A stretch of 64,000 nt of DNA from an uncultured Planctomycetia bacterium (GTDB lineage: Bacteria > Planctomycetota > Phycisphaerae > Phycisphaerales > SM1A02), in contig CALFOZ010000103.1 in the NCBI GenBank assembly GCA_937919205.1, forward strand, positions 4,127-68,126, read 5' to 3'. Under the pieces are notes generated by a model. It ran no database searches and was not told the origin of the DNA. It worked only from the letters and a program-made list of their open reading frames with translations. The position numbers and the translations under genes were made by a program. Numbering within the stretch: the first letter of the stretch is position 1; the number at the start of each line of letters is the position of its first letter. Positions 1 to 64,000 of this stretch are shown here, in pieces.

Positions 1-841
1 AGCGCGCGTCATTGAGAAGTTTGGCGGCCTCACTTTCATACACGCGCACAAGCAACGCCTCGGCGCCAATTTGTTGCGCCAAGGCTGGGTCATCCGCTTG
101 CAAAAGTTTCAGCCTGGATGTGGCCTCGCGCAAGCCACTGGCGTCATATTGCGGCCCTTTAAACTGCGCGTAATAGCTGTAAATCAAGCGTAATTTGGCT
201 TTATTCACGCGCTTGGAGCGCGGATAATTTTGCACGAACAAGTCGTAGGCGTCGGCGGCCAGTGGCATGTCACGAATACGAAAGTAATAATCCGCCAACT
301 CCATGCCAGCTTTTTCCGCAAGCTCGCTACCGGGTAGCCGCTCTTGAATACGGATAAAAATTTCCTGCGCGTCATCGCCCGCGTCGATCCAACGAAATGT
401 TCCTATGAATCGTTTTCGTAGTCCGTGGGCATAGGCTTTGGCGATTTCATATTCACGCTCAAGCGCCGGAATAAATGAGGTGCTCGAACTATGTCGTCGC
501 GCCACGTCTTCATAAGCAAAGAGCGCCTTGTACTCATTTCCCAAAGCCAGTTGCGCGTCGCCTTGAATCAAAGAGGCCAGGGCGCGGCCTTGACCAAGGG
601 GATTATTTTCCAGAAAATTTTCCGACAAGTTCAACGCGCGCGCGGCGTCGCCATTGGCAAGCGCCACGCGCGCTTGTTGCAATTGCTCATCCACGGATGA
701 TGGCGTTTCGGATGGCTTCCAACGGTCAAATTCATCCAGGGTGTAGTCGGTTTGGGCTTGGGCGCTCTGGGTTGCCCCAAAAAGCGCGACCGCCAGCCCA
801 ACCAGTGCCACAGGCCAACAATATGCAAGCCAACGGATCAT
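1..841 (-). CDS. Exported TPR-like protein, BamD/YfiO-like; C-terminus lies beyond the left edge
   Basis: My own translation of the minus strand from ATG (complement of 839-841): MIRWLAYCWPVALVGLAVALFGATQSAQAQTD... It has a signal peptide with an AQA cleavage site, followed by helical repeats rich in Y/A/L (DYYFRIRD, YDLFVQNYPRSKRV, LIYSYYAQ). The frame stays open to position 1. It is absent from the ORF track because it runs off the edge. Confidence 0.55.
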   Translation of the reverse strand, partial: MIRWLAYCWPVALVGLAVALFGATQSAQAQTDYTLDEFDRWKPSETPSSVDEQLQQARVALANGDAARALNLSENFLENNPLGQGRALASLIQGDAQLALGNEYKALFAYEDVARRHSSSTSFIPALEREYEIAKAYAHGLRKRFIGTFRWIDAGDDAQEIFIRIQERLPGSELAEKAGMELADYYFRIRDMPLAADAYDLFVQNYPRSKRVNKAKLRLIYSYYAQFKGPQYDASGLREATSRLKLLQADDPALAQQIGAEALLVRVYESEAAKLLNDAR

Positions 842-1054
842 TCTCCGAATGGTAGCGATGGGCAGGGAGAGTGTTGGGGCAGACTTGCGATTTGTGGCAC
901 TGGTTTCACCGCGTAGGCGCTTTGTAGTTGTGAAAATAACCCCAATGAAATTGGTAATTTTACTGCGCTTTTAGAGTGCAAAGAGCCGATCTGTAAGGGT
1001 CGGATGGGTCCGACCGTTTTCGCAGGATGCGGGGCGTGAAGCTTAGGGGCTGCC

Positions 1055-1579
1055 ATGGATGGGCGTAACCCTCACCTATTGATTGCTCGCATCGCGAGCG
1101 CGGTCATCGCACTTGGTTCAATCCCAGCGATCGCACTTGGCAACTTTGTCGATACGGAATCGCAAATCGTGGTGCTTGGTCCAGTTGAATCCACGCATGC
1201 GACTAGCGGAAGTGGTTGGATTTCAATTGTGATCGCGTGCGCGATAGCCATGCTGGGTGTGGTGTTGTGGTTGCGGCGCAAGCCTGAATCAAATCGCGGA
1301 TTTATTTTTGGTGTTTTCTCCAGTTTTTTTTCAAAGGCGCTCATCCGCCGCGTGGTGAGCAATGGCGCGATTGAAATTCTTGACCGCACCGCTATGGCCA
1401 AAGGACAATCGTTGACGTTGGTTCGAGTTGGCGACCGAGTGGTGTTGCTGGGGCAAAGCGCGCAGGGATTTCAGCGGCTCGCGGAATTTTCAGCCGACGC
1501 GTCGCAATTCAATGAGGCGGGGGTGTCGCAATCTTCCCAGTCCAACGCGTCAATCCAATCACATCGGAGGGTGGGTTGA
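1055..1579 (+). CDS. fliO: Flagellar export protein FliO-like
   Basis: It has one central TM helix (WISIVIACAIAMLGVVLWL) followed by a segment typical of FliO (ILDRTAMAKGQSLTLVRVGDRVVLLGQS). It lies directly upstream of fliP, and its stop overlaps the fliP start. Confidence 0.6.
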   Translation: MDGRNPHLLIARIASAVIALGSIPAIALGNFVDTESQIVVLGPVESTHATSGSGWISIVIACAIAMLGVVLWLRRKPESNRGFIFGVFSSFFSKALIRRVVSNGAIEILDRTAMAKGQSLTLVRVGDRVVLLGQSAQGFQRLAEFSADASQFNEAGVSQSSQSNASIQSHRRVG

Positions 1580-2295
1580 TGTTGTTCTTCGCCGCCATCA
1601 ATCAGACCGTGGGCAATGTTCCAGTGGGCTTGAATGGCGGCGCGGAGCTTGCGGCCGCGGCGATTGGCTTCGCCTTGCTTCCGGCGGCGTTGGCGTTATG
1701 CACTTGTTTTCCGCGGATTTATGTCACTCTTAGCATTCTTCGCCAAGGCTTGGGACTTGGCGCGGTGCCCAGCAATCTGATTGTGCTGGGACTCAGTGTT
1801 GCGCTGACAGTTGTTGCAATGACTCCAACATTAAAGGCCGCGTGGGATGGCGGCTTGAAGCAATTGGCGAGCGGCAACAACGCGGATCCAATGATCGCCG
1901 TGAAAGGCGCCGAGGCGCCACTGCGTGCGTTTATGTTTGATCAACTGCAAGCGCAAGGTGGCGGGCCAACTTTAGAGGCTGTATTAAAAGCCAAAGGGAC
2001 TCCTGTAGAAGCGGGGCAGTCGCTCACGCGCCGCGAGGTGGACACGTTCACATTGGCTCCTGCATTCGCGCTGAATGAGTTGCGCATCGCGTTCATGCTT
2101 GGCTTTAAAGTATTACTGCCATTCTTGGTGATCGACTTGGCGGTCGCGGCCGTCATGGCCAGCCTTGGCTTGTTTATGACGCCACCATCTTTGATCAGTT
2201 TGCCCATGAAATTGCTACTTTTTGTGGCAGTTGATGGTTGGGCGCTTGTCTCCACGGGCTTGATCTCAGGGGTGACTCGAGTGGCGGGAACATAA
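1576..2295 (+). CDS. fliP: Flagellar type III export gate protein FliP
   Basis: FliP-like sequence (LSILRQGLGLGAVPSNLIVLGLSVALTVVAMTPT, FMLGFKVLLPFLVIDLAVAAVMASLGLFMTPP). Standard position in fliOPQR. The start is TTG 1576 or ATG 1579. Confidence 0.9.
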   Translation: MMLFFAAINQTVGNVPVGLNGGAELAAAAIGFALLPAALALCTCFPRIYVTLSILRQGLGLGAVPSNLIVLGLSVALTVVAMTPTLKAAWDGGLKQLASGNNADPMIAVKGAEAPLRAFMFDQLQAQGGGPTLEAVLKAKGTPVEAGQSLTRREVDTFTLAPAFALNELRIAFMLGFKVLLPFLVIDLAVAAVMASLGLFMTPPSLISLPMKLLLFVAVDGWALVSTGLISGVTRVAGT

Positions 2296-2301
2296 CAATG
2301 C

Positions 2302-2601
2302 ATGTCCACCAAATGCAAACATCAATCTTCTACGCAGGTGCATTCAATGACTGAGGCCGACATGGTTGACGCGCTTCGTGGCGCCATGTCCGCGGCGTTG
2401 GTCTTGGCATTGCCGTTGTTGGCAGTTGGACTTCTTGTTGGATTGATCTCTGGATTGATTCAGTCTCTCGCCAATGTGCAAGATGCCGCGGCGGCGTTCG
2501 CGCCACGGTTGATCGCGGTGGCGTTGGTGGCCATAGCGCTTGCCGGTTGGATGAGTTCAAAGGTGATCGACTTCGCGGTCACCATGATGGGGGGTGGCTA
2601 A
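2302..2601 (+). CDS. fliQ: Flagellar export gate protein FliQ; the probable true start is ATG 2347
   Basis: A small two-TM protein (ALVLALPLLAVGLLVGLISGLIQSLANVQDAAAAFAPRLIAVALV) lying between fliP and fliR. Starting at 2347 gives an FliQ-typical length of about 84 aa. Confidence 0.85.
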   Translation: MSTKCKHQSSTQVHSMTEADMVDALRGAMSAALVLALPLLAVGLLVGLISGLIQSLANVQDAAAAFAPRLIAVALVAIALAGWMSSKVIDFAVTMMGGG

Positions 2602-3333
2602 GTGAGTCTTTCTGAGATTGCCGTGGCGGGCGCGGCGCGAGCCGTCGGAGCGGCCATGTGCGCTCCGGCATTTACCATGATTCCATGGCGTTTTCGCTTG
2701 GCTTTCGCGGGCGCGGCGGGTTGGGCCGCGGCGCCAATCGCGGCGGGTGATTCAATGATCACCACAATTTCATTGCCGCAAATTGCGATTGAAATTTCCA
2801 TTGGCGCGGTGATTGGTTTGCTCGCCGCAATTTCTGTTGAGGCGCTTCGCGTGTGCGGCCGTGTGATTGGCGAGCAAATGGGGTTGTCGCTGGCGCAGAC
2901 ATACGACCCGGCGATTGATGGCGAGGCCAACGCCGCCGAAATGCTTTTTACATGGAGCGCAATCACTATCTTTGTGGCCGTTGGTGGAATTCAAACCATC
3001 GCCATTGCCGCCGCCGCAAGCGTGCGCACGTTGGCGCCGGGAACTTTTCTAGAAAGTGGATTTGCCAACTCGGTCGCGTTGTTGTTGGACTCGGCCATGT
3101 TGGTGGGATTTAAAGCATGCCTGCCAGTGGTCGCGGTGTTGGCGGCGGTGTCCGCCGTGGCCGCGTTGATAGTGCGCATTGTGCCTGGTTTTTCCACATT
3201 TTCCGCAGGATTTGGCGCGCGCGCCGTGGTTGGATTGATGGCCGCTTTTGCCGCATGCGCGGTGATATGGGCTTCTGAGAACGCGTTCATTCAACATTCG
3301 CTGGCGCAAATTACAAACGGAGTATCTCCATGA
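2602..3333 (+). CDS. fliR: Flagellar export gate protein FliR
   Basis: GTG start immediately after the fliQ stop. Polytopic membrane protein of 243 aa in the conserved fliR position. Confidence 0.8.
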   Translation: MSLSEIAVAGAARAVGAAMCAPAFTMIPWRFRLAFAGAAGWAAAPIAAGDSMITTISLPQIAIEISIGAVIGLLAAISVEALRVCGRVIGEQMGLSLAQTYDPAIDGEANAAEMLFTWSAITIFVAVGGIQTIAIAAAASVRTLAPGTFLESGFANSVALLLDSAMLVGFKACLPVVAVLAAVSAVAALIVRIVPGFSTFSAGFGARAVVGLMAAFAACAVIWASENAFIQHSLAQITNGVSP

Positions 3334-4043
3334 TGACCGGTGAATCCGCGGAACGCGTTCACCCGCCATCGCCCTCCAAGCGCGAGCAAGTTGTAGCCGA
3401 GGGTCATGGTCCAAGGGCAAGTTGGCTAGCTTCATTTCTTGGCATCGTGTTTTTCATCGCGCTCGCATCGGTGATCGCTCCCATGTGGATTGGTTCACTT
3501 GTCAGCGCCACAAAGAAAATATTCTTGCTCGCGCCAACTCAACAGCCCGCGCAATTATTCATAGACGCCATCACTCCAGCGTTGTGGATTGTTGTTGTGG
3601 CGCTTGTTGGCGCAATTTTGGCGCACATTGTTTCACATGGGGCATGGATACGAATGGGACCCTGGAAAATGCGCCAACGCAGAACGATTATGCGAGGGTT
3701 TCTGGCGGTGTTTGCCGGTGTTTTTGTGGCTATTGCCACCATGGGCGTCAGCCTGGCATTCGCCTGGCCATGGTTAAAAAATATTTCAAGTTGGAGTTCT
3801 GGATCGCTCACGGACGTGGTGTGGTCATCGCTTGGAATGATTGGCATGACCATGCTTGGCGCGGCGATCACTCTGTTCATTGCTTGCATCGCGCAACGCT
3901 TTAAGGCTCGCAACGCATTCGAGTCAAGCATTCGTTTAACGCGAGCGCAAGCACGCGAAGCCGCGCGTGAATCTGGAGAAGGCCGCGCGAATCGTCGTCC
4001 ACCAAGTCGTTCAGGCAAGCGTGCATCGGAGAATCAAAATTGA
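3330..4043 (+). CDS. flhB: FlhB, transmembrane domain only (237 aa); the C-terminal NPTH autocleavage domain is absent
   Basis: The N-terminus (ERVHPPSPSKREQVVAEGHGPRASWLAS) matches the FlhB pattern E-x-PT-x-K-x(5)-EG-x-x-x-S. Four TM helices follow, then an FlhB-linker-like stretch (RLTRAQAREAARESGEGR). The ORF then stops, overlapping the flhA TTG start as TTGA. Confidence 0.75.
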   Translation: MMTGESAERVHPPSPSKREQVVAEGHGPRASWLASFLGIVFFIALASVIAPMWIGSLVSATKKIFLLAPTQQPAQLFIDAITPALWIVVVALVGAILAHIVSHGAWIRMGPWKMRQRRTIMRGFLAVFAGVFVAIATMGVSLAFAWPWLKNISSWSSGSLTDVVWSSLGMIGMTMLGAAITLFIACIAQRFKARNAFESSIRLTRAQAREAARESGEGRANRRPPSRSGKRASENQN

Positions 4044-6166
4044 TTTCAAACTTGACCGACACGCAAAACAAACCAACTCTGCGAATGGAGTGGTTGGTGC
4101 CCGCGGCGTTCATCGCGCTTGTGGCGGTGTTGGTTGTGCCGCTTCCACCAATGGCCATGGATGCGCTGATCGCCATCAACTTCGCGCTCAGCGGATTGGT
4201 TCTTGCGACCGCGGCGAATATGCGAAAACCGCTTGATTTCAGCGTGTTTCCAGCGTTGGTGTTGGGCACCACGTTGTTGCGCCTGGGCATCAACATTGCC
4301 AGCACCCGTTTAATTTTGGGCATGGACGCCAGCACTCCCGAGGCGGGGCGCGCCGTGGCGGGATCGGTGATCGAGGCTTTTGGTGAAATCGCCGCGGGAA
4401 GAAATCCAATCGTAGGTTTGAGCGTGTTCGCTATGTTGGTGGTGGTGCAGTTTGTGGTGGTGACGCGCGGTTCGGTGCGCATGGGAGAAGTTTCCGCGCG
4501 CTTCGCGCTTGACGCGTTGCCCGGAAGACAAATGGCCATTGACGCGGATGTGGCATCGGGCGCCATCACTCCAGCGCAAGCCAGTGAGCGGCGCGATGTG
4601 GTTCTGCGCGAGGCGGATTTTCACGGCGCCATGGATGGCGCGGGACGATTCGTGCGCGGCGACGCGGTGGCGGGAATTGTGATTGTGTGTGTGAACATCT
4701 TGGGCGGATTTATGGTGGGGATGATCCAGAAAAACTGGTCCATTTCCGAATCACTGCGAGTGTTCACATTGCTGGCGGTTGGCGATGGATTAGTCACGCA
4801 AATCCCCGCGTTTTTAGTGGCAACCGCCGCCGGTCTGGTGGCCGCCAAAGCCGCCAGTGGCGAAACATTGGGCGCTGAAATTCCGCGTCAACTTGGCGCG
4901 CGGCCAGTGACGCTGTGGATTGTCGCGGGGTTGCTTGCGGTGCTTGCCATGACTCCGCTTCCAACTGTTCCATTGCTGGGCGCGTCTTTGTTGCTTGCTG
5001 GTGCCGCTTGGTGGATAGGCCGCGTGCAAGCGGCGGCCAAATACATCGAGACCCAGCATATTGCAACCAAGCAAATTGCCGATCAGTCCCAGCGATCAGC
5101 GTTGAGCGCTTGCGAGTCGCTTGAAGACGCCTTGGTGATCGAACCCATCAGCATTGATTTGGGTCTTGACTTGTTGATGCTGGCGCAAGAGGAGCAATCG
5201 GAATCGGGATTGCTGACGTTGGTGGCTGGTGTGCGCCGGCGTTTGGCGGTGGAACTTGGAGTTGTTGTTCCCTCGGTTCGAATTCGCGATGATCCAAATT
5301 TGCCCGGGGACACATATGTCATTCGCATGCGCGGCGCGGCGGTTGGTGGAGGAGCGCTTCGACCAGGGCAAATGTTGGTGATGGATCCCAAAGGCGGAGT
5401 GCCCAATGTGACTGGTGAATTGGCCACCGAGCCCGCGTTTGGTTTGCCTGCGATTTGGGTTGACGCAACGGCCGCCAAAAATATGGATGGCCAGGGCTTT
5501 GCCATCGCCGACGCCGGGGGCGTTCTTGCCACGCATTTATTGGAAGTTTTACGCAAAAAAGCATGGGAATTGATCACTCTTGAGGAGACCGCCAAGATGC
5601 TTGAGCGACTTCGAGCGCGCTCGCCAAACTTGGCGTCCATGTTGACGCCGCCCACATGGAGTTTGGATCGCATTCGTGGAATCCTTCAGGAACTTCTGCG
5701 CGAGGGCGTGGCCATTCGTGATATTGAAAAGATCGCGGAGTTGATGGTGTCCATGCCAGCAACGGCCTTGCCAGAACAGACCGTGGCCGTGGTTCGCAGT
5801 GTGATCTCGAGCGATGTCTGTGATCGATTGATCACACGTAACTCCATTGGTAAAAGAATTTTACACGCGGTTTGGATGGATGAATCCATGATTATTTCTA
5901 GTGGGGCCATCATCGCGGCTCAACGCAGTGTTGTGCCAGAGGCCGCCGCGGCGGAAAAATTGCTTCGATGTGTCGCCCCCGGCCTTCGTGATCTTCTACG
6001 CCGCGGCTTGCCCGCGGTTGTGGTCACCCCAAAGCATCTTCGCGGCGCTGTTAGCCGCGCGTTGCGGGGGCGTTTGGGCGATGTGTCGGTGATCGCGCGT
6101 GAGGAAATTCCTGAGGGCGTTGAATGTATCTTCGTGGAATCCGCGCGCCTTGAGGCAATTCAATGA
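4040..6166 (+). CDS. flhA: Flagellar export gate protein FlhA
   Basis: 708 aa. The N-terminal TM domain carries FlhA-type sequence (FPALVLGTTLLRLGINIASTRLIL, GRFVRGDAVAGIVI). The large cytoplasmic C-domain includes VVPSVRIRDD. Confidence 0.95.
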   Translation: MISNLTDTQNKPTLRMEWLVPAAFIALVAVLVVPLPPMAMDALIAINFALSGLVLATAANMRKPLDFSVFPALVLGTTLLRLGINIASTRLILGMDASTPEAGRAVAGSVIEAFGEIAAGRNPIVGLSVFAMLVVVQFVVVTRGSVRMGEVSARFALDALPGRQMAIDADVASGAITPAQASERRDVVLREADFHGAMDGAGRFVRGDAVAGIVIVCVNILGGFMVGMIQKNWSISESLRVFTLLAVGDGLVTQIPAFLVATAAGLVAAKAASGETLGAEIPRQLGARPVTLWIVAGLLAVLAMTPLPTVPLLGASLLLAGAAWWIGRVQAAAKYIETQHIATKQIADQSQRSALSACESLEDALVIEPISIDLGLDLLMLAQEEQSESGLLTLVAGVRRRLAVELGVVVPSVRIRDDPNLPGDTYVIRMRGAAVGGGALRPGQMLVMDPKGGVPNVTGELATEPAFGLPAIWVDATAAKNMDGQGFAIADAGGVLATHLLEVLRKKAWELITLEETAKMLERLRARSPNLASMLTPPTWSLDRIRGILQELLREGVAIRDIEKIAELMVSMPATALPEQTVAVVRSVISSDVCDRLITRNSIGKRILHAVWMDESMIISSGAIIAAQRSVVPEAAAAEKLLRCVAPGLRDLLRRGLPAVVVTPKHLRGAVSRALRGRLGDVSVIAREEIPEGVECIFVESARLEAIQ

Positions 6167-6459
6167 GTTTCACCCAAGCAAGGAGCTATTCAGGCGCGGA
6201 TGAGAAAAATCTTTTAGCCCAAGCACAGGCCGAGAATCCCGATGGATTTGAAATTATTTCCATCACCTGTTCGGGATATTTATGGTGGCGTAAGACCACG
6301 CTTCTGGTGCGGCCATTGGCTTGCCCAGCGCGGCAAGAAATGCAAAAAATAAGGCTTATTTCAGCCATTTATGCGCAACGCGAGCAACGGCAGAACCAAG
6401 ACGCCCAGCACAATGTGCTTCGCCATACGCACGATTTGAATCAGCAACCACGCCGGTAA
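6163..6459 (+). CDS. Hypothetical 98-aa protein translationally coupled to flhA; possible FlhF N-terminal remnant
   Basis: ATGA overlap with the flhA stop. The first ~45 aa (FTQARSYSGADEKNLLAQAQAENPDGFEIISIT) loosely follow the FlhF N-terminal pattern. There is no GTPase motif, and the second half has atypical composition. Confidence 0.3.
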   Translation: MSFTQARSYSGADEKNLLAQAQAENPDGFEIISITCSGYLWWRKTTLLVRPLACPARQEMQKIRLISAIYAQREQRQNQDAQHNVLRHTHDLNQQPRR

Positions 6460-6845
6460 GAGCGTGCGCGCATTTCGCATGCCAATGTTAAAAAAATGAA
6501 GCGTGCGAAAAATCTATTCCGCATTCATTCTTTTTCACCACGCTGTACTGCAAACACAATTCCTTTCATGACGATTGAAAAGCAAAATCACTGTCTTTCA
6601 CTTGAGTCAAACGGTTTTTGATCATTGAACTGGCAGACAACTTGTCCCAAAACATAAAATAATAATTTTGATGAAGTGTTCAACTTTCACTTGCGCACTT
6701 CAGTGCGCACGTTAGACTACGTCCATCGTGGTGTTGCCAAGGATTCGGCACATCAAGATTCGCGGCAGTATTTTCCGCGAGATATTGGGCCATGTCACCC
6801 CGCGGGGGTGGCTGGTTGATGGGCTTTAGGTCAAGGAGCGACCGT

Positions 6846-7859
6846 ATGTCCAAGATAAACACGCAGGCTTCGCGTACAAACGACGCCCGCGGTGAAAAAT
6901 CGGTGAAAGCTGTGGCGAATAAATCGTCGGCAACTTCTTCATCGCGTATCACAAAGCGTTCAAGTACCTCGCGCATTTCCAACCTTTCAGCGGCGGATTC
7001 TTCGGCAAGAATCGCGCCCCAAAAGTCACGGACTAAAAAAGCCCTTCGTGGTCGCCCACCGTCGATCGCGGACTTGGTCATGGACACGCCTGAAGGCGTG
7101 AATGTGGCCTGGAAGATGTACAGCGAATGCGCGCGGGATTCGCCTGAGCGCCAGCAACTTCGCAATCGCTTGATGGAGCGTTATCGCGAAGTGGTTCGCT
7201 ATACCGCCGAGCGAATGCACAAGCGGTTGCCCGCCGAAGTGGATGTGGATGACCTCACCAGCGCCGGTTTGTTTGGCCTGATGGATGCCATCAATTCTTT
7301 TGACCTAAGCCGCAACGTGAAGTTTGAAACATATTGCGCACAACGAATTCGTGGCGCCATCTTTGACGAGCTTCGCGCCATGGATTGGGTTCCTCGATTA
7401 GTTCGAAGCCGTACCGCGACAATGGACCGCGCCAAGAAAGCCATTGAAATGGCGCACGGTCAGAAGGCAACAGAGGACGAAGTTGCCGAGCGTCTGCAGA
7501 TGAATCCCGATGATTTTGAGAAACTGAATCGCGACTCTCGACCCGTTGGAATTGTCAGCTTGAATAGAAAGTGGAACGACAAGGATTCAGGAAACGAATC
7601 GCGCGAGATGGATGTGGCCAGCGATCGCCGCCAAGAAATGCCAACCGATCGCATTCAGCGCATCGATGTGCAGGCCTTGTTGACCAAAGGTCTCAGCCGC
7701 TCCGAGCGTTTGATTCTCATTCTGTACTACTACGAAGAAATGACCATGAAAGAAATCGGCCTCACGCTTGATCTCTCCGAAAGCCGCGTGAGCCAAATGC
7801 ACTCTTCCATCTTGGCTCGATTGAAAGCCCAGATGAAACATCGCGTGAAAGATCTCTGA
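6846..7859 (+). CDS. fliA: Flagellar sigma factor FliA (sigma-28) with an S/T/K/R-rich N-terminal extension of about 78 aa
   Basis: Region 2 (DDLTSAGLFGLMDAINSFDLSRNVKFETYCAQRIRGAIFDELR) and region 4 (MTMKEIGLTLDLSESRVSQMHSSILARLK) are recognisable. An AAGGAG Shine-Dalgarno at 6833-6838 lies 7 nt before ATG 6846. Alternative starts are 6792 and 7080. Confidence 0.85.
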   Translation: MSKINTQASRTNDARGEKSVKAVANKSSATSSSRITKRSSTSRISNLSAADSSARIAPQKSRTKKALRGRPPSIADLVMDTPEGVNVAWKMYSECARDSPERQQLRNRLMERYREVVRYTAERMHKRLPAEVDVDDLTSAGLFGLMDAINSFDLSRNVKFETYCAQRIRGAIFDELRAMDWVPRLVRSRTATMDRAKKAIEMAHGQKATEDEVAERLQMNPDDFEKLNRDSRPVGIVSLNRKWNDKDSGNESREMDVASDRRQEMPTDRIQRIDVQALLTKGLSRSERLILILYYYEEMTMKEIGLTLDLSESRVSQMHSSILARLKAQMKHRVKDL

Positions 7860-7888
7860 ACAAATCCATCTGAGATCTTCACTTTCTA

Positions 7889-7930
7889 GGCCGTCTCCTC
7901 TCGTCCGATCAGAGGGGGCGGCCTTTGTCT
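7889..7930 (+). terminator. Rho-independent terminator after fliA
   Basis: 13-bp stem ggccgtctcctct / agagggggcggcc (two G-U pairs), 9-nt loop, followed by tttgtctttc. Confidence 0.75.
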
Positions 7931-7999
7931 TTCAAGTCTTAGAGTGATTCTGGCGAGCCAATTTCTAGCGAAATTTGCCTGAAAAAGTCGCGTTTTATT

Positions 8000-8662
8000 T
8001 TACTGTCGAACCGCGATGGGATCGGCGTCAATGAAAAATTCCGCCTTGGTCTTTGCCTTGATTTCATCCACGAAAACTCCCGGCGCCAATTCCTTCAACA
8101 CAAATCGCTCGCGCTTGCGATCAAATTCCATCACGCATAAATCGGTGATCAACAAATCAACGCACGAAAGCCCAGTCAGTGGCAAGGTGCATTTTGGCAA
8201 CACCTTGCTCTCGCCTTTTTTGTTGCAGTGATCCATCACCACCACGCGCCGCTTCACGCCCGCCACCAAATCCATGGCGCCGCCCATGCCCTTGACCAAC
8301 TTTCCTGGAATCATCCAATTGGCAAGGTCGCCAGTCTGGCTCACTTCCATCGCGCCCAGAATGGCAAGATCAATATGGCCGCCACGAATCATGGCGAAAC
8401 TGTCGGCGCTGGAAAAGAAACTATGACCCGAAACTCCAGTCACAGTTTGTTTGCCAGCGTTGATTAAATCCGCGTCCACATTCGCCTCGGTTGGAAACGG
8501 ACCCATTCCCAACATTCCATTTTCGCTTTGCAGCCACACGGTCATGTTGGCGGGCACATAGTTGGCCACCAATGTTGGAATGCCAATTCCTAGATTGACA
8601 TAAAAACCTTCGCGAAGTTCTAGCGAGGCACGCTTGGCAAGTTGGTCACGGTTCAAGGGCAT
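8000..8662 (-). CDS. 3-oxoacid CoA-transferase, subunit B
   Basis: MPLNRDQLAKRASLELREGFYVNLGIGIPTLVANYV...SENGMLGMGPFP is typical of the B subunit of family I CoA transferases. I placed the start at M40 of the track ORF, which gives 220 aa. Confidence 0.8.
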   Translation of the reverse strand: MPLNRDQLAKRASLELREGFYVNLGIGIPTLVANYVPANMTVWLQSENGMLGMGPFPTEANVDADLINAGKQTVTGVSGHSFFSSADSFAMIRGGHIDLAILGAMEVSQTGDLANWMIPGKLVKGMGGAMDLVAGVKRRVVVMDHCNKKGESKVLPKCTLPLTGLSCVDLLITDLCVMEFDRKRERFVLKELAPGVFVDEIKAKTKAEFFIDADPIAVRQ

Positions 8663-8727
8663 TGGGTGATTGTGCGCTGACTTGCCCGCCACGGCAACTG
8701 CCACAATGTCGATATGCTTGGCGCTCC

Positions 8728-10278
8728 ATGCAAAACGCAAAAGACCTATTGAAACGCCTTGGAATTGATCGACATCCACGCTTGCTTCCTTGCGGAGGCG
8801 CCGACAGCATCACCAGCGAATGTCCCGCAACTGGCGAACCCATAGGAACGGTCCGCTTGGATACAGCAGTGGAGCTTGAGGCGACCATTGTGCGTTGCGT
8901 GGCCGTGCAAAAAGCGTGGCGCATGTTGCCGGCGCCGCAGAGAGGTGAAATTGTGCGGCAAATTGGCGAGGAGTTTCGCAAACATAAAAACGATCTTGGC
9001 GAATTGGTCACGCGTGAAGCTGGCAAAATTCGCGCCGAAGGTCTTGGCGAAATTCAAGAGTGCATTGACATCGCGGATTTTTCCGTGGGACTTTCGCGCC
9101 AGCTTTATGGAAACTCCATGCACAGCGAGCGGCCCAGCCATCGCATGTTTGAGCAGTGGCATCCGCTTGGAACCATCGGTTGCATCACCGCGTTTAATTT
9201 TCCTGCCGCGGTGTGGGCGTGGAACTCCATGCTTGCCGCCACGTGCGGCAACGCCACGATTTGGAAACCAAGTTTGATCACGCCCATCGTGGCCATTGCT
9301 TGCAATGAAGTGGCTCAGCGCGTTATGCAAACGCAAACTATTTTTCGTCCCGCCTACGGCGACCCGCGCGATGTCTTTGGTTTGGTCATTGGCCGCGACA
9401 GCGAAGTGGGTGAGCGCATGGTGGCGGACCGCAGATTGCCGCTGATTTCAGCCACAGGAAGTTGCCGAATGGGCCGCAAAGTTGGGCAAGTTGTGGCGGG
9501 GCGTTTGGGCCGCGCATTGCTTGAACTTGGCGGCAACAACGCCATTATTGTTATGCCCGACGCCGATATGAAATTGGTGGAGCGCGCGGTGGTGTTTGGC
9601 GCGGTGGGAACGGCTGGTCAGCGTTGCACCAGCACGCGCAGATTGATTGTGCATGAAAGCATTGTGGAGAAGCTCACGGACAAGTTGACGCACTTGTATG
9701 CCAGCATAAAAATTGGCGACCCAATGGACGAGGCAACGCTGATGGGTCCGCTTATTCATGCGGAAACAAAAAATGCAATGAAGAGCGCGATTGAGCAAGC
9801 TGTGGCGCAAGGTTGCCACGTGAAATGTGGCGGCTTGCCTGGTCTTGCCAAATATGACAATCGTCCAGGATATTTCTGCGAGCCCACAATCATCAGCGTG
9901 CCCAAGGGCGTGGTGCCGGCGATTTGTCGCGAGGAAACTTTCGCGCCAATCTTGTACATCTTCAGCGTGAAAAATTTCGAGGAGGCCATGGAGATTCACA
10001 ACGGAGTGGACCAAGGTCTTTCAAGCGCCATTTTCACCGACAGCGTGCGCAGTGCCGAGCGATTCTTGTCGCATCAAGGCAGTGATTGTGGCATCGCCAA
10101 TGTGAACTTGGGAACCAGTGGTGCTGAAATTGGCGGCGCATTCGGCGGCGAAAAAGACACAGGTGGCGGCCGCGAAAGTGGCTCTGATTCGTGGAAGCAA
10201 TACATGCGCCGTCAAACATGCACGGTGAATTGGGGAACTGATTTGCCGCTTGCGCAAGGCATTCGCTTTGGCGATTAA
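8728..10278 (+). CDS. Aldehyde dehydrogenase, ALDH7 (alpha-aminoadipic/piperideine-6-carboxylate semialdehyde dehydrogenase)-like
   Basis: GEIQECIDIADFSVGLSRQLYG resembles the ALDH7/antiquitin signature. It also has ELGGNNAIIV, a catalytic-Cys context (GQRCTSTRR) and EETFAPILY. The start is taken at MQNAKD. Confidence 0.8.
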   Translation: MQNAKDLLKRLGIDRHPRLLPCGGADSITSECPATGEPIGTVRLDTAVELEATIVRCVAVQKAWRMLPAPQRGEIVRQIGEEFRKHKNDLGELVTREAGKIRAEGLGEIQECIDIADFSVGLSRQLYGNSMHSERPSHRMFEQWHPLGTIGCITAFNFPAAVWAWNSMLAATCGNATIWKPSLITPIVAIACNEVAQRVMQTQTIFRPAYGDPRDVFGLVIGRDSEVGERMVADRRLPLISATGSCRMGRKVGQVVAGRLGRALLELGGNNAIIVMPDADMKLVERAVVFGAVGTAGQRCTSTRRLIVHESIVEKLTDKLTHLYASIKIGDPMDEATLMGPLIHAETKNAMKSAIEQAVAQGCHVKCGGLPGLAKYDNRPGYFCEPTIISVPKGVVPAICREETFAPILYIFSVKNFEEAMEIHNGVDQGLSSAIFTDSVRSAERFLSHQGSDCGIANVNLGTSGAEIGGAFGGEKDTGGGRESGSDSWKQYMRRQTCTVNWGTDLPLAQGIRFGD

Positions 10279-10290
10279 GCCGCGCTGAAA

Positions 10291-10728
10291 TTATTGCGCG
10301 GATGGAAGCGGCATACTTGCAACAGGCGTCTTGCTCGGTTCAGAGCCAGACTGCATGAATCGAATCAGCGTCCATTTCAACTCCGGCGCATCGGTTGAAA
10401 CATTTTCGGCAACCTTGATCCACAAACCTTGATCGTCCACATTGGGTCCAACAAGTTTGCGCCATTGACCGGTTTTAGAAATGGGCACCACTGTCCATGG
10501 CTCCTCGCCCAACTTTGAAAGCAAACTCCAACGAACTTCATCAGGGCGAGTTCCATTGCCAATGACTTGCGCGGCCCATTCGCGGCCGTCCCATGTGATG
10601 GCTGGAAAGTTCACGGTGTGCTTTCCAAAAATTGTTCCGTTAAAAAACCACGCCAAGATGGCCGCCAGCACCACAAAGATGGCTACGCGCACAAGTAAAT
10701 TTCGAAATGCAAGTGTGGCTTGTCCCAT
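10291..10728 (-). CDS. Hypothetical membrane-anchored protein
   Basis: N-terminal TM helix (VRVAIFVVLAAILAWFF). I recognise no family motif. Confidence 0.5.
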   Translation of the reverse strand: MGQATLAFRNLLVRVAIFVVLAAILAWFFNGTIFGKHTVNFPAITWDGREWAAQVIGNGTRPDEVRWSLLSKLGEEPWTVVPISKTGQWRKLVGPNVDDQGLWIKVAENVSTDAPELKWTLIRFMQSGSEPSKTPVASMPLPSAQ

Positions 10729-10783
10729 TTGATTTCTTTCAGAGCGAGATCTTAGTCGTATTTACAAATCAAATTGCAATTCA

Positions 10784-11698
10784 TCAACGCGCGATCCAAC
10801 CCGCGTACACGGCCCAGGCGAAACTTCCCGCCACCATAATTCGCCACCAGCCAAAGAGCGCCAATGTGTGGTTTCCCAGCCATTTCACGAGCCATTTTAC
10901 GCTTATGGCCGCGCTAATTGTGGCCGTGACAAGCCCCACAATAATTGGAAGTGGCCCGCCCAGATTTGCCACAAATTGTTGGAATGTTGTTGACTCCCCA
11001 TGGAACACATCCCAACTTTCCTTCAGCGACGCCGCACCCAATGTGGGCAAGCCCAGCAAGAACGCAAACTCCGCCGCGGCCACAGGTGGAAGTCCAACCA
11101 ACATCCCGCCAAGCAGTGTCACCAACGATCGGCTGGTGCCGGGCATCAACGCCAACACTTGCATAAGACCGATCAACAACGCGCCCTTAAGCGTCAGCCG
11201 CGCCAACGCGTCGCCGGGCTCATGGTATTGCTCAATTTTTTTCTGATTCCAACCCTTCAGCAACACCATGGCCACGCCGCCAACCAACAGTGCCGCCACA
11301 ACGGGTCCAGGGAAAAATAAATGCGCCTTGATGGTCTTGCGAAATGCCAAGCCAATGATGGCGGCGGGCATGAACGCGATCACTAGTTTCACCAACAATC
11401 CAAAACCATTTTTAGATTCCCGAGTGGCCAACTGAGGCAGAGCCACGCCCACGCACCCTTGCGCCATGGTGCGCAATCGTTTCCAGTACACACCCGCCAC
11501 GGCCAAAATTGCGCCGCCTTGGATGATGATTTCAAATTGATTCAGCGACTCCTTTATGGACTCCATGTTTGCGCCGCTAGCGTCATTGCCAAGGCCAAGC
11601 ACGGAGGCCGCAAGAATGAGATGTCCAGTACTGCTCACAGGCAAATATTCCGTAACCCCCTCAACAATTCCAAGGATAATCGCGTCAAATACGGTCAT
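10784..11698 (-). CDS. uppP: Undecaprenyl-diphosphate phosphatase
   Basis: N-terminal UppP/BacA motif (GIVEGVTEYLPVSSTGHLIL). Polytopic membrane protein. Its start overlaps the ilvC stop. Confidence 0.9.
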   Translation of the reverse strand: MTVFDAIILGIVEGVTEYLPVSSTGHLILAASVLGLGNDASGANMESIKESLNQFEIIIQGGAILAVAGVYWKRLRTMAQGCVGVALPQLATRESKNGFGLLVKLVIAFMPAAIIGLAFRKTIKAHLFFPGPVVAALLVGGVAMVLLKGWNQKKIEQYHEPGDALARLTLKGALLIGLMQVLALMPGTSRSLVTLLGGMLVGLPPVAAAEFAFLLGLPTLGAASLKESWDVFHGESTTFQQFVANLGGPLPIIVGLVTATISAAISVKWLVKWLGNHTLALFGWWRIMVAGSFAWAVYAGWIAR

Positions 11699-12768
11699 TT
11701 TTGTTCTTCCTTCAGCCAGGGAATCAGGGCTCTCACCGCGCGTCCCGATGCTTCAATTGGATGGTGTTGCGCGGCGTCTTGCATTTTTTTCAAGCGCGTA
11801 AATCCTTCATCCGCGTCGCGTTGAAAGCGCGCCGCAAAAGTTCCATCTTGCACGGAATTAAGAATGCGTTTGAAGTCCGCGCGCAATTGCTCGGTTAACA
11901 CAATATGTTCCGCGTCAAATGCGCCAAACTCCGCCGTGGTGCTGATCGCGTCGCGCATGCCCGATGGTCCACGCGCGTACATCAAGTCCGCCACTTGTTT
12001 CAGTTCATGGCAACATTCAATGTACGCAAGCATGGGCGGATATCCCGCCTCCACTAAAGTTTCGTAAGCAACTTTTACCAGCGCCAACATTCCGCCGCAC
12101 AGAACGGATTGTTCGCCAAACAAATCCGTCTCGGCCTCGGCGGCAAAAGTGGTTTCAATAATGGCCGCGCGCAGGGAACCAATTCCGTTGGCCCACGCAA
12201 GTCCAAGCGCGCGCGTGTTGCTTGCGTTCACGCCGCCCGCATGCACCGCAAACAAACTGGGAATTCCTTGCCCCATGACAAAGCGATCGCGCACCGTCTT
12301 GCCCGGACCTTTGGGCGCGACCATGACCACGCCGGTGTTGGCGGCAGGCTTGACCAATCCAAAGCGAACAGAAAATCCGTGCAAAAATCCCACCACCGCA
12401 TGCGGAGCAAGATTGGGCTCAATAGCCGAAGCCCATAATTTTGCATGAATTTCATCGGGCAGGGCCACAATCACCAAATCAGCATTTTCAACGGCTTTCG
12501 CGCTTGAAAGCACCTCAAAGCCAGCTAAATGAGCGGCCGCACAACCACGGGTTCCAGGCTCGCTACCAACTCGCACCAGCACGCCGCTGTCGCGCAAATT
12601 CTGCGCATGAGCGCGCCCCTGATTTCCATAACCCAATATGCAAACTGACTTTCCGATCAGCGGCGTTAAAGGCGCATCGGCCTCATTTTGAATTATTATC
12701 GCCTCTTGGGGCGAGTTGTTTGGCATCGACACCACGGCAGAGTACAAAAAACCCAAAAAATTTGTCAC
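11695..12768 (-). CDS. ilvC: Ketol-acid reductoisomerase
   Basis: GKSVCILGYGNQGRAHAQNLRDSGV (NADPH-binding motif) plus class I KARI length. The start is uncertain; the alternative is M15 at 12726. Confidence 0.9.
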   Translation of the reverse strand: MTNFLGFLYSAVVSMPNNSPQEAIIIQNEADAPLTPLIGKSVCILGYGNQGRAHAQNLRDSGVLVRVGSEPGTRGCAAAHLAGFEVLSSAKAVENADLVIVALPDEIHAKLWASAIEPNLAPHAVVGFLHGFSVRFGLVKPAANTGVVMVAPKGPGKTVRDRFVMGQGIPSLFAVHAGGVNASNTRALGLAWANGIGSLRAAIIETTFAAEAETDLFGEQSVLCGGMLALVKVAYETLVEAGYPPMLAYIECCHELKQVADLMYARGPSGMRDAISTTAEFGAFDAEHIVLTEQLRADFKRILNSVQDGTFAARFQRDADEGFTRLKKMQDAAQHHPIEASGRAVRALIPWLKEEQK

Positions 12769-12851
12769 ATTTTGGCATTCTTATTTGGTTATGCCAAATT
12801 AAATAGCACACTTGATCATGTTCAATTTGTGTGCCCAATGTTTAGAGAAGT

Positions 12852-12880
12852 TTAAGTTCGCAAGACCTTCTGACCGATAA
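12852..12880 (+). promoter_or_regulatory. Candidate sigma-28 (FliA)-type promoter
   Basis: TTAAGTTC...ACCGATAA compared with the consensus TAAAGTTT-N11-GCCGATAA. The -10 element matches 7 of 8 positions. The spacer is about 2 nt longer than canonical. The -10 ends 7 nt before ATG 12888. Confidence 0.3.
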
Positions 12881-12887
12881 CAGCCGT

Positions 12888-13298
12888 ATGCCTTTTAAGA
12901 ACTGTATGCAAGATTTAGCCATGAAAACCCTAGAGCCCAACAGTGCAAACGAACGACGCGTGAATGAACGCTTTGGTTTGCGACCTGATGTTTCGCGCGT
13001 GGTTGTTCATACCGACGACGGACCAATGGAAGGGCATGTGTACGACCTTAGTGGAACTGGAATTCGTTTAGAACTAGACGAACCACTTGCAATGGGCAAA
13101 CAAGTTGAAGTTGATTTCTTTTTCGCCGGCATTCTCAAAGCCATTCATTTTAGTGGCATTGTCACGCGCGTCTTTGATGCGATTGATGATCCAGGACCGC
13201 GGCGCATGGGAATCGAAATTCAAAGTTTTGCCAGCGAAGCCGATGAGTCGCGCATGGGCGCATTGCTTGAGAGCGCTTCGCTTGGCAAGTTGAGATAA
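12888..13298 (+). CDS. PilZ-domain (c-di-GMP binding) protein
   Basis: RxxxR motif (ERRVNERF) followed by D-x-S-x-x-G (YDLSGTGIRLE), with the spacing typical of PilZ. Confidence 0.7.
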   Translation: MPFKNCMQDLAMKTLEPNSANERRVNERFGLRPDVSRVVVHTDDGPMEGHVYDLSGTGIRLELDEPLAMGKQVEVDFFFAGILKAIHFSGIVTRVFDAIDDPGPRRMGIEIQSFASEADESRMGALLESASLGKLR

Positions 13299-13534
13299 AT
13301 ATTGAGTTGCACAGATCGCGAAAGTTGTTGCATTTCCCTTCTGATTTAATTCGATAATTGGTTGGGATGTTTGATTGGCATGTTTGAATTGCGTTTGGTG
13401 CATTGAACAAGTTGCTCGCGTGAGCAACTTGAACGCGTGATCTCCAGTGGACTTCCTCATTATTACAATGGGAGTCTCCTGGAGAACCCGCGACACAAAG
13501 TCGATTTGAGCCGCCCGCGCGGCAAGAGGTTCTT

Positions 13535-14293
13535 GTGAAAGAAATTCCGTTCGCAGAAATTCAAGATCGAATTGGCTATCAATTTCAGGACATCACGCTC
13601 TTGGAAACAGCGTTGACGCATGCGTCGCTGTCTGACCATCGATCAAAAAGCAATGAGCGCCAGGAATTTTTGGGCGACGCGGTGCTTGGTCTTGTGGTGT
13701 GTGAACATTTATTTCGCTCGCTGGCGGAAAGTTTGGAGGGTGATCTCACCAAAGTAAAAAGCCACGCGGTGAGCAGGCAAGTGTGCGCGGAGATCGCCGT
13801 TGAGTTGAAATTGCACGAAGCCCTGCGTCTTGGCAAGGGAATGGGACCCGCGACCAATTTGCCAGGCTCGGTCAGCGCGGCGGTGCTGGAGTCCGTCATT
13901 GGCGCGATTTATTTGGACGGCGGTTTGGCTCCTGCGCAGGCGTTCATTCTTAAACACCTAGGGCCACGCATCAACGAATCGCTCCACGGAGGCCACCAAC
14001 ATAATTTTAAGAGCGTGCTACAGCAAACACTGGTTTCCTTGCGAATGTCACCGCCCATTTACATGATTCTTGACGAGAAAGGTCCAGATCACGCCAAGTG
14101 TTTTGAAATCGCGGTTGTAAGCGGCGATCGCAAGTTCACGTCGTGTTGGGGCGCAAGCAAAAAAGCTGGGGAGCAGGCCGCGGCGCAGTCTGCGTTGCGT
14201 GAACTTGGAGTGATCGCCTTGGATGAGCGCGGCATTGAGATTGCGCGTCCTATCGCCTCGCGGATCAGACCGGATTCAAGCGCGGGAAAGTAG
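13535..14293 (+). CDS. rnc: Ribonuclease III
   Basis: GTG start. RNase III signature (NERQEFLGDAVLGLVV) and a C-terminal dsRBD (SKKAGEQAAAQSAL). Confidence 0.92.
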   Translation: MKEIPFAEIQDRIGYQFQDITLLETALTHASLSDHRSKSNERQEFLGDAVLGLVVCEHLFRSLAESLEGDLTKVKSHAVSRQVCAEIAVELKLHEALRLGKGMGPATNLPGSVSAAVLESVIGAIYLDGGLAPAQAFILKHLGPRINESLHGGHQHNFKSVLQQTLVSLRMSPPIYMILDEKGPDHAKCFEIAVVSGDRKFTSCWGASKKAGEQAAAQSALRELGVIALDERGIEIARPIASRIRPDSSAGK

Positions 14294-14376
14294 CGAAATT
14301 TTTTCGCGGTAAGCAATGAAATTTTAAAATGGTGCGCGGCAAACTTGTCGCGCGCAGTGGACCGGATCGATTGCGC

Positions 14377-14934
14377 TTATTGAAATGCGCTGACTAGTTT
14401 TTCAACGCAAGCGTTTTGGCTTTGCTTGGTGTCAACAATTACATTGGCAAGCGCGCGATACAGCGGCATGCGGCTTTCAAACAGCGCGCGCACTTCTGTT
14501 GCGGCGTCGGCACGCGCGTCACCAGTTAAAACGGAACTGGGCAGAGGCGGTCTATCTCCGCGATTGTTGGCCAAGCGCATGGCGAGTTCACTTTCGCCTG
14601 GATCAAGAAGAGCTATAAAGATTTCGCCGCGCGCTTGCGCCTGGCGCAAAATTTGCTCCGCACCCGAAGCCATTGGAGTGCCGCCGCCAAGCGAAAGCAC
14701 GCAACTTTTTTTTGCCCCAAGCAAACGCGCTAGTTCCGCGCTTTCGCCAGCGCGCCAAGCGTGCTCACCAAGCAATTTAAATGCGTCGGTGACATTTGTG
14801 GCGCCAAGATGTGTAAGAACCGCGTCGTCAAGATCCACAAACTCAATCCCAAGTTGCCGCGCGGCAATAGGACCAAGCGTGGACTTTCCAGAAAGTCTCA
14901 GGCCAATCAAAACCAATATTGTGGATGCGGACAC
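14377..14934 (-). CDS. aroK: Shikimate kinase
   Basis: P-loop (IGLRLSGKSTLG) followed by DLDD. 185 aa. Confidence 0.75.
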   Translation of the reverse strand: MSASTILVLIGLRLSGKSTLGPIAARQLGIEFVDLDDAVLTHLGATNVTDAFKLLGEHAWRAGESAELARLLGAKKSCVLSLGGGTPMASGAEQILRQAQARGEIFIALLDPGESELAMRLANNRGDRPPLPSSVLTGDARADAATEVRALFESRMPLYRALANVIVDTKQSQNACVEKLVSAFQ

Positions 14935-14939
14935 GCTTT

Positions 14940-15074
14940 TTAGCGGGTCTTAATCTTGCGGCCAATTCGACGCTTGCGATTTAAGATGGCGCGACCCTTG
15001 CTGGTTTGCATACGAGCTCGGAAGCCAACTTTGCGGAGCTTTTTGATTCGGCTGAGTTTGTGCGGATAATGCAT
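14940..15074 (-). CDS. rpmH: 50S ribosomal protein L34
   Basis: Not in the ORF track because it is under 60 aa. My translation is MHYPHKLSRIKKLRKVGFRARMQTSKGRAILNRKRRIGRKIKTR (44 aa), which matches the L34 pattern including HGFRARM-like GFRARM. Confidence 0.9.
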   Translation of the reverse strand: MHYPHKLSRIKKLRKVGFRARMQTSKGRAILNRKRRIGRKIKTR

Positions 15075-15228
15075 GTCGGTTCCTTGAAGGGGGGTCGAGA
15101 ATGATAGCGTAAATCTGGCTGGGGCTCAACTGGTGAAATGCAAGTATTTTTGCCACCATTTTTGCAGTACGCCACTGTGCATCGCATTGGTGATCGGCGC
15201 GTGCGGCGCGCCATCAAGCACGAACACC

Positions 15229-16863
15229 TTAAGGGCAGGAGCCGAAATGGCCCAGCAGTGTTCCTAAATCGGAGGCGTCCACAGTTCCATCGTAGTTCAG
15301 GTCGCCCGCGCATTGCGCGCAGATTCCAAATTCACCAAGCATGGATCCAATGTCACTGCTGTCCACAGATCCACTGTTGTTCAAATCACCAGGACAAGGC
15401 GGAGGCACTTGCGTTGCGGCAAAGGCCCTGGCAATTCCATAGCCAGTGATAAACAGCGGATCTGGATGCAGACCGTTGGAGTCGGAGCGCGACGCGGTTG
15501 CAAACAACGCGGCACGCAGAGAATTCACCGTGAAGTCTGGTCGCGCCTGCAAGATGCACGCGGCGGCGCCCGCCAATAACGGCGTACTTAAACTGGTTCC
15601 GCTCAAGCCACTGATACCGGATATGTTGGTGCTGTTCACTGTGGCGGTGCTTACGCCCATTGCCAAAAGTTCCGGCTTCACGCGTCCATCCACTGTTGGA
15701 CCATCGGAGGAAAAACTTGCGATGGCACCAGTGTTGTCAACCGCGCCACATGAAATCACTTGCAACGCGTCGGCTGGCGCGACCAATGTATTGGTGGCGG
15801 GATTGCTGTCGTGGCCTTCGTTGCCGGCGGCGGTGAAACAAATCAGTCCGTTGGCCGTGGCGATATTCACCGCGATTGTTGTCACGGCCGTCACGCCGTT
15901 CATGTCGTTCTGCGTGTACCAATCGATGTATCCCAGCGAACTTGTGGCGATGTCCGCGCCGTGCGCCTCCACAAATTCCAGGCCCGCCACATAAAAATCC
16001 TCCTCGATTGGAGTTTCAGTTGGAACGTCCTCGGTTTTGGCCAGGACAAATCGCGCCTCATACGCGGTGCCAATGAGTTGATTGGGTAAGTACGCCGCCA
16101 TGGTTCCCAAGATCCATGTTCCGTGCTTATGTTGCTCGGAGTCGTCGCCGGATTGAATGTCCGTGTTGTTGTCGTTCTTCACAAAGTCCCACTCGGCGAT
16201 CACTTGAAGCGGATGCTCGGCGCTTGCAAAAGCCTGATGCACGCGGCGAAAACCGCTGTCAAGAATGCCGATCACAATTCCAGCGCCGTGGTAGCCGGCA
16301 TCGTGAAGGCGGCGCACATCGATTTGGTCCACCTGCGTCGCGGCATAGCCGTACGCGTCGGCGGCGGCAAAGCTGGCCTGCGATGCAGTTGTCACGGACT
16401 CATTCTCTTCGCGCATGGCGGAGCGGCCACGTCGAACATGTTCCACGCGCGTGACATTGGATAATTTTTTCAGCGCAGTAATTTGCGCGGGCGTGGCCAG
16501 CGCGCTAACGGCGTTCAGCCAACGACTTTGCACGCGCACGGTTGCGCCCGTTGATGCGACCGCGTTGACACACTCTTGCGGCAGAGGCATGTCAAGAATG
16601 TCCACCACGCCAGGCAGTGTGCGCCGTTGCCACCGTCGCGCCACGGCCAATTCCGTGATGGCAGTATCGCAGGCTTCGCACGGCGCCACGCGCAGTTCTT
16701 CAAAGTACACCCACACTGGCAAGCGAGTTTCAGTTGGCGCGGCGCCCTGCACGGCGGTCAATGTGGTTCGCGTCGCGGTTGTTGGCACTTGCCGAAATGT
16801 AGATGTCTGTTGCACTGTCAACATGAGCGCGGTCATGGATGTCAAAGCAAGCAGGGGTGTCAT
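15229..16863 (-). CDS. Secreted subtilisin-family (S8) serine protease with two C-terminal dockerin-type repeats
   Basis: Signal peptide is present. Catalytic triad contexts are GILDSGF (Asp), HGTWILGTMAA (His) and SGTSLSTPLLAGAAA (Ser). The C-terminus carries GDLNNSGSVDSSDIGSML and GDLNYDGTVDASDLGTLL. Confidence 0.88.
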   Translation of the reverse strand: MTPLLALTSMTALMLTVQQTSTFRQVPTTATRTTLTAVQGAAPTETRLPVWVYFEELRVAPCEACDTAITELAVARRWQRRTLPGVVDILDMPLPQECVNAVASTGATVRVQSRWLNAVSALATPAQITALKKLSNVTRVEHVRRGRSAMREENESVTTASQASFAAADAYGYAATQVDQIDVRRLHDAGYHGAGIVIGILDSGFRRVHQAFASAEHPLQVIAEWDFVKNDNNTDIQSGDDSEQHKHGTWILGTMAAYLPNQLIGTAYEARFVLAKTEDVPTETPIEEDFYVAGLEFVEAHGADIATSSLGYIDWYTQNDMNGVTAVTTIAVNIATANGLICFTAAGNEGHDSNPATNTLVAPADALQVISCGAVDNTGAIASFSSDGPTVDGRVKPELLAMGVSTATVNSTNISGISGLSGTSLSTPLLAGAAACILQARPDFTVNSLRAALFATASRSDSNGLHPDPLFITGYGIARAFAATQVPPPCPGDLNNSGSVDSSDIGSMLGEFGICAQCAGDLNYDGTVDASDLGTLLGHFGSCP

Positions 16864-17061
16864 ATAGGTTGATTATGAATCAAGATGGTCTTGCTGGCAT
16901 GTAAATTTTGAATTTTGGCACATATTTGTGATATTTGTGTTGAAGGCGATAACAAGCGGAAGGCAGATATGAAGCGCAAGACGCTTTAGGGCGCTCTGCT
17001 TGAAGGCGACTATCACAGCCATCAGTACACGCCCAATGCGAGTTGTCTGAGCTCTCTCCAA

Positions 17062-17721
17062 TCACGCGTCCGGCGCGTGGCGCACAATGCGGCCTTCGAC
17101 CAAAAAGATCACGTCCTCGGCGATGTTGGTGGTCATGTCGGCGATGCGTTCAAAGCGTTGCGCAATGGTGAGCATCTCAATGGTCTGACCCGATGTGGTC
17201 ACGTCGCGTGGAATTTCTTGGCGCGCCCAGTGCAGAACTTCCTTGTGCAAATCGTCCACGCGCTGATCGGCGCGGCGCACTTGGCGGCACAGCGACGCAT
17301 CCTCGTTGCTCATGGCGGCCAACACATCGCTAAGCATGGTGCGGCTTGCGAATGCAAGATCAATCATGGCTGGCGGAAGTGGCGGGCCATCGGTTGCGCC
17401 CAGCTTGATTAGTTTTTTTGCAATTCCGCGCGCCAAATCCGCGATGCGTTCCAGTTCGTTGCTAATGCGAATCACAGCAAGAATCAGCCGCAAATCACCG
17501 GCCACGGGTTGCGCCAGCGCAAGCAGGCGCATGCAGGTGGCTTCAAGGTCAAGTTCCATTTGATCCACTTCGGCGTCGCCGGCGCGCACAACCTCCGCCA
17601 GTTGCAAGTCGCCATCAATCATCACTTCAATCACGCGCGTCACGCGTTGCTCAACCATGGCGCCCATGGCCAACAAGTTGCGGCGCAAATCCACCATTTC
17701 ATTTCGTAGGTCTACTGCCAT
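17062..17721 (-). CDS. phoU: Phosphate signalling regulator PhoU
   Basis: Two PhoU repeats with E/D-x-x-x-D motifs (ELERIADLA, RFERIADMT). Last gene of the pst operon. Confidence 0.9.
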   Translation of the reverse strand: MAVDLRNEMVDLRRNLLAMGAMVEQRVTRVIEVMIDGDLQLAEVVRAGDAEVDQMELDLEATCMRLLALAQPVAGDLRLILAVIRISNELERIADLARGIAKKLIKLGATDGPPLPPAMIDLAFASRTMLSDVLAAMSNEDASLCRQVRRADQRVDDLHKEVLHWARQEIPRDVTTSGQTIEMLTIAQRFERIADMTTNIAEDVIFLVEGRIVRHAPDA

Positions 17722-17748
17722 TTTATTTTTATGCGTGGGCGCGTTGGA

Positions 17749-18582
17749 TTATCCAAATCGGCCGGTGACATAATCCTCCGTTTGTTTGTTCTTGGGGTTG
17801 GTGAACATTCCGTCAGTCGGGCCAGCTTCAATGAGTTTGCCTTCAAAGAAAAACGCGGTGAGATCGCTCACGCGCGCGGCTTGTTGCATGTTGTGAGTGA
17901 CAACCACGATTGTAAAAGTTTGGCGCAACTCGCGAATCAACGCCTCAACGCTGGCGGTACTACGCGGATCAAGCGCGGAGCACGGCTCGTCCATAAGCAG
18001 AACTTCTGGACCAACCGCGATGGCGCGCGCAATGCAAAGGCGTTGCTGTTGGCCGCCGGAAAGACCAAGCGCGCTGTTGTGAAGGCGGTCCTTCACTTCG
18101 TCCCAAATGGCGGCGGCGCGCAGGCTTTGCTCCACAAGAGCGTCCAGGTCGCTGCGGTGAAAATGCTTATGAAGCCGCGGTCCAAACGCGATATTTTCAT
18201 AGATGCTCTTGGGAAACGGATTTGGTTTTTGAAACACCATTCCCACGCGCCGGCGCAGTTCCACCACGTCAAAGGCGCGGTCAAGCACATCGTCTTTGTC
18301 CAGTTGCATAACGCCTTGCGCGCGCGCATTGGCAACCAAGTCGTTCATGCGATTGATCCAGCGCAGGAACGTGCTCTTACCGCAACCGGATGGACCAATA
18401 AGTGAAGTCACGCGCTGTGATGGAATGTTCAACGTGATGTTGTGCAGTGCCTGATAGGCGCCGTACCACGCGTTGAAATCTTTCACGCGAAGAGTGACAT
18501 GTTCGCTTGCTGGCGAAGACGTGGTCGTTGTTGGCGCGGAGGCGGTCGCGGGCTTTGCAAGATTGGGTTGAGTGTCGGGCAT
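17749..18582 (-). CDS. pstB: Phosphate ABC transporter ATPase PstB
   Basis: Walker A (GPSGCGKST), ABC signature ([14 protein letters not shown]), Walker B (LLMDEP). Confidence 0.95.
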
Positions 18583-18643
18583 GGTGCTGGTTTCTATATA
18601 TAAAACAGAATTTAATTAGGATAAAACTTTGAAACTTATTCGG

Positions 18644-19645
18644 TCATGCCAACGGGTTGCGCAACTTTTGTCGAAGATACACGGCAACGCCGTTGAAGCA
18701 GATCAGCGCGATCAACAACACCACAATGGCCGACGCGGCCAGTTGGTGAAAAGATTCTTGTGGTCGGCCCGCCCAGTTGAAAATTTGAAATGGCAGAACG
18801 GTGAAATTGTCGTTGAGATTGTCCGGCGTGTTGGCGATGAACACTGGAATGCCAAGCACAAGCAGGGGCGCGGCCTCGCCCATGGCGCGGCTCATGGCCA
18901 GGATGGCGCCAGTTAAAATGCTGGGAATTGCCGCGGGCAAAGTGATTTTTGAAGCGGTCTGCCACGGCGTGGCGCCAATGGCAAGACTGGCCTGGCGCAG
19001 ACTTGAAGGCACCGCGCGTAGAGCCTCGCGGCTGGAAATAATCACAATCGGCAACACCACCAACATCAAGGTCAATCCACCCGCAAGCAAGCCTTGACCA
19101 AACGGAAGTTGAATGTGCCACCACGCATTGTCTGGACCAAACGAAAGCGCGCTATTTTTGTCGGTTCCAAAAAGTCCAAACATGCGCGTGAACGCGGTCA
19201 GACCAAGAATGCCGTACACAATGCTGGGTACGCCAGCCAAATTGCGAATGTTGAAATCAACCAACGCGGTCCAGCGATTCTTGGGCGCGAACTCCTCCAA
19301 ATAAATCGCCGTTCCAATTCCAAGCGGCAACGCCAGCAATGCGCAAATGGCGCACACCCACAGCGAGCCAATCACTGCGGCATAAATGCCGGCCTTCTCT
19401 GGAAAGCGGCTGGCGAAGTTGGTCAGAAATTCCCAGCGGATTATTTTTGTCAACTGCGAAAGTTCACCGTGGGCGAACACCGCGCTCAGCGCGTCGCTGT
19501 TGAACAAGAAGTGCGAGCCTTGCACCATGATGGACGCAATCAACAGCGCCAAAATAAGAATGGTGGCGCTGGTGCTGAACAGGCACAGCGCAAGGAACGC
19601 GCGGTTCTTCAAAATGCGGCGAGTTCGTATGGAAATAGCCCTCAT
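18644..19645 (-). CDS. pstA: Phosphate ABC transporter permease PstA
   Basis: Polytopic permease with an EAA-like loop (REALRAVPSSLRQASLAIGATPWQ). Operon position fits pstA. Confidence 0.88.
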   Translation of the reverse strand: MRAISIRTRRILKNRAFLALCLFSTSATILILALLIASIMVQGSHFLFNSDALSAVFAHGELSQLTKIIRWEFLTNFASRFPEKAGIYAAVIGSLWVCAICALLALPLGIGTAIYLEEFAPKNRWTALVDFNIRNLAGVPSIVYGILGLTAFTRMFGLFGTDKNSALSFGPDNAWWHIQLPFGQGLLAGGLTLMLVVLPIVIISSREALRAVPSSLRQASLAIGATPWQTASKITLPAAIPSILTGAILAMSRAMGEAAPLLVLGIPVFIANTPDNLNDNFTVLPFQIFNWAGRPQESFHQLAASAIVVLLIALICFNGVAVYLRQKLRNPLA

Positions 19646-20649
19646 TCGTACACCTCGCGATATCGATTTAGAAGAATGTTTCCAATAATGGAAAGCACCA
19701 ACGTGACCAGGAACAGCACCATGGCCACTGCGTAACTGGAAAGATTTTCAACCCCAAAGGCGGGCGCGTCTCCCAGAAAAATTTGCACCATGTACGCCGT
19801 CATGGTTTGCACTTGGTCGGCTGGGTTAAGCGTCATATGCGCCAAGCCGCCGGCGGCCAGCGCCACAACCATGGTCTCACCAATGGCGCGCGTGATGGCA
19901 AGAAAACAGCTGGCCATAATGCCGCTCAGCGCGGCGGGCGTGACCACCTTCACGCTGACATCAAATTTGGTGCTCCCCAGCGCGTACGCGCCTTCGCGCA
20001 ACGAACGCGGCACGGATTGCATCGCGTCCTCGCTCAGGGACGCCACGATTGGAAGAATCATGATCCCAACGGCAATGCCAGCGGCGCCAGCGTTGTAGCC
20101 AGAAAATATCGGCGCGCCAAAAAGAAAGTTGCACGCGCCTTGTAGCGCGGGTGTGATCACCAGTAGCGCGAAAAATCCGTAGACCACCGTGGGCACGCCC
20201 GCCAGAATTTCAATGATGGGTTTCAAGATGGCGCGCTTGCGCGCGGTGGCGTATTCGCTCATGTAAATCGCGGTGATTAAACCAAGGGGAATGGCGGTCA
20301 TGGCGGCGACAATCGACACTAGAAAAGTGCCGCAAATCAGCGGCCAAATACCGAAATGTTTTTCCGCGCCAAGCAGTGGGCTCCATGTGGTGCCAAACAA
20401 AAAGTCGGTCAGTTCAATTTCTGGTAGTTGAATAAACGCAATGGTCTCGCGCAATAGAATGCTGATAATGCCAACCGTAATGGCAATGCTGATCAGCGCG
20501 GTGCCGCCCAGCAATCCGCGGATGACAAATTCCCATGCGTCACGTGCGCTCCGGGACCTGGTCACGCCCTTGCGCGCCAACTCAACCGCGCTTGTAGCGG
20601 CTTTGGCTGAAATGGCGCTCATGGAACTTTGTTTCCAGCGCTGTCCCAA
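19642..20649 (-). CDS. pstC: Phosphate ABC transporter permease PstC
   Basis: Polytopic permease with an EAA loop (SEDAMQSVPRSLREGAYALGSTKFD). Overlaps pstA (4 nt) and pstS. Confidence 0.88.
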   Translation of the reverse strand: MGQRWKQSSMSAISAKAATSAVELARKGVTRSRSARDAWEFVIRGLLGGTALISIAITVGIISILLRETIAFIQLPEIELTDFLFGTTWSPLLGAEKHFGIWPLICGTFLVSIVAAMTAIPLGLITAIYMSEYATARKRAILKPIIEILAGVPTVVYGFFALLVITPALQGACNFLFGAPIFSGYNAGAAGIAVGIMILPIVASLSEDAMQSVPRSLREGAYALGSTKFDVSVKVVTPAALSGIMASCFLAITRAIGETMVVALAAGGLAHMTLNPADQVQTMTAYMVQIFLGDAPAFGVENLSSYAVAMVLFLVTLVLSIIGNILLNRYREVYE

Positions 20650-21590
20650 TTTTGCGTGCCAAGTTTTTTAGATTTCCACGTGGCGGCCGCGCGCTCTTGC
20701 ATCGGCGCGGGCAACGGCGTGTAGCCAACCTCTTTGGACAAGGCCGCTGTGTTGGCCAAATAGAAATCCACAAACGCGGCAACTTCTGGTCGCGCCGCGC
20801 TCTTGGCGTTGACATAAATAAACATAGGGCGGCTGAATGGCGTGTAGGTTCCATCTTGAATGGTCTTGTTGCTTGGTGTGATCGCGCCCTTGCCGCCATC
20901 AATTGGAACCAGCTTTAATTTGCTTGCATTCTCGGCGTAATAGGCAAAACCAAAGTAACCAATCGCATTCTTGTCGCCAGCCACCCCAGTCACCAGCACA
21001 TTGTCGTCCTCGCTCACGGAAAGATCGGATCGAATGTTTCCGTCCTTGCCAAGGGTGACCTCCTTGAAATAATCAAACGTGCCGCTGTCAGTGCCTGGAC
21101 TGAACACCTTGATGGTCTCACTTGGCCAGGCCGGATTCACATCGGACCATTTCTTGGCGGGCGAGTCGGCGCTAAAAATCTTTTTTAGTTGCGCAACATT
21201 CAGTTGCGTCACCCAGGTGTTGGCGGGGTTCACCACTATGGTCAGTCCGTCATACGCAATTGGAAGTTCAATAAAGTCAATTTTGTTTGTCTTGGCGGTC
21301 TGCGCTTCCGATGTGCTGATTGGACGGCTGGCATTGGTGATGTCGGTCTCGCCGGCGCAGAATCTTTTAAAGCCGCCACCTGTTCCGCTCACACCAACGG
21401 TGGTCCGCGTCTTGGTCGCCTTGCCTTGAAAATCTTCCGCGACGGCTTCGGTGATTGGATACACCGTGGAGGAACCGTCCACTTTAATTTGTCCCGTGAG
21501 CTTGCTTAGGTCGGCGTCGCTGGTTTGCATGGCCGCGGCAAGCGCCAATGAAATGAAGAATGCAAGGGTGATTGTTGTGGGTGATTTCAT
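20619..21590 (-). CDS. pstS: Periplasmic phosphate-binding protein PstS
   Basis: Signal peptide is present. PstS-like motifs include IKVDGSSTVYPITEAVAE and GVSGTGGGFKRF. Confidence 0.9.
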   Translation of the reverse strand: MKSPTTITLAFFISLALAAAMQTSDADLSKLTGQIKVDGSSTVYPITEAVAEDFQGKATKTRTTVGVSGTGGGFKRFCAGETDITNASRPISTSEAQTAKTNKIDFIELPIAYDGLTIVVNPANTWVTQLNVAQLKKIFSADSPAKKWSDVNPAWPSETIKVFSPGTDSGTFDYFKEVTLGKDGNIRSDLSVSEDDNVLVTGVAGDKNAIGYFGFAYYAENASKLKLVPIDGGKGAITPSNKTIQDGTYTPFSRPMFIYVNAKSAARPEVAAFVDFYLANTAALSKEVGYTPLPAPMQERAAATWKSKKLGTQNWDSAGNKVP

Positions 21591-21669
21591 GTGCGTACTC
21601 GTAATGGTGGTGGCGGATAAAAAAATAGAATCTCAGTGACATGTTTAGATTGAGTTAAGAAATGTGTAT

Positions 21670-23058
21670 TTACTTGTTTGCCAGCGGAATAATCAAGCTA
21701 AATTTACTGCCATGGCCGATCACGCTTTCTGCAATCACGCTACCTCCGTGCACAATGGCAATGTGTTTCACAATGGCCAGACCCAAGCCTGTGCCACCGT
21801 CCTCGCGACTGCGCGCGCTGTCCACGCGGTAGAAGCGCTCAAATAATCGCGGCAAATGTTTTTCAGGAATGCCCGGGCCTTGGTCCGTCACGGTGATCAG
21901 CGCCATGCGTGTTGCAGATGGGTTGGCAGTATTGTTGAAAGTGTTGCCGGGCGCTTCGCTTGTTCGCGCCGAAATTTCAATGGCGCTTCCGCGCGGCGCG
22001 TAGCGAATGGCGTTGCTCACCAAATTCCCAATCGCTTGTTCGATCAACAGCGCGTTGGCGTGCAATTGCAAATCGCTCTCAATGTCTCGCGTTAATTTCA
22101 CGCCGCGCGCCTCAGCGGCGGGACCAAGTTCGGCGTCCACCCAATCAATCAACGCATTCATTGGCGTGCTTCCCATGGTCACGCGCTCTTTGGAATTGGT
22201 CGACTCCAAAAACGATATAGAAAGCAAATCCTCCACCAGCGCGCCAAGGCGCGACGCGTTGCGCTCCACAATTTCCAAGAAGCGATTCACTTGTCCCGGG
22301 TCGGCCAAACCAATCTGTTGAATCGTTTCTATGTAGCCCTTGATATTGGTGATGGGCGTGCGCAATTCGTGGCTTACATTGGCCACAAAATCACTTCGCA
22401 TGCGCTCCAGCCGTTGCTCGCTGGTGACATCCGCAATCAGTAATAATGCGCCAATTGCCTGCTTGGATTCATCGCGCAAGGTTTCAATGGCGGCGTCCAC
22501 AATGGAGCCCGGCGCGGTTGGTGGCTCCAGCAATCCGTGGCGGCGTTGGCCGTCTTTATAACTGGCCTCCAACATTGAGTTCACTTCTGGAATGCGGCTG
22601 ATTTCTTGGAACAATCGACCGCGCGCGGCCGTCGAGTCAAAGCCCAGCAAGCGCGCCGCCGCGGCGTTGGCCGACAATACGCGCTGATGCGCGTCAAGCA
22701 CCACCAAGCCGTCGCGCATTGATTGCTCGAACAGTTGACGTTGCAAATGTTCGCTGTGAATCTCGTTGCGTGTGCGCGTGTGTTGCTCCGTAATGGCCGC
22801 GCACTGGCGAGAAAGTTGCGCCAACAATGGTCGGCGAAAAATCGGAAAACTGGTGGGACTGTCGCTTGCCAAAGATTTTTGTAGCGCCGCGTTTAGGCGC
22901 GCCACATCAACGGCCATGCGCGCTTGATGGATGGCCGCTAAGAACACGGTTCCAATGGCGATCACGGCGGCGGTTTCGCTTGTGAAGGCGATCCATGCGC
23001 CGATGGAAATCAGCGCGGCCACAATCCATACCAAAGCGGTTGAGAAAATTGGTTTCAT
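21670..23058 (-). CDS. phoR: Sensor histidine kinase, PhoR-like
   Basis: Two N-terminal TM helices, a PAS-like segment, an H-box (SHELRTPITNIKGY), and N/G boxes (NAIRYAP, GTGLGLAIV). Overlaps the phoB stop. Confidence 0.85.
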   Translation of the reverse strand: MKPIFSTALVWIVAALISIGAWIAFTSETAAVIAIGTVFLAAIHQARMAVDVARLNAALQKSLASDSPTSFPIFRRPLLAQLSRQCAAITEQHTRTRNEIHSEHLQRQLFEQSMRDGLVVLDAHQRVLSANAAAARLLGFDSTAARGRLFQEISRIPEVNSMLEASYKDGQRRHGLLEPPTAPGSIVDAAIETLRDESKQAIGALLLIADVTSEQRLERMRSDFVANVSHELRTPITNIKGYIETIQQIGLADPGQVNRFLEIVERNASRLGALVEDLLSISFLESTNSKERVTMGSTPMNALIDWVDAELGPAAEARGVKLTRDIESDLQLHANALLIEQAIGNLVSNAIRYAPRGSAIEISARTSEAPGNTFNNTANPSATRMALITVTDQGPGIPEKHLPRLFERFYRVDSARSREDGGTGLGLAIVKHIAIVHGGSVIAESVIGHGSKFSLIIPLANK

Positions 23059-23804
23059 TCAGCGAGAGCTTCGCGGCTCTCACTAAAACGATACCCGACT
23101 CCGCGCACTGTTTCGATCCACTCGCCAACGGCGCCTAGTTTGCGACGCAGTGCGGTGATATGCACATCAACGGTGCGGCTTGAAAGCACAATGTCCCGGC
23201 CATGCACAGCGGCAATGATCTGGTCGCGCGTGCGCACAAATCCAGGGCGTTTGGCCAGAAATTGCAGAATTCCATACTCCGTCAACGTCAAGTCCAAGGG
23301 TTTGTTGTCAAGTAGCACAACATGGCGGCCCGAATCAATCACAAGTTGTCCATCAAACATACTCATGCGGTCGCTTTCAACTGGCGGCGCTTGGCCGGTT
23401 CTGCGCAACGCGCTTTGCACGCGCGCCACCAACACGCGCGGACTGAATGGCTTGGTGATGTAATCGTCCGCGCCCAATTCAATGCCCGCCACAATATCGC
23501 TCTCATCGCCTTTGGCCGTGACCATGATGATCGGCAGGGTGCGCTGATCATGTGTCTGGCGAATGCGTCGGCATACTTCAAGGCCGTCCACATCTGGCAA
23601 CATCAAGTCAAGCACCACGGCGTCGGGAATGGATTTCTTAATCAAGTCCAACGCCGCGCGGCCTGAGCGCGCGATCGTTGTTTCAATACCGGCGCGCTTG
23701 AGATGCAACTCAACCAGTTCGGCGATTTCTTTTTCATCTTCAACGATAAGCACGGAGTATTTTTCCATGCGAGGGAGTTTGATCTGCGATGTATTGCTAC
23801 TCAT
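23055..23804 (-). CDS. phoB: OmpR-family response regulator, PhoB-like
   Basis: Receiver domain (VLIVEDEKEIAEL...VVLDLMLPDVDG) and winged-helix C-domain (LTLTEYGILQFLAKRPGFVRTRDQI...VDVHITALRRKL). The start is moved to M29 so it does not overlap anmK; the alternative is M41 at 23768. Confidence 0.88.
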   Translation of the reverse strand: MSSNTSQIKLPRMEKYSVLIVEDEKEIAELVELHLKRAGIETTIARSGRAALDLIKKSIPDAVVLDLMLPDVDGLEVCRRIRQTHDQRTLPIIMVTAKGDESDIVAGIELGADDYITKPFSPRVLVARVQSALRRTGQAPPVESDRMSMFDGQLVIDSGRHVVLLDNKPLDLTLTEYGILQFLAKRPGFVRTRDQIIAAVHGRDIVLSSRTVDVHITALRRKLGAVGEWIETVRGVGYRFSESREALAE

Positions 23805-23814
23805 TATGGTTGCG

Positions 23815-25002
23815 TTAAGATTGTGTTTCTTCGGTGGCGTCAGGGGCGGGCAAGCACCAAAGTCCGTCTCGATTATGCACCGCCGCACGCTTTGTGACCT
23901 TGGTCAGCGTGATCGCAAATCCATCCCAGGCCATGGCCGCAAGCACCGCCATGGCCACGGATTCACGCGCCGAAATGTGAACTTTGCTTGCGACATCCGT
24001 GTTGAACACGGGTCGTTGAACCAGCTCCTCAATGCGCGTGCACAACGTTGCGTTCATCGCGCCGCCGCCAGCCAAAAGCACTTCGTGCGAAGGACTTTCG
24101 CTAGTCAGAATGGCTTGCGAAATACTCTTTGCCACGGCAAATACCGCGGTTGCAAGCAGGTCGCACGAAGTCAGTTGAGGCGCCCATTGATTGACCCAAT
24201 CCAAGCCCTCGTCGCCGCTACCGAGCGAGCGATTTTGCGCCGCCGCATTTTTTAACGCCTGCGTCAACGCGGCCTCCGCAAGTGGATGCACCGAACCTTT
24301 GGCGGCGTTACTGCCCTCGGGATCAAAATCCAAATCCAGCGCCAACTTCGCCGCGTGATCCAGAATGTGGTTGCACGCGCACACATCGCGGCCATTTATT
24401 TTTGCCGCGTCGTCCACGCTGGAAGGCAACCAAGTGATGTTGCAGAAGCCACCCAAATTCACAATGGCGCGCGGCCTGTGGCCACGAAATAAAATCCAAT
24501 CCGCAAGCGGCGTGATTGGCGCGCCTTGACCGCCCGCGGCCAGATCCGCGCCGCGCAAATCACTGCCCACCGGACATCGCAACGCGCGCGCGATCGGAAA
24601 TGGATTGATGATTTGCCACGACAGCGGGGGCGCGTGAAAAATAGTTTGTCCATGAATGCCGGCCACATCAACCGCGAGATTTATTTGACCGCCGTTGTTG
24701 TGCGCCTTTAATATTGCAAGCGCGCTTGCGGCGTGGAAATTTCCAAAGTCAAGCGCCAAGCGCGCGAAGTCGCCGGCGGAAAAAGCTTTGCCTTGCGAAG
24801 CCGCGCGCAAGCGAGGTCGAAGCGCGCCCAGATCAAATGTTTGGTGGCGCAACAGCGAGGCGCACGAATGCAAACCGCGCTCGGTGATTTCCACCAGTGC
24901 CATGTCGAGCGCGTCCAAACTTGTGCCCGTCATCGCGCCCAAAGCAACGCGGCGATTTGGCCGCGTCGTGTTGGACTTTGAATTGACGGATGAAAGTTCC
25001 AT
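23815..25002 (-). CDS. anmK: Anhydro-N-acetylmuramic acid kinase
   Basis: N-terminal [18 protein letters not shown] matches the AnmK G-x-MSGTS-x-DG-x-D pattern. Length is about 395 aa. Confidence 0.8.
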
Positions 25003-25070
25003 GGGCGCATCTTCCCCGCAAGCGACCTTGCCGTCGAGCAGTTTTTCAACGCTTTCGCTACATTTACTCC

Positions 25071-26048
25071 ATGCGAAAACGAATTCTGGTCACAGGCGGC
25101 GCTGGATTTCTTGGTTCCCACCTGTGCGACCGCTTGGTGGAGGCCGGCCACGAGGTGGTGTGCCTGGATAATTTCTTCACCAGCCATCGCGGAAACATCG
25201 AACATTTGCTGGGCAAGACCAACTTTGAATTGGTGCGCGCCGACGTGACAAATCCAGTGCAATTTGAGGTGGATCAAATTTATAATTTGGCGTGTCCGGC
25301 CGCGCCAGGCCACTATCAATACAACCCAATCAAGACCATGAAGACCAGCGTCATGGGCGCCATGAATGTGTTGGGTCTTGCGCGCCGCGTGCGTGCGCGC
25401 GTGTTGCAGGCCAGCACTAGCGAAGTGTACGGAGATCCCGCGGTGCATCCGCAAGTTGAAAGTTACTGGGGCAATGTGAATCCAATTGGTCCGCGCGCCT
25501 GTTACGACGAGGGCAAGCGCGCCGCCGAAACTTTGTTCTTTGATTATCACCGCATGAACAAGGTTTCCATTCGAGTGGCGCGCATCTTCAATACATATGG
25601 TCCGCGCATCCATCCATTTGACGGCCGAGTTGTGAGCAATTTTATTCGTCAAGCCGTCGCGGGGCAGGACATCACTTTGTTTGGCGATGGCAGTCAGAGC
25701 CGAAGTTTTTGCTACGTGGATGATTTGGTCGACGGCTTGATGAAGTTGATGGCCGCGCCCGACGAGTGCACGGGTCCGATTAATTTGGGAAACACAAATG
25801 AATTCACCGTGAAGCAGTTGGCGGAAAAAATTGTCGCGCTCGCTGGCACAAAGTCCAAAGTGGTCACGGGTCGACCGCTGCCTCAAGATGATCCAACTCG
25901 CCGTCAGCCGGATATTTCCCTGGCCAAGAAAGTGCTTGGTTGGGAGCCCAAAGTTTCTTTAGATGATGGTCTGCGCCGCACCATTGACTGGTTCCGCACC
26001 ATTGATTTGACGGATTACCGCCCGCCAACGCCAAATTTTGTGGCGTAA
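25071..26048 (+). CDS. uxs: UDP-glucuronate decarboxylase (UDP-xylose synthase), SDR family
   Basis: [38 protein letters not shown] is present. The catalytic YDEGKR motif and the [11 protein letters not shown]-like [10 protein letters not shown] are also present. The start is set at ATG 25071. Confidence 0.9.
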
Positions 26049-26377
26049 AATATGGCGCGGACGCGGTTTGCAAAAAATCTTATTTGACGGCGCAAAATGC
26101 TGTCACATTCCAATTTGTTCTGCGTTTGTTAGGTGGGACCGAAGAAAAAAGGCAGTGTTTCCTGGAATGCGGCAAATCAAGGGTAGAGTTCATACAAGAA
26201 TTCAACCCTAAAAATTACCGAACAAAGGGTTGACTAGCCGATTGGAATCGGATACCTAATAGATACCAAACAAATGATTTGGCATTGGAGCCAAGTCAAA
26301 TGCAAGGAAAAATCAAAGTTCGGACAGTTTCAAGCCTGTTTCTATAAGAAACAACAACCAAGGAAGGTTACTTACAA

Positions 26378-27724
26378 ATGGTCGCAGCAACAGATTCAAA
26401 AGGTGGCGTAGTCAACGGAGCAGTCAATGCAAACAAGGATGTCAAAGGTGATACGCGGGCAACTGCGACAGCGTCAGCTTCTGGAAATTCCAGAATTTCA
26501 TTAGGAAGTTCAACTTCCGCAGTGGCAACGGGCGCTGTGTCAGCTACAAATCAATCAGTGGCGAAACCAGCGACGGCGTCTGGCGCAACAAACGCAACTG
26601 AAAGGTCAAACATGTCCAAACCAGAAATTAAATCTGACATCAAGTTAGACAAGGCGCCAACCGCCAAGGAAACCGCCAAGGAATCCGTGGAGCAAAAAGC
26701 GAAGTTGAAAGCCATCGAGCAAGCCATGGGACAAATTGAAAAAGCCTACGGCAAGGGCAGCATCATGCGTCTTGATGGCGATTTACCGGAACCAATTCAA
26801 GGCATTTCCACTGGCGCGCTCAGTTTGGATCTTGCGCTGGGTGGTCGTGGTTTGCCGCGTGGACGAGTTGTAGAAATCTTTGGTCCAGAATCAAGTGGTA
26901 AAACAACGTTGGCGCTTACGGCAATCGCCAACACGCAACGCGAAGGCGGCGTGGCCGCGTTCATCGACGCGGAGCATGCGCTCGATCCATCTTGGGCCAA
27001 GCGTTTGGGCGTGAACCTGGATGAAATTTTAGTTTCGCAACCAGACACTGGCGAGCAAGCGCTTGAAATTTGCGAGATGTTGGTTCGATCCAACGCCGTC
27101 AACATGGTCGTCATCGATTCGGTGGCCGCGTTAATTCCGCGCGCTGAAATCGAAGGTGAAATGGGCGACAGCCACATGGGTTTGCAGGCGCGCCTTATGA
27201 GCCAAGCGTTGCGCAAGTTGACCGGCGCCATCGCCAAGAGCGATTGCATTGTGGTGTTCATCAATCAGTTGCGTGAGAAGATTGGCGTTATGTTTGGTAG
27301 CCCGGAAACAACCACCGGCGGTCGCGCGCTCAAGTTCTACGCCACGGTGCGCATTGATATTCGCCGCATTGGCCAGATCAAAGAGGGCGACCGAATTGTG
27401 GGCAATCGCATCAAGACCAAGGTGGTCAAGAATAAGATCGCGCCGCCGTTCCGCGAGGCGGAATTTGACATCATGTTTGATGAGGGTATTTCCACATCGG
27501 GCGATGTCCTGGACATGGCCACCGCGGATGAAGTGGTGGATAAGAGCGGTTCCTGGTTTAGCTACGGAGCCACTCGACTCGGTCAAGGCCGTGAAGGCGC
27601 CAAGTTGTTCCTGCGCCAGAATCCGGCGTTGCTCGATGAGATTCGAAAGGCCGTCATGGCGAAGCGTTTGGCTAATCCAAATGGAATTCCAACCAAGCCC
27701 AAGGATGAGTCCGACGACGAGTAA
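26378..27724 (+). CDS. recA: Recombinase RecA with a low-complexity N-terminal extension of about 105 aa
   Basis: The core begins at [26 protein letters not shown]. Walker A is [12 protein letters not shown]. Alternative start is ATG 26612 (MSKPEIK). Confidence 0.93.
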
Positions 27725-27812
27725 ATTCTGAAAGAAAGATTCCCGTGTTGGGGGGTTCTCGACGGAGCCGCTCAGCTCGGAAAAATCCTTTCAACACCAA
27801 GAAGTTCAAAGA

Positions 27813-27840
27813 AGTCCGACATGGGTCGGACTTTTTATTT
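27813..27840. terminator. Bidirectional hairpin terminator between convergent recA and the gabD-like gene
   Basis: agtccgac-atgg-gtcggact (8-bp stem) followed by ttttattttt on the plus strand. It abuts the stop codon of the minus-strand dehydrogenase gene. Confidence 0.7.
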
Positions 27841-29277
27841 TTCCAGCGAGCGAAGCGCCAGATATTGCGTTGTGACATATTCCATCAAGCCCCAAGCGCC
27901 GCCTTCGCGTCCATATCCGCTGTATTTCACGCCGCCAAAGGGCGCGCGCGCGTTGCTGGGCGCGGCTTCATTCACCCCAATCACGCCGCACTGCAATTGT
28001 TGCGCCACGCCACGCGCGGATGCGTCGTTGCCGCCAAACACATAGCCCGCCAATCCAAACGGACTCGAATTTGCAATCTCAATGGCTTGGATTTCAGATG
28101 CCACGCTCATAATTGGAATCACCGGTCCAAATGTTTCTTCCTCAAAGCACAGCATGCTTGGATCGCAATTGGCAATCACGGTGGGCTCAAAGAAACGGTC
28201 GGGGCGGTCGGGGATTTCCTTTGTGCGACCGCCGCAGATCAACTTTGCGCCACGCGCCAGCGCGTCGGCAACATGCGCGCGAACTTTTTCAACGGCCGCA
28301 TCGTGAATCAGCGGACCTATTTGGCATCCCGCGTCTAGGCCTGGCGCAATCTTCAGTTGCGCGGCCGCCACGGCCACGCGCGCGGCAAATTCGCTGGCGA
28401 TGGATTCATGCACAAGAAATCTATTGGGGCAAATGCAAGTTTGCCCAGCGTTACGAAACTTGGATTGCACCGCGCCTTTGACAGCCAATTCAATATCGGC
28501 GTCTTGTAGAACAATAAATGCGGCGTGTCCTCCAAGCTCCATGGAACAGCGGACAATTTCCGGCGCGCACTGGCGCAAAAGCAAGCGGCCGGTCTCCGTG
28601 CTTCCGGTGAAACTGAGTTTGCGCACGCGGCCATCCATAAGCCAAGTTGTTGCGATTGCCTTCGCGTCGCCGATCAACACATGTAAACACTGTGGCGGCA
28701 GACCGCACTCCAAAAGAATTTCCGCAAGCGCGAAAGCCGAAAGCGGAGTCTCTTGCGCAGGCTTGGCAAGTTGCGCACACCCCGCAGCAAGGGCAGGCGC
28801 AACCTTGCGCGCCAACATAGCCAGCGGAAAATTCCACGGGGTGATTGCCGCGCACACGCCAACGGCCCGGTGCCTGACAACGCCGCGCAAGCCTGGTCGT
28901 TCCAGGGAAACTTCCATCTCGTTCAGCGCCTGAATTTCTTGCGCGGCGCTGGAAAAATAATCCGCGCTGTACTGCACCTCGCTGGCAGCCTCCGCAAGCG
29001 GCTTGCCACACTCTTGCGTGATGATGCGTGCCAGCGAATCTTTTCTGGCAACCACCATCGCGGCGGTTGCCCGCAACACATCGGCGCGTTGCGTGATTGG
29101 CGTGGCTTCCCACTCGGGTTGAAATTCAAATGCGCAGTTCAGCGCGCTCAACGCCTCGCTTGCGCCACACATGGGCACGCGCGCGATCACTTCGCCGCTG
29201 GCTGGATCGGCCACATCAATCGCGCCGCCAGAACCAATATCCGTCCATCGACCAGCGATCAAATTGCGTGTTTGCAT
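27835..29277 (-). CDS. gabD: Succinate-semialdehyde dehydrogenase-like NAD(P)+ aldehyde dehydrogenase
   Basis: ALDH motifs are present: FTGSTETGR, ELGGHAAFIV, a catalytic Cys in GQTCICPNR, and EETFGPV. The start is taken at MQTRNLIAGRW; the track start is 29295. Confidence 0.85.
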   Translation of the reverse strand: MQTRNLIAGRWTDIGSGGAIDVADPASGEVIARVPMCGASEALSALNCAFEFQPEWEATPITQRADVLRATAAMVVARKDSLARIITQECGKPLAEAASEVQYSADYFSSAAQEIQALNEMEVSLERPGLRGVVRHRAVGVCAAITPWNFPLAMLARKVAPALAAGCAQLAKPAQETPLSAFALAEILLECGLPPQCLHVLIGDAKAIATTWLMDGRVRKLSFTGSTETGRLLLRQCAPEIVRCSMELGGHAAFIVLQDADIELAVKGAVQSKFRNAGQTCICPNRFLVHESIASEFAARVAVAAAQLKIAPGLDAGCQIGPLIHDAAVEKVRAHVADALARGAKLICGGRTKEIPDRPDRFFEPTVIANCDPSMLCFEEETFGPVIPIMSVASEIQAIEIANSSPFGLAGYVFGGNDASARGVAQQLQCGVIGVNEAAPSNARAPFGGVKYSGYGREGGAWGLMEYVTTQYLALRSLEK

Positions 29278-29313
29278 TGTCCCCAAAGCGTACACTTATG
29301 TAAGAGGTAAACC

Positions 29314-29586
29314 ATGGCCAAAGCAATTGTTGATCCCAATGAACTGCGCCGATTCGCCGCCGACTTGAAGAAATTTAACAACGACGTGCAAACCCAAATG
29401 ACGCGCGTTGGCGCATCGCTTGGTGGCTTGCAACAAACTTGGCGCGACCAAGAGCAGGTGAAATTCTCAGAGGAGTTTGAGCAAACCATGCGCGCGTTGC
29501 AGAAATTTGTCAAAGCCTGCGACACGCATATCCCATTCCTGGTCCGCAAGGCCGAACGCATCGAGGAGTATCTCAACCAGCGTTGA
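29314..29586 (+). CDS. WXG100 (ESAT-6/EsxA-like) family protein, W-R-D variant
   Basis: 90 aa, with an AAGAGG Shine-Dalgarno 7 nt upstream. The predicted helix-turn-helix has a central W43. The segment IVDPNELRRFAADL...LQQTWRDQEQVKFSEEFEQTMRAL parallels the canonical WXG100 pattern (I-x-V-x-PEEL...W-x-G-x-A-x-x-x-F-x-x-x-F), with G replaced by D. Confidence 0.7.
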   Translation: MAKAIVDPNELRRFAADLKKFNNDVQTQMTRVGASLGGLQQTWRDQEQVKFSEEFEQTMRALQKFVKACDTHIPFLVRKAERIEEYLNQR

Positions 29587-29610
29587 TGCGTTTGCAGGCG
29601 CAACCACTTT

Positions 29611-30240
29611 ATGGATCCCCAGCAAGTCAATATTCAATCAGTCGAGGTATTGGAGCGAACGCGCGCCGCATTTATTCGTTGCCGCGAGGAGGTGGGGCTT
29701 GCCGTCGCCGAAGCGGACAGCGAAGTTGACCGACTCGTGATGTGGCTTCAAAACGATCGCATGATGTATTGGCGCGTCCGCATCAACCGTCTTCGCGAAG
29801 ACTTGAACAACGCCCGCAGTGCGCTGTTTCGCAAAGAGACGGTGACCAGTAGCAAGGATTCCAAGCCCAGCACCGTGGATGAGCGCAAGACATTGGCGCG
29901 GGTGAAGGCAATGCTGGAGGACGCGGAGCGGCGGGCCGTGCGGACAAAATCATGGGCGCAACATTTTCCGCGCGAGCAGGCGTTGTTCAAGGGCGCCACC
30001 TCAATGATCGCATCCATGCATGAGCGTGAATTACCCGCGGCAATCTTGGCGCTGGGAAGAATGGTTGTGGCCATCCAACGCTATGTTCGCGATGAGCCCC
30101 TGGATGTCTCCAAGATGTTCGAAGTGGAACTTGCCGCGGCCACCCAAGCCACAAATATGAAACGCGCGGTTGACAGCGCGCCACCGGATGGTTCCATTCA
30201 AGATTCATCCGCTCAAAGCAAGCAGGAGCCACTGCCATGA
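29611..30240 (+). CDS. Hypothetical helical protein (209 aa) of the WXG100/FtsK-like operon
   Basis: It lies 24 nt after the WXG100 gene and in the same reading frame. Its stop overlaps the next start as ATGA. The protein is charged and helix-prone, with a polar disordered tail. I recognise no family motif. Confidence 0.6.
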   Translation: MDPQQVNIQSVEVLERTRAAFIRCREEVGLAVAEADSEVDRLVMWLQNDRMMYWRVRINRLREDLNNARSALFRKETVTSSKDSKPSTVDERKTLARVKAMLEDAERRAVRTKSWAQHFPREQALFKGATSMIASMHERELPAAILALGRMVVAIQRYVRDEPLDVSKMFEVELAAATQATNMKRAVDSAPPDGSIQDSSAQSKQEPLP

Positions 30241-30467
30241 GTGTTGAAGGTGGTCGACAACGTCTGTACGGCGCGCTGAAGGAATTCCGCATGAAATGGG
30301 CTGAATCCGAGAGCCAATGGAAAGATCCCGCCTCCCAAATGCTGGCCAAAAAGTATGTTCAGCCACTTGAAGATGGCGGCAAGGCCGCGATTCAAGCCAT
30401 GGAATCCATGCGCGATTTGATCGCTCGAATTCGTAGCGAGTGCAATGATCCAAATTCCATTCAGTGA
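30237..30467 (+). CDS. Small (76 aa) helical protein with a W-K-D motif; possible WXG100-like partner
   Basis: Translationally coupled to the upstream gene (ATGA). ESQWKDPASQMLAKKYVQPL resembles the W-x-G/D turn and second helix of WXG100 proteins, but helix 1 is short. Confidence 0.5.
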   Translation: MSVEGGRQRLYGALKEFRMKWAESESQWKDPASQMLAKKYVQPLEDGGKAAIQAMESMRDLIARIRSECNDPNSIQ

Positions 30468-30512
30468 ACGCATTTGCAATCCCAACCCATTCCACTTGTA
30501 CGATAGATCGCA

Positions 30513-33500
30513 GTGACCAACTTGCCCACGGACTTTGAAAATCTTGATCCACTTGCGCGGTGCGCGTTGCGCTGGAAAGTTTTAAGTCAGGCTTGTCAAG
30601 CGCATGAGCAGTCGTTGGACTCCGCCGTGAAAGAAATCCTCGCTATGCGGCAGGCGGAATTATCTCGCCATCAACTTCGGATGAATCAGATCGATGCGCA
30701 CTATCAGACTTTGTCACAAGAATGCGAACAGGCGCACGAACAGCAGTTCAACGCCACCACCACCAAGGCGGCATTGGATGAGAAGAACATCAAAGATCAC
30801 GCGCGCGTGCAGGCCGAGGAGATTCAAAATAAATTCAAGGATGATCTGCATGCCAACAAACAACATTTGGAGGAGGCCATTTGGCTGGCGGAAAGTGTAT
30901 TAGAGACTGGCGAGGCCGCGCCCAAATTGGAATTTGAGGAGACGCGCGGCCGCCTGGTTCACCTTCAAGCCAATCTGGAGCAGACCATCTCCGCGGCGGT
31001 GTTTCAGCTGAAGCGCTATCGCCAATCGGAGCCGCCCATGCAACCCATGAACGCCAATCTTGTGCCTCGATCTTGCGAGGGAACATTGGCCACGCAGGTG
31101 GCTCTGGCCATGGAGGCGTTGGAGCGATTTAAAAAGTTGAAACTATCTGGCTTGTTTCGTGGACCCATATTGTTGGTGCCCGTGATTTTAATCACCGCAA
31201 CATTCGCTGGCGCCGCCGCGCTCGCGGGCGGGCGCGGCATGGTCTTGGCGGTGGCCGCCAGCGTTGGAATATTCTCCAGCGCCGCGGGCATTTGCGTGTT
31301 GTGGTTCATGGCGCGCAAGCAAGTGCGCCAGGCGTGGACTTCTATCGCCAACGCGCGGCAAGTGGGCGCGGAGGCGTTTGAGATCGCCATGAAATTTGCC
31401 CATGATCAGCGTGTTAGCGCCGCCGCGGCCGCGGTGAACACGCGTGATCGCGAAGTGCAATCTGCCAAGGAGAAATGGACTCCCATTATTGAAAGCCTGC
31501 AGGCCACAAGCCGCGCGTTGGTGGATCAGATTAAACAGGATCGCAAGTTGAAGTTAGACGCTGTAGAGAAAAATAAAATGAAAGTGCTTGATCAAGCGGG
31601 CAAGTCCGTGGCGGTCACGCGCAGTAAGGCGCTATTGGAAATGGAGAGCCAGCGCGATCAGGAAAAAAAACAAGCCGCCCAGAATCGTTTGCAGTGCGAC
31701 GCTCTGGAGCAGTCGCACGCCATGGTCCGCCATAACGCGTGGCAGAGTGCCCGCGACGAATTTTCCACATGGGCCAACGCCATTGAGCAAAGCGCGAATG
31801 TGTTGATGCCCGAGTGGCAGTCAGTCATGGATGCGGCCGCGCCCATGCAAAGTTCAGAAGCCTTGGCATTTGGATGGATCAAACTTGATGTATCCACCAT
31901 CGCCAACGGCGTTCCAAACGAGCCGCAGTGTCAGTGGTCAGATTCCAACCAAGCCGCGCCGGTGTGGAATATTCCCGCGTTGCGTCCGCTTCCAAATCTT
32001 CCATCGCTGTTGGTGGAGGCGCCCTTGCAAGGCCGTGAAAAAGCCCTCGAACTTCTTCAAACAGCCACGCTTCGATTGCTCACACAAATTCCGCCAGGCA
32101 AGGTTCGTTTCTATTTCTTTGATCCCGTCGGCCTTGGGCAAAGTTTCGCGGGCTTCATGCACCTTGCCGATGAAATGGAGTCGCTTGTAAGCGAGCGCAT
32201 CTGGAGCGAGCCGCGCCACATTGAGCAAAAGTTAACGGATCTCACGGAATATGTTGAGACCGTGATTCAGAAATTTCTACGCGATGAATTCGCCACCATC
32301 GCGCAATTTAATGAACAAGCTGGGGAGTTGGCGGAACCACTGCGTGTGATTGTGTTCGCGGATTTTCCAGCGGGGCTGACCGAGGCGGGTAGCAAACGTT
32401 TCGCAAGTTTGCTTCAATCGGGCGCCCGTTGCGGCGTGCACTTTGTGTTGTTGCGTGATCCAACCCAGCCACTTCCTGGATTAATCAAGGAGGAAGAATT
32501 GCTACAGCGATGCGCGCGCGTGCGCTGGAGTGGGGATCGATTTATTGTTGACGCGCCTGGATTGCTCGATGTTCCGTTTACGCCCGAGGCCATGCCCACT
32601 GCGAACATGTTGCAAACCATGTTGAAAAAAATTGGGCGCCAAGCCAAGTCCAGCTCCAAGGTGGAGGTTCCATTCCAAGCCATCGAGCCCAAGCTTGAGC
32701 AACGCTGGAGCAGTTCCAGCGCCAAGATTTTGCGCGTGCCTGTGGGGCGTAGTGGCGCCAACAAATTGCAGTCCATTGAAATTGGCGAGGGAACCCGCCA
32801 GCACGTGTTGCTTGCCGGCAAAACTGGCTCGGGTAAAAGCACGTTGCTTCACGCGCTGATCACCAACGTCGCGCTTTGGTATTCCCCCGACGAAGTTGAG
32901 TTGTGGTTGATCGATTTCAAGAAGGGCGTTGAGTTTAAGGCGTACGCGACCCACGGACTTCCCCATGCGCGCGCGGTTGCGGTGGAGAGCGACCGCGAAT
33001 TTGGTCTGAGCGTGTTGCAGGGACTCGACGCCGAATTGAAGCGCCGCGGTGATTTGTTTCGCTTGGCCGGCGTGCAAGATTTGGCCGCGTGGCGATTGCT
33101 AGGCAAGAAAGAATCCATGCCGCGCACGCTCTTGATCGTGGACGAGTTTCAAGAACTGTTCGTGGAAGAGGACAAGGTCGCGCAGGATTCATCGCTGTTG
33201 CTGGATCGATTGGTGCGCCAAGGCCGCGCGTTCGGCATGCATGTGATCCTGGGTTCGCAAACTTTGGGTGGAACGTACGCGCTTCCGCGCACCACCATGG
33301 GACAAATGGGAATTCGCATCGCCCTGCAATGCAACGAGGCCGACGCCGCCATGATCTTGTCCGACGACAACACCGCGGCGCGGTTGCTGTCGCGTCCGGG
33401 CGAGGCGATCTACAACGACGCCGGCGGTTTGATCGAGGGCAACAGTCCATTTCAAGTTGTCTGGCTCACGGATGCACAGCGTGACGAACGTGTTCGAGCG

Positions 33501-34394
33501 CTCGCCGAGTCCGCGCGCGCCAAGGGCATTGCCGATCGCAAGATGATTGTCTTTGACGGAACCGCGGCCGCTCGCATTGAACGTTGTGAACCTCTGCAAG
33601 AGTTGATCGCCAATCCGCCCACGACAGGCGTGCCTGCCCTGCAAATATTTGTCGGTGATCCAGTCGCCATCCGCAACGTCAGCGTCATCACTCTGCGGCG
33701 CCAATCGGGCGCAAACATCATTGTGATTGGTCAGCGCGAGGAGGTTGCCGCGGGTCTGAGCGTGGCGACTCTTGTGAGTTTCGCCGCGGTCACGCGCAAG
33801 ATTTCTGGCCGCGTGGTTTTGCTCGACGGCACCACGCCGGATTCGCTTACGGCTGGAGTGTTGCAGGCCACTATTGAAAAGCTCAAACTCAACGCCGAAG
33901 TTCCAAATTATCGCGACAGTGACGCGGCGGTTCTGCAGTTGGGCGAGGAAGTGGCGCGGCGCATCGCCGAAGGCCGGCAAGATCAACCTCCAATATTGCT
34001 CATGATCCATGGCCTGCAACGCTTTCGCACGTTGCGCAAAGACGAGGACGATTTCTCCATGTCGAGCGATGGCCCACCGAAACCTGACAAGGTGCTGGGC
34101 GCGATCCTTCGCGATGGTCCTGGCGTTGGCGTGCATGTATTCGCATGGGCTGACACGGCCCCAAGTTTACAGCGTTGCATTGATCGCAACGCGCTTCGTG
34201 AATTTGATTTCCGCGTGCTCATGCAGATGAGCGCCAATGATTCCAGCTATTTAATGGACACACCAACAGCCTCGCGCTTGGGAGCTGACCGCGCGTTGAT
34301 CTTCAGCGAGGAAAAAGGCGCGACCGAACGCTTTCGTCCTTTTGAAATCGCCAGCCAACAGGTGCTTGAAAAATTGTTCACTTCACATTCTTAA
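30513..34394 (+). CDS. Membrane-anchored FtsK/SpoIIIE-family ATPase (EssC/EccC-like), 1293 aa
   Basis: GTG start just after an in-frame TAG. TM hairpin at about aa 217-266 (nt 31161-31310). Canonical Walker A GKTGSGKST at aa 769-777 (nt 32817-32843) and Walker B LLIVDEF with D877-E878 (nt 33141-33146). FtsK/SpoIIIE-type context is present (WLIDFKKGVEF, GRAFGMHVILGSQ). Two additional FtsK-like domains have degenerate P-loops. Confidence 0.9.
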   Translation: MTNLPTDFENLDPLARCALRWKVLSQACQAHEQSLDSAVKEILAMRQAELSRHQLRMNQIDAHYQTLSQECEQAHEQQFNATTTKAALDEKNIKDHARVQAEEIQNKFKDDLHANKQHLEEAIWLAESVLETGEAAPKLEFEETRGRLVHLQANLEQTISAAVFQLKRYRQSEPPMQPMNANLVPRSCEGTLATQVALAMEALERFKKLKLSGLFRGPILLVPVILITATFAGAAALAGGRGMVLAVAASVGIFSSAAGICVLWFMARKQVRQAWTSIANARQVGAEAFEIAMKFAHDQRVSAAAAAVNTRDREVQSAKEKWTPIIESLQATSRALVDQIKQDRKLKLDAVEKNKMKVLDQAGKSVAVTRSKALLEMESQRDQEKKQAAQNRLQCDALEQSHAMVRHNAWQSARDEFSTWANAIEQSANVLMPEWQSVMDAAAPMQSSEALAFGWIKLDVSTIANGVPNEPQCQWSDSNQAAPVWNIPALRPLPNLPSLLVEAPLQGREKALELLQTATLRLLTQIPPGKVRFYFFDPVGLGQSFAGFMHLADEMESLVSERIWSEPRHIEQKLTDLTEYVETVIQKFLRDEFATIAQFNEQAGELAEPLRVIVFADFPAGLTEAGSKRFASLLQSGARCGVHFVLLRDPTQPLPGLIKEEELLQRCARVRWSGDRFIVDAPGLLDVPFTPEAMPTANMLQTMLKKIGRQAKSSSKVEVPFQAIEPKLEQRWSSSSAKILRVPVGRSGANKLQSIEIGEGTRQHVLLAGKTGSGKSTLLHALITNVALWYSPDEVELWLIDFKKGVEFKAYATHGLPHARAVAVESDREFGLSVLQGLDAELKRRGDLFRLAGVQDLAAWRLLGKKESMPRTLLIVDEFQELFVEEDKVAQDSSLLLDRLVRQGRAFGMHVILGSQTLGGTYALPRTTMGQMGIRIALQCNEADAAMILSDDNTAARLLSRPGEAIYNDAGGLIEGNSPFQVVWLTDAQRDERVRALAESARAKGIADRKMIVFDGTAAARIERCEPLQELIANPPTTGVPALQIFVGDPVAIRNVSVITLRRQSGANIIVIGQREEVAAGLSVATLVSFAAVTRKISGRVVLLDGTTPDSLTAGVLQATIEKLKLNAEVPNYRDSDAAVLQLGEEVARRIAEGRQDQPPILLMIHGLQRFRTLRKDEDDFSMSSDGPPKPDKVLGAILRDGPGVGVHVFAWADTAPSLQRCIDRNALREFDFRVLMQMSANDSSYLMDTPTASRLGADRALIFSEEKGATERFRPFEIASQQVLEKLFTSHS

Positions 34395-35592
34395 GCGCGG
34401 CGCCGGTGCGCGCGCGAAGTTGGCGCACACAATCACACACAATGGTGGCGGCCCGAACAATGTCCTCGCGCGTTGTGAATCTGGACAAACTAAATCGCAC
34501 GCTTGCATGGGCCAACACAGGCGCAATTCCCATGGCCAGCAACACGGGCGACGGATCAAGAGAGCCCGAACTACACGCCGCGCCCGCGCTGGCGCAAACG
34601 CCCGCATTGGAAAGCGCCAACACAATGGCCTCGGCCTCCAAATGCGCGAACGCGATATTGCTTGTGTTCCAAACTCTGGTTGCTCCAATCCCATTGATCA
34701 CCGCGTCTGGAATTGAAGTTTGAATGAGCCGCTCAAACTCATCGCGCAGTGTGTTGGGCGCGACACCGGCGGACTGCTTCAGCCATTGCCGCGCCGCGAG
34801 CGCGGCCACGCCAAAGCCAACAACGCCCGGAACATTTTCCGTGCCCGCGCGTCGATCACGCTCTTGCGGACCGCCCACAAGTTGCGGGGTGATTGGCGCG
34901 CCTCGGCGCGCGAACAACGCGCCCACGCCTTTGGGGCCATGCAATTTATGCGCGGTGAATGTGGCAAAATCAACCATAGCGTCAGCCACATCAAAGGGTT
35001 GGCGGCCCACACTTTGCGTGGCGTCGGTGTGAAACAACACGCCGCTCTCGCGGCATATTTCGCCCACTTCGCGCACGCACAGGGCAACCCCGGTCTCATT
35101 GTTCACCGACATCAGCGACACCAAGGCAATTTCATGCGCGTGTTTTTTTACCAGCAAGCGTAAGCGCTCCAAATGTAATTCGCCGTTGGTTGCATGCTCA
35201 ACCCAAATCACTTGACACACTCCATCGCTTTCAAGTTGCTCCGCCAAATTACGCACGGCAGAATGCTCCAATTTGCTTGTGACAATCAAGCGCCGCTTGG
35301 CATGTGCTTGCACAACGCCACGTAGCGCCAGAGATGCAGACTCCGTTCCACTGGAGCAAAAAATAATTTCGCGCGCGCCGGCTCCAACAAGTTGCGCCAC
35401 CTGTTCGCGGGCGTCTTCAACGTGGGCGCGGGCCGCTTGCCCAAATCGATGCACACTGCTGGGATTGCCCCAATTGTTCAATAGCGATTCACCCATGACA
35501 TGCGCAACTTCTGGAAGCGGCATGGTGGTGGCGTTGTTATCCAAGTAAATCACATCGCAAGTGTAGGGGGGCGTGCGCCAATCACCAATCAT
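34378..35592 (-). CDS. Cysteine desulfurase (NifS/IscS class V aminotransferase)
   Basis: IYLDNNATT at the N-terminus, PLP-lysine context (FTAHKLHGPKGVGALF) and active-site Cys loop (SAGAACSSG). Its 3' end overlaps the ATPase gene by 17 nt. Confidence 0.9.
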   Translation of the reverse strand: MIGDWRTPPYTCDVIYLDNNATTMPLPEVAHVMGESLLNNWGNPSSVHRFGQAARAHVEDAREQVAQLVGAGAREIIFCSSGTESASLALRGVVQAHAKRRLIVTSKLEHSAVRNLAEQLESDGVCQVIWVEHATNGELHLERLRLLVKKHAHEIALVSLMSVNNETGVALCVREVGEICRESGVLFHTDATQSVGRQPFDVADAMVDFATFTAHKLHGPKGVGALFARRGAPITPQLVGGPQERDRRAGTENVPGVVGFGVAALAARQWLKQSAGVAPNTLRDEFERLIQTSIPDAVINGIGATRVWNTSNIAFAHLEAEAIVLALSNAGVCASAGAACSSGSLDPSPVLLAMGIAPVLAHASVRFSLSRFTTREDIVRAATIVCDCVRQLRARTGAALKNVK

Positions 35593-35665
35593 TCAACAGG
35601 TGGCCGCGCGGCAAAAAAAATATCAATGCATATAAAAAATCCGACCACTTGGATCGGACTTTCAA

Positions 35666-35749
35666 TGCGGATGAGAGGAATCGAACCTCCATGGGTGTGA
35701 CCCCACAAGAACCTGAATCTTGCGCGTCTGCCAATTTCGCCACATCCGC
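35666..35749 (-). tRNA. tRNA-Leu (anticodon CAG)
   Basis: Hand-folded cloverleaf: acceptor GCGGATG/CATCCGC, anticodon stem CAAGA/TCTTG with loop TTCAGGT, long variable arm, T-loop TTCGATT. 84 nt, and CCA is not encoded. A hairpin plus T-run follows at about 35634-35662. Confidence 0.9.
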
Positions 35750-35800
35750 AAGGGCGTGGAGTGTACTTTGCCGCATTGCGCCTTGCATTTTCACTGGACA

Positions 35801-35833
35801 TAAAAAAACGGGGTGGCCGTATGACCACCCCGT
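35801..35833 (-). terminator. Rho-independent terminator after rpoD
   Basis: On the minus strand: acggggtgg-tcatacgg-ccaccccgt (9-bp GC-rich stem) followed by ttttttta. Confidence 0.85.
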
Positions 35834-35854
35834 TTCAATTCAAACATTTCTCAA

Positions 35855-37798
35855 TCAATCCTCGGCGTCATCAGTGATATCCGTTCCAATGTCAAGCACT
35901 TCGCTATCGCCAGCGTCATCCGCGTCATCTTGTGAAACCAAGAAACTGGACAAGCGCTGGCTTCGCACTGGATGCTGCAACTTCTTCAACGCCTTGCTTT
36001 CAACTTGGCGCACGCGTTCGCGGGTCACTTTGAAGATTCGACCGACTTCCTCAAGCGTATAGGTGTAGCCATCGCCAATGCCGTAGCGCAATTTCAAAAT
36101 CTCGCGCTCGCGGTAGGTGAGCGTCTTCAATACATCATTGATGCGTTGACGAAGCAACTCGTTGCTGGCGGCTTCGGACGGGCTTGACTGGCGCTCGTCC
36201 TCGATGAAGTCGCCGAAGTGGCTGTCTTCGCTCTCGCCCACTGGCCGATCAAGCGAAATTGGATGGCGGCTGATCTTCATCACGCGGCGAACTTCTTCGG
36301 CGGGCATCTTGGCTTTCGCCGCGATCTCCTCGCCGGTTGGTTCACGACCCAACTCCTGAAGCAAATGCTTCTGGATGTTGCGCAACTTGCTCATGGTTTC
36401 AATCATGTGCACAGGCACACGAATTGTTCGCGCGTGATCAGGGATGGCTCGCGTGATCGCTTGGCGAATCCACCATGTCGCATAGGTGCTGAACTTGTAT
36501 CCGCGTTGATACTCGTACTTATCCACGGCGCGCATCAGGCCCGTGTTGCCTTCTTGAATAATGTCCAGGAATGGCAGTCCGCGGTTGCGATATTTCTTGG
36601 CGATGCTGACCACCAAGCGAAGATTTCCGCCAGAGAGATCGCGCTTGGCTTGTTCGTACTCGCCAAACACACGCATAATGGCTTTCATACGCGCTTCAAG
36701 TTCCTCGGGGTATTCAAACACAATGGATCGAAGACCAACCAACTCCTCGCGCATGACAATTTGATCCTCGGGATCAAATCGCTCTGGAAATTTTTCCGCC
36801 TTGCTCAGTTGGCGCTTCAGTTCCAACATTTTACGGTGAATGGATTGCAATCGACGCATCAATGGCTGAATACGGCCGGTACGCAGGCAACACTCCTCAA
36901 GCAGAGTGGCCACTTTACGGCGGCGCAGGCGCAGTTCTTCCTTGATCACCAATTTACGTTCAGCTGAAACTTCGGAGTCCTCCAATTGATTCCATTGATG
37001 CTCGTTCATCTCGATCAACTTCACGATGGTTTCAACATTGAATGGAATGCGCGTGGCAATCTTGCCCTTGGCATCTTCTTCAGCTGTGGAAATACGCATG
37101 GTCCGATCAAATGGCAACTTGCCGTCGCGAACTTGCTTAAGAGTTTCCGTGGCCAAGAGCGCCACGTAATCACTCTCAAGGGATTTGCGACGGAAGATCA
37201 TGCGGGTGGTTTCAATTTTCTTAGCCAAGCGAATTTCTTGTTCGCGGGTTAAAAGCGGAATTGTTCCCATCTGCGTCAAGTACATGCGAATTGGATCATC
37301 GATTCGCTTGCTACCTTGTTCGGCCAAAGCCTGGGCCACGATCGCCATGGCTTCCTCATCGTCCAAAATTTCGTCATCTAGATCCGCTGGTTCGGGACCA
37401 GCTTTGGTAGAAGGAATTTCAACAACATCATCCTTCACTTGCTTTGGAAGTTTGGGCTGGGTTCCGGGAGTCAAGATTGGCGCTGGAGGTGGACCTTGAA
37501 TCGCCGCTGGTACCGAGCACGCTTCTTTACGATGCTTTGGATTGTCGCGATGAAACTTCAAGTTGGTCTGCAGGGGAGCATCCATTGGAGTGAGCTTGTT
37601 TCGCTGTACTTCAATCTCATCCATCATGTCGATGCCATTCTCACTCAGAAGAATGAAGAGCTCGTCAATTCGATCCGCGTTGACAAACTCATCTGGCAAG
37701 CAGGTGTTGAGTTCCTCGTAGCTAATCCACTTGCGTTGACGACCTGTTTCTACAAGGCGGCGAAGAGTGGCTTTCAGATCTTTAATGGCAAGACTCAC
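35855..37798 (-). CDS. rpoD: Primary sigma factor RpoD (sigma-70)
   Basis: Region 2 ([41 protein letters not shown]), region 3, and region 4 ([28 protein letters not shown]). 647 aa. Confidence 0.97.
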
Positions 37799-37834
37799 GG
37801 TTCAACTCCAATTCTTTAAAGGGGACAAAAACAT

Positions 37835-39760
37835 TCAAAAGTGATCCGCAGACGTTGGTGTTGCGGTTTCAGTTCGGGGTATATTTCGTTTAAATCGAGC
37901 AATTGCGGAGGGGTTATGACCCCCTTGGCGTAGTTGCTCCAAGCGCGCATTCGCGTCCATGGGATTCATGACAGTTGGTGTGTCCGAAGTGGCGATTGCG
38001 TCGTGCAGAAATTTGTCAAAATCAGCGGCCGCATTTCGCACCGCTTCTGACGGATCGATGTGTTCGTTGCGCTGACTTCCAATATGAAACAACTCGCCGC
38101 ACAGCGCTTTGAGCGACGGCTCTTGGCACTCGGCTTGAACATCTTGAACATGAAATGAATTTCCAGATTCAAGTCGCATGACAAGCAGGCTCCATATTTG
38201 ACGAAGATCGGTTCGTTGGAAGTGTTCAGGTGAAAAAGCTTCAGAAATGGGCAATAACCCATCTTTGCCAACCGCCACGCGCACCTGGGCGGAGTTTGGA
38301 TCGGCCATAATTGCCGCCAATAAATTTTCCTCAGCCATTCGGCGGGCTTTTTGACGCGGGCTTTTTGCTGGCTCTTGCACAACAGGAGCGGGAGTTGGTT
38401 GGTTGATTTTTAATTCAACCCGCGCTTGCGGCATTGATTGTTCAAGGGTTCGCACTGGAACGCCGGTTAATTTTGACAGGGCGGTGAGCACAAAACTTTT
38501 TCGGATTGGCTCAATGCCACGGAAGCCAAGCTCGCCAAGTTTGCGCAACAACTCTTGCAGGCGTTGTTGTTTTCCAGACATGCCTTCAACGGATTCCAAG
38601 TTGGTTTTAAAGCGACGCACCATCCATGAAAGCGCTTCCTCGCCAACTTCAAGCGCGGCGTTGAAATCATTCAAGCCATTTGGTCGTTGCAACAATTCGT
38701 CGGCGTCAAGACCATCGGGCAGGGTGGCAATGCGAACATCAACAGGAACCGCCAAGAAAGTTTCCACGGCGCGGTCGGCGGCGCGTTCACCAGCGTTGTC
38801 GGGATCAAACACCACGGTGATGCGCTCGGCCATTCTTTGCAGTGCCTTGGCGTGATCTTTTGTGAGCGCGGTGCCCAGCGTGGCAATCACGTTGGTCACG
38901 CCCGCTTGATGCAAAGCCACGGCATCCACATAGCCTTCAACCACGATCGCGTGCTTGGAATCAATAATGGATCGCCGCGCGCGGTGAAGTCCGTACAGCG
39001 TGCGCCCCTTGGAAAACAGCGGGGAATCAGGGCTATTGAGGTACTTTGGCTCGTCGTTTGGATCAAGCCGGCGCGCGCCAAATGCGATCACATTTCCCAA
39101 CTCGTCATGAATAGGAAACAGCAGTCGATTGCGGAAGCCGTCAATCGGACCGCGTTGACCGCTACGAATCAATCCAAGCGCCTCGAAACTTTCGCGCGCA
39201 ACCTTGTCGGCGGAATTTGCGCTGTGTTGAATCAACTTCTCAATGTGACGCGCGAGATGGTCCCAACCTTCGGGCGCAACGCCTAGTTGAAAATCATCGC
39301 GGGTTTGCGCGTTGAGCATGCGCTCATCCAAGTGCGCGCGCGCCGTCGCGCCAAGTTTTTCATCTTGCAAACAGCGCTGATAAAATTTGGCCGCCGACGC
39401 CATGGCTTTGCGCAAAGACTCTTTGCTTGTGGCTGGATCCTTTGGACCCTCGTCGCGCATCGAGCGCAATTCAATTCCGCATCGCTGTCCCAAATATTTC
39501 AACGCCTCGCGGAATTCCATCTTGTGGAAATTCATCACAAAGTCGATCGCGTTTCCAGCGGCCCCGCAGGCGAAACAATTATAAAAAGCGTTGCCCTTGT
39601 GCGTTACAACCGCCATGCTTGGCGACTTGTCTTCATGGAATGGACAAAGCCCCACGTGCTCTCGGCCGCGAGGCTTAAGAGAAACGTGTTCGCCAACAAG
39701 GGACACAAGGTCAGTTGCGTCCAAAATGCGATCGCGATCGCTTTGTTGCGATAAAACCAT
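37835..39760 (-). CDS. dnaG: DNA primase DnaG
   Basis: Zinc finger (GLCPFHEDKSPSMAV...FYNCFACGAAGNAIDF), RNA polymerase core, and TOPRIM (VVEGYVDAVAL). Confidence 0.95.
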   Translation of the reverse strand: MVLSQQSDRDRILDATDLVSLVGEHVSLKPRGREHVGLCPFHEDKSPSMAVVTHKGNAFYNCFACGAAGNAIDFVMNFHKMEFREALKYLGQRCGIELRSMRDEGPKDPATSKESLRKAMASAAKFYQRCLQDEKLGATARAHLDERMLNAQTRDDFQLGVAPEGWDHLARHIEKLIQHSANSADKVARESFEALGLIRSGQRGPIDGFRNRLLFPIHDELGNVIAFGARRLDPNDEPKYLNSPDSPLFSKGRTLYGLHRARRSIIDSKHAIVVEGYVDAVALHQAGVTNVIATLGTALTKDHAKALQRMAERITVVFDPDNAGERAADRAVETFLAVPVDVRIATLPDGLDADELLQRPNGLNDFNAALEVGEEALSWMVRRFKTNLESVEGMSGKQQRLQELLRKLGELGFRGIEPIRKSFVLTALSKLTGVPVRTLEQSMPQARVELKINQPTPAPVVQEPAKSPRQKARRMAEENLLAAIMADPNSAQVRVAVGKDGLLPISEAFSPEHFQRTDLRQIWSLLVMRLESGNSFHVQDVQAECQEPSLKALCGELFHIGSQRNEHIDPSEAVRNAAADFDKFLHDAIATSDTPTVMNPMDANARLEQLRQGGHNPSAIARFKRNIPRTETATPTSADHF

Positions 39761-40204
39761 TGTTTACTTTCAGTGAAAGAACCACCTGCAACGCAAGGCC
39801 CGTCCATGGGAATTGCCGCGGAACCACCGAGAGTTTTGCAAAGCCGCGACTTTGCACAACTTCCGCAGATGAGAGTCATCATGCGGCGCTTTCCTGTGGA
39901 AAAAAATCATGAATGCACGCATTCAAGACTTAGAACCACCGGACCAAACGGACCTTAAATTGGGCCCACAATTCGCTCGGCAGGCAGGTTTGCTTGTGAA
40001 ACGCGTTCGTGGATCAACCTTGATCCTGCGTATTCATCGAAGCCTTGTAGCGCCGAGGGACGAGGAAAGTTACGCCAAATTTCCCAAAAGTCAATTAATA
40101 ATTGGTAAAAAATGCTGAAAAACATTGACAAATATGAAAAATTGAGTAGCCAACGGAGTTATTCACCGTGAATTTCGCTACTGAGTGCGATCGAATTTAG
40201 AAAC

Positions 40205-40483
40205 TTAACCAGCGGCGGCGGCTTTTCGTGGACGCGTGTACACAAATTTGCGGCGCAATGGCTTCTCAACAAGTCCAGATCGAATGGCGCGAACGCTGGC
40301 CTTGATGCGCATTGGCTTGCCATCAATGACAGCCGTGACATTTTGCAAATTAGGCTTAAAAGTGCGCTTTTTTACGCTGGTTGTCTTGATGCCAACTCCG
40401 CCAAGATATTTGGCTTTGCCGCGTCGCTTGAGAACATTTCCAGAAGTTGTTTTTGATCCGGTGAAATAGCAGACGCGTGGCAT
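40205..40483 (-). CDS. rpmB: 50S ribosomal protein L28
   Basis: MPRVCYFTGSKTTSGNV...RTFKPNLQ matches the L28 pattern. 92 aa. Confidence 0.9.
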   Translation of the reverse strand: MPRVCYFTGSKTTSGNVLKRRGKAKYLGGVGIKTTSVKKRTFKPNLQNVTAVIDGKPMRIKASVRAIRSGLVEKPLRRKFVYTRPRKAAAAG

Positions 40484-40572
40484 GATTCAATCTCCTGAGT
40501 TGGGTGGATCAGTGTACAAATAAAGCCTGTTTGCGCAAGGGGAAGGCGCTATTTGCGCTGAACATTGCAAAT

Positions 40573-41079
40573 TTACTTGCTCAGCCGGGCAACTTTGAGC
40601 AGGATTTGCACGTTCAGGGCGTCCGTGGCGTCAAAACTGCCCACTTCAAAGCTGTCTAGGTCAATCACGCCCCAGGGGTTTCCAGCGCGATCAAGGCAGG
40701 GCACAACTAATTCGCTTTTGTCACGCGGGTCGCAGGCGATGTAGTTGTCGCCAAGTTGAGTCACGTCACGCACCACGATTGGCTTGCCCGATGTAAAAGA
40801 ATTTCCGCAAACTCCATGCAAGCCAATTGGACTGCATGCGGCCTTTGGTTCACGCGCGGCAAGCAACATGCTTGTGGTGTGTGGCGTCGGCAGATCGGCT
40901 TGGTAAAAACCAATCCAACTCACGCCGTGGTCTTTCAGTCGAGGCCATGTAGCCGCGATGAACACCTTCATTAAAATCTGTCGCTCTTGTTCGGGATCGA
41001 CCACGTCAACACATTGCTTGAGAATCTGCTCTTGAATGTGCGCCTGGATTTCTTTCCACGGTCTTGCAGACACCGGCAT
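40573..41079 (-). CDS. GAF-domain protein, free methionine-(R)-sulfoxide reductase (MsrC/YebR)-like
   Basis: WIGFYQ..., GLHGVCGNSF, VRDVTQLGDNYIACDPRDKSELVVP and GVIDLDS follow the fRMsr/YebR GAF pattern. Confidence 0.65.
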   Translation of the reverse strand: MPVSARPWKEIQAHIQEQILKQCVDVVDPEQERQILMKVFIAATWPRLKDHGVSWIGFYQADLPTPHTTSMLLAAREPKAACSPIGLHGVCGNSFTSGKPIVVRDVTQLGDNYIACDPRDKSELVVPCLDRAGNPWGVIDLDSFEVGSFDATDALNVQILLKVARLSK

Positions 41080-41081
41080 GT

Positions 41082-42563
41082 TTAGGCGGATTCTTTGGAC
41101 AAGTGGCGAATCGCTTTCAGCGACGACTTATCCAGAATCGCCTTGGCGGTGACGGTGTAGACGGCGTTCACATTGTCCATCTCTGGCAGGAGGTACATCA
41201 GTTCAAGCAGGATTTCATCCAGCACGGCGCGAAGGGCGCGCGCTCCGGTTTTTCTCTGCAACGCGCGATCGGAAATCAGTTCGAGCGCGTCTTGCGTGAA
41301 CACAAGGTCGGCGCCCTCGAGCCTGAAGAAGTGCTGAAATTGCTTGATCAGCGCGTTCTTTGGCTCCGTCAGAATGTTGATCATGGCCTTGCGATCCAGT
41401 GGCATGAGTGGGCAAAGAATTGGCAGGCGTCCAACAAGTTCGGGAATCATTCCATATTCCAAAATGTCGTCAGGAGTGAGTTGCGTTAACAGCGCGGCAA
41501 CCTCGGCTTCATGGTTGGTGCTGGCAACATCATTGGAGAAACCAATTCGACGCTGGCCGATTCGTTTCTTCACGATGTTTTCAATGCCATTGAAACTGCC
41601 GCCGCAAATAAACAGAATGTGCGTGGTATCCATCTGAATATATTGTTGCTCTGGATGTTTGCGCCCGCCTTGCGGAGGAACATTGGCCACGGTGCCTTCG
41701 AGCATCTTCAGCAAACTTTGTTGCACGCCCTCGCCACTGACGTCGCGGGTGATGGAGACATTTTGATTGGTCTTTCCAATTTTGTCGATCTCGTCAATGT
41801 AAATAATTCCGCGTTGCGCGCTCTCCAAATCAAAGTCGGCGGCTTGCAGTAATTTCAGCAGAAGATTTTCCACATCCTCGCCCACGTAGCCCGCTTCGGT
41901 CAATGTGGTGGCGTCGCCAATGGCGAATGGAACATTCAAAATACGCGCTAGGGTGCGGGCGAGAAGCGTTTTTCCGGTGCCGGTTGGACCAACCAACATC
42001 ACGTTGCTCTTGTCCAATTCCACCGTGGCATTCTCGGCGTCAATTTGCGTGAGGCGCTTGTAATGATTGTGCACGGCAACGGCCAGCGATCGCTTGGCGA
42101 GATCTTGTCCGATGACATATTGATCCAGAAATTCTTTGATGGTGCGCGGCGTTGGAATTTGTCCAAACTGCGGACGCGATCCACGTACGCGGCGAGTTTC
42201 TTGTTTGAAAATATTTTGGCAAAGATCCGTGCAGTTGGAGCAAATGTAAACATCGCTTGGGCCTTCAACCATGGGACCAACTTCACGGCTGGTCTTGCCG
42301 CAGAAACTGCATGTGGTGACTTTGCGGCCTTTGAAGCCAGTGCCGTCGCCGCCAGAAGGGCCACCTGGACCAGAACCACCGCCAGAATTTCCGCCAGAGT
42401 TTCCACCAGAGTTGCCGCCAGAGTTTCCGCCAGAGTTTCCGCCAGAGTTGCCGCCAGAACCCGATGAGAAATCAGAGCCGTCGCGTTTATTGCGCCCCGA
42501 GCCACCAGCGTTTTGTAAGTTTGGTTGCGAGCGAGAAGATTTGGGTTGTGAGTTGGAATTCAT
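41082..42563 (-). CDS. clpX: ATP-dependent protease ATPase subunit ClpX with a G/S/N-rich N-terminal extension
   Basis: C4 zinc-binding domain (CSFCGK...CSNC), Walker A ([11 protein letters not shown]), IIYIDEIDK, and GGRKHPEQ pore/sensor motifs. About 85 aa precede the zinc domain. Confidence 0.96.
42384..42455 (-). repeat. Six tandem 12-nt coding repeats (GGNS)6 inside clpX
   Basis: On the plus strand, units of gccagagtttcc/gccagagttgcc repeat head-to-tail, encoding [24 protein letters not shown] (aa 37-60 of ClpX). Confidence 0.9.
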
Positions 42564-42706
42564 ATTTGGTGTATTTCAGTTGCGCTATTTGATTATGCCA
42601 CGGAATTCTACTTGGTCAATGAAACTTAAACCTGATTAAAATTAAAGGGCGGAACGATCGGAATAACCCCAACAAAGCGCATGTATTGGTCCGCATAAGG
42701 GGGCAA

Positions 42707-43057
42707 TTATGCGGTGGGTGGAGGCGCCTTGCGAGTTGTGAGTTTGGTTGTGGGTTTGGTTGTGCTGGAGGTTTGTGTGACCGAGGACAGGCCAGCTCCC
42801 AGACCCGTGATCTCCGTTGATTTGAACATGGCTAACTTCAGTCGATCAAATTCCGCCTGATCAATTTCGCCACTCGCCTTCAGGGCTCGAAGATCCGCCA
42901 AGGTGAATCCAGCCGATGTGGTGTCGTAGGATTTGTTGGTGAGATAGTTGCGCGCCGCGAGCATGATCACGCCACCGATCACAGCCACCACCACCAAGCC
43001 CCCAAGCCAAGGCGCAAGTTCAGTGAACAAATCGCTGGTGGCGAGTGTGATGCGCAC
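42707..43057 (-). CDS. Small membrane protein with a SHOCT-like C-terminal motif
   Basis: GTG start and one TM helix (WLGGLVVVAVIGGVIMLAA). LADLRALKASGEIDQAEFDRLK resembles the SHOCT short oligomerisation motif. The tail is S/T/K-rich. Confidence 0.45.
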   Translation of the reverse strand: MRITLATSDLFTELAPWLGGLVVVAVIGGVIMLAARNYLTNKSYDTTSAGFTLADLRALKASGEIDQAEFDRLKLAMFKSTEITGLGAGLSSVTQTSSTTKPTTKLTTRKAPPPTA

Positions 43058-43074
43058 GCTATGGTTGCTTTGAA

Positions 43075-44529
43075 TTATTTCTTGGCTTTGGCGGTTTTCG
43101 CGGGCTTGTCATCGGAAGTGGCGCCCTTTGCGCCAGAGCGCTTGGCGGAAACTTGTTTGTTCTGTTGCTCATTCCATTCCTCGGCGGGAACATCAATAAA
43201 CTTTGCCTTTTCCAAAATTCGATCCGCGGTCTTGTGCTCACGAATGGAATGGGCCAACTCATTAAGCTTGCCGGCTTTTTCAATTTCATTGCGAAGTTGA
43301 TCGGGACGTGTTCCGCGTTGCATGGCGATGCCAGCGATGCGGCCATTCAGTTCGGCCTCGGTCACGTCAATCTTCATTTCCTCGGCAAGGCGCGCAAGAA
43401 TGAAGAACAACTTCAAGCGCTTGCGCGTGTTGGCTTCGCTCTCGCCGCGAATTTCCGCGAGTTTGGTTTCAACTTCGTTTGGATCCACGCCGCGTTGCAA
43501 CATATCCATGCGCGCCATTTCCACGTTGCGCGTGCTTTGCGCCTGGCTCATTTTTTCGGGAAGCGGGAAGTCGACGGCTTCGGACAAGAAGTTGTAAACC
43601 TGCTCGCGTTCGGCGGATTTCTGCTCAGAATCGCGTTGGCGCTCCAAGGCCAAGCGAACCTGTCCCTTTAGATTTTCCACCGTATCCAGCGACAGTTTCT
43701 CAGCCAGGCCTTGCTCATTCAGCGGTTCAATTCGATCGGCGTCCTTGACAACAAGTTCAATGCGAATCTTGGCGCCGCGCAGGTCCTCGCGTTCGTGTTG
43801 ATCTGGGCCAGTGGTCTTCACGGAGATTTCATCGCCAACTTTTTTACCTTCAACCAAGGAGCTAAGATTCTCAATCAAAAGGCCAAGCAGTTGACCCTTG
43901 CCCGCGTCCGCGGAATCAGGAACAACAACCATGGCTCGATCGTTGTTGAAGAACGCTTCGGCTTCATCGTTTTTGAACGCCTTCACTTCACACAACATGC
44001 GGTCAAGTGGTTGGAATGGACCAGTGATGCGGGTCGCGTTTCCAAAGCGGTAGCCTTGGCGGCGAATTTCTAGATCGACATGCTCATCCTTGATTTCAAA
44101 GACGGGGCGCTTCACTTCGATACCGTCCGTGTTTGGAAGCGCAAATTCCGGCGCAACTTCAACTTCAATGCTGAAGATGAAAGGCTTGCCAACCACAAGC
44201 GCCACATCGCGTGACTCTGGTGTCATTTCTGGATTGCCAACAGGTTGCAACTTATTGGCTTCGATGGCTTGACCGTAGGCTTCTGACAAAATTTGATCGC
44301 GCGTTTCCTTTAACAGCGCGTCGCCAAAGCGGCGTTGCAAAAGTTCACGCGGCGCGCGGCCTTTGCGGAAACCAGGTAGCACGGTTTCATTTTTCAGCGA
44401 GCCAAAGCCAGTCTCAAGCCGCGCCTTCACAGCTTCGGCGGAAACAGTGACCGTGATTTTCTTGCGGGCAGGACCCGCGTCTTCAATTTTAACTTGGTTG
44501 GATTCGACGGTTGCGGCTGATGTGCTCAT
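43075..44529 (-). CDS. tig: Trigger factor
   Basis: N-terminal ribosome-binding domain (GFRKGRAP, trigger-factor signature) and central PPIase-like region. 484 aa with a K/A-rich tail. Confidence 0.9.
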   Translation of the reverse strand: MSTSAATVESNQVKIEDAGPARKKITVTVSAEAVKARLETGFGSLKNETVLPGFRKGRAPRELLQRRFGDALLKETRDQILSEAYGQAIEANKLQPVGNPEMTPESRDVALVVGKPFIFSIEVEVAPEFALPNTDGIEVKRPVFEIKDEHVDLEIRRQGYRFGNATRITGPFQPLDRMLCEVKAFKNDEAEAFFNNDRAMVVVPDSADAGKGQLLGLLIENLSSLVEGKKVGDEISVKTTGPDQHEREDLRGAKIRIELVVKDADRIEPLNEQGLAEKLSLDTVENLKGQVRLALERQRDSEQKSAEREQVYNFLSEAVDFPLPEKMSQAQSTRNVEMARMDMLQRGVDPNEVETKLAEIRGESEANTRKRLKLFFILARLAEEMKIDVTEAELNGRIAGIAMQRGTRPDQLRNEIEKAGKLNELAHSIREHKTADRILEKAKFIDVPAEEWNEQQNKQVSAKRSGAKGATSDDKPAKTAKAKK

Positions 44530-44580
44530 TGGGGTCTCTCTTTGATGAATTCAAGCAAAGGCTTGAGGGTGGGAAAGTAT

Positions 44581-44613
44581 ATGAAAACGAACCCGTCTTG
44601 AGGGACGGGTTCG
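44581..44613 (-). terminator. Rho-independent terminator after glnN
   Basis: 10-bp perfect stem cgaacccgtc/gacgggttcg with a 6-nt loop, followed on the minus strand by TTTTCAT. Confidence 0.8.
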
Positions 44614-44670
44614 TGCAAGAATTCATGGAATGTTTAGAAAAACTTGAAATCAGCGCAAAATAAATCCAGT

Positions 44671-46833
44671 TTAGCGATTCAACAACATCTCGGCGTAGGT
44701 TGGAAGGGTCCAAAGTTCATTTGGCACCCACGGTTCAATGGCATCGCAGGCCAGGCGAGTTTGCGCCATGGCTGGCACAACTTCGTCGCGCACTTGGCGC
44801 ATGTGCTTGGCATAGTCGTCGATGTGTTTGCTTTCGGCGTGCTCCAAAGAGGCAAGCGCGGCGCGCAAATTGGAAACATTTTTCATCCATGACTTCAGCG
44901 CGGCCTCATCTTCCGGGCACTCAACGCCAGCCGCGTGGCATGCGCCAACATTGTCGGCCAATGTTGCTTGCCATTGGCTTGCGATTGGAAGCACGCTCTT
45001 CTTCACCATGGTGATCAGCGTGCGCGCTTCGATGCGCACAACCTTGACATAGGTTTCCATCAACACTTCAAAGCGGGCGTGCAATTCAACCGCGGAAAGC
45101 ACGTGGTACTTGGCGAACAAATCACGCGCGTTCTTTGTGTCAAAGCATGGAAGAGATTCCGCGGTGCTTTGCATGTTGGGCAAACCGCGCTTGGCGGCCT
45201 CCTTGTGCCAGGTCTCTGAATAACCGTCGCCGTCAAAGCACACGCGGCGGTGCTTCTTCACAATATCTTTGAGCACGTTGCGCACGGTGCTTTCTATTTT
45301 CGCCTCGGATGGATTTTTGCCGGCTTTCTTCTCTAGTTCCGTGGCGACAAAGTCCAAACTCTCGGCGATCATGGTGTTCAGAACCGTGTTGGGCCACGCC
45401 ACGCTTTGACTGCTACCCACGGCGCGGAATTCAAACTTGTTTCCGGTGAATGCAAACGGACTGGTGCGATTGCGATCGCTGGCCGCGCGCGGAAGCAGGG
45501 GCAACGTCTTCTCGCCAAGATCCAAGTTGCCGCCGCGGATTGTTTTCTTGGGCGCGCCTGAATCAAGTTGATCAAGAATGTCCGTGAGCATTGAGCCAAG
45601 ATAAATGCTCATGATGGCCGGCGGCGCTTCGTTGGCCCCAAGGCGATGGTCGTTGGCGGCCGTGGCAATGCTGGCGCGAAGCAGATCAGCGTGCGTGTCA
45701 ATGGCGCGGATGACGGCGCACAAGAACGTGAGGAACTGCAAATTGTTGTGGGTTTCCTCGCGTGGATCAAGCAAATTCACGCCCGTGTTGGTGGACAAAC
45801 TCCAATTGTTGTGCTTACCACTGCCGTTGACGCCAGCGAAAGGCTTCTCGTGGATCAAGCATTCAAAGCCGTGCTCACGCGCGGTCATGCGCAGAATGTG
45901 CATGCACAACATTTGATGGTCGGCGGCGATGTTGGCGTTCTCATAGGTTGGCGCAATCTCATATTGACCAGGCGCGACTTCGTTGTGGCGCGTCTTCACT
46001 GGAATGCCAAGTTCAAACAAGCGCGTCTCGGAGTCGGTCATGAAACTAATCACGCGATCGGGAATGGCGCCAAAGTAATGGTCATCCAATTGATGGCCCT
46101 TGGGCGCGGGCGCGCCAATAAGCGTGCGGCCAGTGATGACCAAATCAAGGCGCTCGTTGAACAACTCGCGGTCGACCAAGAAATATTCCTGTTCGCAACC
46201 CAGCGTGGTGATGACTTGCGTCACGCCATTGTCGGTGCCAAAGATTTTTAAAATGCGAAGCGCTTGATTGTTCACCGCGCGAATGGAGCGCAGGAGGGGA
46301 GTTTTTTTATCCAGCGCCTCGCCGGTCCAACTTACGAACGCGGTTGGAATGCACAGCGTGGTCACGCCGCTTGGATTTCTAAGCAAAAACGCTGGACTTG
46401 TGGCGTCCCACGCGGTGTAGCCGCGGGCCTCATAGGTGTCGCGAATTCCGCCGGAAGGAAAACTGCTGGCGTCTGGTTCGCCTTGGATCAATTGCTCGCC
46501 GGAAAGTTTTTCAATCGCCGTGCCATCGCCCAAGATGGAAAGAAAGGCGTCGTGCTTTTCCGCCGTCATGCCGGTGAGTGGTTGAAACCAATGGCAATAA
46601 TGCGTGGCGCCATTTTCAACGGCCCAATCTTTCATTGCAACGGCAACAGTGTTGGCCACGGCGGGATCAAGCGAGCGGCCATCATGGATGGTGCGCTGAA
46701 TGCTGGCGTACACGTCGCTTGGTAAACGCTTCAGCATGGTGTCGCCGCAAAAAGTCAGCGTTCCAAAAACATCGCTGGCGCGGACATTGTTGATCATGGC
46801 TGATTTGTGATCCGACGTGCGCATTTGGGACAT
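44671..46833 (-). CDS. glnN: Glutamine synthetase type III
   Basis: 720 aa, the GS-III size class. GS catalytic-domain motifs are present ([20 protein letters not shown]). Confidence 0.88.
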
Positions 46834-47003
46834 GTCATTTCCTAATTTCTGTTGATGTTCATTTCAATCCAAATTGGCCACCAAAGTGGGGACCACATGG
46901 ACTCAGAGAATAGCAATGTTGGCAAGTGGATTGAAGTATAAAACAAGCGTATTTGTTGAATATTGCGCAATGGAAGCGGCTGAGTGTCCCGCAATGAATG
47001 GAC

Positions 47004-48764
47004 TTAGCCCAAGATACTGCGCCGCCGATTCACGTAATCCCAGACTACAAATCGGTCCAAGTCTTCACCGCCAGCAAACATGACGCGTCCGCCGGTGGTT
47101 TGCGCCATGCGCTGGGCAAAGCTGACATCTTCTTGTGTCTGGCTCCATGAGGGAAGCAAAATAATATTAATGGTGATGCCTTCGCGCTGGCACATCATGG
47201 CTTCGCGCATGGTGGCCTTCTCGGTGCGCGGGTCGGGTGGATAGAGAAGGAACAGCGTGCTACCTTCAAAGTGCGCGGTTGGAAGTCCATCGGTGATCAG
47301 AATAATTTGCTTGTTGGGCGTGGCTTGAGCGCTGAGAAATTGGCGGCCCAATTGCATGGCGCGCTGAATGTTTGTGAAGTGCAGGGGTAGATCCGATTCA
47401 GTCACGCGTGGGTCGGATAGATCGGCTTTAAGCCGCACCACCGAGCTATTAATGGAAACCATCTTTGGCATGAGCGCGGGCACATCGGAAATGGCGACGG
47501 CTTTGGCCAGCGAATACATCTCGATCAGTTGCAGAAAGTCGCCGGGATATTCACTGCGAATGAGTCCGTCCAAGGCCAGAGCCATTTTCTTGCAGGCCAC
47601 GTATTGCCCGCCATAACGCATGGATCCTGACATATCCATCAACACCGCGGTGGCGGCTTTGGGCGCGCGTCGCGTGCGATGCACTTCAATATCTTCGCTA
47701 CGAATACGCAACGGTCCAGGCTCGCGCGGACCAGTTTGATTGGCACGTTCACGAAGCATTGCGTTGATAAATGTTTGCGGAATATCCATTGCGGCGGGGG
47801 AGTCGCCAAATTCGTAGGCGCGCGTGGATGGAAGTTCAACCGCGCCGTCGTTGGTGAGCACGCCTTCGTGTCGACCCGAGCGCGCGGCTTGTAGCGACGA
47901 GAAAATTGTTTTCAACAGGCGGCTTTGATAAATGCGCATGGCCTTGGGAGAAAGTTTGAAGCCTTTGCCATCTTGTTCCAAGCCTTGTTGCTCGGCGAGT
48001 AATTTGGCCTGCTCCTGAATGCGCTTGGCAATTTCACGCAAGTCGTTCACGTCTTGCTCCTGCGCAAAGCGGCTCAGCGCTTCCATGTCAATCTTGGCAA
48101 CCTTGGCGTTCTTCATGGCCTCCTCAATTTGCGCCAGCAGTCGATCGATGGTTTCCAGTTCCTCCTTGATGGCCAGGGCTTTCTCCACGTTCATTGTGGT
48201 GGCGCCTGTGAACACATATTTTGAAGCGAGTGATTCCACTTGGTAGCGCTCTCCAAGGCGTTCAATAAGTGGCAGTAAACGCCGTGCGAAAAGGCTTTTT
48301 TCTTCCACGCGGTACCAGAGCTTTTCCAGGTCGCGCAGTTGCTCTTCCTTTACAAGCTCACGGAATTTTTTTTTCAACTCATCGGGCGCTTCAATTTTTC
48401 CGGCCAGGTCTTGAAAGATCTTGCGGGCCTCTTCACGCACGGAATCCGTTTGAAATGTGGCCAGGATTTTTGCCTTGCGCTCTTGCAACATGCGCCGCAG
48501 TGATTCCAAACTTGGACCAAGACCGGTGATTGAAGCGGGATCAATCTCTATGGCGTCGGCCAGTTCCTCCGGCGTGAAGCGGCGCATGGATCCGTACATC
48601 ATCATGTGATTGAACGCCGCGCCAACAGCGTCGGGCGCCTCTGATCGCGGTGGCGGAAATTGAATCGGATCAAACTTTAAATAGGTGTGCAGGACGCCGC
48701 CAAGAGGTTTGATTCCCGCACCATCTTCGCATGCAACATCTTTCGCGGGTTTCTTGGCGGGCAC
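47004..48764 (-). CDS. von Willebrand factor A (VWA) domain protein, ChlD/CoxE-like
   Basis: C-terminal VWA domain with a MIDAS motif (VLMDMSGSM). Its start codon abuts the stop of the upstream AAA+ gene with no gap. Confidence 0.75.
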   Translation of the reverse strand: MPAKKPAKDVACEDGAGIKPLGGVLHTYLKFDPIQFPPPRSEAPDAVGAAFNHMMMYGSMRRFTPEELADAIEIDPASITGLGPSLESLRRMLQERKAKILATFQTDSVREEARKIFQDLAGKIEAPDELKKKFRELVKEEQLRDLEKLWYRVEEKSLFARRLLPLIERLGERYQVESLASKYVFTGATTMNVEKALAIKEELETIDRLLAQIEEAMKNAKVAKIDMEALSRFAQEQDVNDLREIAKRIQEQAKLLAEQQGLEQDGKGFKLSPKAMRIYQSRLLKTIFSSLQAARSGRHEGVLTNDGAVELPSTRAYEFGDSPAAMDIPQTFINAMLRERANQTGPREPGPLRIRSEDIEVHRTRRAPKAATAVLMDMSGSMRYGGQYVACKKMALALDGLIRSEYPGDFLQLIEMYSLAKAVAISDVPALMPKMVSINSSVVRLKADLSDPRVTESDLPLHFTNIQRAMQLGRQFLSAQATPNKQIILITDGLPTAHFEGSTLFLLYPPDPRTEKATMREAMMCQREGITINIILLPSWSQTQEDVSFAQRMAQTTGGRVMFAGGEDLDRFVVWDYVNRRRSILG

Positions 48765-50231
48765 TTATTTCACCTCGTACGAAGTCCGTCCATGTTTCTG
48801 TGATCGCGAAATTCGATCCGTGGCGTGCAAGCCCGCAAGCACAAACTCGACGCAACTGGCGCGCACCGCGGGGTCCTTGGAGGCGTTCACTTCAAAGGCC
48901 TTGTCCCACGCCGGTGGAACGCGTTGCAAGCGCTCGGCGTAGGTGGAACTTGGAATCAAATCACCAACCTCAATCTTCACGCCTTTCGCGAAAATCTCGG
49001 CAATTTCGCCCAAACCGTGCTCATCCACATATTCCTGAAACACCACGCCAACCGCCTCAGCAATAATGGAGTCAAGCACTTGCTTCTCATTCATTTGATG
49101 ACTGCCCATGAGATCAAGTTCAAGTTTGCCAGCGGAACTTGAGTACAGATGCGCAAGGTCGCTGATGCGCGGCACCGCGGGCGTTTCACCAAGTTGAATG
49201 GCGCGCCGACGCGCGTTGGCCACCATGGTGCGCCAATTGCTTGAAGAGAATCGCGCGCTCACTCCGCTCGAGGCGTCAATAAATCGACTGGCTCTGGCTT
49301 GAATGGAAATCTGCTCAATGATTTCGTCCATGAATGGCGGAACCACAACCGGATGCGAGCCGCCCAAATCAATGCCTGCCTCTTGGCGCGTGATTTGAAT
49401 TCCAAGCGCGCGCTCGCGCGGATAGTGAGTTTGAATCACGCTTCCAATTCTGTCCTTCAATTGCGGAATCACTTTTCCAGAGCGGTTGTATGTGCTTGGA
49501 TTGGCGCTGAACAACACCAGCACATCAAGATCAAAGCGAATGGGGTACCCGCGAATTTGCACGTCGCGTTCCTCCAGCACATTGAACAAACCAACTTGCA
49601 CCAACTCATCCAAGTCGGGCAATTCGTTCATGGCAAAAATGCCTCGATGCGTGCGGGGAATCAAGCCAAAATGAAGTGCGTCCTCACTGCCCATGCCCGC
49701 GCCAAAGGCCATCTTTGCTGGATCGATCTCGCCCACCACGTCGGCGAACTTTGTGCCTGGCGCCAAGCGCTCCGCATAGCGATCTTCACGCCTCCACCAC
49801 GCGATTGGAATTTTGTCCGCCGGCGTGTTGGCCAACATGGCGCGGCCCATGTGTGTGATGGGCTTGGTGGGATCTTCGTGAACAGGGCAACCTGGAATAT
49901 CCATGTATGGAAGTTGCGCGTCAAGAAATCGAATCAGCGAGCGCATGAGACGGCTCTTGCCCTGCCCCTTCTCGCCCAGGAACAACATGTCATGTCCCGC
50001 GATCATGGCGTTGACAATTTCTGGAAGCACGGTGTCTTCATAGCCAACAATGCCTGGAAAAAGATTTTCCTTGGCCGCAAGCATGCGCGTCATGTTCTCG
50101 CGCAACTCTTCCTTCACACTGCGGCTGCGCCAGTCAGACTTCATCAACGCGGAAAGTGTGCGGGGCAAATCTGTGGCGGGAGCGGTGGGTGTGGCTGTTG
50201 TCATTGGTGTGGTGCTTGTGTTCATGTTCAA
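48765..50231 (-). CDS. AAA+ ATPase, Mg-chelatase subunit I / MoxR-related
   Basis: Walker A ([12 protein letters not shown]), Walker B-like ([11 protein letters not shown]) and sensor region (LVLFSANPS). Paired with the VWA protein. Confidence 0.75.
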
Positions 50232-50326
50232 TGGATCAAATACAATGCGTGAACTGGAAATACGCTTTGAATCCTAGGCGCGCATTTCGGCCAGAGGTCG
50301 CGCAAAATAGGCTTGCAATGGCTGTG

Positions 50327-51457
50327 TTATTTGGGTTTTTGCTTGTTGCCATCAAACTGATTGCCTAACCAACCGCGGCGCCAGAACACAATTAAAAATG
50401 TCGCCGCCACTGCCGTCATTAATCCCAATGCAAAGGGATAGCCGTAGGTCCATTTCAGTTCAGGCATGTTCCAAGCGCTCTTTTCCATGTCGAAGTTCAT
50501 TCCGTAAATACTGGCGATGGCTCCCACGGGAATAAAAATAGTCGCGACCACGGTGAGGAATTTGTTGACTTCGCCTAGGCGATTGCTGGTGGAGTTCAAA
50601 TACAATTCCATCAAGTCGCTGGCCATCATGCGGTCGGTCTCAATCAAGTCCATCAAGCGCGAGATATGGTCGGAGGCGTCACGCAAGTATGGTCGCAGGT
50701 CTGGTCCCCACACTTGCTCCATGGTGGTCATATTCAAAACGGCGTCACGCATGGGCCACACAGCGCGGCGCACACGCATTAAATTTACTTTCACCGCGCG
50801 TATGTCAAAGATTTGTGAATTCTTGGATTCCTCCATAATGCGCGCCTCGAGCGCATCAAGCGAATCACCCATTGCGCTGACAATTGGAAAGAAGGCGTCA
50901 ATGACCGTGTCCACCAAGGCATAGGCCAAATACGCGGCATTGCTAATGCGCACACGGCCCTTTTTCTGGCGGATTCTATTGCGAATCACCTCAAGGCAAT
51001 CGCCGGGCGCGGTCTCTTGAAAGCTCACCACGTAGCGTTCGCCCAAATACAAGCACAATTCTTCGGTGGTGAATTCATGTTCGTGGTCAACTGGGTGCGG
51101 CATGGGCACCACAATAAATATGGCGTGGTTGTCGTATTGCTCAACCTTGGCGCGCTGGGAAGTGTCGGCAATGTCCTCCAGCGCCAAGGGATGGATATTG
51201 AAAATGTGGGCGATCGATCTCAGTGTCGCCTCGTCGCCAAGGCCATCCACATTCAGCCAGATCAGCGGCCACTTCTGCATGAACTCTTTCACCTCATCGG
51301 GGTGAGAAAGTGTTCGCTCCTCAAAGTTGTCAGGCGAGTACCCAAAAACTGTCAGCACGGGTTTGGACGATTCGGGATCAATGATCAATGTGCCCGGTGG
51401 AAGATTGTGATTTGGCATGGCCAATTCGTTGTCACTTCTTGTGGAGAAGATATTCAT
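50327..51457 (-). CDS. corA: Magnesium/cobalt transporter CorA
   Basis: C-terminal two TM helices with the YGMNF signature (IYGMNFDM). Confidence 0.92.
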   Translation of the reverse strand: MNIFSTRSDNELAMPNHNLPPGTLIIDPESSKPVLTVFGYSPDNFEERTLSHPDEVKEFMQKWPLIWLNVDGLGDEATLRSIAHIFNIHPLALEDIADTSQRAKVEQYDNHAIFIVVPMPHPVDHEHEFTTEELCLYLGERYVVSFQETAPGDCLEVIRNRIRQKKGRVRISNAAYLAYALVDTVIDAFFPIVSAMGDSLDALEARIMEESKNSQIFDIRAVKVNLMRVRRAVWPMRDAVLNMTTMEQVWGPDLRPYLRDASDHISRLMDLIETDRMMASDLMELYLNSTSNRLGEVNKFLTVVATIFIPVGAIASIYGMNFDMEKSAWNMPELKWTYGYPFALGLMTAVAATFLIVFWRRGWLGNQFDGNKQKPK

Positions 51458-51484
51458 GCGATTAGGCTAACTGCGCAGGTGAAA

Positions 51485-52051
51485 TCACTCAATCACTTGG
51501 GCGGTGAATTTCCAAAACAAATAAATCATGCCCATGGCGACCACGGCGCGCGCGCTCCACGCCAGCGTTCGAATCCAATTGGTGGACACCAGTTGCGCGT
51601 GGATTTGCGCATCAAATCCCTGCGAAAGACGCGTATGGCAGGGCACTTGTAGAAAAAATGTGCTCAACCAAATCGCAATAACCAAGGCCAGTCCGCACCA
51701 AGTGAGCCAAGCGGGAATAGCCGGCGGACGATTCACCACCAAAAGAATGCAACACGCGAGTTCGATCAACATTGGAATAGCCACGATGGGCGTGATCCAG
51801 CGCGAATGCAGTTGTTCGTACTGCGCAAATGTCTCGCGGCTCACTTGGCTCATGAGCGGATAGTGCACAATTTGAATCAGCCAGATCAGGCCCATGAGAT
51901 AGAGCGATGCGGCGGCTTGAACAAGAAGAAGCGGCATGAATATAGAGTTCGTCAAATGATGCGCCTTCGATTGAAATGAATTTGAAAAAAATTCATGGTC
52001 TAGACAAAGTAGTTCACTCTTGATCGTGTTCGCCGCAACAACCGGTGACAC
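51485..52051 (-). CDS. Hypothetical integral membrane protein (about 4 TM helices)
   Basis: Hydrophobic helices from MPLLLVQAAASLYLMGLIWLI onward. The probable true start is M39. No family is assigned with confidence. Confidence 0.5.
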   Translation of the reverse strand: MSPVVAANTIKSELLCLDHEFFSNSFQSKAHHLTNSIFMPLLLVQAAASLYLMGLIWLIQIVHYPLMSQVSRETFAQYEQLHSRWITPIVAIPMLIELACCILLVVNRPPAIPAWLTWCGLALVIAIWLSTFFLQVPCHTRLSQGFDAQIHAQLVSTNWIRTLAWSARAVVAMGMIYLFWKFTAQVIE

Positions 52052-52090
52052 GCAAAATCCTACGCATGCAACCTTGCGCGCGCAATGTCC

Positions 52091-52573
52091 TCACGTCACC
52101 ACCAAGAATTGCAATTGATCGCTGTTGGTGTCCAACAACGCAACCGTGAACTCACTGGCGCGGTGAAGCGCGCCTGGATTAATGATGCGCGTGGCCCCAT
52201 GGTGCTCGTCGCGGCAAACATGCGTGTGTCCATGTAGCAAATAATTCACGCCCTCATCTAACGCCGCTGTGACGCAATCCGAATCGTGTCCATGCGTCAT
52301 GGCAAATGTGCGTCCGCCACATTCAAAGCGCGCCAATGGATGTTGCACAATCACGCCCAACCCAAGCGCATAGCGGCTTAAAACGCGCCAATCTGGATCG
52401 CAATTGCCAAACACCAAATGTGTTTTGATTCCCACAAGTTGATCAATCACCTGCTCTGTTTCAATGTCGCCGCAATGGGCCAGTTCATGCGCGCCATTGG
52501 CCAACAGCAATCGCACAGCTTTGTGGGTGCGCTCGTGTCGCCCGTGACTGTCTGAAAGAATGCCAAGTTTCAC
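52091..52573 (-). CDS. Metallophosphoesterase, YfcE/MJ0936 family
   Basis: Motifs are present: GILSDSHG, CGD, GNCD, and GHTH (LLHGHTHV). The start is set at GTG 52573 to avoid overlapping gltX. Confidence 0.8.
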   Translation of the reverse strand: MKLGILSDSHGRHERTHKAVRLLLANGAHELAHCGDIETEQVIDQLVGIKTHLVFGNCDPDWRVLSRYALGLGVIVQHPLARFECGGRTFAMTHGHDSDCVTAALDEGVNYLLHGHTHVCRDEHHGATRIINPGALHRASEFTVALLDTNSDQLQFLVVT

Positions 52574-52626
52574 GCGCGCATGGTGGCGTGAAAACGGGCT
52601 CGTGGCAAGTTGGTTAGAATTTGCAA

Positions 52627-54297
52627 ATGACTCATACGCCTTCGCTTCGAACACGTTTCGCGCCCAGTCCCAGCGGCCATCTTCATGTGGGAGGCGCGCG
52701 CACCGCGCTTTTTAATTGGGCTTTCGCGCGTGGTCGAGGCGGAAAATTTATCCTTCGCATAGAGGACACGGATCAAAAGCGATCAAGCGACGCGGCAAGC
52801 GTTGGGTTTCTCAAGGACTTGAAGTGGCTGGGCATTGATTGGAACGAAGGCCCCGAATTTGAAGGCTGTGGCGGCGGAGACTTTGGTTCCTACTTTCAAA
52901 GCGAGCGGCTGGATATGTACAACAAATTTTTGGAGCAACTTGTCCAGCAAGGGAAAGCGTATTACGCCTTCGATACGACTGCGGAACTTGACGTGGAGCG
53001 CAAGGAATCCAAGTCGCGCAATGAGGCGTATCGCTATGACCGAAGTCGCGCGGATGCTATTTCACCCGAGCAAGTTCAAGCATGGCTGAAAGAAGGTAAA
53101 TCAGCGGTGATTCGCTTTAAAACGCCTGCGGGAGCCATCGCCATTCATGATGAAATTTTGGGCGACGCCACTTTGCCCGCGGGCGAGGTTGACGACTTTG
53201 TCATTCGCAAAGCCGATGGATTTCCAACCTATCACTTTGCCGTTGTGGTGGACGATGAATTGATGGGCGTGACCACTGTGTTGCGCGCGCAGGAGCATTT
53301 CAATAACACGGCCAAGCATGTTGTGTTGCAAGACGCGCTTGGATTTCGTCGGCCAACGTATGGGCATTTGCCGTTGATCTTCAATCCTGATGGAAGCAAA
53401 ATGAGCAAGCGCGACAAGGACAAGTTGCTTCGTAAGACCGCGCAAGATAAAAAATTGACCGCTCCGCCCGCCAACACCGTGGATGCCACGCGTTTCAGCG
53501 CTTGGCTGGGCGACAAGAATTCGCAACTTGATTTCGCCGAAGCAACCGCCATGGCCACGGCGTTGAACATTGAGTTGCCGGAAATTAATGTGGATGATTT
53601 CCGCAGATCCGGCTATTTGCCGCAAGTGATGTGCAATTTCCTTGCGTTGAACGGTTGGGGACCAGGCAACGATTTGGAAAAGTTTGATAACGCGTTCTTG
53701 TGCGCCAACTTTGCTCTAGACCGCGTGCAGAAAACTGCCGCCAAGTTTGACCGCGTCAAACTTCTGGCCTTCAATCTAGACGCCATTCAAAAGTTGCCGC
53801 GCGAAGCATTTAGCGGGCTGGTGAAAGCGCACGGCGAGATCTATCACCCAGAGTTCATGAAAAAAATCACGGCGGCGCAATTTGATTTGCTGGTGGCGGC
53901 AAGCCATGAGCGCAGTAAAACATTGGACGAGTTGTTCCGCGGCAATCGTTGGCTCGCCTTAGGTGATGAGGAATTGACATGGGAAAAATCCAAGCAAGTT
54001 GAGAAAGCGTTGCTTGCCGGAACTCCAAGCGGACTTGATCGCCTAAAGGAACTGCGCGGGGTTCTTGAAGCTGTTGCGACATGGACTCCCGCAGGCATTG
54101 AGGAATCAATTCGCCAGTGGGCCACCACAGCGGGGCTTGCCGAACAAATTGGTCAGATCGCGCAACCTTTGCGCGTTGGCGTGACTGGCTCCACTGTGAG
54201 TCCGCCAATTTTTGACACGCTTGCAATTCTTGGAAAGTCCAGCTCCCTGCGCCGAATCGATCGCTGTTTGCAAGACTTCGCCACTGCAAAAACTTGA
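52627..54297 (+). CDS. gltX: Glutamyl-tRNA synthetase
   Basis: RFAPSPSGHLHVGGART (HIGH) and KMSKR (KMSKS) motifs. 556 aa from ATG 52627. Confidence 0.92.
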   Translation: MTHTPSLRTRFAPSPSGHLHVGGARTALFNWAFARGRGGKFILRIEDTDQKRSSDAASVGFLKDLKWLGIDWNEGPEFEGCGGGDFGSYFQSERLDMYNKFLEQLVQQGKAYYAFDTTAELDVERKESKSRNEAYRYDRSRADAISPEQVQAWLKEGKSAVIRFKTPAGAIAIHDEILGDATLPAGEVDDFVIRKADGFPTYHFAVVVDDELMGVTTVLRAQEHFNNTAKHVVLQDALGFRRPTYGHLPLIFNPDGSKMSKRDKDKLLRKTAQDKKLTAPPANTVDATRFSAWLGDKNSQLDFAEATAMATALNIELPEINVDDFRRSGYLPQVMCNFLALNGWGPGNDLEKFDNAFLCANFALDRVQKTAAKFDRVKLLAFNLDAIQKLPREAFSGLVKAHGEIYHPEFMKKITAAQFDLLVAASHERSKTLDELFRGNRWLALGDEELTWEKSKQVEKALLAGTPSGLDRLKELRGVLEAVATWTPAGIEESIRQWATTAGLAEQIGQIAQPLRVGVTGSTVSPPIFDTLAILGKSSSLRRIDRCLQDFATAKT

Positions 54298-54326
54298 TCA
54301 AGAATTGCGTATACTATTTCGTTCAC

Positions 54327-54400
54327 GGACTGTTGGCGCAGTTGGCTAGCGCGTCTCCATGACACGGAGAAGGTCACTGGTTCGAGCCCAGTACAGTCCA
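54327..54400 (+). tRNA. tRNA-Val (anticodon GAC)
   Basis: Hand-folded cloverleaf: acceptor GGACTGT/ACAGTCC, D stem GCGC/GCGC, anticodon stem TCTCC/GGAGA with loop ATGACAC, T stem ACTGG/CCAGT with TTCGAGC. 74 nt. Confidence 0.9.
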
Positions 54401-54453
54401 CTTTGATCGCTTGAAATGCTTTCTTATTTCCCGCAATTTCCAGGAACGACTCA

Positions 54454-54723
54454 ATGTCACACGCTCAACAAACGCTCAAGCAATTGTTCTCGCATCCAAC
54501 TTCCCACAACATTCATTGGCGCGATATTGTCCACATGTTCGAGGGTTTTGGCGGCACATGCGATGAAACCAAGCATGATCATTTGAAGGTGAAACTCGCT
54601 GGCAAGGAAATGTCTTTTTCCATTCCCAAGGGCGGCAACCACGCGCTTAGTAGCGATGATGAAATTGGCGCCATTCGCCATTTCGTGAAAGACTGCGGCT
54701 TGGCCCCTGAAAAAACCCATTGA
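54454..54723 (+). CDS. Hypothetical 89-aa protein (weak HicA-like pattern)
   Basis: The H-rich central segment (HDHLKVKLAGKEMSFSIPKGGNHAL...IRHFVKDCGL) loosely recalls HicA-type toxins. No partner gene is present. Confidence 0.4.
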   Translation: MSHAQQTLKQLFSHPTSHNIHWRDIVHMFEGFGGTCDETKHDHLKVKLAGKEMSFSIPKGGNHALSSDDEIGAIRHFVKDCGLAPEKTH

Positions 54724-54736
54724 ATTACACCGGCAC

Positions 54737-55270
54737 ATGAGGCTCATGCATGGAGCATCTTGGCTTGTTCTTGTGGGGATTTGGTTGTCCGCCATTGAGG
54801 CGTGGCCAACGCTTCCCGCCAAATTTCCAATCCACTTTGATTTCGCGGGGCGGCCGGATTCATTTGTGGACAAGAGCATGGTGGCGTGGTTTCTTCTGCC
54901 CGTGTTCGCCAGCGTGATGAACACGGGGCTTTCATTGTTGGCGCCAATGATTCGCTGGATGGCGCTGAAACATCCGGAGTTTGTGAACATGCCGCGTAAA
55001 GCGCAATGGTTGAAGCTTGATACGCAGGCGCGACTGCGAACGTTGAAGCCAGTATTTGGCGCGATGCGGGGTCTGCAATTACTTGTGATGGCGTTGTTTT
55101 TATTCATCGTGGTGAGCAGTGTCAAAGTGGCCAGCGGACAATGGAGCGTTCTGCCCACGTGGCCGATGTTTTTATTCTTGGCCGCGATTGGTGCGAGCGT
55201 TGCGTGGTTGCTGTTCAGGTCTATCACCGCGGTCAAAAAAGAAGTGAAAGTTTTTACGGATCGGCCTTAA
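54737..55270 (+). CDS. Membrane protein with a DUF1648-like N-terminus
   Basis: The PIHFDFAGRPDSF motif follows the first TM helix. There are four predicted TM helices. Confidence 0.55.
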   Translation: MRLMHGASWLVLVGIWLSAIEAWPTLPAKFPIHFDFAGRPDSFVDKSMVAWFLLPVFASVMNTGLSLLAPMIRWMALKHPEFVNMPRKAQWLKLDTQARLRTLKPVFGAMRGLQLLVMALFLFIVVSSVKVASGQWSVLPTWPMFLFLAAIGASVAWLLFRSITAVKKEVKVFTDRP

Positions 55271-55312
55271 AAACCTATTGCGGTATGTTCCGTGGCAGGT
55301 CACTATGAGTCG

Positions 55313-56104
55313 ATGAACAACGCCTCAATGAAATATCAAATAGCACTATTGGTCGGTGGCTTGGGAATGCTCTTGAGCGCCTGCGCTGGCAACGGCGAGC
55401 AATCGAAGCCAGTCACTGCGCCAGTTTCCACGACTTCTGCGAATTCAAAACCAACCTCGCCACCAATTGCTTCATCCACGGCGCCAACCGCCACGGCAGT
55501 AAGCGATGGCTGGATCACACTCTTTGATGGTGGCGACCCCGCGAAATATTTCCGCGGTTTCAAGAAAGATACTTTCCCAACTGGTTGGACCGTGCGCGAT
55601 GGTTGCTTGGTACGAACGGGTCCTGGCGGCGACTTGATTACGCGTGATGAATTTCAGAATTTCGATCTCACCTTGGATTGGAAAATTGTCAAAGGCGGAA
55701 ATTCCGGCGTCATGTACCACGTGAGCGAGAACGCCAACAACACGTACGACACTGGACCAGAGATGCAAATTCTGGACGACGACGCGCACAACGATGGCAA
55801 AGATCGCCTGACATGCGCGGGCGCGAATTACGCTTTGTATCCCGCGCCCAAAGGTATTGTGAAGCCTGTGGGTCAGTGGAACTCCATCCGTATTTTGTGC
55901 AATGGAAACCATGTGGAGCAATACATGAACGGCGTGCAAATTTGCGCGTTCGATGTGGGTAGCGCGGATTGGAAAGCGCGATTGCTTGCCAGCAAATTCT
56001 CCAAGTTTCCTTTGTACGCCACCAAATCCACCGGACACATTGCCCTGCAAGATCATGGCGATGAAGTTGCGTTTCGCAATATTCGAATCAAGCCGTTGCC
56101 ATAA
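55313..56104 (+). CDS. DUF1080 (3-keto-disaccharide hydrolase-like) lipoprotein
   Basis: Lipobox LLSAC is present. DUF1080 hallmarks are GWITLFDG...F, W-x-V-x-DG, and the C-terminal GHIALQDHGDEVAFRNIRIKPL. Confidence 0.8.
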   Translation: MNNASMKYQIALLVGGLGMLLSACAGNGEQSKPVTAPVSTTSANSKPTSPPIASSTAPTATAVSDGWITLFDGGDPAKYFRGFKKDTFPTGWTVRDGCLVRTGPGGDLITRDEFQNFDLTLDWKIVKGGNSGVMYHVSENANNTYDTGPEMQILDDDAHNDGKDRLTCAGANYALYPAPKGIVKPVGQWNSIRILCNGNHVEQYMNGVQICAFDVGSADWKARLLASKFSKFPLYATKSTGHIALQDHGDEVAFRNIRIKPLP

Positions 56105-56113
56105 TTGTTGACC

Positions 56114-56791
56114 ATGCCTGAGAGCGACGACCAAGACGATGTTCGGACCGATAGCGTGCCCGGATTTCCCAGCGAGCGTTTGGAAAGGTATTTGCATCGC
56201 GCGTTGACATTGCCCATTCGAGACACACTGTTGAGCGCGCTTGCGCATGTGCCGCAAGCCGCAGTGGCCAGCGATCTAGGTTGTGGTCCAGGCAAGGAAG
56301 TCGCGGAGTTGTTGCGGCGAGGTTGGCGCGTGGAAGCTGTGGATGCGTATGCGCATATGTTGCAAGCCACGCAGGCCGCCGCGATTGAAGCGGTAGGGGC
56401 GCAAGAAACATCGGCGCGTTTGTGTTGCGTGCATGCTCCAATTGCGCGTTGGTCCGCGCCGACGCAAAGTTTGAACTTGATCCACGCAGGTTTCTCTTTG
56501 CCATTTGTAGCCGCGGCGGATTTTGCGGGGGTTTGGAAAAAAATATGCGCTGTATTGAAGCCAGGCGGAATCTTCGCGGGGCAATTATTTGGGCATCACG
56601 ATTCATTTCTCACGCAAAGTCCCGCGGGATCCATGAACGTCCACACGCATGATGAAGTTGTGAAACTTTTATCCGGTTTTCAAGTGATTTCAATTACAGA
56701 AGAGGAGCGCGATGGAGTTGTGGGGATTCCTCCCAATGAACAGCCAAAACATTGGCATGTCTTTCACATCATTGCGCGGCGCGCCACTTGA
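56114..56791 (+). CDS. Class I SAM-dependent methyltransferase
   Basis: Motif I DLGCGPGKEV followed by an acidic residue at the end of strand 2 (VEAVD). Confidence 0.7.
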   Translation: MPESDDQDDVRTDSVPGFPSERLERYLHRALTLPIRDTLLSALAHVPQAAVASDLGCGPGKEVAELLRRGWRVEAVDAYAHMLQATQAAAIEAVGAQETSARLCCVHAPIARWSAPTQSLNLIHAGFSLPFVAAADFAGVWKKICAVLKPGGIFAGQLFGHHDSFLTQSPAGSMNVHTHDEVVKLLSGFQVISITEEERDGVVGIPPNEQPKHWHVFHIIARRAT

Positions 56792-57329
56792 TGTTGCAAC
56801 CAATGCTGGGACGTTGATCGGGGCTAGGTTTGGCGCCACTGAGCACGGCGTCAATGGCCGCGCGTACATCCTTGCCGTCCACAGGCAGTGCGTTCCTTGG
56901 TCGGCTGGCGTCAGATTGTCCACGGTATGCCAGCGTGTGCGCCGTGTTGTACAGGAAAAAATCCGGAGTGCACGCCGCGTGAAAGTCGCGCGCGACTGTT
57001 TGTGTTTCATCAAAGCAATATGGAAACACATAGCCAGCTTCAAGTGCCGCGCGCTTCATGTGCTCTGGACCATCTTGCGGATGCGTCAGCGTGTCGTTGC
57101 TGGAGATTGCCACGATTGCAAGTTTGGATGATTGATAATCCAAACCTAATTTCGCAAGTTGGCCGCGCACATGCACCACATAGGGGCAGTGATTGCAAAT
57201 GAACATCACAAGCACCGGGCGGTTGGCGAAATCATCGCTGTGAATCATTTTTCCCGACATCATGTCGGGCAAATCAAAGCGGGGCATGGATGAATCAAGC
57301 GCGATCATTTGACTTTCAAGTGCGGTCAT
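56769..57329 (-). CDS. Thioredoxin-fold (AhpC/TSA-like) thiol-disulfide oxidoreductase
   Basis: VLVMFICNHCPYV contains a C-x-x-C motif in a thioredoxin-fold context. Its 3' end overlaps the methyltransferase gene by 23 nt. Confidence 0.7.
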   Translation of the reverse strand: MTALESQMIALDSSMPRFDLPDMMSGKMIHSDDFANRPVLVMFICNHCPYVVHVRGQLAKLGLDYQSSKLAIVAISSNDTLTHPQDGPEHMKRAALEAGYVFPYCFDETQTVARDFHAACTPDFFLYNTAHTLAYRGQSDASRPRNALPVDGKDVRAAIDAVLSGAKPSPDQRPSIGCNIKWRAAQ

Positions 57330-57388
57330 TTATGCGTCTCCATGAAATAGGTGTGCGAAGCGGGGCAATCAATCGTAGACTTTTTTAC

Positions 57389-57670
57389 ATGTCCAAGTAT
57401 CGCGATGAAGGTCCAAGCGCCGAAGATTTGCGCCGCTACGGAGTGCACGCGAGCGAGGATGTGCACGCCGTCGTGTACTGCCCTGATTGTGCGGCAGAAA
57501 TGCACCCCAGCGCGGATATTTGTCCCGAGTGTTTTTGCTTTGTCAGTGGAACGCGGTTGCGCAAACATCCGTGGAAGGAGCGCGCGAAAAAAAATCGCGC
57601 CACTCTCATTATCGCGTTACTTTTATTCGCATTGCTCTTGCCATTCATCGCTTGGTTGCGATGGTGGTGA
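57389..57670 (+). CDS. Zinc-ribbon protein with a C-terminal TM anchor
   Basis: CPDC...(x10)...CPEC zinc-ribbon spacing and a terminal hydrophobic helix (LIIALLLFALLLPFIAWL). The start is taken at MSKYRD. Confidence 0.45.
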   Translation: MSKYRDEGPSAEDLRRYGVHASEDVHAVVYCPDCAAEMHPSADICPECFCFVSGTRLRKHPWKERAKKNRATLIIALLLFALLLPFIAWLRWW

Positions 57671-57697
57671 CTGCGAAACTTCGCAGTAAGAGTGCAA

Positions 57698-57770
<73 letters not shown>

Positions 57771-57813
57771 GAAGAGAGAAGCGTAACCAAGCACGAAGCA
57801 CTCGGCAAGGTGA

Positions 57814-60800
57814 TCATGGTTGAGATTGTTCCAGTGGCGTTGCGCTTCCTTTGGCGCCGTGGCAATGTTTGTATTTTTTACCGCTTCCACATGGGCATAT
57901 TTCATTGCGTCCAACAACCGCGGCCGCGTTTTGGTTGGGGCTGGCCGCTCGCTTGGAAGCAACTTGCGTTACAACAACTGGCGCTTGATTTGCGGCTTGA
58001 TCGCCTGCAGGCGCTTCTTGCAATGCCGGAGTTTGCGCCGCAGGGGCTTGTTGTTGCTGTACTTGTGGAACAAGTTCACCTTTAAGCAACACTTCACTGA
58101 GGCGATTTTGCACACTTTCCATCATCTCAATGTAGAGCCGCGAAGATTCCTTTTTAAACTCAATGCGCGGATCTTTTTGACTGAAGGCGCGGAAGCCAAT
58201 GGCGTCACGGATTTGATCCATGCTCCGCAAATGATCCTTCCACGCGTTGTCGATGGTCTGCAAAATGATCCAGCGCTCAAATTGGGAAAGTTCGCTTCGC
58301 AATGTTTCGCGAATCCTCGCGGCCACGGTGGCGCGGGGATCAAGTGCAAATGATGCTCGGTCATGGCGGGTGAGTTGGGTTTGATATTCCTGTCCTAGCC
58401 ACATATTGGCCGCATCCATTTCGCCACTCACCTGAATGCATTGAGCCGCCCGCGCTTGAATCCACGTGTCGTCAACTTTGCGCGACTGCGCCAACAGCAA
58501 CTCGCGCAACTCGGCTGGGTTTGAACTTGGCAACTCCTGTGGGTTCCAGCCCATTTGAAATCGCGAATTGGCCCATGAACAAAACGACGTGATGGCCGAT
58601 TGCGCGTCGGTCTGCAAGCGCGCCGTGGTGTGCTTCAATGCAAAATCAATTGGATAGCTTCGTTCACGCTCGGCGTAGGCCTCGCGCGCGCGGCGCACCA
58701 AATTTACCGCGGCAACTTGCGCATCTTCCACGCGCACAAATTCGCCGGGATCAATTTGCACAGACAAATAGCGCTCCGACCACAGGCACAATTCCTTGGC
58801 GCTGAAGTCCGGCACTAAAAGCGAATCAAGCGGAGTTAAGTCAATGGATTCGATATGGTTGTGCGAGGCGGCCTCTAGAAATTGCCGCACCCCCAGGCGA
58901 TCGCCCGACTTGATCAAGTCTGTTTCAATGGTGGTGGCGAAGGTGTCATGCGCCCACTTTTGCAGGCCTGAAATATCAAATTCTTCGGCGGGTATTTCTT
59001 GTGGCATGGTTTCCGCCACGACCAACTCAATTTTGTGTTGCGCCTCTTCCAGCGCGTCCACCACCAACATCTTGTGGATTTGATCGCGGTCCTTGCCACG
59101 AAGACGTGAAGGCTCAATGTGTATATTCATTTTTTCGCGCGCCCATTCGCTCACGCAATTTGGCACATGCAGTGATCCAAGATAAAGATCAGCCGCCTCA
59201 TGAATGGCTGGCTCCAAAAATCGCCATGAAGCCCCGCGAATATCTACGCCTTCCAAAATGGGTTGACGCAATCCGTAGAAATTCCGGCGTTGATATTCCA
59301 TTGGCTCGTCGTATTCCAAAATTTGTTTGCGCGCTTGAAAATTTCGTTCCTCCACCTTGCGTTGCGCTTTTTCAACGGCGCGATTGAGCATGGGCGCCTC
59401 AATGGAATCGCCCTCTTTCATTCCCAGGCGCGACAGAAGCCCAAGCGTGGCTTTGCCCGCGAAGATCTTCATTAAATCATCCTCAAGGCTGAGAAAGAAA
59501 CGACTGCTTCCGCGGTCGCCTTGACGGCCAGAACGACCGCGCAATTGATTGTCAATGCGTCGGCTTTCATGGCGTTCGGTGCCAATGATGTGCAAGCCGC
59601 CCATGGCCTCAACGCTGGTCCACAATTGCAAGCGGTGCAATTGAAAACTTCCAAGCTCGTCCAGTTCCTTTAAAAGTTCCGCTTCCGTTCCAGCTTGCGC
59701 GCGCTTTTCGCTAACGCCGCGAAGTTCAACTACCCAGTGACGCAGTAAGGTGAGGCGCGCGGTGGAATCATCCATGGCCGCGACGGCGGCGCGCTCAACT
59801 TTGGCGCGGCGCACGAGCAAGTGCTTATCAATCGCCGCCAGAATCTTGGCGTCAGTCCATGTCGCGTCAACTTCGCGTGGCGCCAGATCGCGTTTTTTCC
59901 AATGCTCAATCAACGCGGTGCGATCGATCTTGCCCAACTTGATGTCGGTGCCGCGGCCCGCCATGTTGGTGGCCACCATGACCGCCGCAAGTTGACCCGC
60001 GTTGCTGACAATGTCGGCCTCGCGCTCGTGTTGCTTGGCGTTAAGCACCTCATGCTTAATGCCCGGGCCCTTGCTCAACATGGAGCTCAGTTTCTCGCTC
60101 TTTTCCACGCTGGTTGTTCCCACAAGAACTGGACGGCCAATGTCATGCAAGCGTGCAATCTCATCAATGATCGCCTTCCATTTGTCTTTTTCACCAAGGA
60201 ACACCAGGTCATGACGGTCGGTTCTGCACGCGGGAACATTCGTGGGAATGCTCACAACGTCCAAGTGATAAATTTCGTGAAACTCGGTGGCCTCGGTGTC
60301 GGCGGTGCCGGTCATGCCGGCGAGACGCTTGTACAACTTGAAATAATTCTGGATCGTGACTGTGGCCATGGTCTGAGTTTCCTCTTTCACCTTCACGCCT
60401 TCTTTGGCTTCGACGGCTTGATGCAGACCGTCAGACCATTGACGGCCCACCATCTTGCGCCCAGTATTTTGATCGACAATCACCACGCCCATGTCGCCGT
60501 CGCCGTCGGGCGCAACCACATAGTCGCGGTCAAGTTGATACACCACATGCGCGCGAATGGATTGCTCAAGCAAGTGGGGCATGTCCATGTTCTCGCCCAC
60601 ATAAAAACTTCCAATGTTGGCGATGCGCTGGGCTTCGCCAATGCCGTCGTGGGTCAACACCGCCTTCTTCTTGTCCAGTTCCACTTCGAAGAATTGCTTA
60701 AATTGACCGCGCTTGGCTTCAAGTTGCGGCAATCGCGCGCGCGCCTCTTGCTGGGCTTTGCGCATTTGTGGAATGCTGGTCTTATCACGGGCGTTGCGAA

Positions 60801-61872
60801 TATCGCCTTCAAGCGAGCTCATTTCAACGCGGCAAGCCTGCACTTTTTCATCTGCGGCGGTCCATGGTTTCTGCGCCTCGGCCAATTTCATGGCGATGGT
60901 GTTGGCCAACTCGTAGCGTGGTCGTTGTCGATCAGCCAAGCCGCTGATGATCAGTGGAGTGCGCGCCTCGTCAATGAGAATGCTGTCCACCTCGTCCACG
61001 ATCGCGAAGTCGCGCGATCGTTGCACTTGATCCTCGGCGCGCGTCTTCATGTTGTCGCGCAAATAATCAAAGCCAAATTCGGCGGTGGTTCCGTACAAAA
61101 CATCGCAACGGTAGGCGGCGCCTTTCTCTTCCTGGCTTTGCATGTGCTGTGGATGGATGGCGCCCACGGTCAGGCCAAGCGCGCGGAAAAACGGAAAGGT
61201 CCAATCGCGATCGCGTTGCACCAAATAATCATTCACAGTCACCACGTGCACTTGCTTGCCCTCGCATGAATTGAGATAGCACGCCAGAGGACCCACAATG
61301 GTCTTGCCTTCACCGGTTTTCATTTCAGCGATTTGCCCCTCGCTCAACACCACGCCGCCAATAATTTGCACATCAAAGGGACGCGCGCGGAAAGGCGGCT
61401 TGCTTTGTGAATACACCTCGCGCACCGCGTCGTAGAGCGCGTTTGGAATATCAATAAAGATCCAGCTGGGAATGGGCTCCTTGCCGCCCAAAAAATCGCC
61501 ATCCGCAGTTGCGGCTGGCGTGGCATCCATGACGGCCTTGGTCTGATGAAATAATTTTTGCGCCTCGGCGGGCAAGCATGCTGGATCAAATCCAGTCGCG
61601 GGATTGAAAATATTTCGAATGCCTACCGCGCGGTCCATGGCCTCGCGCGCCGTGGCCAGCATGTCGGGCATAAGCGCGATGGCTTGCTCGCCAGCGGTGA
61701 TGCGCTTGCGAAACTCCGCGGTGCGCGCCAATAATTGCGCGTCGGTCATGGCGCGAATCGAAGGCTCTAGTTTGCCCACAGCGCTGACAACCCGCAGGTA
61801 GCGGTTGACCATGCGTTGATTGCGGGTGCCGAAGAGTTTGCGAGCAAGTGCTCCGAAAATTGGTACGCCCAT
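57814..61872 (-). CDS. secA: Preprotein translocase ATPase SecA, unusually long (1352 aa)
   Basis: MKTGEGKT (Walker A), DEVDSILIDEARTPLIIS (DEAD-like), GGLHIIGTERHESRRIDNQLRGRSGRQGD, and a C-terminal zinc motif (CPCGSGKKYKHCHG). Confidence 0.97.
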   Translation of the reverse strand: MGVPIFGALARKLFGTRNQRMVNRYLRVVSAVGKLEPSIRAMTDAQLLARTAEFRKRITAGEQAIALMPDMLATAREAMDRAVGIRNIFNPATGFDPACLPAEAQKLFHQTKAVMDATPAATADGDFLGGKEPIPSWIFIDIPNALYDAVREVYSQSKPPFRARPFDVQIIGGVVLSEGQIAEMKTGEGKTIVGPLACYLNSCEGKQVHVVTVNDYLVQRDRDWTFPFFRALGLTVGAIHPQHMQSQEEKGAAYRCDVLYGTTAEFGFDYLRDNMKTRAEDQVQRSRDFAIVDEVDSILIDEARTPLIISGLADRQRPRYELANTIAMKLAEAQKPWTAADEKVQACRVEMSSLEGDIRNARDKTSIPQMRKAQQEARARLPQLEAKRGQFKQFFEVELDKKKAVLTHDGIGEAQRIANIGSFYVGENMDMPHLLEQSIRAHVVYQLDRDYVVAPDGDGDMGVVIVDQNTGRKMVGRQWSDGLHQAVEAKEGVKVKEETQTMATVTIQNYFKLYKRLAGMTGTADTEATEFHEIYHLDVVSIPTNVPACRTDRHDLVFLGEKDKWKAIIDEIARLHDIGRPVLVGTTSVEKSEKLSSMLSKGPGIKHEVLNAKQHEREADIVSNAGQLAAVMVATNMAGRGTDIKLGKIDRTALIEHWKKRDLAPREVDATWTDAKILAAIDKHLLVRRAKVERAAVAAMDDSTARLTLLRHWVVELRGVSEKRAQAGTEAELLKELDELGSFQLHRLQLWTSVEAMGGLHIIGTERHESRRIDNQLRGRSGRQGDRGSSRFFLSLEDDLMKIFAGKATLGLLSRLGMKEGDSIEAPMLNRAVEKAQRKVEERNFQARKQILEYDEPMEYQRRNFYGLRQPILEGVDIRGASWRFLEPAIHEAADLYLGSLHVPNCVSEWAREKMNIHIEPSRLRGKDRDQIHKMLVVDALEEAQHKIELVVAETMPQEIPAEEFDISGLQKWAHDTFATTIETDLIKSGDRLGVRQFLEAASHNHIESIDLTPLDSLLVPDFSAKELCLWSERYLSVQIDPGEFVRVEDAQVAAVNLVRRAREAYAERERSYPIDFALKHTTARLQTDAQSAITSFCSWANSRFQMGWNPQELPSSNPAELRELLLAQSRKVDDTWIQARAAQCIQVSGEMDAANMWLGQEYQTQLTRHDRASFALDPRATVAARIRETLRSELSQFERWIILQTIDNAWKDHLRSMDQIRDAIGFRAFSQKDPRIEFKKESSRLYIEMMESVQNRLSEVLLKGELVPQVQQQQAPAAQTPALQEAPAGDQAANQAPVVVTQVASKRAASPNQNAAAVVGRNEICPCGSGKKYKHCHGAKGSATPLEQSQP

Positions 61873-61998
61873 TTGGGGTGACTCCTAGAAAAAGTGCGCT
61901 ACACAAAATGTGCCGCGCCAAAAGTTTGAAATAAGAATAAAAGTAGGAACAAATTCAACGCTTGCGAAACGAACAGGCTGGCTGAAAGCCAAACCAGC

Positions 61999-62301
61999 TC
62001 AACGCGTGGGCGGAGGCAGATCCAAAATTTTCCAAGCCGCCGTGGCGCAAGGAATGTCAACGACATGCGAATCACTCGAGGCGATGTGGGTTGGCTTGAT
62101 GTTGGTGTGTTGGCGCGCCGCACACGCTCTCTTGGCGTTGGCGGGAGTTTGCTCAAAGCAGGCAAATGAACACATGTTGCAATTGGTTCGAGCCACTCCC
62201 ATGCCAGAACTGGCGAACACGGTCACGGTCATGGCGCTTAGAAACATCACGGCCACAATGGCGGCGGGGCGCAAATGAACTGTCGAGCGCTTCTCAAGCA
62301 T
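61999..62301 (-). CDS. Hypothetical small exported Cys-containing protein, divergent from copA
   Basis: N-terminal hydrophobic signal or anchor (AAIVAVMFLSAMTVTVFA) and a C-x-x-C-x-x-x-C cluster (CNMCSFAC). A competing plus-strand ORF at 61910-62278 cannot be excluded. Confidence 0.3.
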   Translation of the reverse strand: MLEKRSTVHLRPAAIVAVMFLSAMTVTVFASSGMGVARTNCNMCSFACFEQTPANAKRACAARQHTNIKPTHIASSDSHVVDIPCATAAWKILDLPPPTR

Positions 62302-62420
62302 TTCGACACAGTATGCGTGTAAATCACGCTTTGGGCAAGTGAAATATCAAATTACTTCTATGATTTGCCTGTGCAAACCAACATTACGGACGCAATATTG
62401 ACTCTAGGCTTGCATTTGAT

Positions 62421-64000
62421 ATGACCCACGAAACCACCAATCAAAGCACGTCGAGCACGCATGTTCTGCGCATCGATGGCATGCATTGCGCTGGATGTAG
62501 CGCGGCCATCACCCAAGAGTTGCAATCACAACCCGGCGTGCGCAAGGCCATTGTGGATCATCTTTCCGGTATGGCCACGGTTGAAACCGAGGCGTTTGTA
62601 ACGGATCAAAAACTGGTCGATGTGGTTGTTGGTAGCGGCTATCAAGCGCAACGCATGGACGCGATTGTTGATCCAGTGCTCATGCAGGCCGAGGCCGAGC
62701 GCGCGCAATCACGCGCGGAATTGTTGTGGCGCCGCAGAAGTCAAATTGGTTTCGCGCTTTGGATTCCAATGGAGGCGTTGCACTGGATCACCATGTCGCA
62801 ACACATTCACAACAGCGCGGTTGATAGTGCGTTGCTGATTGGTAGCACATTGTCGATGGTGTTGGTGGGTAGTGGATTTTGGCGTAGCGCATGGAGCGTT
62901 CTTCGCGTGTGGCGCACCAACATGGATGTGCTGATCGCGTTGGGCGCGACCACTGCGTATGTGGCCAGCCTTGTGATTTTTATTGCGCAACGCGTGGGCG
63001 CCTTGCAAGATCAGTCGACGTGGTTCAGCGAGGCCGCGGCGTTGCTTGCGATTATTTCCTTAGGACATTGGTTTGAGGCCAAGGCCACCAAGAGCGCGGG
63101 CGCGGCGGTGCGCGAATTGCTGGAATTACAGCCGGAAAAAGCCGAGCGCATCAACTCGGACGGGGTGGGCGAGTTCATTCAATCGCAGGACATTCGCGCC
63201 GCGGATTTGATCATGGTCAGGCCAGGCGGACGCGTTCCCATTGATGGCGCGATCGAAGTTGGCGAGGCGGATTTGGACGAGTCGGTGATGACGGGCGAGC
63301 CGCTTCCAGTGCGACGAACAGTGGGCGAGCGCGTGAGCGCGGGCACCATGTGCTTCAGCGGAATGTTGCATGTGCGCGCCGCGACAACGGGGCGCGAGAC
63401 TTCGCTCAGTCGCATCGCGCGCCTGGTGCAACACGCGCAAACAAGTCGCCCGCCCATTCAGCGCATGGCGGATCGAGTGGCGGCGGTGTTTGTTCCACTG
63501 GTGCTTGTGATTGCCGCGGCCACCGCGATTGGTTGGGGCGTGGCGGGTTCGTGGCCAACTGGAATTATGGCGGCCACCGCTGTGTTGATTATTTCCTGTC
63601 CGTGCGCGCTTGGTTTGGCCGGGCCCATGGCGGTCATGGTTGGTACGGGCGAGGCTAGTTTGCGCGGCATTCTTATCAAGGACGCCGCCGCGCTTGAGCG
63701 TGCTGGCCGCATCGCCACAATTCTTTTTGACAAGACTGGAACGCTGACCAAGGGCGAGCCCGTGGTGACCAACATTGAGTTGTTGGTCGCTGTTGAGACA
63801 AGTTATGCGCAAACACAAAACGCAACTTCGCAAAACATTCATTCGCAAGCCCAAGGTTCTGCAAGCTCCGCTTCGCGGGCCGCTCTTTCCATGTCACAAG
63901 CGCTGGCACTTGCGGCCGCCGTTGAAAGCGCCAGCGAGCATCCAATTGCGCGCGCCATTCAGCGCCGGGCGGCGCAAGAACATGTTGTTGTGCCCGCGGC
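62421..64000 (+). CDS. copA: Copper-translocating P1B-type ATPase, 5' part (continues beyond the right edge)
   Basis: My own translation from ATG 62421. It has an HMA domain with GMHCAGC, a TGE loop (MTGEPLPV), a CPC transmembrane metal site (SCPCALGLA), and the phosphorylation motif DKTGTLT. It is absent from the ORF track because it is open at the edge. Confidence 0.92.
   Translation, partial: MTHETTNQSTSSTHVLRIDGMHCAGCSAAITQELQSQPGVRKAIVDHLSGMATVETEAFVTDQKLVDVVVGSGYQAQRMDAIVDPVLMQAEAERAQSRAELLWRRRSQIGFALWIPMEALHWITMSQHIHNSAVDSALLIGSTLSMVLVGSGFWRSAWSVLRVWRTNMDVLIALGATTAYVASLVIFIAQRVGALQDQSTWFSEAAALLAIISLGHWFEAKATKSAGAAVRELLELQPEKAERINSDGVGEFIQSQDIRAADLIMVRPGGRVPIDGAIEVGEADLDESVMTGEPLPVRRTVGERVSAGTMCFSGMLHVRAATTGRETSLSRIARLVQHAQTSRPPIQRMADRVAAVFVPLVLVIAAATAIGWGVAGSWPTGIMAATAVLIISCPCALGLAGPMAVMVGTGEASLRGILIKDAAALERAGRIATILFDKTGTLTKGEPVVTNIELLVAVETSYAQTQNATSQNIHSQAQGSASSASRAALSMSQALALAAAVESASEHPIARAIQRRAAQEHVVVPA

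Follow-up and report, generated by a model that had tools for sequence, protein, structure and literature searches.

The four-gene locus and its conservation

A planctomycete locus that combines a gene for a WXG100 protein with a gene for an ATPase resembling those of type VII secretion systems (T7SS) raises the question of whether it encodes a machine for protein translocation and, if so, where its cargo would be delivered. The 64,000-nucleotide stretch of DNA analyzed here (the window) contains, at positions 29314-34394 of the forward strand, four co-directional genes coding for a 90-aa WXG100 protein (wxg90; 29314-29586, ATG start), a 209-aa protein (p209; 29611-30240, ATG start), a 76-aa protein (p76; 30237-30467, ATG start) and an EccC/EssC-like ATPase of 1293 aa (30513-34394, GTG start). 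The genes are separated, exactly as described in the first-pass annotation, by 24 nt, a 4-nt ATGA overlap between the stop codon of p209 and the start codon of p76, and 45 nt. The flanking genes, previously labeled gabD-like and nifS-like, are indeed located on the opposite strand and, based on the orthologous locus L001, code for an aldehyde dehydrogenase (27835-29295) and a class-V aminotransferase/NifS-like protein (34378-35592), the latter sharing 17 nt with the stop end of the ATPase gene. The flagellar export gate reported for the window is also present (FliO, FliP, FliR, FlhB and FlhA; 1055-6166 of the window), and the suspected PVC-like host is a planctomycete: the exact window proteins are found in public assemblies, and wxg90 is identical to GDY04610.1 from a freshwater Phycisphaerae bacterium metagenome-assembled genome. 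Base composition shows no anomaly, and neither an immunity gene nor a mobile-element gene is found beside the cassette in the window.

Of 65 independent Planctomycetota loci (all related loci with no less than 1.5 kb of sequence upstream), 59 contain the quartet with gene order and strand unchanged. The genes are closely spaced or overlap, and together these features indicate co-translation and physical partnership of the products. The cassette occurs in all sampled orders of Planctomycetota. The flanks vary between loci; the RecA-Aldedh ... NifS-RpoD-DnaG arrangement is retained at 67% ATPase identity. The ATPase tree roughly follows taxonomy, as judged by class and order labels, and the cassette looks vertically inherited among housekeeping genes. 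Next to the quartet, no fifth gene family is conserved in the surveyed loci: none of EccB/D/E, MycP, EsaA, EssA, EssB or YukD, nor any outer-membrane protein, in line with the original observation that no other T7SS component is adjacent.

An EccC/EssC-like ATPase with one intact domain

The ATPase matches the FtsK_SpoIIIE family (PF01580) with 110.9 bits, and its top NCBIfam matches are EccCa, EssC and EccCb. The match to EccCa (TIGR03924; 6.4e-33) lies far under the equivalog cut-off, and the FtsK equivalog NF007615 yields 19 bits (cut-off 1566). The closest PDB sequences are EccC (4nh0), EccC5 (7np7) and YukB (9qks), with an E-value of 6.8e-34 for EccC versus 8.5e-10 for FtsK. The predicted 854-residue cytoplasmic part is collinear with D1-D3 in the crystal structure of Thermomonospora curvata EccC (4nh0; Foldseek E 1.5e-33, 882 columns); two-domain EccC/EssC structures, including 4n1a with a bound substrate signal peptide, match as well, and the EccC/EssC structures rank above FtsK (~1e-16). 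In hhalign comparisons, the active and last domains align with EccC D1-D2 with a probability of 99.5%. Judged by sequence and predicted fold, the ATPase is closer to the T7SS EccC/EssC proteins than to FtsK, in agreement with the initial assignment to a T7SS-type membrane ATPase. Full-length orthologs reach down to 38% identity.

The N-terminal region (residues 1-210; 30513-31142) is predicted to be cytoplasmic and mostly helical, with a coiled coil read from the sequence; its median identity across loci is 27%, and it contains a conserved motif, EEAIWLAESVLETGE, at approximately 121-135, with invariant W124, A126 and E131, and no FHA or other Pfam domain. It is followed by a membrane hairpin (217-268; 31161-31316) of two hydrophobic helices that are strictly conserved in planctomycete orthologs, with hydropathy windows above 1.6 confined to residues 209-249. 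Because the loop between the helices consists of only a few residues, both flanks are expected to be cytoplasmic, with no periplasmic domain. The alignment suggests a second cytoplasmic coiled coil or stalk (~270-440; 31323-31832; median identity 25%), after which come three ATPase-like domains. Domain 1 (~484-714; 31962-32654), an alpha/beta domain in the AlphaFold2 model, contains APLQGREKA at the P-loop position and VFADFP at the Walker B position. It occupies the place of the EccC DUF, a degenerate ATPase domain (PMC11154593), as hhalign puts the following domain on EccC D1. That following domain (domain 2; ~727-1004; 32691-33524) is the only one that appears catalytically intact by motifs, with the single Walker A (GKTGSGKS; 32817-32840) and the single Walker B (LLIVDEFQ; 33129-33152) detected in a motif scan of the protein, and is the best-conserved part of the cassette (median identity 69%). 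Domain 3 (~1012-1293; 33546-34391), also alpha/beta in the model, is conserved and non-canonical: the Walker A position reads ...GANIIVIGQRE... and the Walker B position ILLMIHGLQRF, with G1066 and G1073 invariant and Q1074, R1075 and E1076 nearly so. In hhalign this domain falls on EccC D2, and the collinear 4nh0 match from Foldseek pairs it with D3; it is a candidate docking domain for the C-termini of the small proteins.

The three small proteins

The 90-aa protein, originally described as WXG100-like, is a member of the WXG100 family by its profile match (PF06013; 45.7 bits, gathering cut-off 27.3; E 8e-12; residues 6-84 of 90), although it falls under the cut-off of TIGR03930 (38.7 versus 44.85 bits); its orthologs are publicly named 'WXG100 family type VII secretion target'. 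The signature itself is different: in the 31 aligned orthologs, an invariant W43-R-D45 replaces W-x-G. All 31 are exactly 90 aa long, with a mean column identity of 67%; the median identity of orthologs to the window protein is 56% (61 loci), compared with 42% for the whole ATPase. The C-terminal end, with invariant Y86-L87-x-Q89(-R90), fits the expectation for a docking signal; no YxxxD/E signal is conserved in the wxg90 and p209 alignments. None of wxg90, p209 and p76 contains a hydrophobic segment or signal sequence (for wxg90, the Kyte-Doolittle maximum is 0.49 in a 19-residue window). Both the WXG100 match and the conservation of the quartet, on which the first-pass annotation had staked its reading, were thus found.

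The p76 protein, with conserved W21, W28-x-D30 and C69 in 41 orthologs, might be a divergent WXG100-like protein. PF06013 matches 3 of the 41 family members (best E 6e-6), the p76 HMM recruits all wxg90 proteins in two iterations, and hhalign superimposes the W-x-D motifs of the two families (E 0.003, probability 10%). Thus, of the earlier description as a second W-x-D/WXG-like protein, the W-x-D motif holds, whereas the likeness to WXG proteins is faint.

The third protein, p209, has no match in Pfam, NCBIfam or PDB sequences. AlphaFold2 (mean pLDDT 87.6) places helices at 3-79, 89-159 and 166-186, so that the core (approximately residues 1-165, with conserved W45, W54 and Y158) is predicted to form a long (~110 Å) antiparallel two-helix hairpin, followed by a short helix and then a disordered, low-complexity tail that is variable and acidic/Pro-rich. 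Foldseek retrieves only generic coiled-coil hairpins from the PDB (best E 0.02). The supposed helical orphan is helical and lacks a Pfam model, but belongs to a large conserved family of 2,792 clusters (50% identity, E <= 1e-3). Of 10 long p209 forms tested from other loci, 8 have an Imm33-like domain at the C-terminus; in the window protein, Pfam, alignment and predicted structure reveal no toxin or enzyme domain.

Translocase or cytoplasmic machine

Plasmid relatives bear on the function from both sides. ATPase homologs without membrane helices are encoded on Caballeronia, Deinococcus and probably Helicobacter plasmids, so membrane translocation is not obligatory for this subfamily. In the Helicobacter plasmid, a WHH nuclease toxin gene and a SUKH immunity gene lie between the WXG100 gene and the genes for a 77-aa protein and the ATPase; because polymorphic toxins depend on export, exported cargo is handled by at least part of the subfamily.

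The reading we favor, with a probability of roughly 0.4, is that the cassette encodes a T7SS-like translocase of the inner membrane that handles helical-hairpin proteins. The quartet would then be a self-contained machine, related to T7SS and located in the cytoplasmic membrane of planctomycetes, in which the ATPase multimerizes, by analogy with EccC/EssC into a hexamer. The two-helix hairpins may line a channel, and the long coiled-coil stalk would position the three stacked FtsK-like domains as a cytoplasmic ring, with ATP hydrolysis by the middle domain only. The wxg90 and p76 proteins could dimerize as helical hairpins and possibly pack along the p209 hairpin as a ternary bundle; this complex would dock, via invariant residues at the C-terminus, on the last and degenerate ATPase domain and be pushed, folded, across the inner membrane to the periplasm with no Sec or Tat signal. 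The cassette offers no component that spans the outer membrane, so the cargo would end up in the periplasm or at the envelope's inner face, unless an unlinked outer-membrane factor is used. The translocase reading is favored by the WXG100 assignment, the EccCa, EssC and EccCb relatives and EccC-like predicted fold of the ATPase, its conserved membrane helices, the signal-less small proteins, the conserved order and tight spacing of the quartet, the invariant wxg90 tail, the Helicobacter toxin-immunity pair and the T7SS interpretation in a footnote of Zhang et al. 2012. Against it count the missing accessory and outer-membrane genes, the reduced set of ATPase domains with one Walker A, scores far under the T7SS equivalog cut-offs, the helix-less plasmid homologs, the strong conservation of wxg90 and vertical inheritance of the cassette, the W-R-D motif and the lack of a conserved YxxxD/E signal, as well as the statement in a 2023 review (PMC10765036) that bears on such systems (see below).

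A serious rival, if a somewhat doubtful one, is a housekeeping machine that exports nothing: the tethered ATPase would assemble, remodel or extract helical-bundle complexes at the cytoplasmic face, with the WXG-like hairpins and p209 as permanent adaptors, regulators or structural partners, in a planctomycete-wide process such as envelope/membrane organization or FtsZ-less division. The higher conservation of wxg90 compared with the whole ATPase, together with vertical inheritance, agrees more closely with a core component of the cell than with a secreted effector, and the fixed length of wxg90, the retained flanks, the ATPase without a periplasmic domain, the lack of a conserved outer-membrane or accessory partner and the helix-less homologs all point the same way. 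High conservation is nevertheless compatible with export, given that the WXG100 protein EsxA of T7SSb is described as both highly conserved and secreted (PMC13355648). Furthermore, all characterized close relatives (EccC, EssC, YukB) are protein translocases, the membrane hairpin is kept phylum-wide, and the toxin-immunity pair of one relative implies export.

It is improbable that the window cassette is a domesticated or mobile conflict system, that is, a toxin-delivery or defense module in which p209 would be an effector or a cargo tied to immunity, along the lines of the plasmid relatives. Zhang et al. 2012 do refer to 'mobile versions of T7SS'; apart from the Helicobacter arrangement, the cassette on the Caballeronia plasmid is surrounded by CARF, VWA, PP2C and Ser/Thr-kinase genes, a Rhodococcus plasmid copy adjoins TerD and DUF475 genes, and the Imm33-like domains of long p209 forms fit as well. 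The window p209, however, has just a low-complexity tail, no immunity or mobile-element gene is adjacent, base composition is unremarkable, all sampled orders carry the cassette with a roughly vertical phylogeny, and the PADLOC matches are to generic FtsK domains only. A DNA translocase of the FtsK/SpoIIIE/TraB type, acting in chromosome segregation or DNA transfer with the small proteins as accessories, is very improbable despite the FtsK_SpoIIIE domain and public annotations of orthologs as 'cell division protein FtsK' or 'DNA segregation ATPase', considering the negligible NF007615 score, the lead of EccC over FtsK in sequence and fold, the Pfam scan of the ATPase that detected no FtsK gamma/winged-helix domain, the two of three ATPase domains without a P-loop and the obligatory linkage to WXG100 genes.

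T7SS-like systems of double-membraned bacteria were mentioned in passing in 2011-2012. According to the footnote of Zhang et al. 2012, solo-WXG genes of Gram-negatives, planctomycetes included, go with a distinct ATPase of three domains, "only the middle one active". The 2023 review, which cites Sutcliffe 2011 and Unnikrishnan 2017, calls the Gram-negative pairs 'not yet confirmed functionally as secretion systems'. The WXG/ATPase pairing is thus not new. What is new is the four-gene unit and its phylum-wide conservation in Planctomycetota, the hairpin protein family of p209 (about 2,800 clusters) and the plasmid relatives, some without membrane helices and one with the WHH toxin and SUKH immunity gene. 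Compared with the canonical EccC/EssC proteins, the planctomycete ATPase has one fewer ATPase-like domain, a single Walker A motif and a membrane hairpin flanked by long coiled coils.

Gene content of the cassette and its genomic setting

The cassette consists of four co-directional genes that, when re-called, have coordinates identical to those in the first-pass annotation. These genes encode a WXG100-like protein (wxg90; 29314-29586, + strand, 90 aa), a predicted helical-hairpin protein (p209; 29611-30240, + strand, 209 aa), a second small protein (p76; 30237-30467, + strand, 76 aa) and a large ATPase (30513-34394, + strand, 1293 aa, GTG start). The first two genes lie 24 nt apart, p209 and p76 overlap by 4 nt, and 45 nt separate p76 from the ATPase gene; the cluster is flanked on both sides by genes on the opposite strand, for an aldehyde dehydrogenase and a NifS-type aminotransferase (families confirmed in the orthologous locus L001). 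The ATG of wxg90 and the GTG of the divergent aldehyde dehydrogenase gene are only 18 nt apart (29295-29314), and on the other side the last 17 nt of the ATPase gene, stop codon included, are shared with the 3' end of the convergent NifS-like gene (34378-34394). Base composition shows no anomaly across the cassette. A scan of 28800-34900 for sigma-70-like promoters and terminators was uninformative, with sites no commoner than in shuffled sequence; given the tight packing and the lack of a promoter that stands out, the cassette promoter probably lies within neighboring coding sequence.

Both wxg90 and the 1293-aa ATPase of the window are on record as exact proteins in public assemblies. The former is identical to GDY04610.1 from a lake metagenome-assembled genome (MAG) labeled 'Phycisphaerae bacterium' and is present on 402 contigs; the host is thus a freshwater planctomycete, in agreement with its initial description as PVC-like. 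According to published cell biology, the Planctomycetota envelope is of the Gram-negative type. The flagellar export gate noted previously is indeed encoded in the window (FliO, FliP, FliR, FlhB and FlhA at 1055-6166), and a BamD-like ORF is absent among the 20 window ORFs scanned. Within the flagellar export operon, the FlhB-like ORF (3330-4043, + strand) is only 237 aa long and matches positions 2-224 of the 335 in the Bac_export_2 profile, that is, the N-terminal two thirds only; the cytoplasmic autocleavage domain may be missing or separately encoded. RecA (26378-27724, + strand; 448 aa, with a 450-aa orthologue in L001) contains a low-complexity N-terminal extension of ~100 residues, rich in Ala, Ser, Thr and Lys, that precedes the core domain. 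SecA (57814-61872, - strand) is unusually long (1351 aa), with a DEAD-like domain interrupted by a large insertion such that the Pfam match is split into two stretches within residues 152-530. The window also encodes tRNA-Leu(CAG) between the NifS-like gene and rpoD (35665-35750, - strand) and, further downstream, tRNA-Val(GAC) (54327-54401, + strand) and tRNA-Lys(CTT) (57698-57770, - strand).

Domain architecture of the ATPase and the associated small proteins

The P-loop domain of the cassette ATPase is most similar to those of type VII secretion system (T7SS) ATPases, ahead of FtsK. Hydrophobic windows are confined to residues ~209-268 and correspond to two membrane helices connected by a very short loop (a few residues). 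On the N-terminal side of this pair lies a region of 210 residues and on its C-terminal side one of ~170 residues, both of which appear to be coiled-coil in character. The remainder of the protein, modeled with AlphaFold2 (residues 440-1293, pLDDT 82.3), comprises three alpha/beta domains (approximately residues 484-714, 727-1004 and 1012-1293). The top Foldseek match for this model is the three-domain cytoplasmic part of Thermomonospora curvata EccC (4nh0; E 1.5e-33, 882 columns), with an alignment that is collinear over the entire model; two-domain structures of EccC and EssC come next, and FtsK appears only at about 1e-16. Sequence profile matches in the PDB are to EccC (4nh0; 6.8e-34), EccC5 (8.8e-28), YukB (1.8e-24) and FtsK (8.5e-10). 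The top NCBIfam matches are TIGR03924, TIGR03928 and TIGR03925, with scores that remain far short of the T7SS equivalog cut-offs (114 bits vs 509 for EccCa, 102 vs 778 for EssC and 79 vs 347 for EccCb). No FHA domain and no FtsK gamma domain were detected with Pfam profiles.

When compared with an EccC alignment using hhalign (probability 99.5%), the active domain corresponds to EccC D1 and the final one to EccC D2, so that the degenerate domain 1 occupies the position of the EccC DUF, which is itself a degenerate ATPase domain (PMC11154593). In either register, that of hhalign or that of Foldseek, the ATPase-like folds of the AlphaFold2 model number three, not four; the EccC/EssC layout consists of two membrane helices, a DUF and three P-loop domains, whereas the cassette ATPase has the helices but only three domains in total. 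There is exactly one Walker A motif (GKTGSGKS, residues 769-776) and exactly one Walker B motif (LLIVDE, residues 873-878), both in domain 2, and the alignment shows conserved, non-canonical sequence at the Walker positions of domains 1 and 3.

The original classification of the 90-aa protein as WXG100-like holds: wxg90 matches Pfam PF06013 over residues 6-84 of 90 with 45.7 bits (gathering score 27.3), and its orthologues are named WXG100 by PGAP, with the score against NCBIfam TIGR03930 (WXG100_ESAT6), 38.7 bits, falling short of the 44.85 cut-off. The family is uniform, with a length of exactly 90 residues in 31 of 31 aligned orthologues and a mean column identity of 67%. In place of the W-x-G turn motif, wxg90 contains W43-R44-D45, of which W43 and D45 are invariant and R44 nearly so; at the C-terminus, Y86, L87, Q89 and R90 are invariant or nearly so. 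From the profile match, the protein is predicted to adopt a helix-turn-helix hairpin. Of the T7 signals, neither YxxxD/E nor the complete HxxxD/ExxhxxxH fits wxg90 by eye. The p76 protein, with conserved W21, W28-x-D30 and C69, shows a weak yet consistent link to WXG100 proteins and can be described as weakly WXG-like: PF06013 is matched by 3 of 41 p76 orthologues (best E 6e-6), an iterated p76 HMM recruits all wxg90 proteins, and hhalign aligns the W-x-D motifs of the two families (E 0.003, probability only 10%).

No family in Pfam, NCBIfam or the PDB sequences is matched by p209; the Pfam and NCBIfam scans covered both the single protein and 40 orthologues. The AlphaFold2 model (pLDDT 87.6) consists of two ~75-residue helices that form a long antiparallel hairpin, followed by a short helix and a disordered, acidic and Pro-rich tail. 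Foldseek searches of the PDB retrieve only generic coiled-coil hairpins or chance matches, and the resemblance to the HP0958/CT398 hairpins is weak (TM 0.35-0.44, E ≥ 0.08). Because Pfam, NCBIfam, PDB profile and Foldseek searches all gave chance or generic coiled-coil matches, there is no support for p209 being an LXG, EspB, PE/PPE or EspG protein. A YxxxD/E signal was considered as well and rejected, given that Y158 is invariant but the acidic residue at +4 is not conserved. The p209 family is large, comprising 2,792 clusters (50% identity, E ≤ 1e-3), 888 of them with E ≤ 1e-30, and a hairpin family of this size (~2,800 clusters) with no Pfam or NCBIfam model merits one. Like wxg90 and p76, p209 contains no hydrophobic segment and no signal peptide. 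Some loci of the Phycisphaerae/Tepidisphaerales type encode a long form of p209 (~350 aa) with a C-terminal Imm33-like domain (PF24719; L016:8473-9534, L017:8244-9323, L026:8569-9639, L030:8463-9527, L032:1496-2548, L037:4872-5960, and also L018 and L082); this domain is matched in 8 of 10 long forms with E ≤ 5e-5, in 6 of these 8 clearly above the gathering score. An immunity-type domain is thereby fused to a putative T7-like cargo or adaptor.

Conservation in Planctomycetota and relatives on plasmids

The four-gene unit is a stable feature across the phylum Planctomycetota. Among the 65 independent loci with enough upstream sequence, searched with HMMs built from the small proteins, 59 contain the quartet in the order wxg90-p209-p76-ATPase, which establishes its conservation in relatives; of the other six, four contain only the ATPase and two contain part of the quartet. 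The stand-alone ATPases (L039, L045, L055 and L072) are orthologous to that of the window, with none of wxg90, p209 or p76 within 3 kb upstream; in L045 and L055, an ORF of ~950-1000 aa is located directly upstream of the ATPase in place of the small genes. The partial sets are those of L030 and L036. In the protein database, full-length orthologues of the ATPase come from planctomycete sources only, with identity down to 38%, and beyond these there are EccC-type proteins that match the P-loop domain alone. Three contigs, with ATPase identities of 67%, 40% and 38%, all carry the quartet; the flanks are syntenic in the first and wholly different in the other two. A scan of one genome per species yielded at least 494 relatives, the best 80 of which all belong to Planctomycetota and span Planctomycetaceae, Pirellulales, Gemmatales, Isosphaeraceae, Phycisphaerales, Tepidisphaerales and Sedimentisphaerales. 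The cultured Singulisphaera sp. Ch08 carries the entire cassette, and p209 is also present in S. acidiphila and in Singulisphaera GP187 and PoT.

All-against-all clustering of the flanking ORFs within 10 kb on either side revealed no fifth conserved family in more than 9 of 86 loci. No known T7SS accessory genes or outer-membrane candidates are linked to the cassette across these loci and distances, and none of the EccB/D/E, mycosin and EsaA/EssA/EssB/YukD-like genes first noted as missing next to the window copy is conserved within +/-10 kb of the cassette in the 86 loci. The window does encode a subtilase (Peptidase_S8, 3.8e-39; 15229-16863, - strand), the family of proteases to which mycosins belong, 13 kb upstream of the cassette and on the other strand; this gene is not a conserved neighbor of the cassette in other loci.

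The tree of the ATPases is in rough agreement with taxonomy, within the limits of a quick neighbor-joining reconstruction and imperfect MAG taxon labels: among 78 ATPases, Phycisphaerae-type clades are separate from Planctomycetia-type ones, with some exceptions that may be due to unreliable labels. No mobile-element genes flank the window copy. The components differ greatly in conservation, with median identities to the window proteins over 61 loci of 69% for the active ATPase domain, 56% for wxg90, 45% and 42% for ATPase domains 1 and 3, 42% for the whole ATPase, 29% for p76, 28% for p209 and 25-27% for the coiled coils.

Outside the phylum, a tblastn search of plasmids with the three-domain ATPase region gave four matches with a query coverage of 85% or more. 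Plasmid-borne relatives occur in Rhodococcus, Caballeronia, Deinococcus and Helicobacter; their WXG100 motifs are W-Q-D, W-K-D and, in one case, W-G-D. The conjugative plasmid of Rhodococcus sp. AH-ZY2 (L088 5456-10886) encodes the same four families in a changed order: ATPase, a 314-aa p209 homologue (hhalign probability 90.7%, E 1.3e-6), a 73-aa protein and an 87-aa WXG100 protein (W-K-D). The ATPase (1322 aa, one Walker A) is homologous over residues 335-1287 (29% identity, E 5e-111). This cluster adjoins TerD and DUF475 (TerC-like) genes, and a Gram-positive bacterium thus possesses this atypical type beside any canonical ESX system it has. In Caballeronia sp. SBC2 (plasmid pSBC2-5, L087 3549-16217), the order is a WXG100 protein (W-Q-D), proteins of 436, 113 and 76 aa and a 927-aa ATPase without a membrane helix; the similarity of the 436-aa protein to p209 is marginal (E 0.003, probability 11%). 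The cluster is located among genes for VWA, DUF1887 CARF, VWA, PP2C phosphatase, Ser/Thr kinase and AAA proteins, a neighborhood that looks like a conflict or signaling system rather than secretion. The plasmid pNHP190012_1 of Helicobacter sp. NHP19-012 (L090 4128-8530) encodes an 89-aa WXG100 protein (W-G-D), a 340-aa protein with a WHH nuclease toxin at its C-terminus, a SUKH/SMI1 immunity protein, a 77-aa protein and an 823-aa ATPase of the three-domain type that has a single Walker A and lacks a clear membrane helix. Here, a polymorphic toxin occupies the slot of the planctomycete p209; the similarity of its N-terminus to the p209 profile is not significant (E 0.17). These plasmid relatives place the cassette in a wider subfamily that includes mobile members, soluble members and at least one that handles a polymorphic toxin.

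Possible functions and comparison with known systems

The first-pass annotation allowed for either T7SS-like export or a non-secretory use of the WXG100/FtsK pair, a reading that homology and conservation support. Of the two, the cassette is tentatively regarded here as a T7SS-like inner-membrane translocase, with a probability of roughly 0.4. Shown directly are the homologous relationships, the presence of three domains with a single active site, the membrane hairpin, the absence of signal peptides and a gene linkage that is both tight and conserved. In the proposed mechanism, the ATPase would multimerize and act as motor and channel at once; the small hairpin proteins, paired as a dimer or bundled with p209 as a ternary complex, would dock via their conserved C-termini on the degenerate last ATPase domain and be exported, folded, into the periplasm. 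Nothing in the cassette provides for passage across the outer membrane. A bolder version of the translocase reading, which is unlikely to hold in full, is that the cassette represents a fourth branch, an autonomous minimal T7SS in which one ATPase species serves as motor and channel and exports a three-hairpin bundle to the large periplasm of planctomycetes. It would have a vertically inherited, phylum-wide housekeeping function in the envelope or cell biology, domesticated from plasmid-borne, toxin-handling relatives. If so, the cassette would provide the first functional T7SS-type pathway in an outer-membrane bacterium, and a single active ATPase domain, with neither EccB/D/E nor EssA/B, would be the irreducible T7 core.

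The main rival is a membrane-tethered machine that is not involved in secretion. This reading is somewhat doubtful, and several observations speak for it: the conservation of wxg90 exceeds that of the motor as a whole, inheritance is apparently vertical with housekeeping genes surrounding the locus, the ATPase lacks both a periplasmic domain and a conserved partner, and homologues without a membrane helix exist. A domesticated conflict system, as the Caballeronia neighborhood might suggest, is a distinctly less likely interpretation than either translocation or a non-secretory role; the planctomycete cassettes form a stable unit that roughly follows taxonomy. Finally, a function in DNA translocation is highly improbable because, despite the P-loop motor fold of the FtsK-HerA superfamily that the ATPase shares with FtsK/SpoIIIE, the similarity is far below that to EccC, the FtsK equivalog cut-off is missed by a wide margin (NF007615, 19 bits vs 1566), the gamma domain is lacking, and the tandem degenerate domains and WXG100 partners set the protein apart.

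The translocase and non-secretory readings each have implications. If the cassette exports, it would show what T7-type translocation minimally requires and raise the question of what an exporter of folded hairpins does in the periplasm; if not, it would be a case of a WXG100-EccC partnership that serves a purpose other than secretion, a point of relevance to the debate on intracellular functions of Esx proteins. No T7SS motor studied is as simple as this ATPase, which has a single active site and three domains and no accessory membrane proteins encoded close by. Given the presence of the cassette in cultured Singulisphaera species, the question is open to experiment in any genetically tractable carrier, and the phylum-wide distribution and simple structure make the cassette a worthwhile target.

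To our knowledge, the definition and study of type VII secretion have been confined to Actinomycetota and Bacillota. The cassette resembles the T7SSa (ESX) systems in the presence of small WXG100 proteins beside a membrane-anchored FtsK/SpoIIIE-family ATPase, in the two membrane helices in the N-terminal region of the latter, in the two small hairpin genes per locus and in that EccC is the best match of the ATPase in both sequence and fold. Unlike T7SSa, it has no conserved EccB/D/E or mycosin within +/-10 kb; EccC consists of the DUF and three domains whereas the cassette ATPase has three ATPase-like domains with one Walker A, and coiled coils of 210 and 170 aa precede and follow its membrane helices. 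Furthermore, W-R-D replaces W-x-G, there is no conserved YxxxD/E, and the small genes are split by p209 whereas those of T7SSa are bicistronic.

The ten named subtypes, T7SSa-j, are all from Actinomycetota and Bacillota, with no diderm-LPS lineage among them (Garrett, Higginson & Palmer 2024, PMC11217815). With T7SSb and T7SSc-j, the cassette shares the core of a WXG100 protein and an EssC-type ATPase and, with some of the T7SSc-j variants, two WXG100 genes and ATPases without FHA domains (PMC11217815). The nearest in gene count among T7SSb-j is T7SSg, described as 'relatively simple', with two WXG100 proteins, a ubiquitin-like protein, an ATPase and TsgL (PMC11217815). In contrast to T7SSb, no YukD/EsaB-like ubiquitin-fold gene, EssB-type pseudokinase, EsaA or EssA is conserved within +/-10 kb, the ATPase has no FHA match in Pfam, and none of the small cassette proteins matches YukD there; compared to T7SSb and the variants, the ATPase has one ATPase-like domain fewer and the host is diderm. 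The LXG toxin-Lap1-Lap2 modules of T7SSb (PMC10801868) are similar in layout only, with a longer helical protein, two small hairpin proteins and an adjoining T7SS-type ATPase gene, and the middle gene of the Helicobacter relative encodes a real polymorphic toxin; p209, in contrast, has no toxin domain and no match to LXG or any solved T7SS substrate. An anti-phage defense reading was considered and set aside: PADLOC detects only generic FtsK-domain similarity of the ATPase to SspH and mad8, and gives no match for wxg90, p209 or p76.

WXG100 proteins have been described as nearly confined to Actinobacteria and Firmicutes, with a few in Chloroflexi (Poulsen et al. 2014), and no study of a planctomycete WXG system is found among the few searchable papers that mention WXG or ESAT-6 together with planctomycetes. 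Papers on P. limnophila refer to 'only one FtsK homolog', and the text supplements of the Tn-seq paper on this species contain no SpoIIIE, FtsK, WXG100 or ESAT-6 strings. For pairs of WXG100 and FtsK/SpoIIIE proteins in Gram-negative bacteria, the review PMC10765036 cites Sutcliffe 2011 and Unnikrishnan 2017. The closest precedent is a footnote in Zhang et al. 2012 on Gram-negative bacteria, including planctomycetes, with a stand-alone WXG gene and a three-domain YueA-like ATPase in which the middle domain alone is active. The cassette shows all these features, namely a WXG100 gene that stands alone beside that of the ATPase, Walker A and B confined to the middle one of three FtsK-like domains, and a planctomycete host, and it has plasmid-borne relatives; the ATPase architecture, derived here independently, is precisely the one described there. 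Thus, the existence of the WXG100-ATPase pair was already known, and its kind has been noted before but is wholly uncharacterized. The account in Zhang et al. 2012 and the reviews is limited to one footnote and a few sentences, with no mention of a 209-aa hairpin protein, a second small protein or the N-terminal arrangement of coiled coil, membrane hairpin and coiled coil found here, and the 'mobile version' of Zhang et al. contrasts with the behavior of the cassette in Planctomycetota as an apparently vertically inherited core locus. As far as can be determined, the four-gene unit, the p209 and p76 families, the coiled-coil/membrane-hairpin architecture, the specific plasmid relatives and the phylum-wide, apparently vertical conservation are new.

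What the first reader, a model, noticed from the sequence alone, without database searches (positions are those of the whole stretch)
30513..34394. Atypical domain architecture of the FtsK/SpoIIIE ATPase
The protein reads as follows:
- aa 1-210: a heptad-rich, Q/E/K/A-rich segment with no FHA domain
- aa ~217-266: two adjacent TM helices, so both flanks lie on the same side of the membrane
- aa ~275-440: a second coiled-coil-like stretch
- aa ~495-665: an FtsK-like domain with ruined P-loop motifs (LQGREKAL where G-x-x-GSGKS/T is expected, VFADF in place of the D-E Walker B)
- aa ~735-985: one canonical domain (GKTGSGKST and LLIVDEF)
- aa ~1040-1270: a last FtsK-like domain that is again degenerate (IVIGQREEVAAG and LLMIHGL)

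Classical EssC/EccC proteins carry three consecutive P-loop domains after a degenerate linker (DUF) domain. This protein appears to have only one competent ATPase site and one fewer domain.
Basis: seen in the sequence. Interest (0 to 1): 0.7.

Follow-up and report, generated by a model that had tools for sequence, protein, structure and literature searches.

The report
Planctomycete one-motor type VII-like ATPase
This gene encodes a membrane-anchored secretion-type ATPase, found across the Planctomycetota next to small WXG100 proteins, in which only the middle of three motor-like domains is intact; a 2012 paper noted this layout in a table footnote, but I found no experimental study of it.

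Summary
ORF 30513-34394 (+) encodes 1293 aa: a long N-terminal helix, a two-helix TM hairpin, a second long helix, then three FtsK/RecA-like domains. Only the middle domain (D1) has Walker A (GKTGSGKST) and Walker B (LLIVDEF), and both are invariant in 85 homologues. The flanking domains D0 and DL lack the catalytic Lys/Ser and Asp-Glu in all 85, yet keep their own conserved motifs. They are ancient pseudo-ATPase domains, not recent decay. Profile comparison links DL to D1 (96%) and D0 to DL (95%). Foldseek aligns all three domains collinearly to EccC D1-D2-D3.

The gene ends a four-gene cassette (WXG100, ~210 aa, ~76-aa WXG100 paralogue, ATPase). The cassette is present in about 60 of 68 Planctomycetota loci that hold enough upstream sequence.

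The best reading is a minimal type VII-like export ATPase with one domain fewer than EccC/EssC. Zhang et al. 2012 (PMC3482391, Table 1 footnote 6) already noted this architecture in planctomycetes.

Possibly new: the two long helices are length-locked (for example 168 residues in 61 of 78 sequences) at only 13-15% identity. They have 3.65-residue periodicity and a paired insertion, which suggests a ~24 nm antiparallel stalk.

The parts
29314..29586 (+). WXG100-family protein (90 aa), first gene of the cassette. Its central motif is W-R-D-Q-E rather than W-x-G, and its C-terminal tail ..iEeYLxQR is conserved.
   Evidence: Pfam WXG100 8e-12. NCBIfam TIGR03930 8.6e-10, below cut-off. Found upstream of the ATPase in 62 loci, with the consensus given.
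29611..30240 (+). Family-specific protein of 209 aa with no predicted TM segment and no known relatives. Its function is unknown; adaptor, chaperone or substrate are guesses.
   Evidence: Conserved in 67 loci between the two WXG genes. No Pfam, NCBIfam or PDB relatives above noise. Its 3' end overlaps the next gene by 4 nt.
30237..30467 (+). 76-aa WXG100 paralogue (W-x-D motif), a likely partner of the 90-aa protein.
   Evidence: Its family profile also hits the 90-aa WXG100 ORF, at E 3.9e-9 in the window and 1e-4 to 1e-15 in the loci. Weak Pfam WXG100 hit on the orthologue in L005.
30513..34394 (+). Whole ATPase gene, 1293 aa, GTG start.
   Evidence: Full-length homologues at 37-99% identity.
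30549..31013 (+). N-terminal long helix, aa 13-167, cytoplasmic, with 3.64-residue hydrophobic periodicity and a length-locked span.
   Evidence: AF2 predicts a single helix with pLDDT >90. R20->W124 is 105 residues in 66 of 76 sequences and W124->R168 is 45 in 74 of 78, at 15% median identity. Periodicity.
31161..31310 (+). TM hairpin: TM1 at aa ~217-240 and TM2 at aa ~243-266, joined by a 2-4 residue turn (GGRG).
   Evidence: Kyte-Doolittle windows up to 2.4-2.7 in all 11 homologues. AF2 helices 211-238 and 243 onward.
31311..31799 (+). Post-membrane stalk helix, aa 267-429, continuous with TM2, with 3.66-residue periodicity and a length-locked span.
   Evidence: AF2 predicts one helix 243-429 with pLDDT >90. 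R268->W435 is 168 residues in 61 of 78 sequences and A318->W410 is 93 in 78 of 79, at 13% median identity. A +7 insertion here always comes with a +7/+8 insertion in the N-helix.
32004..32654 (+). D0, aa ~498-714: a degenerate FtsK-like pseudo-ATPase domain in the position of the EccC DUF domain. G-R508-x-x-A replaces the P-loop and A-D617-F-P replaces Walker B.
   Evidence: hhalign D0~DL 95.2%, E 2.6e-8. Model SSE order and pLDDT 75-90. R508 in 82 of 85 sequences, D/N617 in 82 of 85, P619 in 85 of 85. 1566 cluster representatives at E<=1e-10.
32727..33542 (+). D1, aa ~739-1010: the canonical FtsK/SpoIIIE ATPase domain. Walker A is at nt 32817-32843 (GKTGSGKST) and Walker B at nt 33129-33149 (LLIVDEF).
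   Evidence: Pfam PF01580 8e-32. Best PDB sequence match is EccC D1. K775, S776, D877, E878 and Q916 are invariant in 85 of 85.
33627..34382 (+). DL, aa ~1039-1290: the C-terminal degenerate FtsK-like domain. G-Q-x-[DE]-[ED] replaces the P-loop and [YHN]-G-L-Q-R-[FY]-R replaces Walker B.
   Evidence: hhalign DL~D1 96.3%, E 1.7e-9 over 196 columns. Model pLDDT 78-91. Weak profile hits to EssC D2 (E 1e-3) and EccC5 D2. Residue counts.

Best explanation
The protein is the motor of a minimal type VII-like (WXG100) export system that is widespread in Planctomycetota.

Shown:
- The chain is: N-terminal long helix, two-helix TM hairpin, long stalk helix, then three tandem FtsK/RecA-like domains.
- Only the middle domain (D1, the counterpart of EccC/EssC D1) keeps the residues needed to bind and hydrolyse ATP.
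- D0 and DL are conserved pseudo-ATPase domains.
- The gene is the last of a conserved four-gene cassette with two WXG100-type proteins and a ~210-aa protein.

Inferred:
- The protein oligomerises through its RecA-like domains, probably as a hexamer like FtsK and EccC.
- D1 alone supplies the energy.
- D0 acts like the EccC DUF domain, as a non-catalytic assembly or gating module. Its Arg508 and Asp617 are at the positions of the Arg-Asp bridge described for DUF domains.
- DL takes the substrate-docking or regulatory role that D2 and D3 have in EccC/EssC. It would recognise the WXG100 pair, perhaps through the conserved C-terminal tail of the 90-aa protein.
- The N-terminal helix and the stalk helix pack antiparallel into a rigid stalk of fixed length (~24 nm). 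This would put the N-terminus next to D0 and hold the ATPase domains far from the TM hairpins.
- The TM hairpins are the only membrane segments encoded in the cassette and would have to form the inner-membrane conduit.
For: - Architecture and motifs.
- Fold: AF2 model. Foldseek top hits are EccC 4nh0 (E 4.6e-29, 931 columns), EccC 4n1a and EssC 4lya/5fv0, followed by FtsK and TcpA.
- Homology of the degenerate domains: hhalign 96.3% and 95.2%.
- D1 identity: EccC D1 > D2 > D3 by phmmer. Matches EccCa, EssC and EccCb profiles at E 6e-33 to 2e-22.
- Cassette: WXG100 by Pfam. The same four genes occur in four unrelated genomic contexts and in ~60 of ~68 loci with enough upstream sequence. The 76-aa protein is a WXG100 paralogue.
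- Distribution: the best 80 of 494 confirmed genome hits are all Planctomycetota, spanning Planctomycetia and Phycisphaerae and including the isolate Singulisphaera sp. Ch08. 1566 cluster representatives at 50% identity carry D0 at E<=1e-10.
- Stalk: AF2 helices, length invariance, 3.65-residue periodicity in both helices, and co-occurring +7/+8 and +7 insertions.
- DUF precedent: EccC DUF domains are degenerate ATPase folds with an extended alpha-1 helix and an Arg-Asp bridge (PMC11154593).
Against: - No experiment exists for any member, so secretion of the WXG100 proteins is inferred only from homology and gene linkage.
- None of the accessory membrane components of T7SSa (EccB/D/E, MycP) or T7SSb (EssA/EssB/EsaA) is in the cassette or the flanks examined.
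- Planctomycetes are generally described as having an outer membrane (my own knowledge, not tested here), and nothing in the cassette explains how that would be crossed.
- A motor held ~24 nm from the membrane is hard to reconcile with direct threading through a TM pore.
- D0 has no detectable sequence similarity to the pre-D1 (DUF) region of EccC/EssC homologues, and only marginal hits to solved T7SS ATPases (E 0.07-0.5).
- The AF2 model is of moderate quality (pLDDT 68.5, pTM 0.39). The C-terminal part of D1 (aa 942-987) has pLDDT <50.
The paired insertion is probably one ancient event, and unpaired +11 insertions exist.
Confidence: 0.6

Rival explanations
1. The system is a housekeeping cytoplasmic machine rather than a secretion system. 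In this reading the membrane-tethered single-site motor on a ruler-like stalk acts on the WXG100-like helical hairpins and the 210-aa protein inside the cell, for example in membrane or envelope organisation or in cell division in a phylum with unusual cell biology. The WXG100 proteins would be partners, not cargo.
For: - Wide distribution across Planctomycetota, with strong purifying selection (D1 72% median identity).
- The cassette sits in a stable chromosomal context among recA, rpoD and dnaG in the window and in L001, and next to dnaG-rpoD in L088.
- No accessory channel proteins, and almost no periplasmic exposure (a 2-4 residue loop).
- The stalk would hold the motor far from the membrane.
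Against: - Every characterised pairing of WXG100 genes with an EccC/EssC-type ATPase is a secretion system (established knowledge; PMC11154593, PMC3482391).
- D1 is closest to secretion ATPases, not to other FtsK-like clades.
- No positive evidence exists for any intracellular role.
Confidence: 0.17
2. It is a DNA translocase or conjugative coupling protein (FtsK, SpoIIIE, TraB or TcpA-like) that happens to lie next to WXG100 genes.
For: Pfam FtsK_SpoIIIE. PDB sequence hits to FtsK motor domains (E 5e-11) and TcpA (E 1e-6). Foldseek hits to FtsK and TcpA at E ~1e-9. One MAG copy is annotated 'cell division protein FtsK'.
Against: - There is no FtsK gamma (PF09397) or FtsK alpha (PF17854) domain, whereas the true FtsK hits P0022 and P0023 carry both.
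- EccC/EssC score far better than FtsK (E 1e-33 against 5e-11; NCBIfam FtsK E 1.8e-4).
- The tandem triple-domain layout with two dead sites is the T7SS-type layout.
- Linkage to WXG100 is conserved across the phylum.
- No relaxase or other conjugation genes lie nearby.
Confidence: 0.04
3. The degenerate motifs reflect lineage-specific decay of a former EccC/EssC gene, that is, a gene on its way to becoming a pseudogene.
For: Two of the three domains lack catalytic residues.
Against: - The same substitutions, plus domain-specific conserved motifs, are kept in 85 species at 37-99% identity. Examples are R508, P619, G1073-Q1074, R1170 and R1172.
- D0 and DL are 42-46% identical across the phylum.
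- The ORFs are intact and of uniform length.
- 1566 cluster representatives carry D0.
Confidence: 0.02
4. It is a component of an anti-phage defence system. PADLOC models SspH and mads_8 hit the protein.
For: PADLOC SspH E 1.9e-27 and mad8 E 5.4e-23.
Against: - The hits cover only D1 (aa 740-973), the shared FtsK-like P-loop domain.
- No other Ssp or MADS genes are nearby.
- The cassette partners are WXG100 proteins.
- The gene is in the core chromosome, not in a defence island.
Confidence: 0.02

Closest known systems
[quoted passage not shown]
   Same: Three FtsK-like domains with only the middle one intact, an adjacent stand-alone WXG100 gene, and planctomycetes named among the lineages.
   Different: - The footnote gives no sequences, no N-terminal architecture, no cassette composition and no experiments.
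- It calls these 'mobile versions of T7SS'. Here the cassette sits in a syntenic housekeeping context (recA ... rpoD-dnaG), shared by the window and L001 at 67% ATPase identity.
- All of the best 80 genome hits are Planctomycetota. Whether the proteobacterial, cyanobacterial and other versions belong to the same family was not tested.
EccC (T7SSa, Actinobacteria; e.g. T. curvata EccC 4nh0, M. tuberculosis EccC5 7np7)
   Same: - Two N-terminal TM helices, a stalk, a degenerate ATPase-like domain before D1, and a canonical FtsK/SpoIIIE D1.
- Further FtsK-like domain(s) after D1, and WXG100 genes alongside.
- Best sequence and fold matches.
   Different: - One FtsK-like domain follows D1 instead of two, and it has no P-loop at all.
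- There is a ~210-aa helical region before the TM helices.
- The stalk is ~160 residues and length-locked.
- No EccB/D/E or MycP genes are in the cassette.
- NCBIfam scores are far below cut-off (114 against 509 bits).
EssC / YukB (T7SSb, Bacillota; 4lya, 5fv0, 9qks)
   Same: A cytoplasmic N-terminal region, then two TM helices, a DUF-like domain and the ATPase domains. Foldseek E 1e-16 and phmmer E 2e-22. DL's best, though weak, sequence match is EssC D2 (E 1e-3).
   Different: - The N-terminal region is one long helix, not two FHA domains.
- One domain fewer.
- No EssA/EssB/EsaA genes.
- NCBIfam EssC scores 102 against a 778-bit cut-off.
EccC DUF domain (degenerate ATPase; Ceballos-Zuniga et al. 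2024, PMC11154593)
   Same: D0 takes the same position (stalk - D0 - D1), has a RecA/FtsK-like fold without Walker A Lys/Ser or Walker B Glu, has a long helix in place of the P-loop (model helix aa 505-525), and has a conserved Arg at the start of that helix plus Asp/Asn at the end of the Walker B strand.
   Different: No detectable sequence similarity to the pre-D1 regions of EccC/EssC homologues. The Arg-Asp contact itself was not checked in the model.
Intramolecular antiparallel coiled coils of fixed length (chemoreceptor cytoplasmic domains, SMC/Rad50/MukB arms, dynein stalk)
   Same: Two long helices of matched, conserved length and shared periodicity, with paired insertions. These structures are the only Foldseek hits of the N-terminal model, and they are weak (E 2e-4 to 3e-2).
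   Different: Here the two helices are joined through a membrane hairpin rather than a soluble turn. The resemblance is generic for coiled coils and does not indicate homology.

Membership tests
T7SS EccC/EssC-type ATPase (FtsK/SpoIIIE, YukA/YueA clade) | An FtsK/SpoIIIE P-loop domain closest to EccC/EssC D1, with intact Walker A and B | tested here: met
   PF01580 8e-32. EccCa, EssC and EccCb profiles at 6e-33 to 2e-22. 4nh0 D1 is the best match. Motifs invariant in 85 of 85.
T7SS EccC/EssC-type ATPase (FtsK/SpoIIIE, YukA/YueA clade) | Two TM helices N-terminal to the ATPase domains | tested here: met
   Hydropathy in 11 homologues and AF2 helices.
T7SS EccC/EssC-type ATPase (FtsK/SpoIIIE, YukA/YueA clade) | A degenerate ATPase-like DUF domain between the stalk and D1 | tested here: inconclusive
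   D0 is FtsK-like by fold and by profile and is in the right position with DUF-like Arg/Asp residues. It shows no sequence similarity to EccC/EssC pre-D1 regions.
T7SS EccC/EssC-type ATPase (FtsK/SpoIIIE, YukA/YueA clade) | Three consecutive P-loop domains (D1, D2, D3) after the DUF domain | tested here: not met
   Only one domain follows D1, and it lacks a P-loop. ORF lengths are uniform at ~1270-1450 aa.
T7SS EccC/EssC-type ATPase (FtsK/SpoIIIE, YukA/YueA clade) | Genomic linkage to WXG100 genes | tested here: met
T7SS EccC/EssC-type ATPase (FtsK/SpoIIIE, YukA/YueA clade) | Curated NCBIfam equivalog score (EccCa, EccCb, EssC) | tested here: not met
   114 against 509, 79 against 347, and 102 against 778 bits.
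T7SS EccC/EssC-type ATPase (FtsK/SpoIIIE, YukA/YueA clade) | Accessory membrane components (EccB/D/E/MycP, or EssA/EssB/EsaA) in the locus | tested here: not met
   None among the window neighbours or the four independent contexts. Only the four-gene cassette is conserved. The rest of the genome was not searched.
T7SS EccC/EssC-type ATPase (FtsK/SpoIIIE, YukA/YueA clade) | ATP-dependent export of WXG100 substrates | not testable with these tools
   This needs genetics and biochemistry.
Solo-WXG 'distinct YueA-like ATPase' (Zhang et al. 2012 footnote) | Three HerA/FtsK domains | tested here: met
Solo-WXG 'distinct YueA-like ATPase' (Zhang et al. 2012 footnote) | Only the middle domain is active | tested here: met
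   This is motif-level evidence; activity was not measured.
Solo-WXG 'distinct YueA-like ATPase' (Zhang et al. 2012 footnote) | Adjacent stand-alone WXG-domain gene | tested here: met
Solo-WXG 'distinct YueA-like ATPase' (Zhang et al. 2012 footnote) | Mobile (horizontally spreading) version of T7SS | tested here: inconclusive
   Synteny with housekeeping genes is shared by the window and L001. More distant members have different contexts. No mobility genes were seen and no phylogenetic test was done.
FtsK/SpoIIIE DNA translocase | C-terminal gamma (winged-helix, KOPS-binding) domain and FtsK alpha domain | tested here: not met
   No PF09397 or PF17854 hit. NCBIfam FtsK E 1.8e-4, 19 bits against 1566.
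EssC of T7SSb | Two N-terminal FHA domains | tested here: not met
   No FHA hit at E<=1. AF2 shows a single long helix.

The most novel reading that the evidence does not exclude
The Planctomycetota cassette would be a self-sufficient 'minimal' type VII-like machine.

- The ATPase alone would provide the membrane conduit (12 TM helices per hexamer), the single motor site, and two pseudo-ATPase modules.
- Its N-terminal helix and post-membrane helix would form a length-locked, hendecad-type antiparallel coiled coil of ~24 nm. This would act as a molecular ruler or transmission rod between the ATPase ring and the membrane.

I found no description of such a stalk in a T7SS ATPase in the papers and structures I consulted.
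Probability: 0.3. Interest if true: 0.75.

Novelty: new member of a known kind. Interest (0 to 1): 0.48.

Why it matters
Type VII secretion is usually treated as a property of Actinobacteria and Bacillota. How the EccC/EssC motor couples ATP hydrolysis to transport is still debated, as is which parts form the channel.

This family is large and uniform: at least 1,500 clusters at 50% identity. It occurs in a phylum generally described as having two membranes. It keeps only D1 as an active site and travels with just three small soluble proteins. That makes it a natural 'deletion experiment':

- It fits the view that D1 is the only essential engine.
- It suggests that the other RecA-like domains are structural or regulatory.
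- It offers a much simpler system in which to ask what the minimal translocon is.

The length-locked stalk, if real, is a testable structural oddity. The practical limits are that everything here is computational and that the core architectural point was already noted in 2012.

Tried and rejected
- Word-indexed protein searches with the full protein and with the family profile returned only ~13 full-length relatives. This wrongly suggested a rare family. The genome scan and the exhaustive D0 search showed it is large.
- The third word-indexed search, with the D0 profile, returned mostly fragments and added little taxonomy.
- Profile searches of D0 and DL against PDB sequences gave only marginal hits: D0 E 0.07-0.5 and DL E 1e-3. 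Domain orthology to D2 or D3 could not be assigned.
- hhalign of D0 directly against D1 is not significant. The link goes through DL.
- hhalign of D0, DL and D1 against the pre-D1 (DUF) region of eight EccC/EssC-like hits gave nothing. That reference alignment was small and heterogeneous.
- The 209-aa protein has no informative Pfam, NCBIfam or PDB relatives. The MHC and tape-measure hits are noise.
- The apparent three-gene 'split' versions (P0177, P0178) come from two contigs of what look like long-read assemblies. Their ORFs overlap and sum to full length, so I treat them as frameshift artefacts, not a split architecture.
- Literature searches for planctomycete T7SS, EccC, EssC, WXG100 or ESAT-6 found no dedicated study, only the 2012 footnote. 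Sutcliffe 2011 (Antonie van Leeuwenhoek 99:127) may be relevant. It turned up only as a citation in other papers, and I did not try to retrieve it.
- PADLOC hits (SspH, mad8) were rejected because they cover only the shared P-loop domain.
- Several ORFs listed upstream on the + strand (27745-28338, 28400-28933, 28753-29310) lie antisense to a 486-aa ORF at 27835-29295 (-). Its orthologue in L001 carries Pfam Aldedh. I did not count them as genes.

Full report
**1. The observation**

The window has an uninterrupted ORF at 30513-34394 on the + strand (GTG start, 1293 aa).

| Domain | Motif | Residues |
|---|---|---|
| D0 | LQGREKAL | 505-512 |
| D0 | VFADF | 614-618 |
| D1 | GKTGSGKST | 769-777 |
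| D1 | LLIVDEF | 873-879 |
| DL | IVIGQREEVAAG | 1070-1081 |
| DL | LLMIHGL | 1162-1168 |

Pfam finds a single FtsK_SpoIIIE domain (aa 738-917, E 8e-32), no FHA domain, and nothing in the first 480 residues. NCBIfam matches EccCa, EssC and EccCb profiles only over D1 and far below their cut-offs. Sequence search of the PDB likewise matches only aa ~725-980. The order of those matches is EccC D1 > D2 > D3, then FtsK and TcpA. Two hydrophobic segments (aa ~217-240 and ~243-266), separated by a 'GGRG' turn, are present in all 11 aligned homologues.

**2. The flanking globular regions are FtsK-like**

An AlphaFold2 model of aa 440-1293 was built with 14 sequences (pLDDT 68.5). It shows three alpha/beta domains with the same order of strands and helices. 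D0 and DL are the better-predicted parts, with pLDDT about 75-91.

Foldseek against the PDB gives the following top hits:

- The three-domain cytoplasmic fragment of T. curvata EccC (4nh0_A, E 4.6e-29). The alignment has 931 columns, which covers the whole query and the whole target.
- The two-domain EccC and EssC fragments (4n1a, 4lya, 5fv0; E 1e-16 to 1e-19).
- FtsK, TcpA and KaiC.

For a domain-resolved test I took 85 orthologues from a genome scan, cut the alignment into domains, and compared profiles:

| Comparison | hhalign probability | E-value | Columns |
|---|---|---|---|
| DL vs D1 | 96.3% | 1.7e-9 | 196 |
| D0 vs DL | 95.2% | 2.6e-8 | 156 |
| D0 vs D1 | not significant | - | - |

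Both significant alignments are in register. The P-loop strand, the following helix, the Walker B strand and the sensor strand superpose. D0 is therefore linked to D1 only through DL.

**3. The degenerate motifs are conserved, not decaying**

Counts across the 85 sequences are as follows.

- D1 is perfect: G769, G772, G774, K775, S776, D877, E878 and Q916 are each present in 85 of 85.
- D0 has G-R-x-x-A at the P-loop position (R508 in 82 of 85). At the Walker B position it has A-[D/N]-F-P (D in 56, N in 26; P619 in 85 of 85).
- DL has G-Q-x-[D/E]-[E/D] at the P-loop position (G1073 in 83, Q1074 in 74). At the Walker B position it has [Y/H/N]-G-L-Q-R-[F/Y]-R (R1170 in 80, R1172 in 83).
- Neither D0 nor DL has a Walker A Lys-Ser/Thr or a Walker B Asp-Glu in any sequence.

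Median identity to the query is 72% in D1, 46% in D0 and 42% in DL. These are ancient pseudo-ATPase domains under selection.

The D0 pattern resembles what Ceballos-Zuniga et al. 2024 describe for EccC DUF domains (PMC11154593). They report a degenerate ATPase fold, an extended alpha-1 helix and an Arg-Asp bridge. D0 has a conserved Arg at the start of the helix that replaces the P-loop, and an Asp/Asn at the end of the Walker B strand. I could not detect sequence similarity between D0 and the pre-D1 regions of EccC/EssC homologues. The equivalence is therefore positional and structural only.

**4. Gene context**

The real local gene map is as follows.

| Gene | Coordinates | Strand |
|---|---|---|
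| recA | 26378-27724 | + |
| aldehyde dehydrogenase | 27835-29295 | - |
| WXG100 (90 aa) | 29314-29586 | + |
| 209-aa protein | 29611-30240 | + |
| 76-aa protein | 30237-30467 | + |
| ATPase | 30513-34394 | + |
| class-V aminotransferase | 34378-35592 | - |
| rpoD | 35855-37798 | - |
| dnaG | 37835-39760 | - |

The aldehyde dehydrogenase and dnaG labels rest on synteny with the Pfam-annotated orthologues in L001. I did not scan those two window ORFs themselves.

- The four + strand genes from WXG100 to the ATPase recur in the same order in four unrelated genomic contexts (L001, L003, L005, L007).
- They are also found in about 60 of 68 Planctomycetota loci with enough upstream sequence.
- The profile of the 76-aa protein also hits the 90-aa WXG100 ORF, so the two are paralogues.
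- The 209-aa protein has no recognisable relatives.
- No other T7SS membrane component is nearby.

**5. Distribution**

- The genome scan confirmed 494 relatives. The best 80 are all Planctomycetota: Planctomycetaceae, Pirellulales, Gemmatales, Isosphaeraceae (including the isolate Singulisphaera sp. Ch08), Thermoguttaceae, Phycisphaerae, Tepidisphaerales and Sedimentisphaerales.
- The closest is a Planctomycetaceae MAG at 89% identity.
- ORF lengths are uniform at about 1270-1450 aa.
- An exhaustive phmmer search with D0 alone finds 1566 cluster representatives (50% identity) at E<=1e-10. The top 150 nearly all have D0 at residue ~470-580 of a ~1300-aa protein.

**6. The N-terminal 430 residues**

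AF2 (pLDDT 80) predicts these elements:

- one helix at aa 13-167;
- a short helix at aa 185-208;
- TM1 at aa 211-238;
- a single helix at aa 243-429 that comprises TM2 and a ~160-residue stalk.

Sequence identity in these helices is only 13-15%, yet their lengths are almost invariant:

| Span | Length (residues) | Sequences with that length |
|---|---|---|
| R20->W124 | 105 | 66 of 76 |
| W124->R168 | 45 | 74 of 78 |
| A318->W410 | 93 | 78 of 79 |
| R268->W435 | 168 | 61 of 78 |

Both helices show a sharp family-averaged hydrophobic periodicity of 3.64-3.66 residues, with power 44-92 times the median. That is hendecad-like, not the 3.5 expected for heptads.

In 206 sequences, the only heptad-sized insertions are +7/+8 in aa 131-155 and +7 in aa 285-314.

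- They always occur together: six carriers have both, and a seventh is unresolved.
- The two sites lie at comparable distances from the membrane.
- The carriers form a loose, deep clade (57-60% identity in the conserved C-terminal part), so this is probably one ancient event that has been retained.

Foldseek on this model returns only weak hits to antiparallel coiled coils: Rad50, the MukB elbow, the dynein stalk and chemoreceptors.

I infer, but have not shown, that the two helices pair antiparallel into a rigid stalk of ~24 nm. Unpaired +11 insertions exist in three sequences.

**7. Interpretation**

The best-supported reading is a minimal type VII-like export ATPase.

- D1 is the only engine.
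- D0 is a DUF-like structural module.
- DL is a degenerate substrate-docking or regulatory module.

Compared with EccC/EssC (DUF + D1 + D2 + D3; PMC11154593), the protein has one RecA-like domain fewer, and no FHA domains.

The function (WXG100 export) is inferred from homology and gene linkage only. Three things weigh against it: the lack of accessory channel proteins, the near-absence of periplasmic exposure, and the long stalk. These keep open a non-secretory, housekeeping role.

The other rivals are poorly supported:

- A DNA translocase role lacks the gamma and alpha domains.
- Gene decay is contradicted by the conservation data.
- A defence role rests on PADLOC hits that cover only D1.

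**8. Prior knowledge**

I found no further description and no experimental work.

- the phylum-wide four-gene cassette with two WXG paralogues;
- the conserved replacement motifs of D0 and DL;
- the syntenic housekeeping context of this copy, which fits poorly with 'mobile';
- the length-locked, hendecad-periodic pair of helices.

**9. Verdict**

- Novelty is modest. This is a member of a variant already noted but uncharacterised.
- Interest is moderate (0.48). It rests mainly on the prospect of a naturally minimal T7SS-like machine and on the unexplained ruler-like stalk.

Noticed in passing
window 30549-31013 and 31311-31799: The two ~150-160-residue helices flanking the TM hairpin keep almost invariant lengths across the phylum at 13-15% identity. 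They have 3.65-residue (hendecad-like) periodicity and a co-occurring +7/+8 and +7 insertion. This suggests an antiparallel ~24 nm stalk of fixed length. I found no precedent for such a stalk among T7SS ATPases.
   Followed up: partly
window 29314-29586 and 30237-30467: Both small proteins of the cassette are WXG100-type, but their central motif is W-R/K-D rather than W-x-G. The 90-aa protein has a strongly conserved C-terminal tail (..iEeYLxQR) that could be an export or docking signal.
   Followed up: partly
window 29611-30240: A 209-aa protein conserved in 67 loci between the two WXG genes. It has invariant W54 and Y158, no TM segment and no detectable relatives. Its stop overlaps the start of the 76-aa gene by 4 nt, which suggests translational coupling.
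   Followed up: partly
window 26378-27724: The recA ORF carries a ~110-residue Ala/Ser/Thr-rich N-terminal extension before the RecA domain, which starts at aa 111. The orthologue in L001 has the same length (450 aa).
   Followed up: no
window 34378-34394: The 3' end of the ATPase gene overlaps the 3' end of the convergent class-V aminotransferase gene (34378-35592, -) by 17 nt.
   Followed up: no
L088 5339-9320 and L089 5114-9104: In contigs from two assemblies, the ATPase is called as three overlapping ORFs (228+528+578 aa and 296+502+550 aa) that sum to full length. The contig naming suggests long-read assemblies, so these are most likely frameshift errors rather than a real EccCa/EccCb-like split. 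In L088 the cassette again lies next to dnaG-rpoD.
   Followed up: partly
window 27745-29310 (+ strand ORFs): Several + strand ORFs of 177-197 aa lie antisense to the 486-aa ORF at 27835-29295 (-), which corresponds by synteny to the Pfam Aldedh gene in L001. They have no family hits and are probably shadow ORFs, not genes.
   Followed up: partly
window 24990-39760 versus L001: The gene order epimerase - recA - aldehyde dehydrogenase - cassette - aminotransferase - rpoD - dnaG is identical in the window and in a genome whose ATPase is only 67% identical. This indicates long-term chromosomal residence of the cassette in this lineage.
   Followed up: partly
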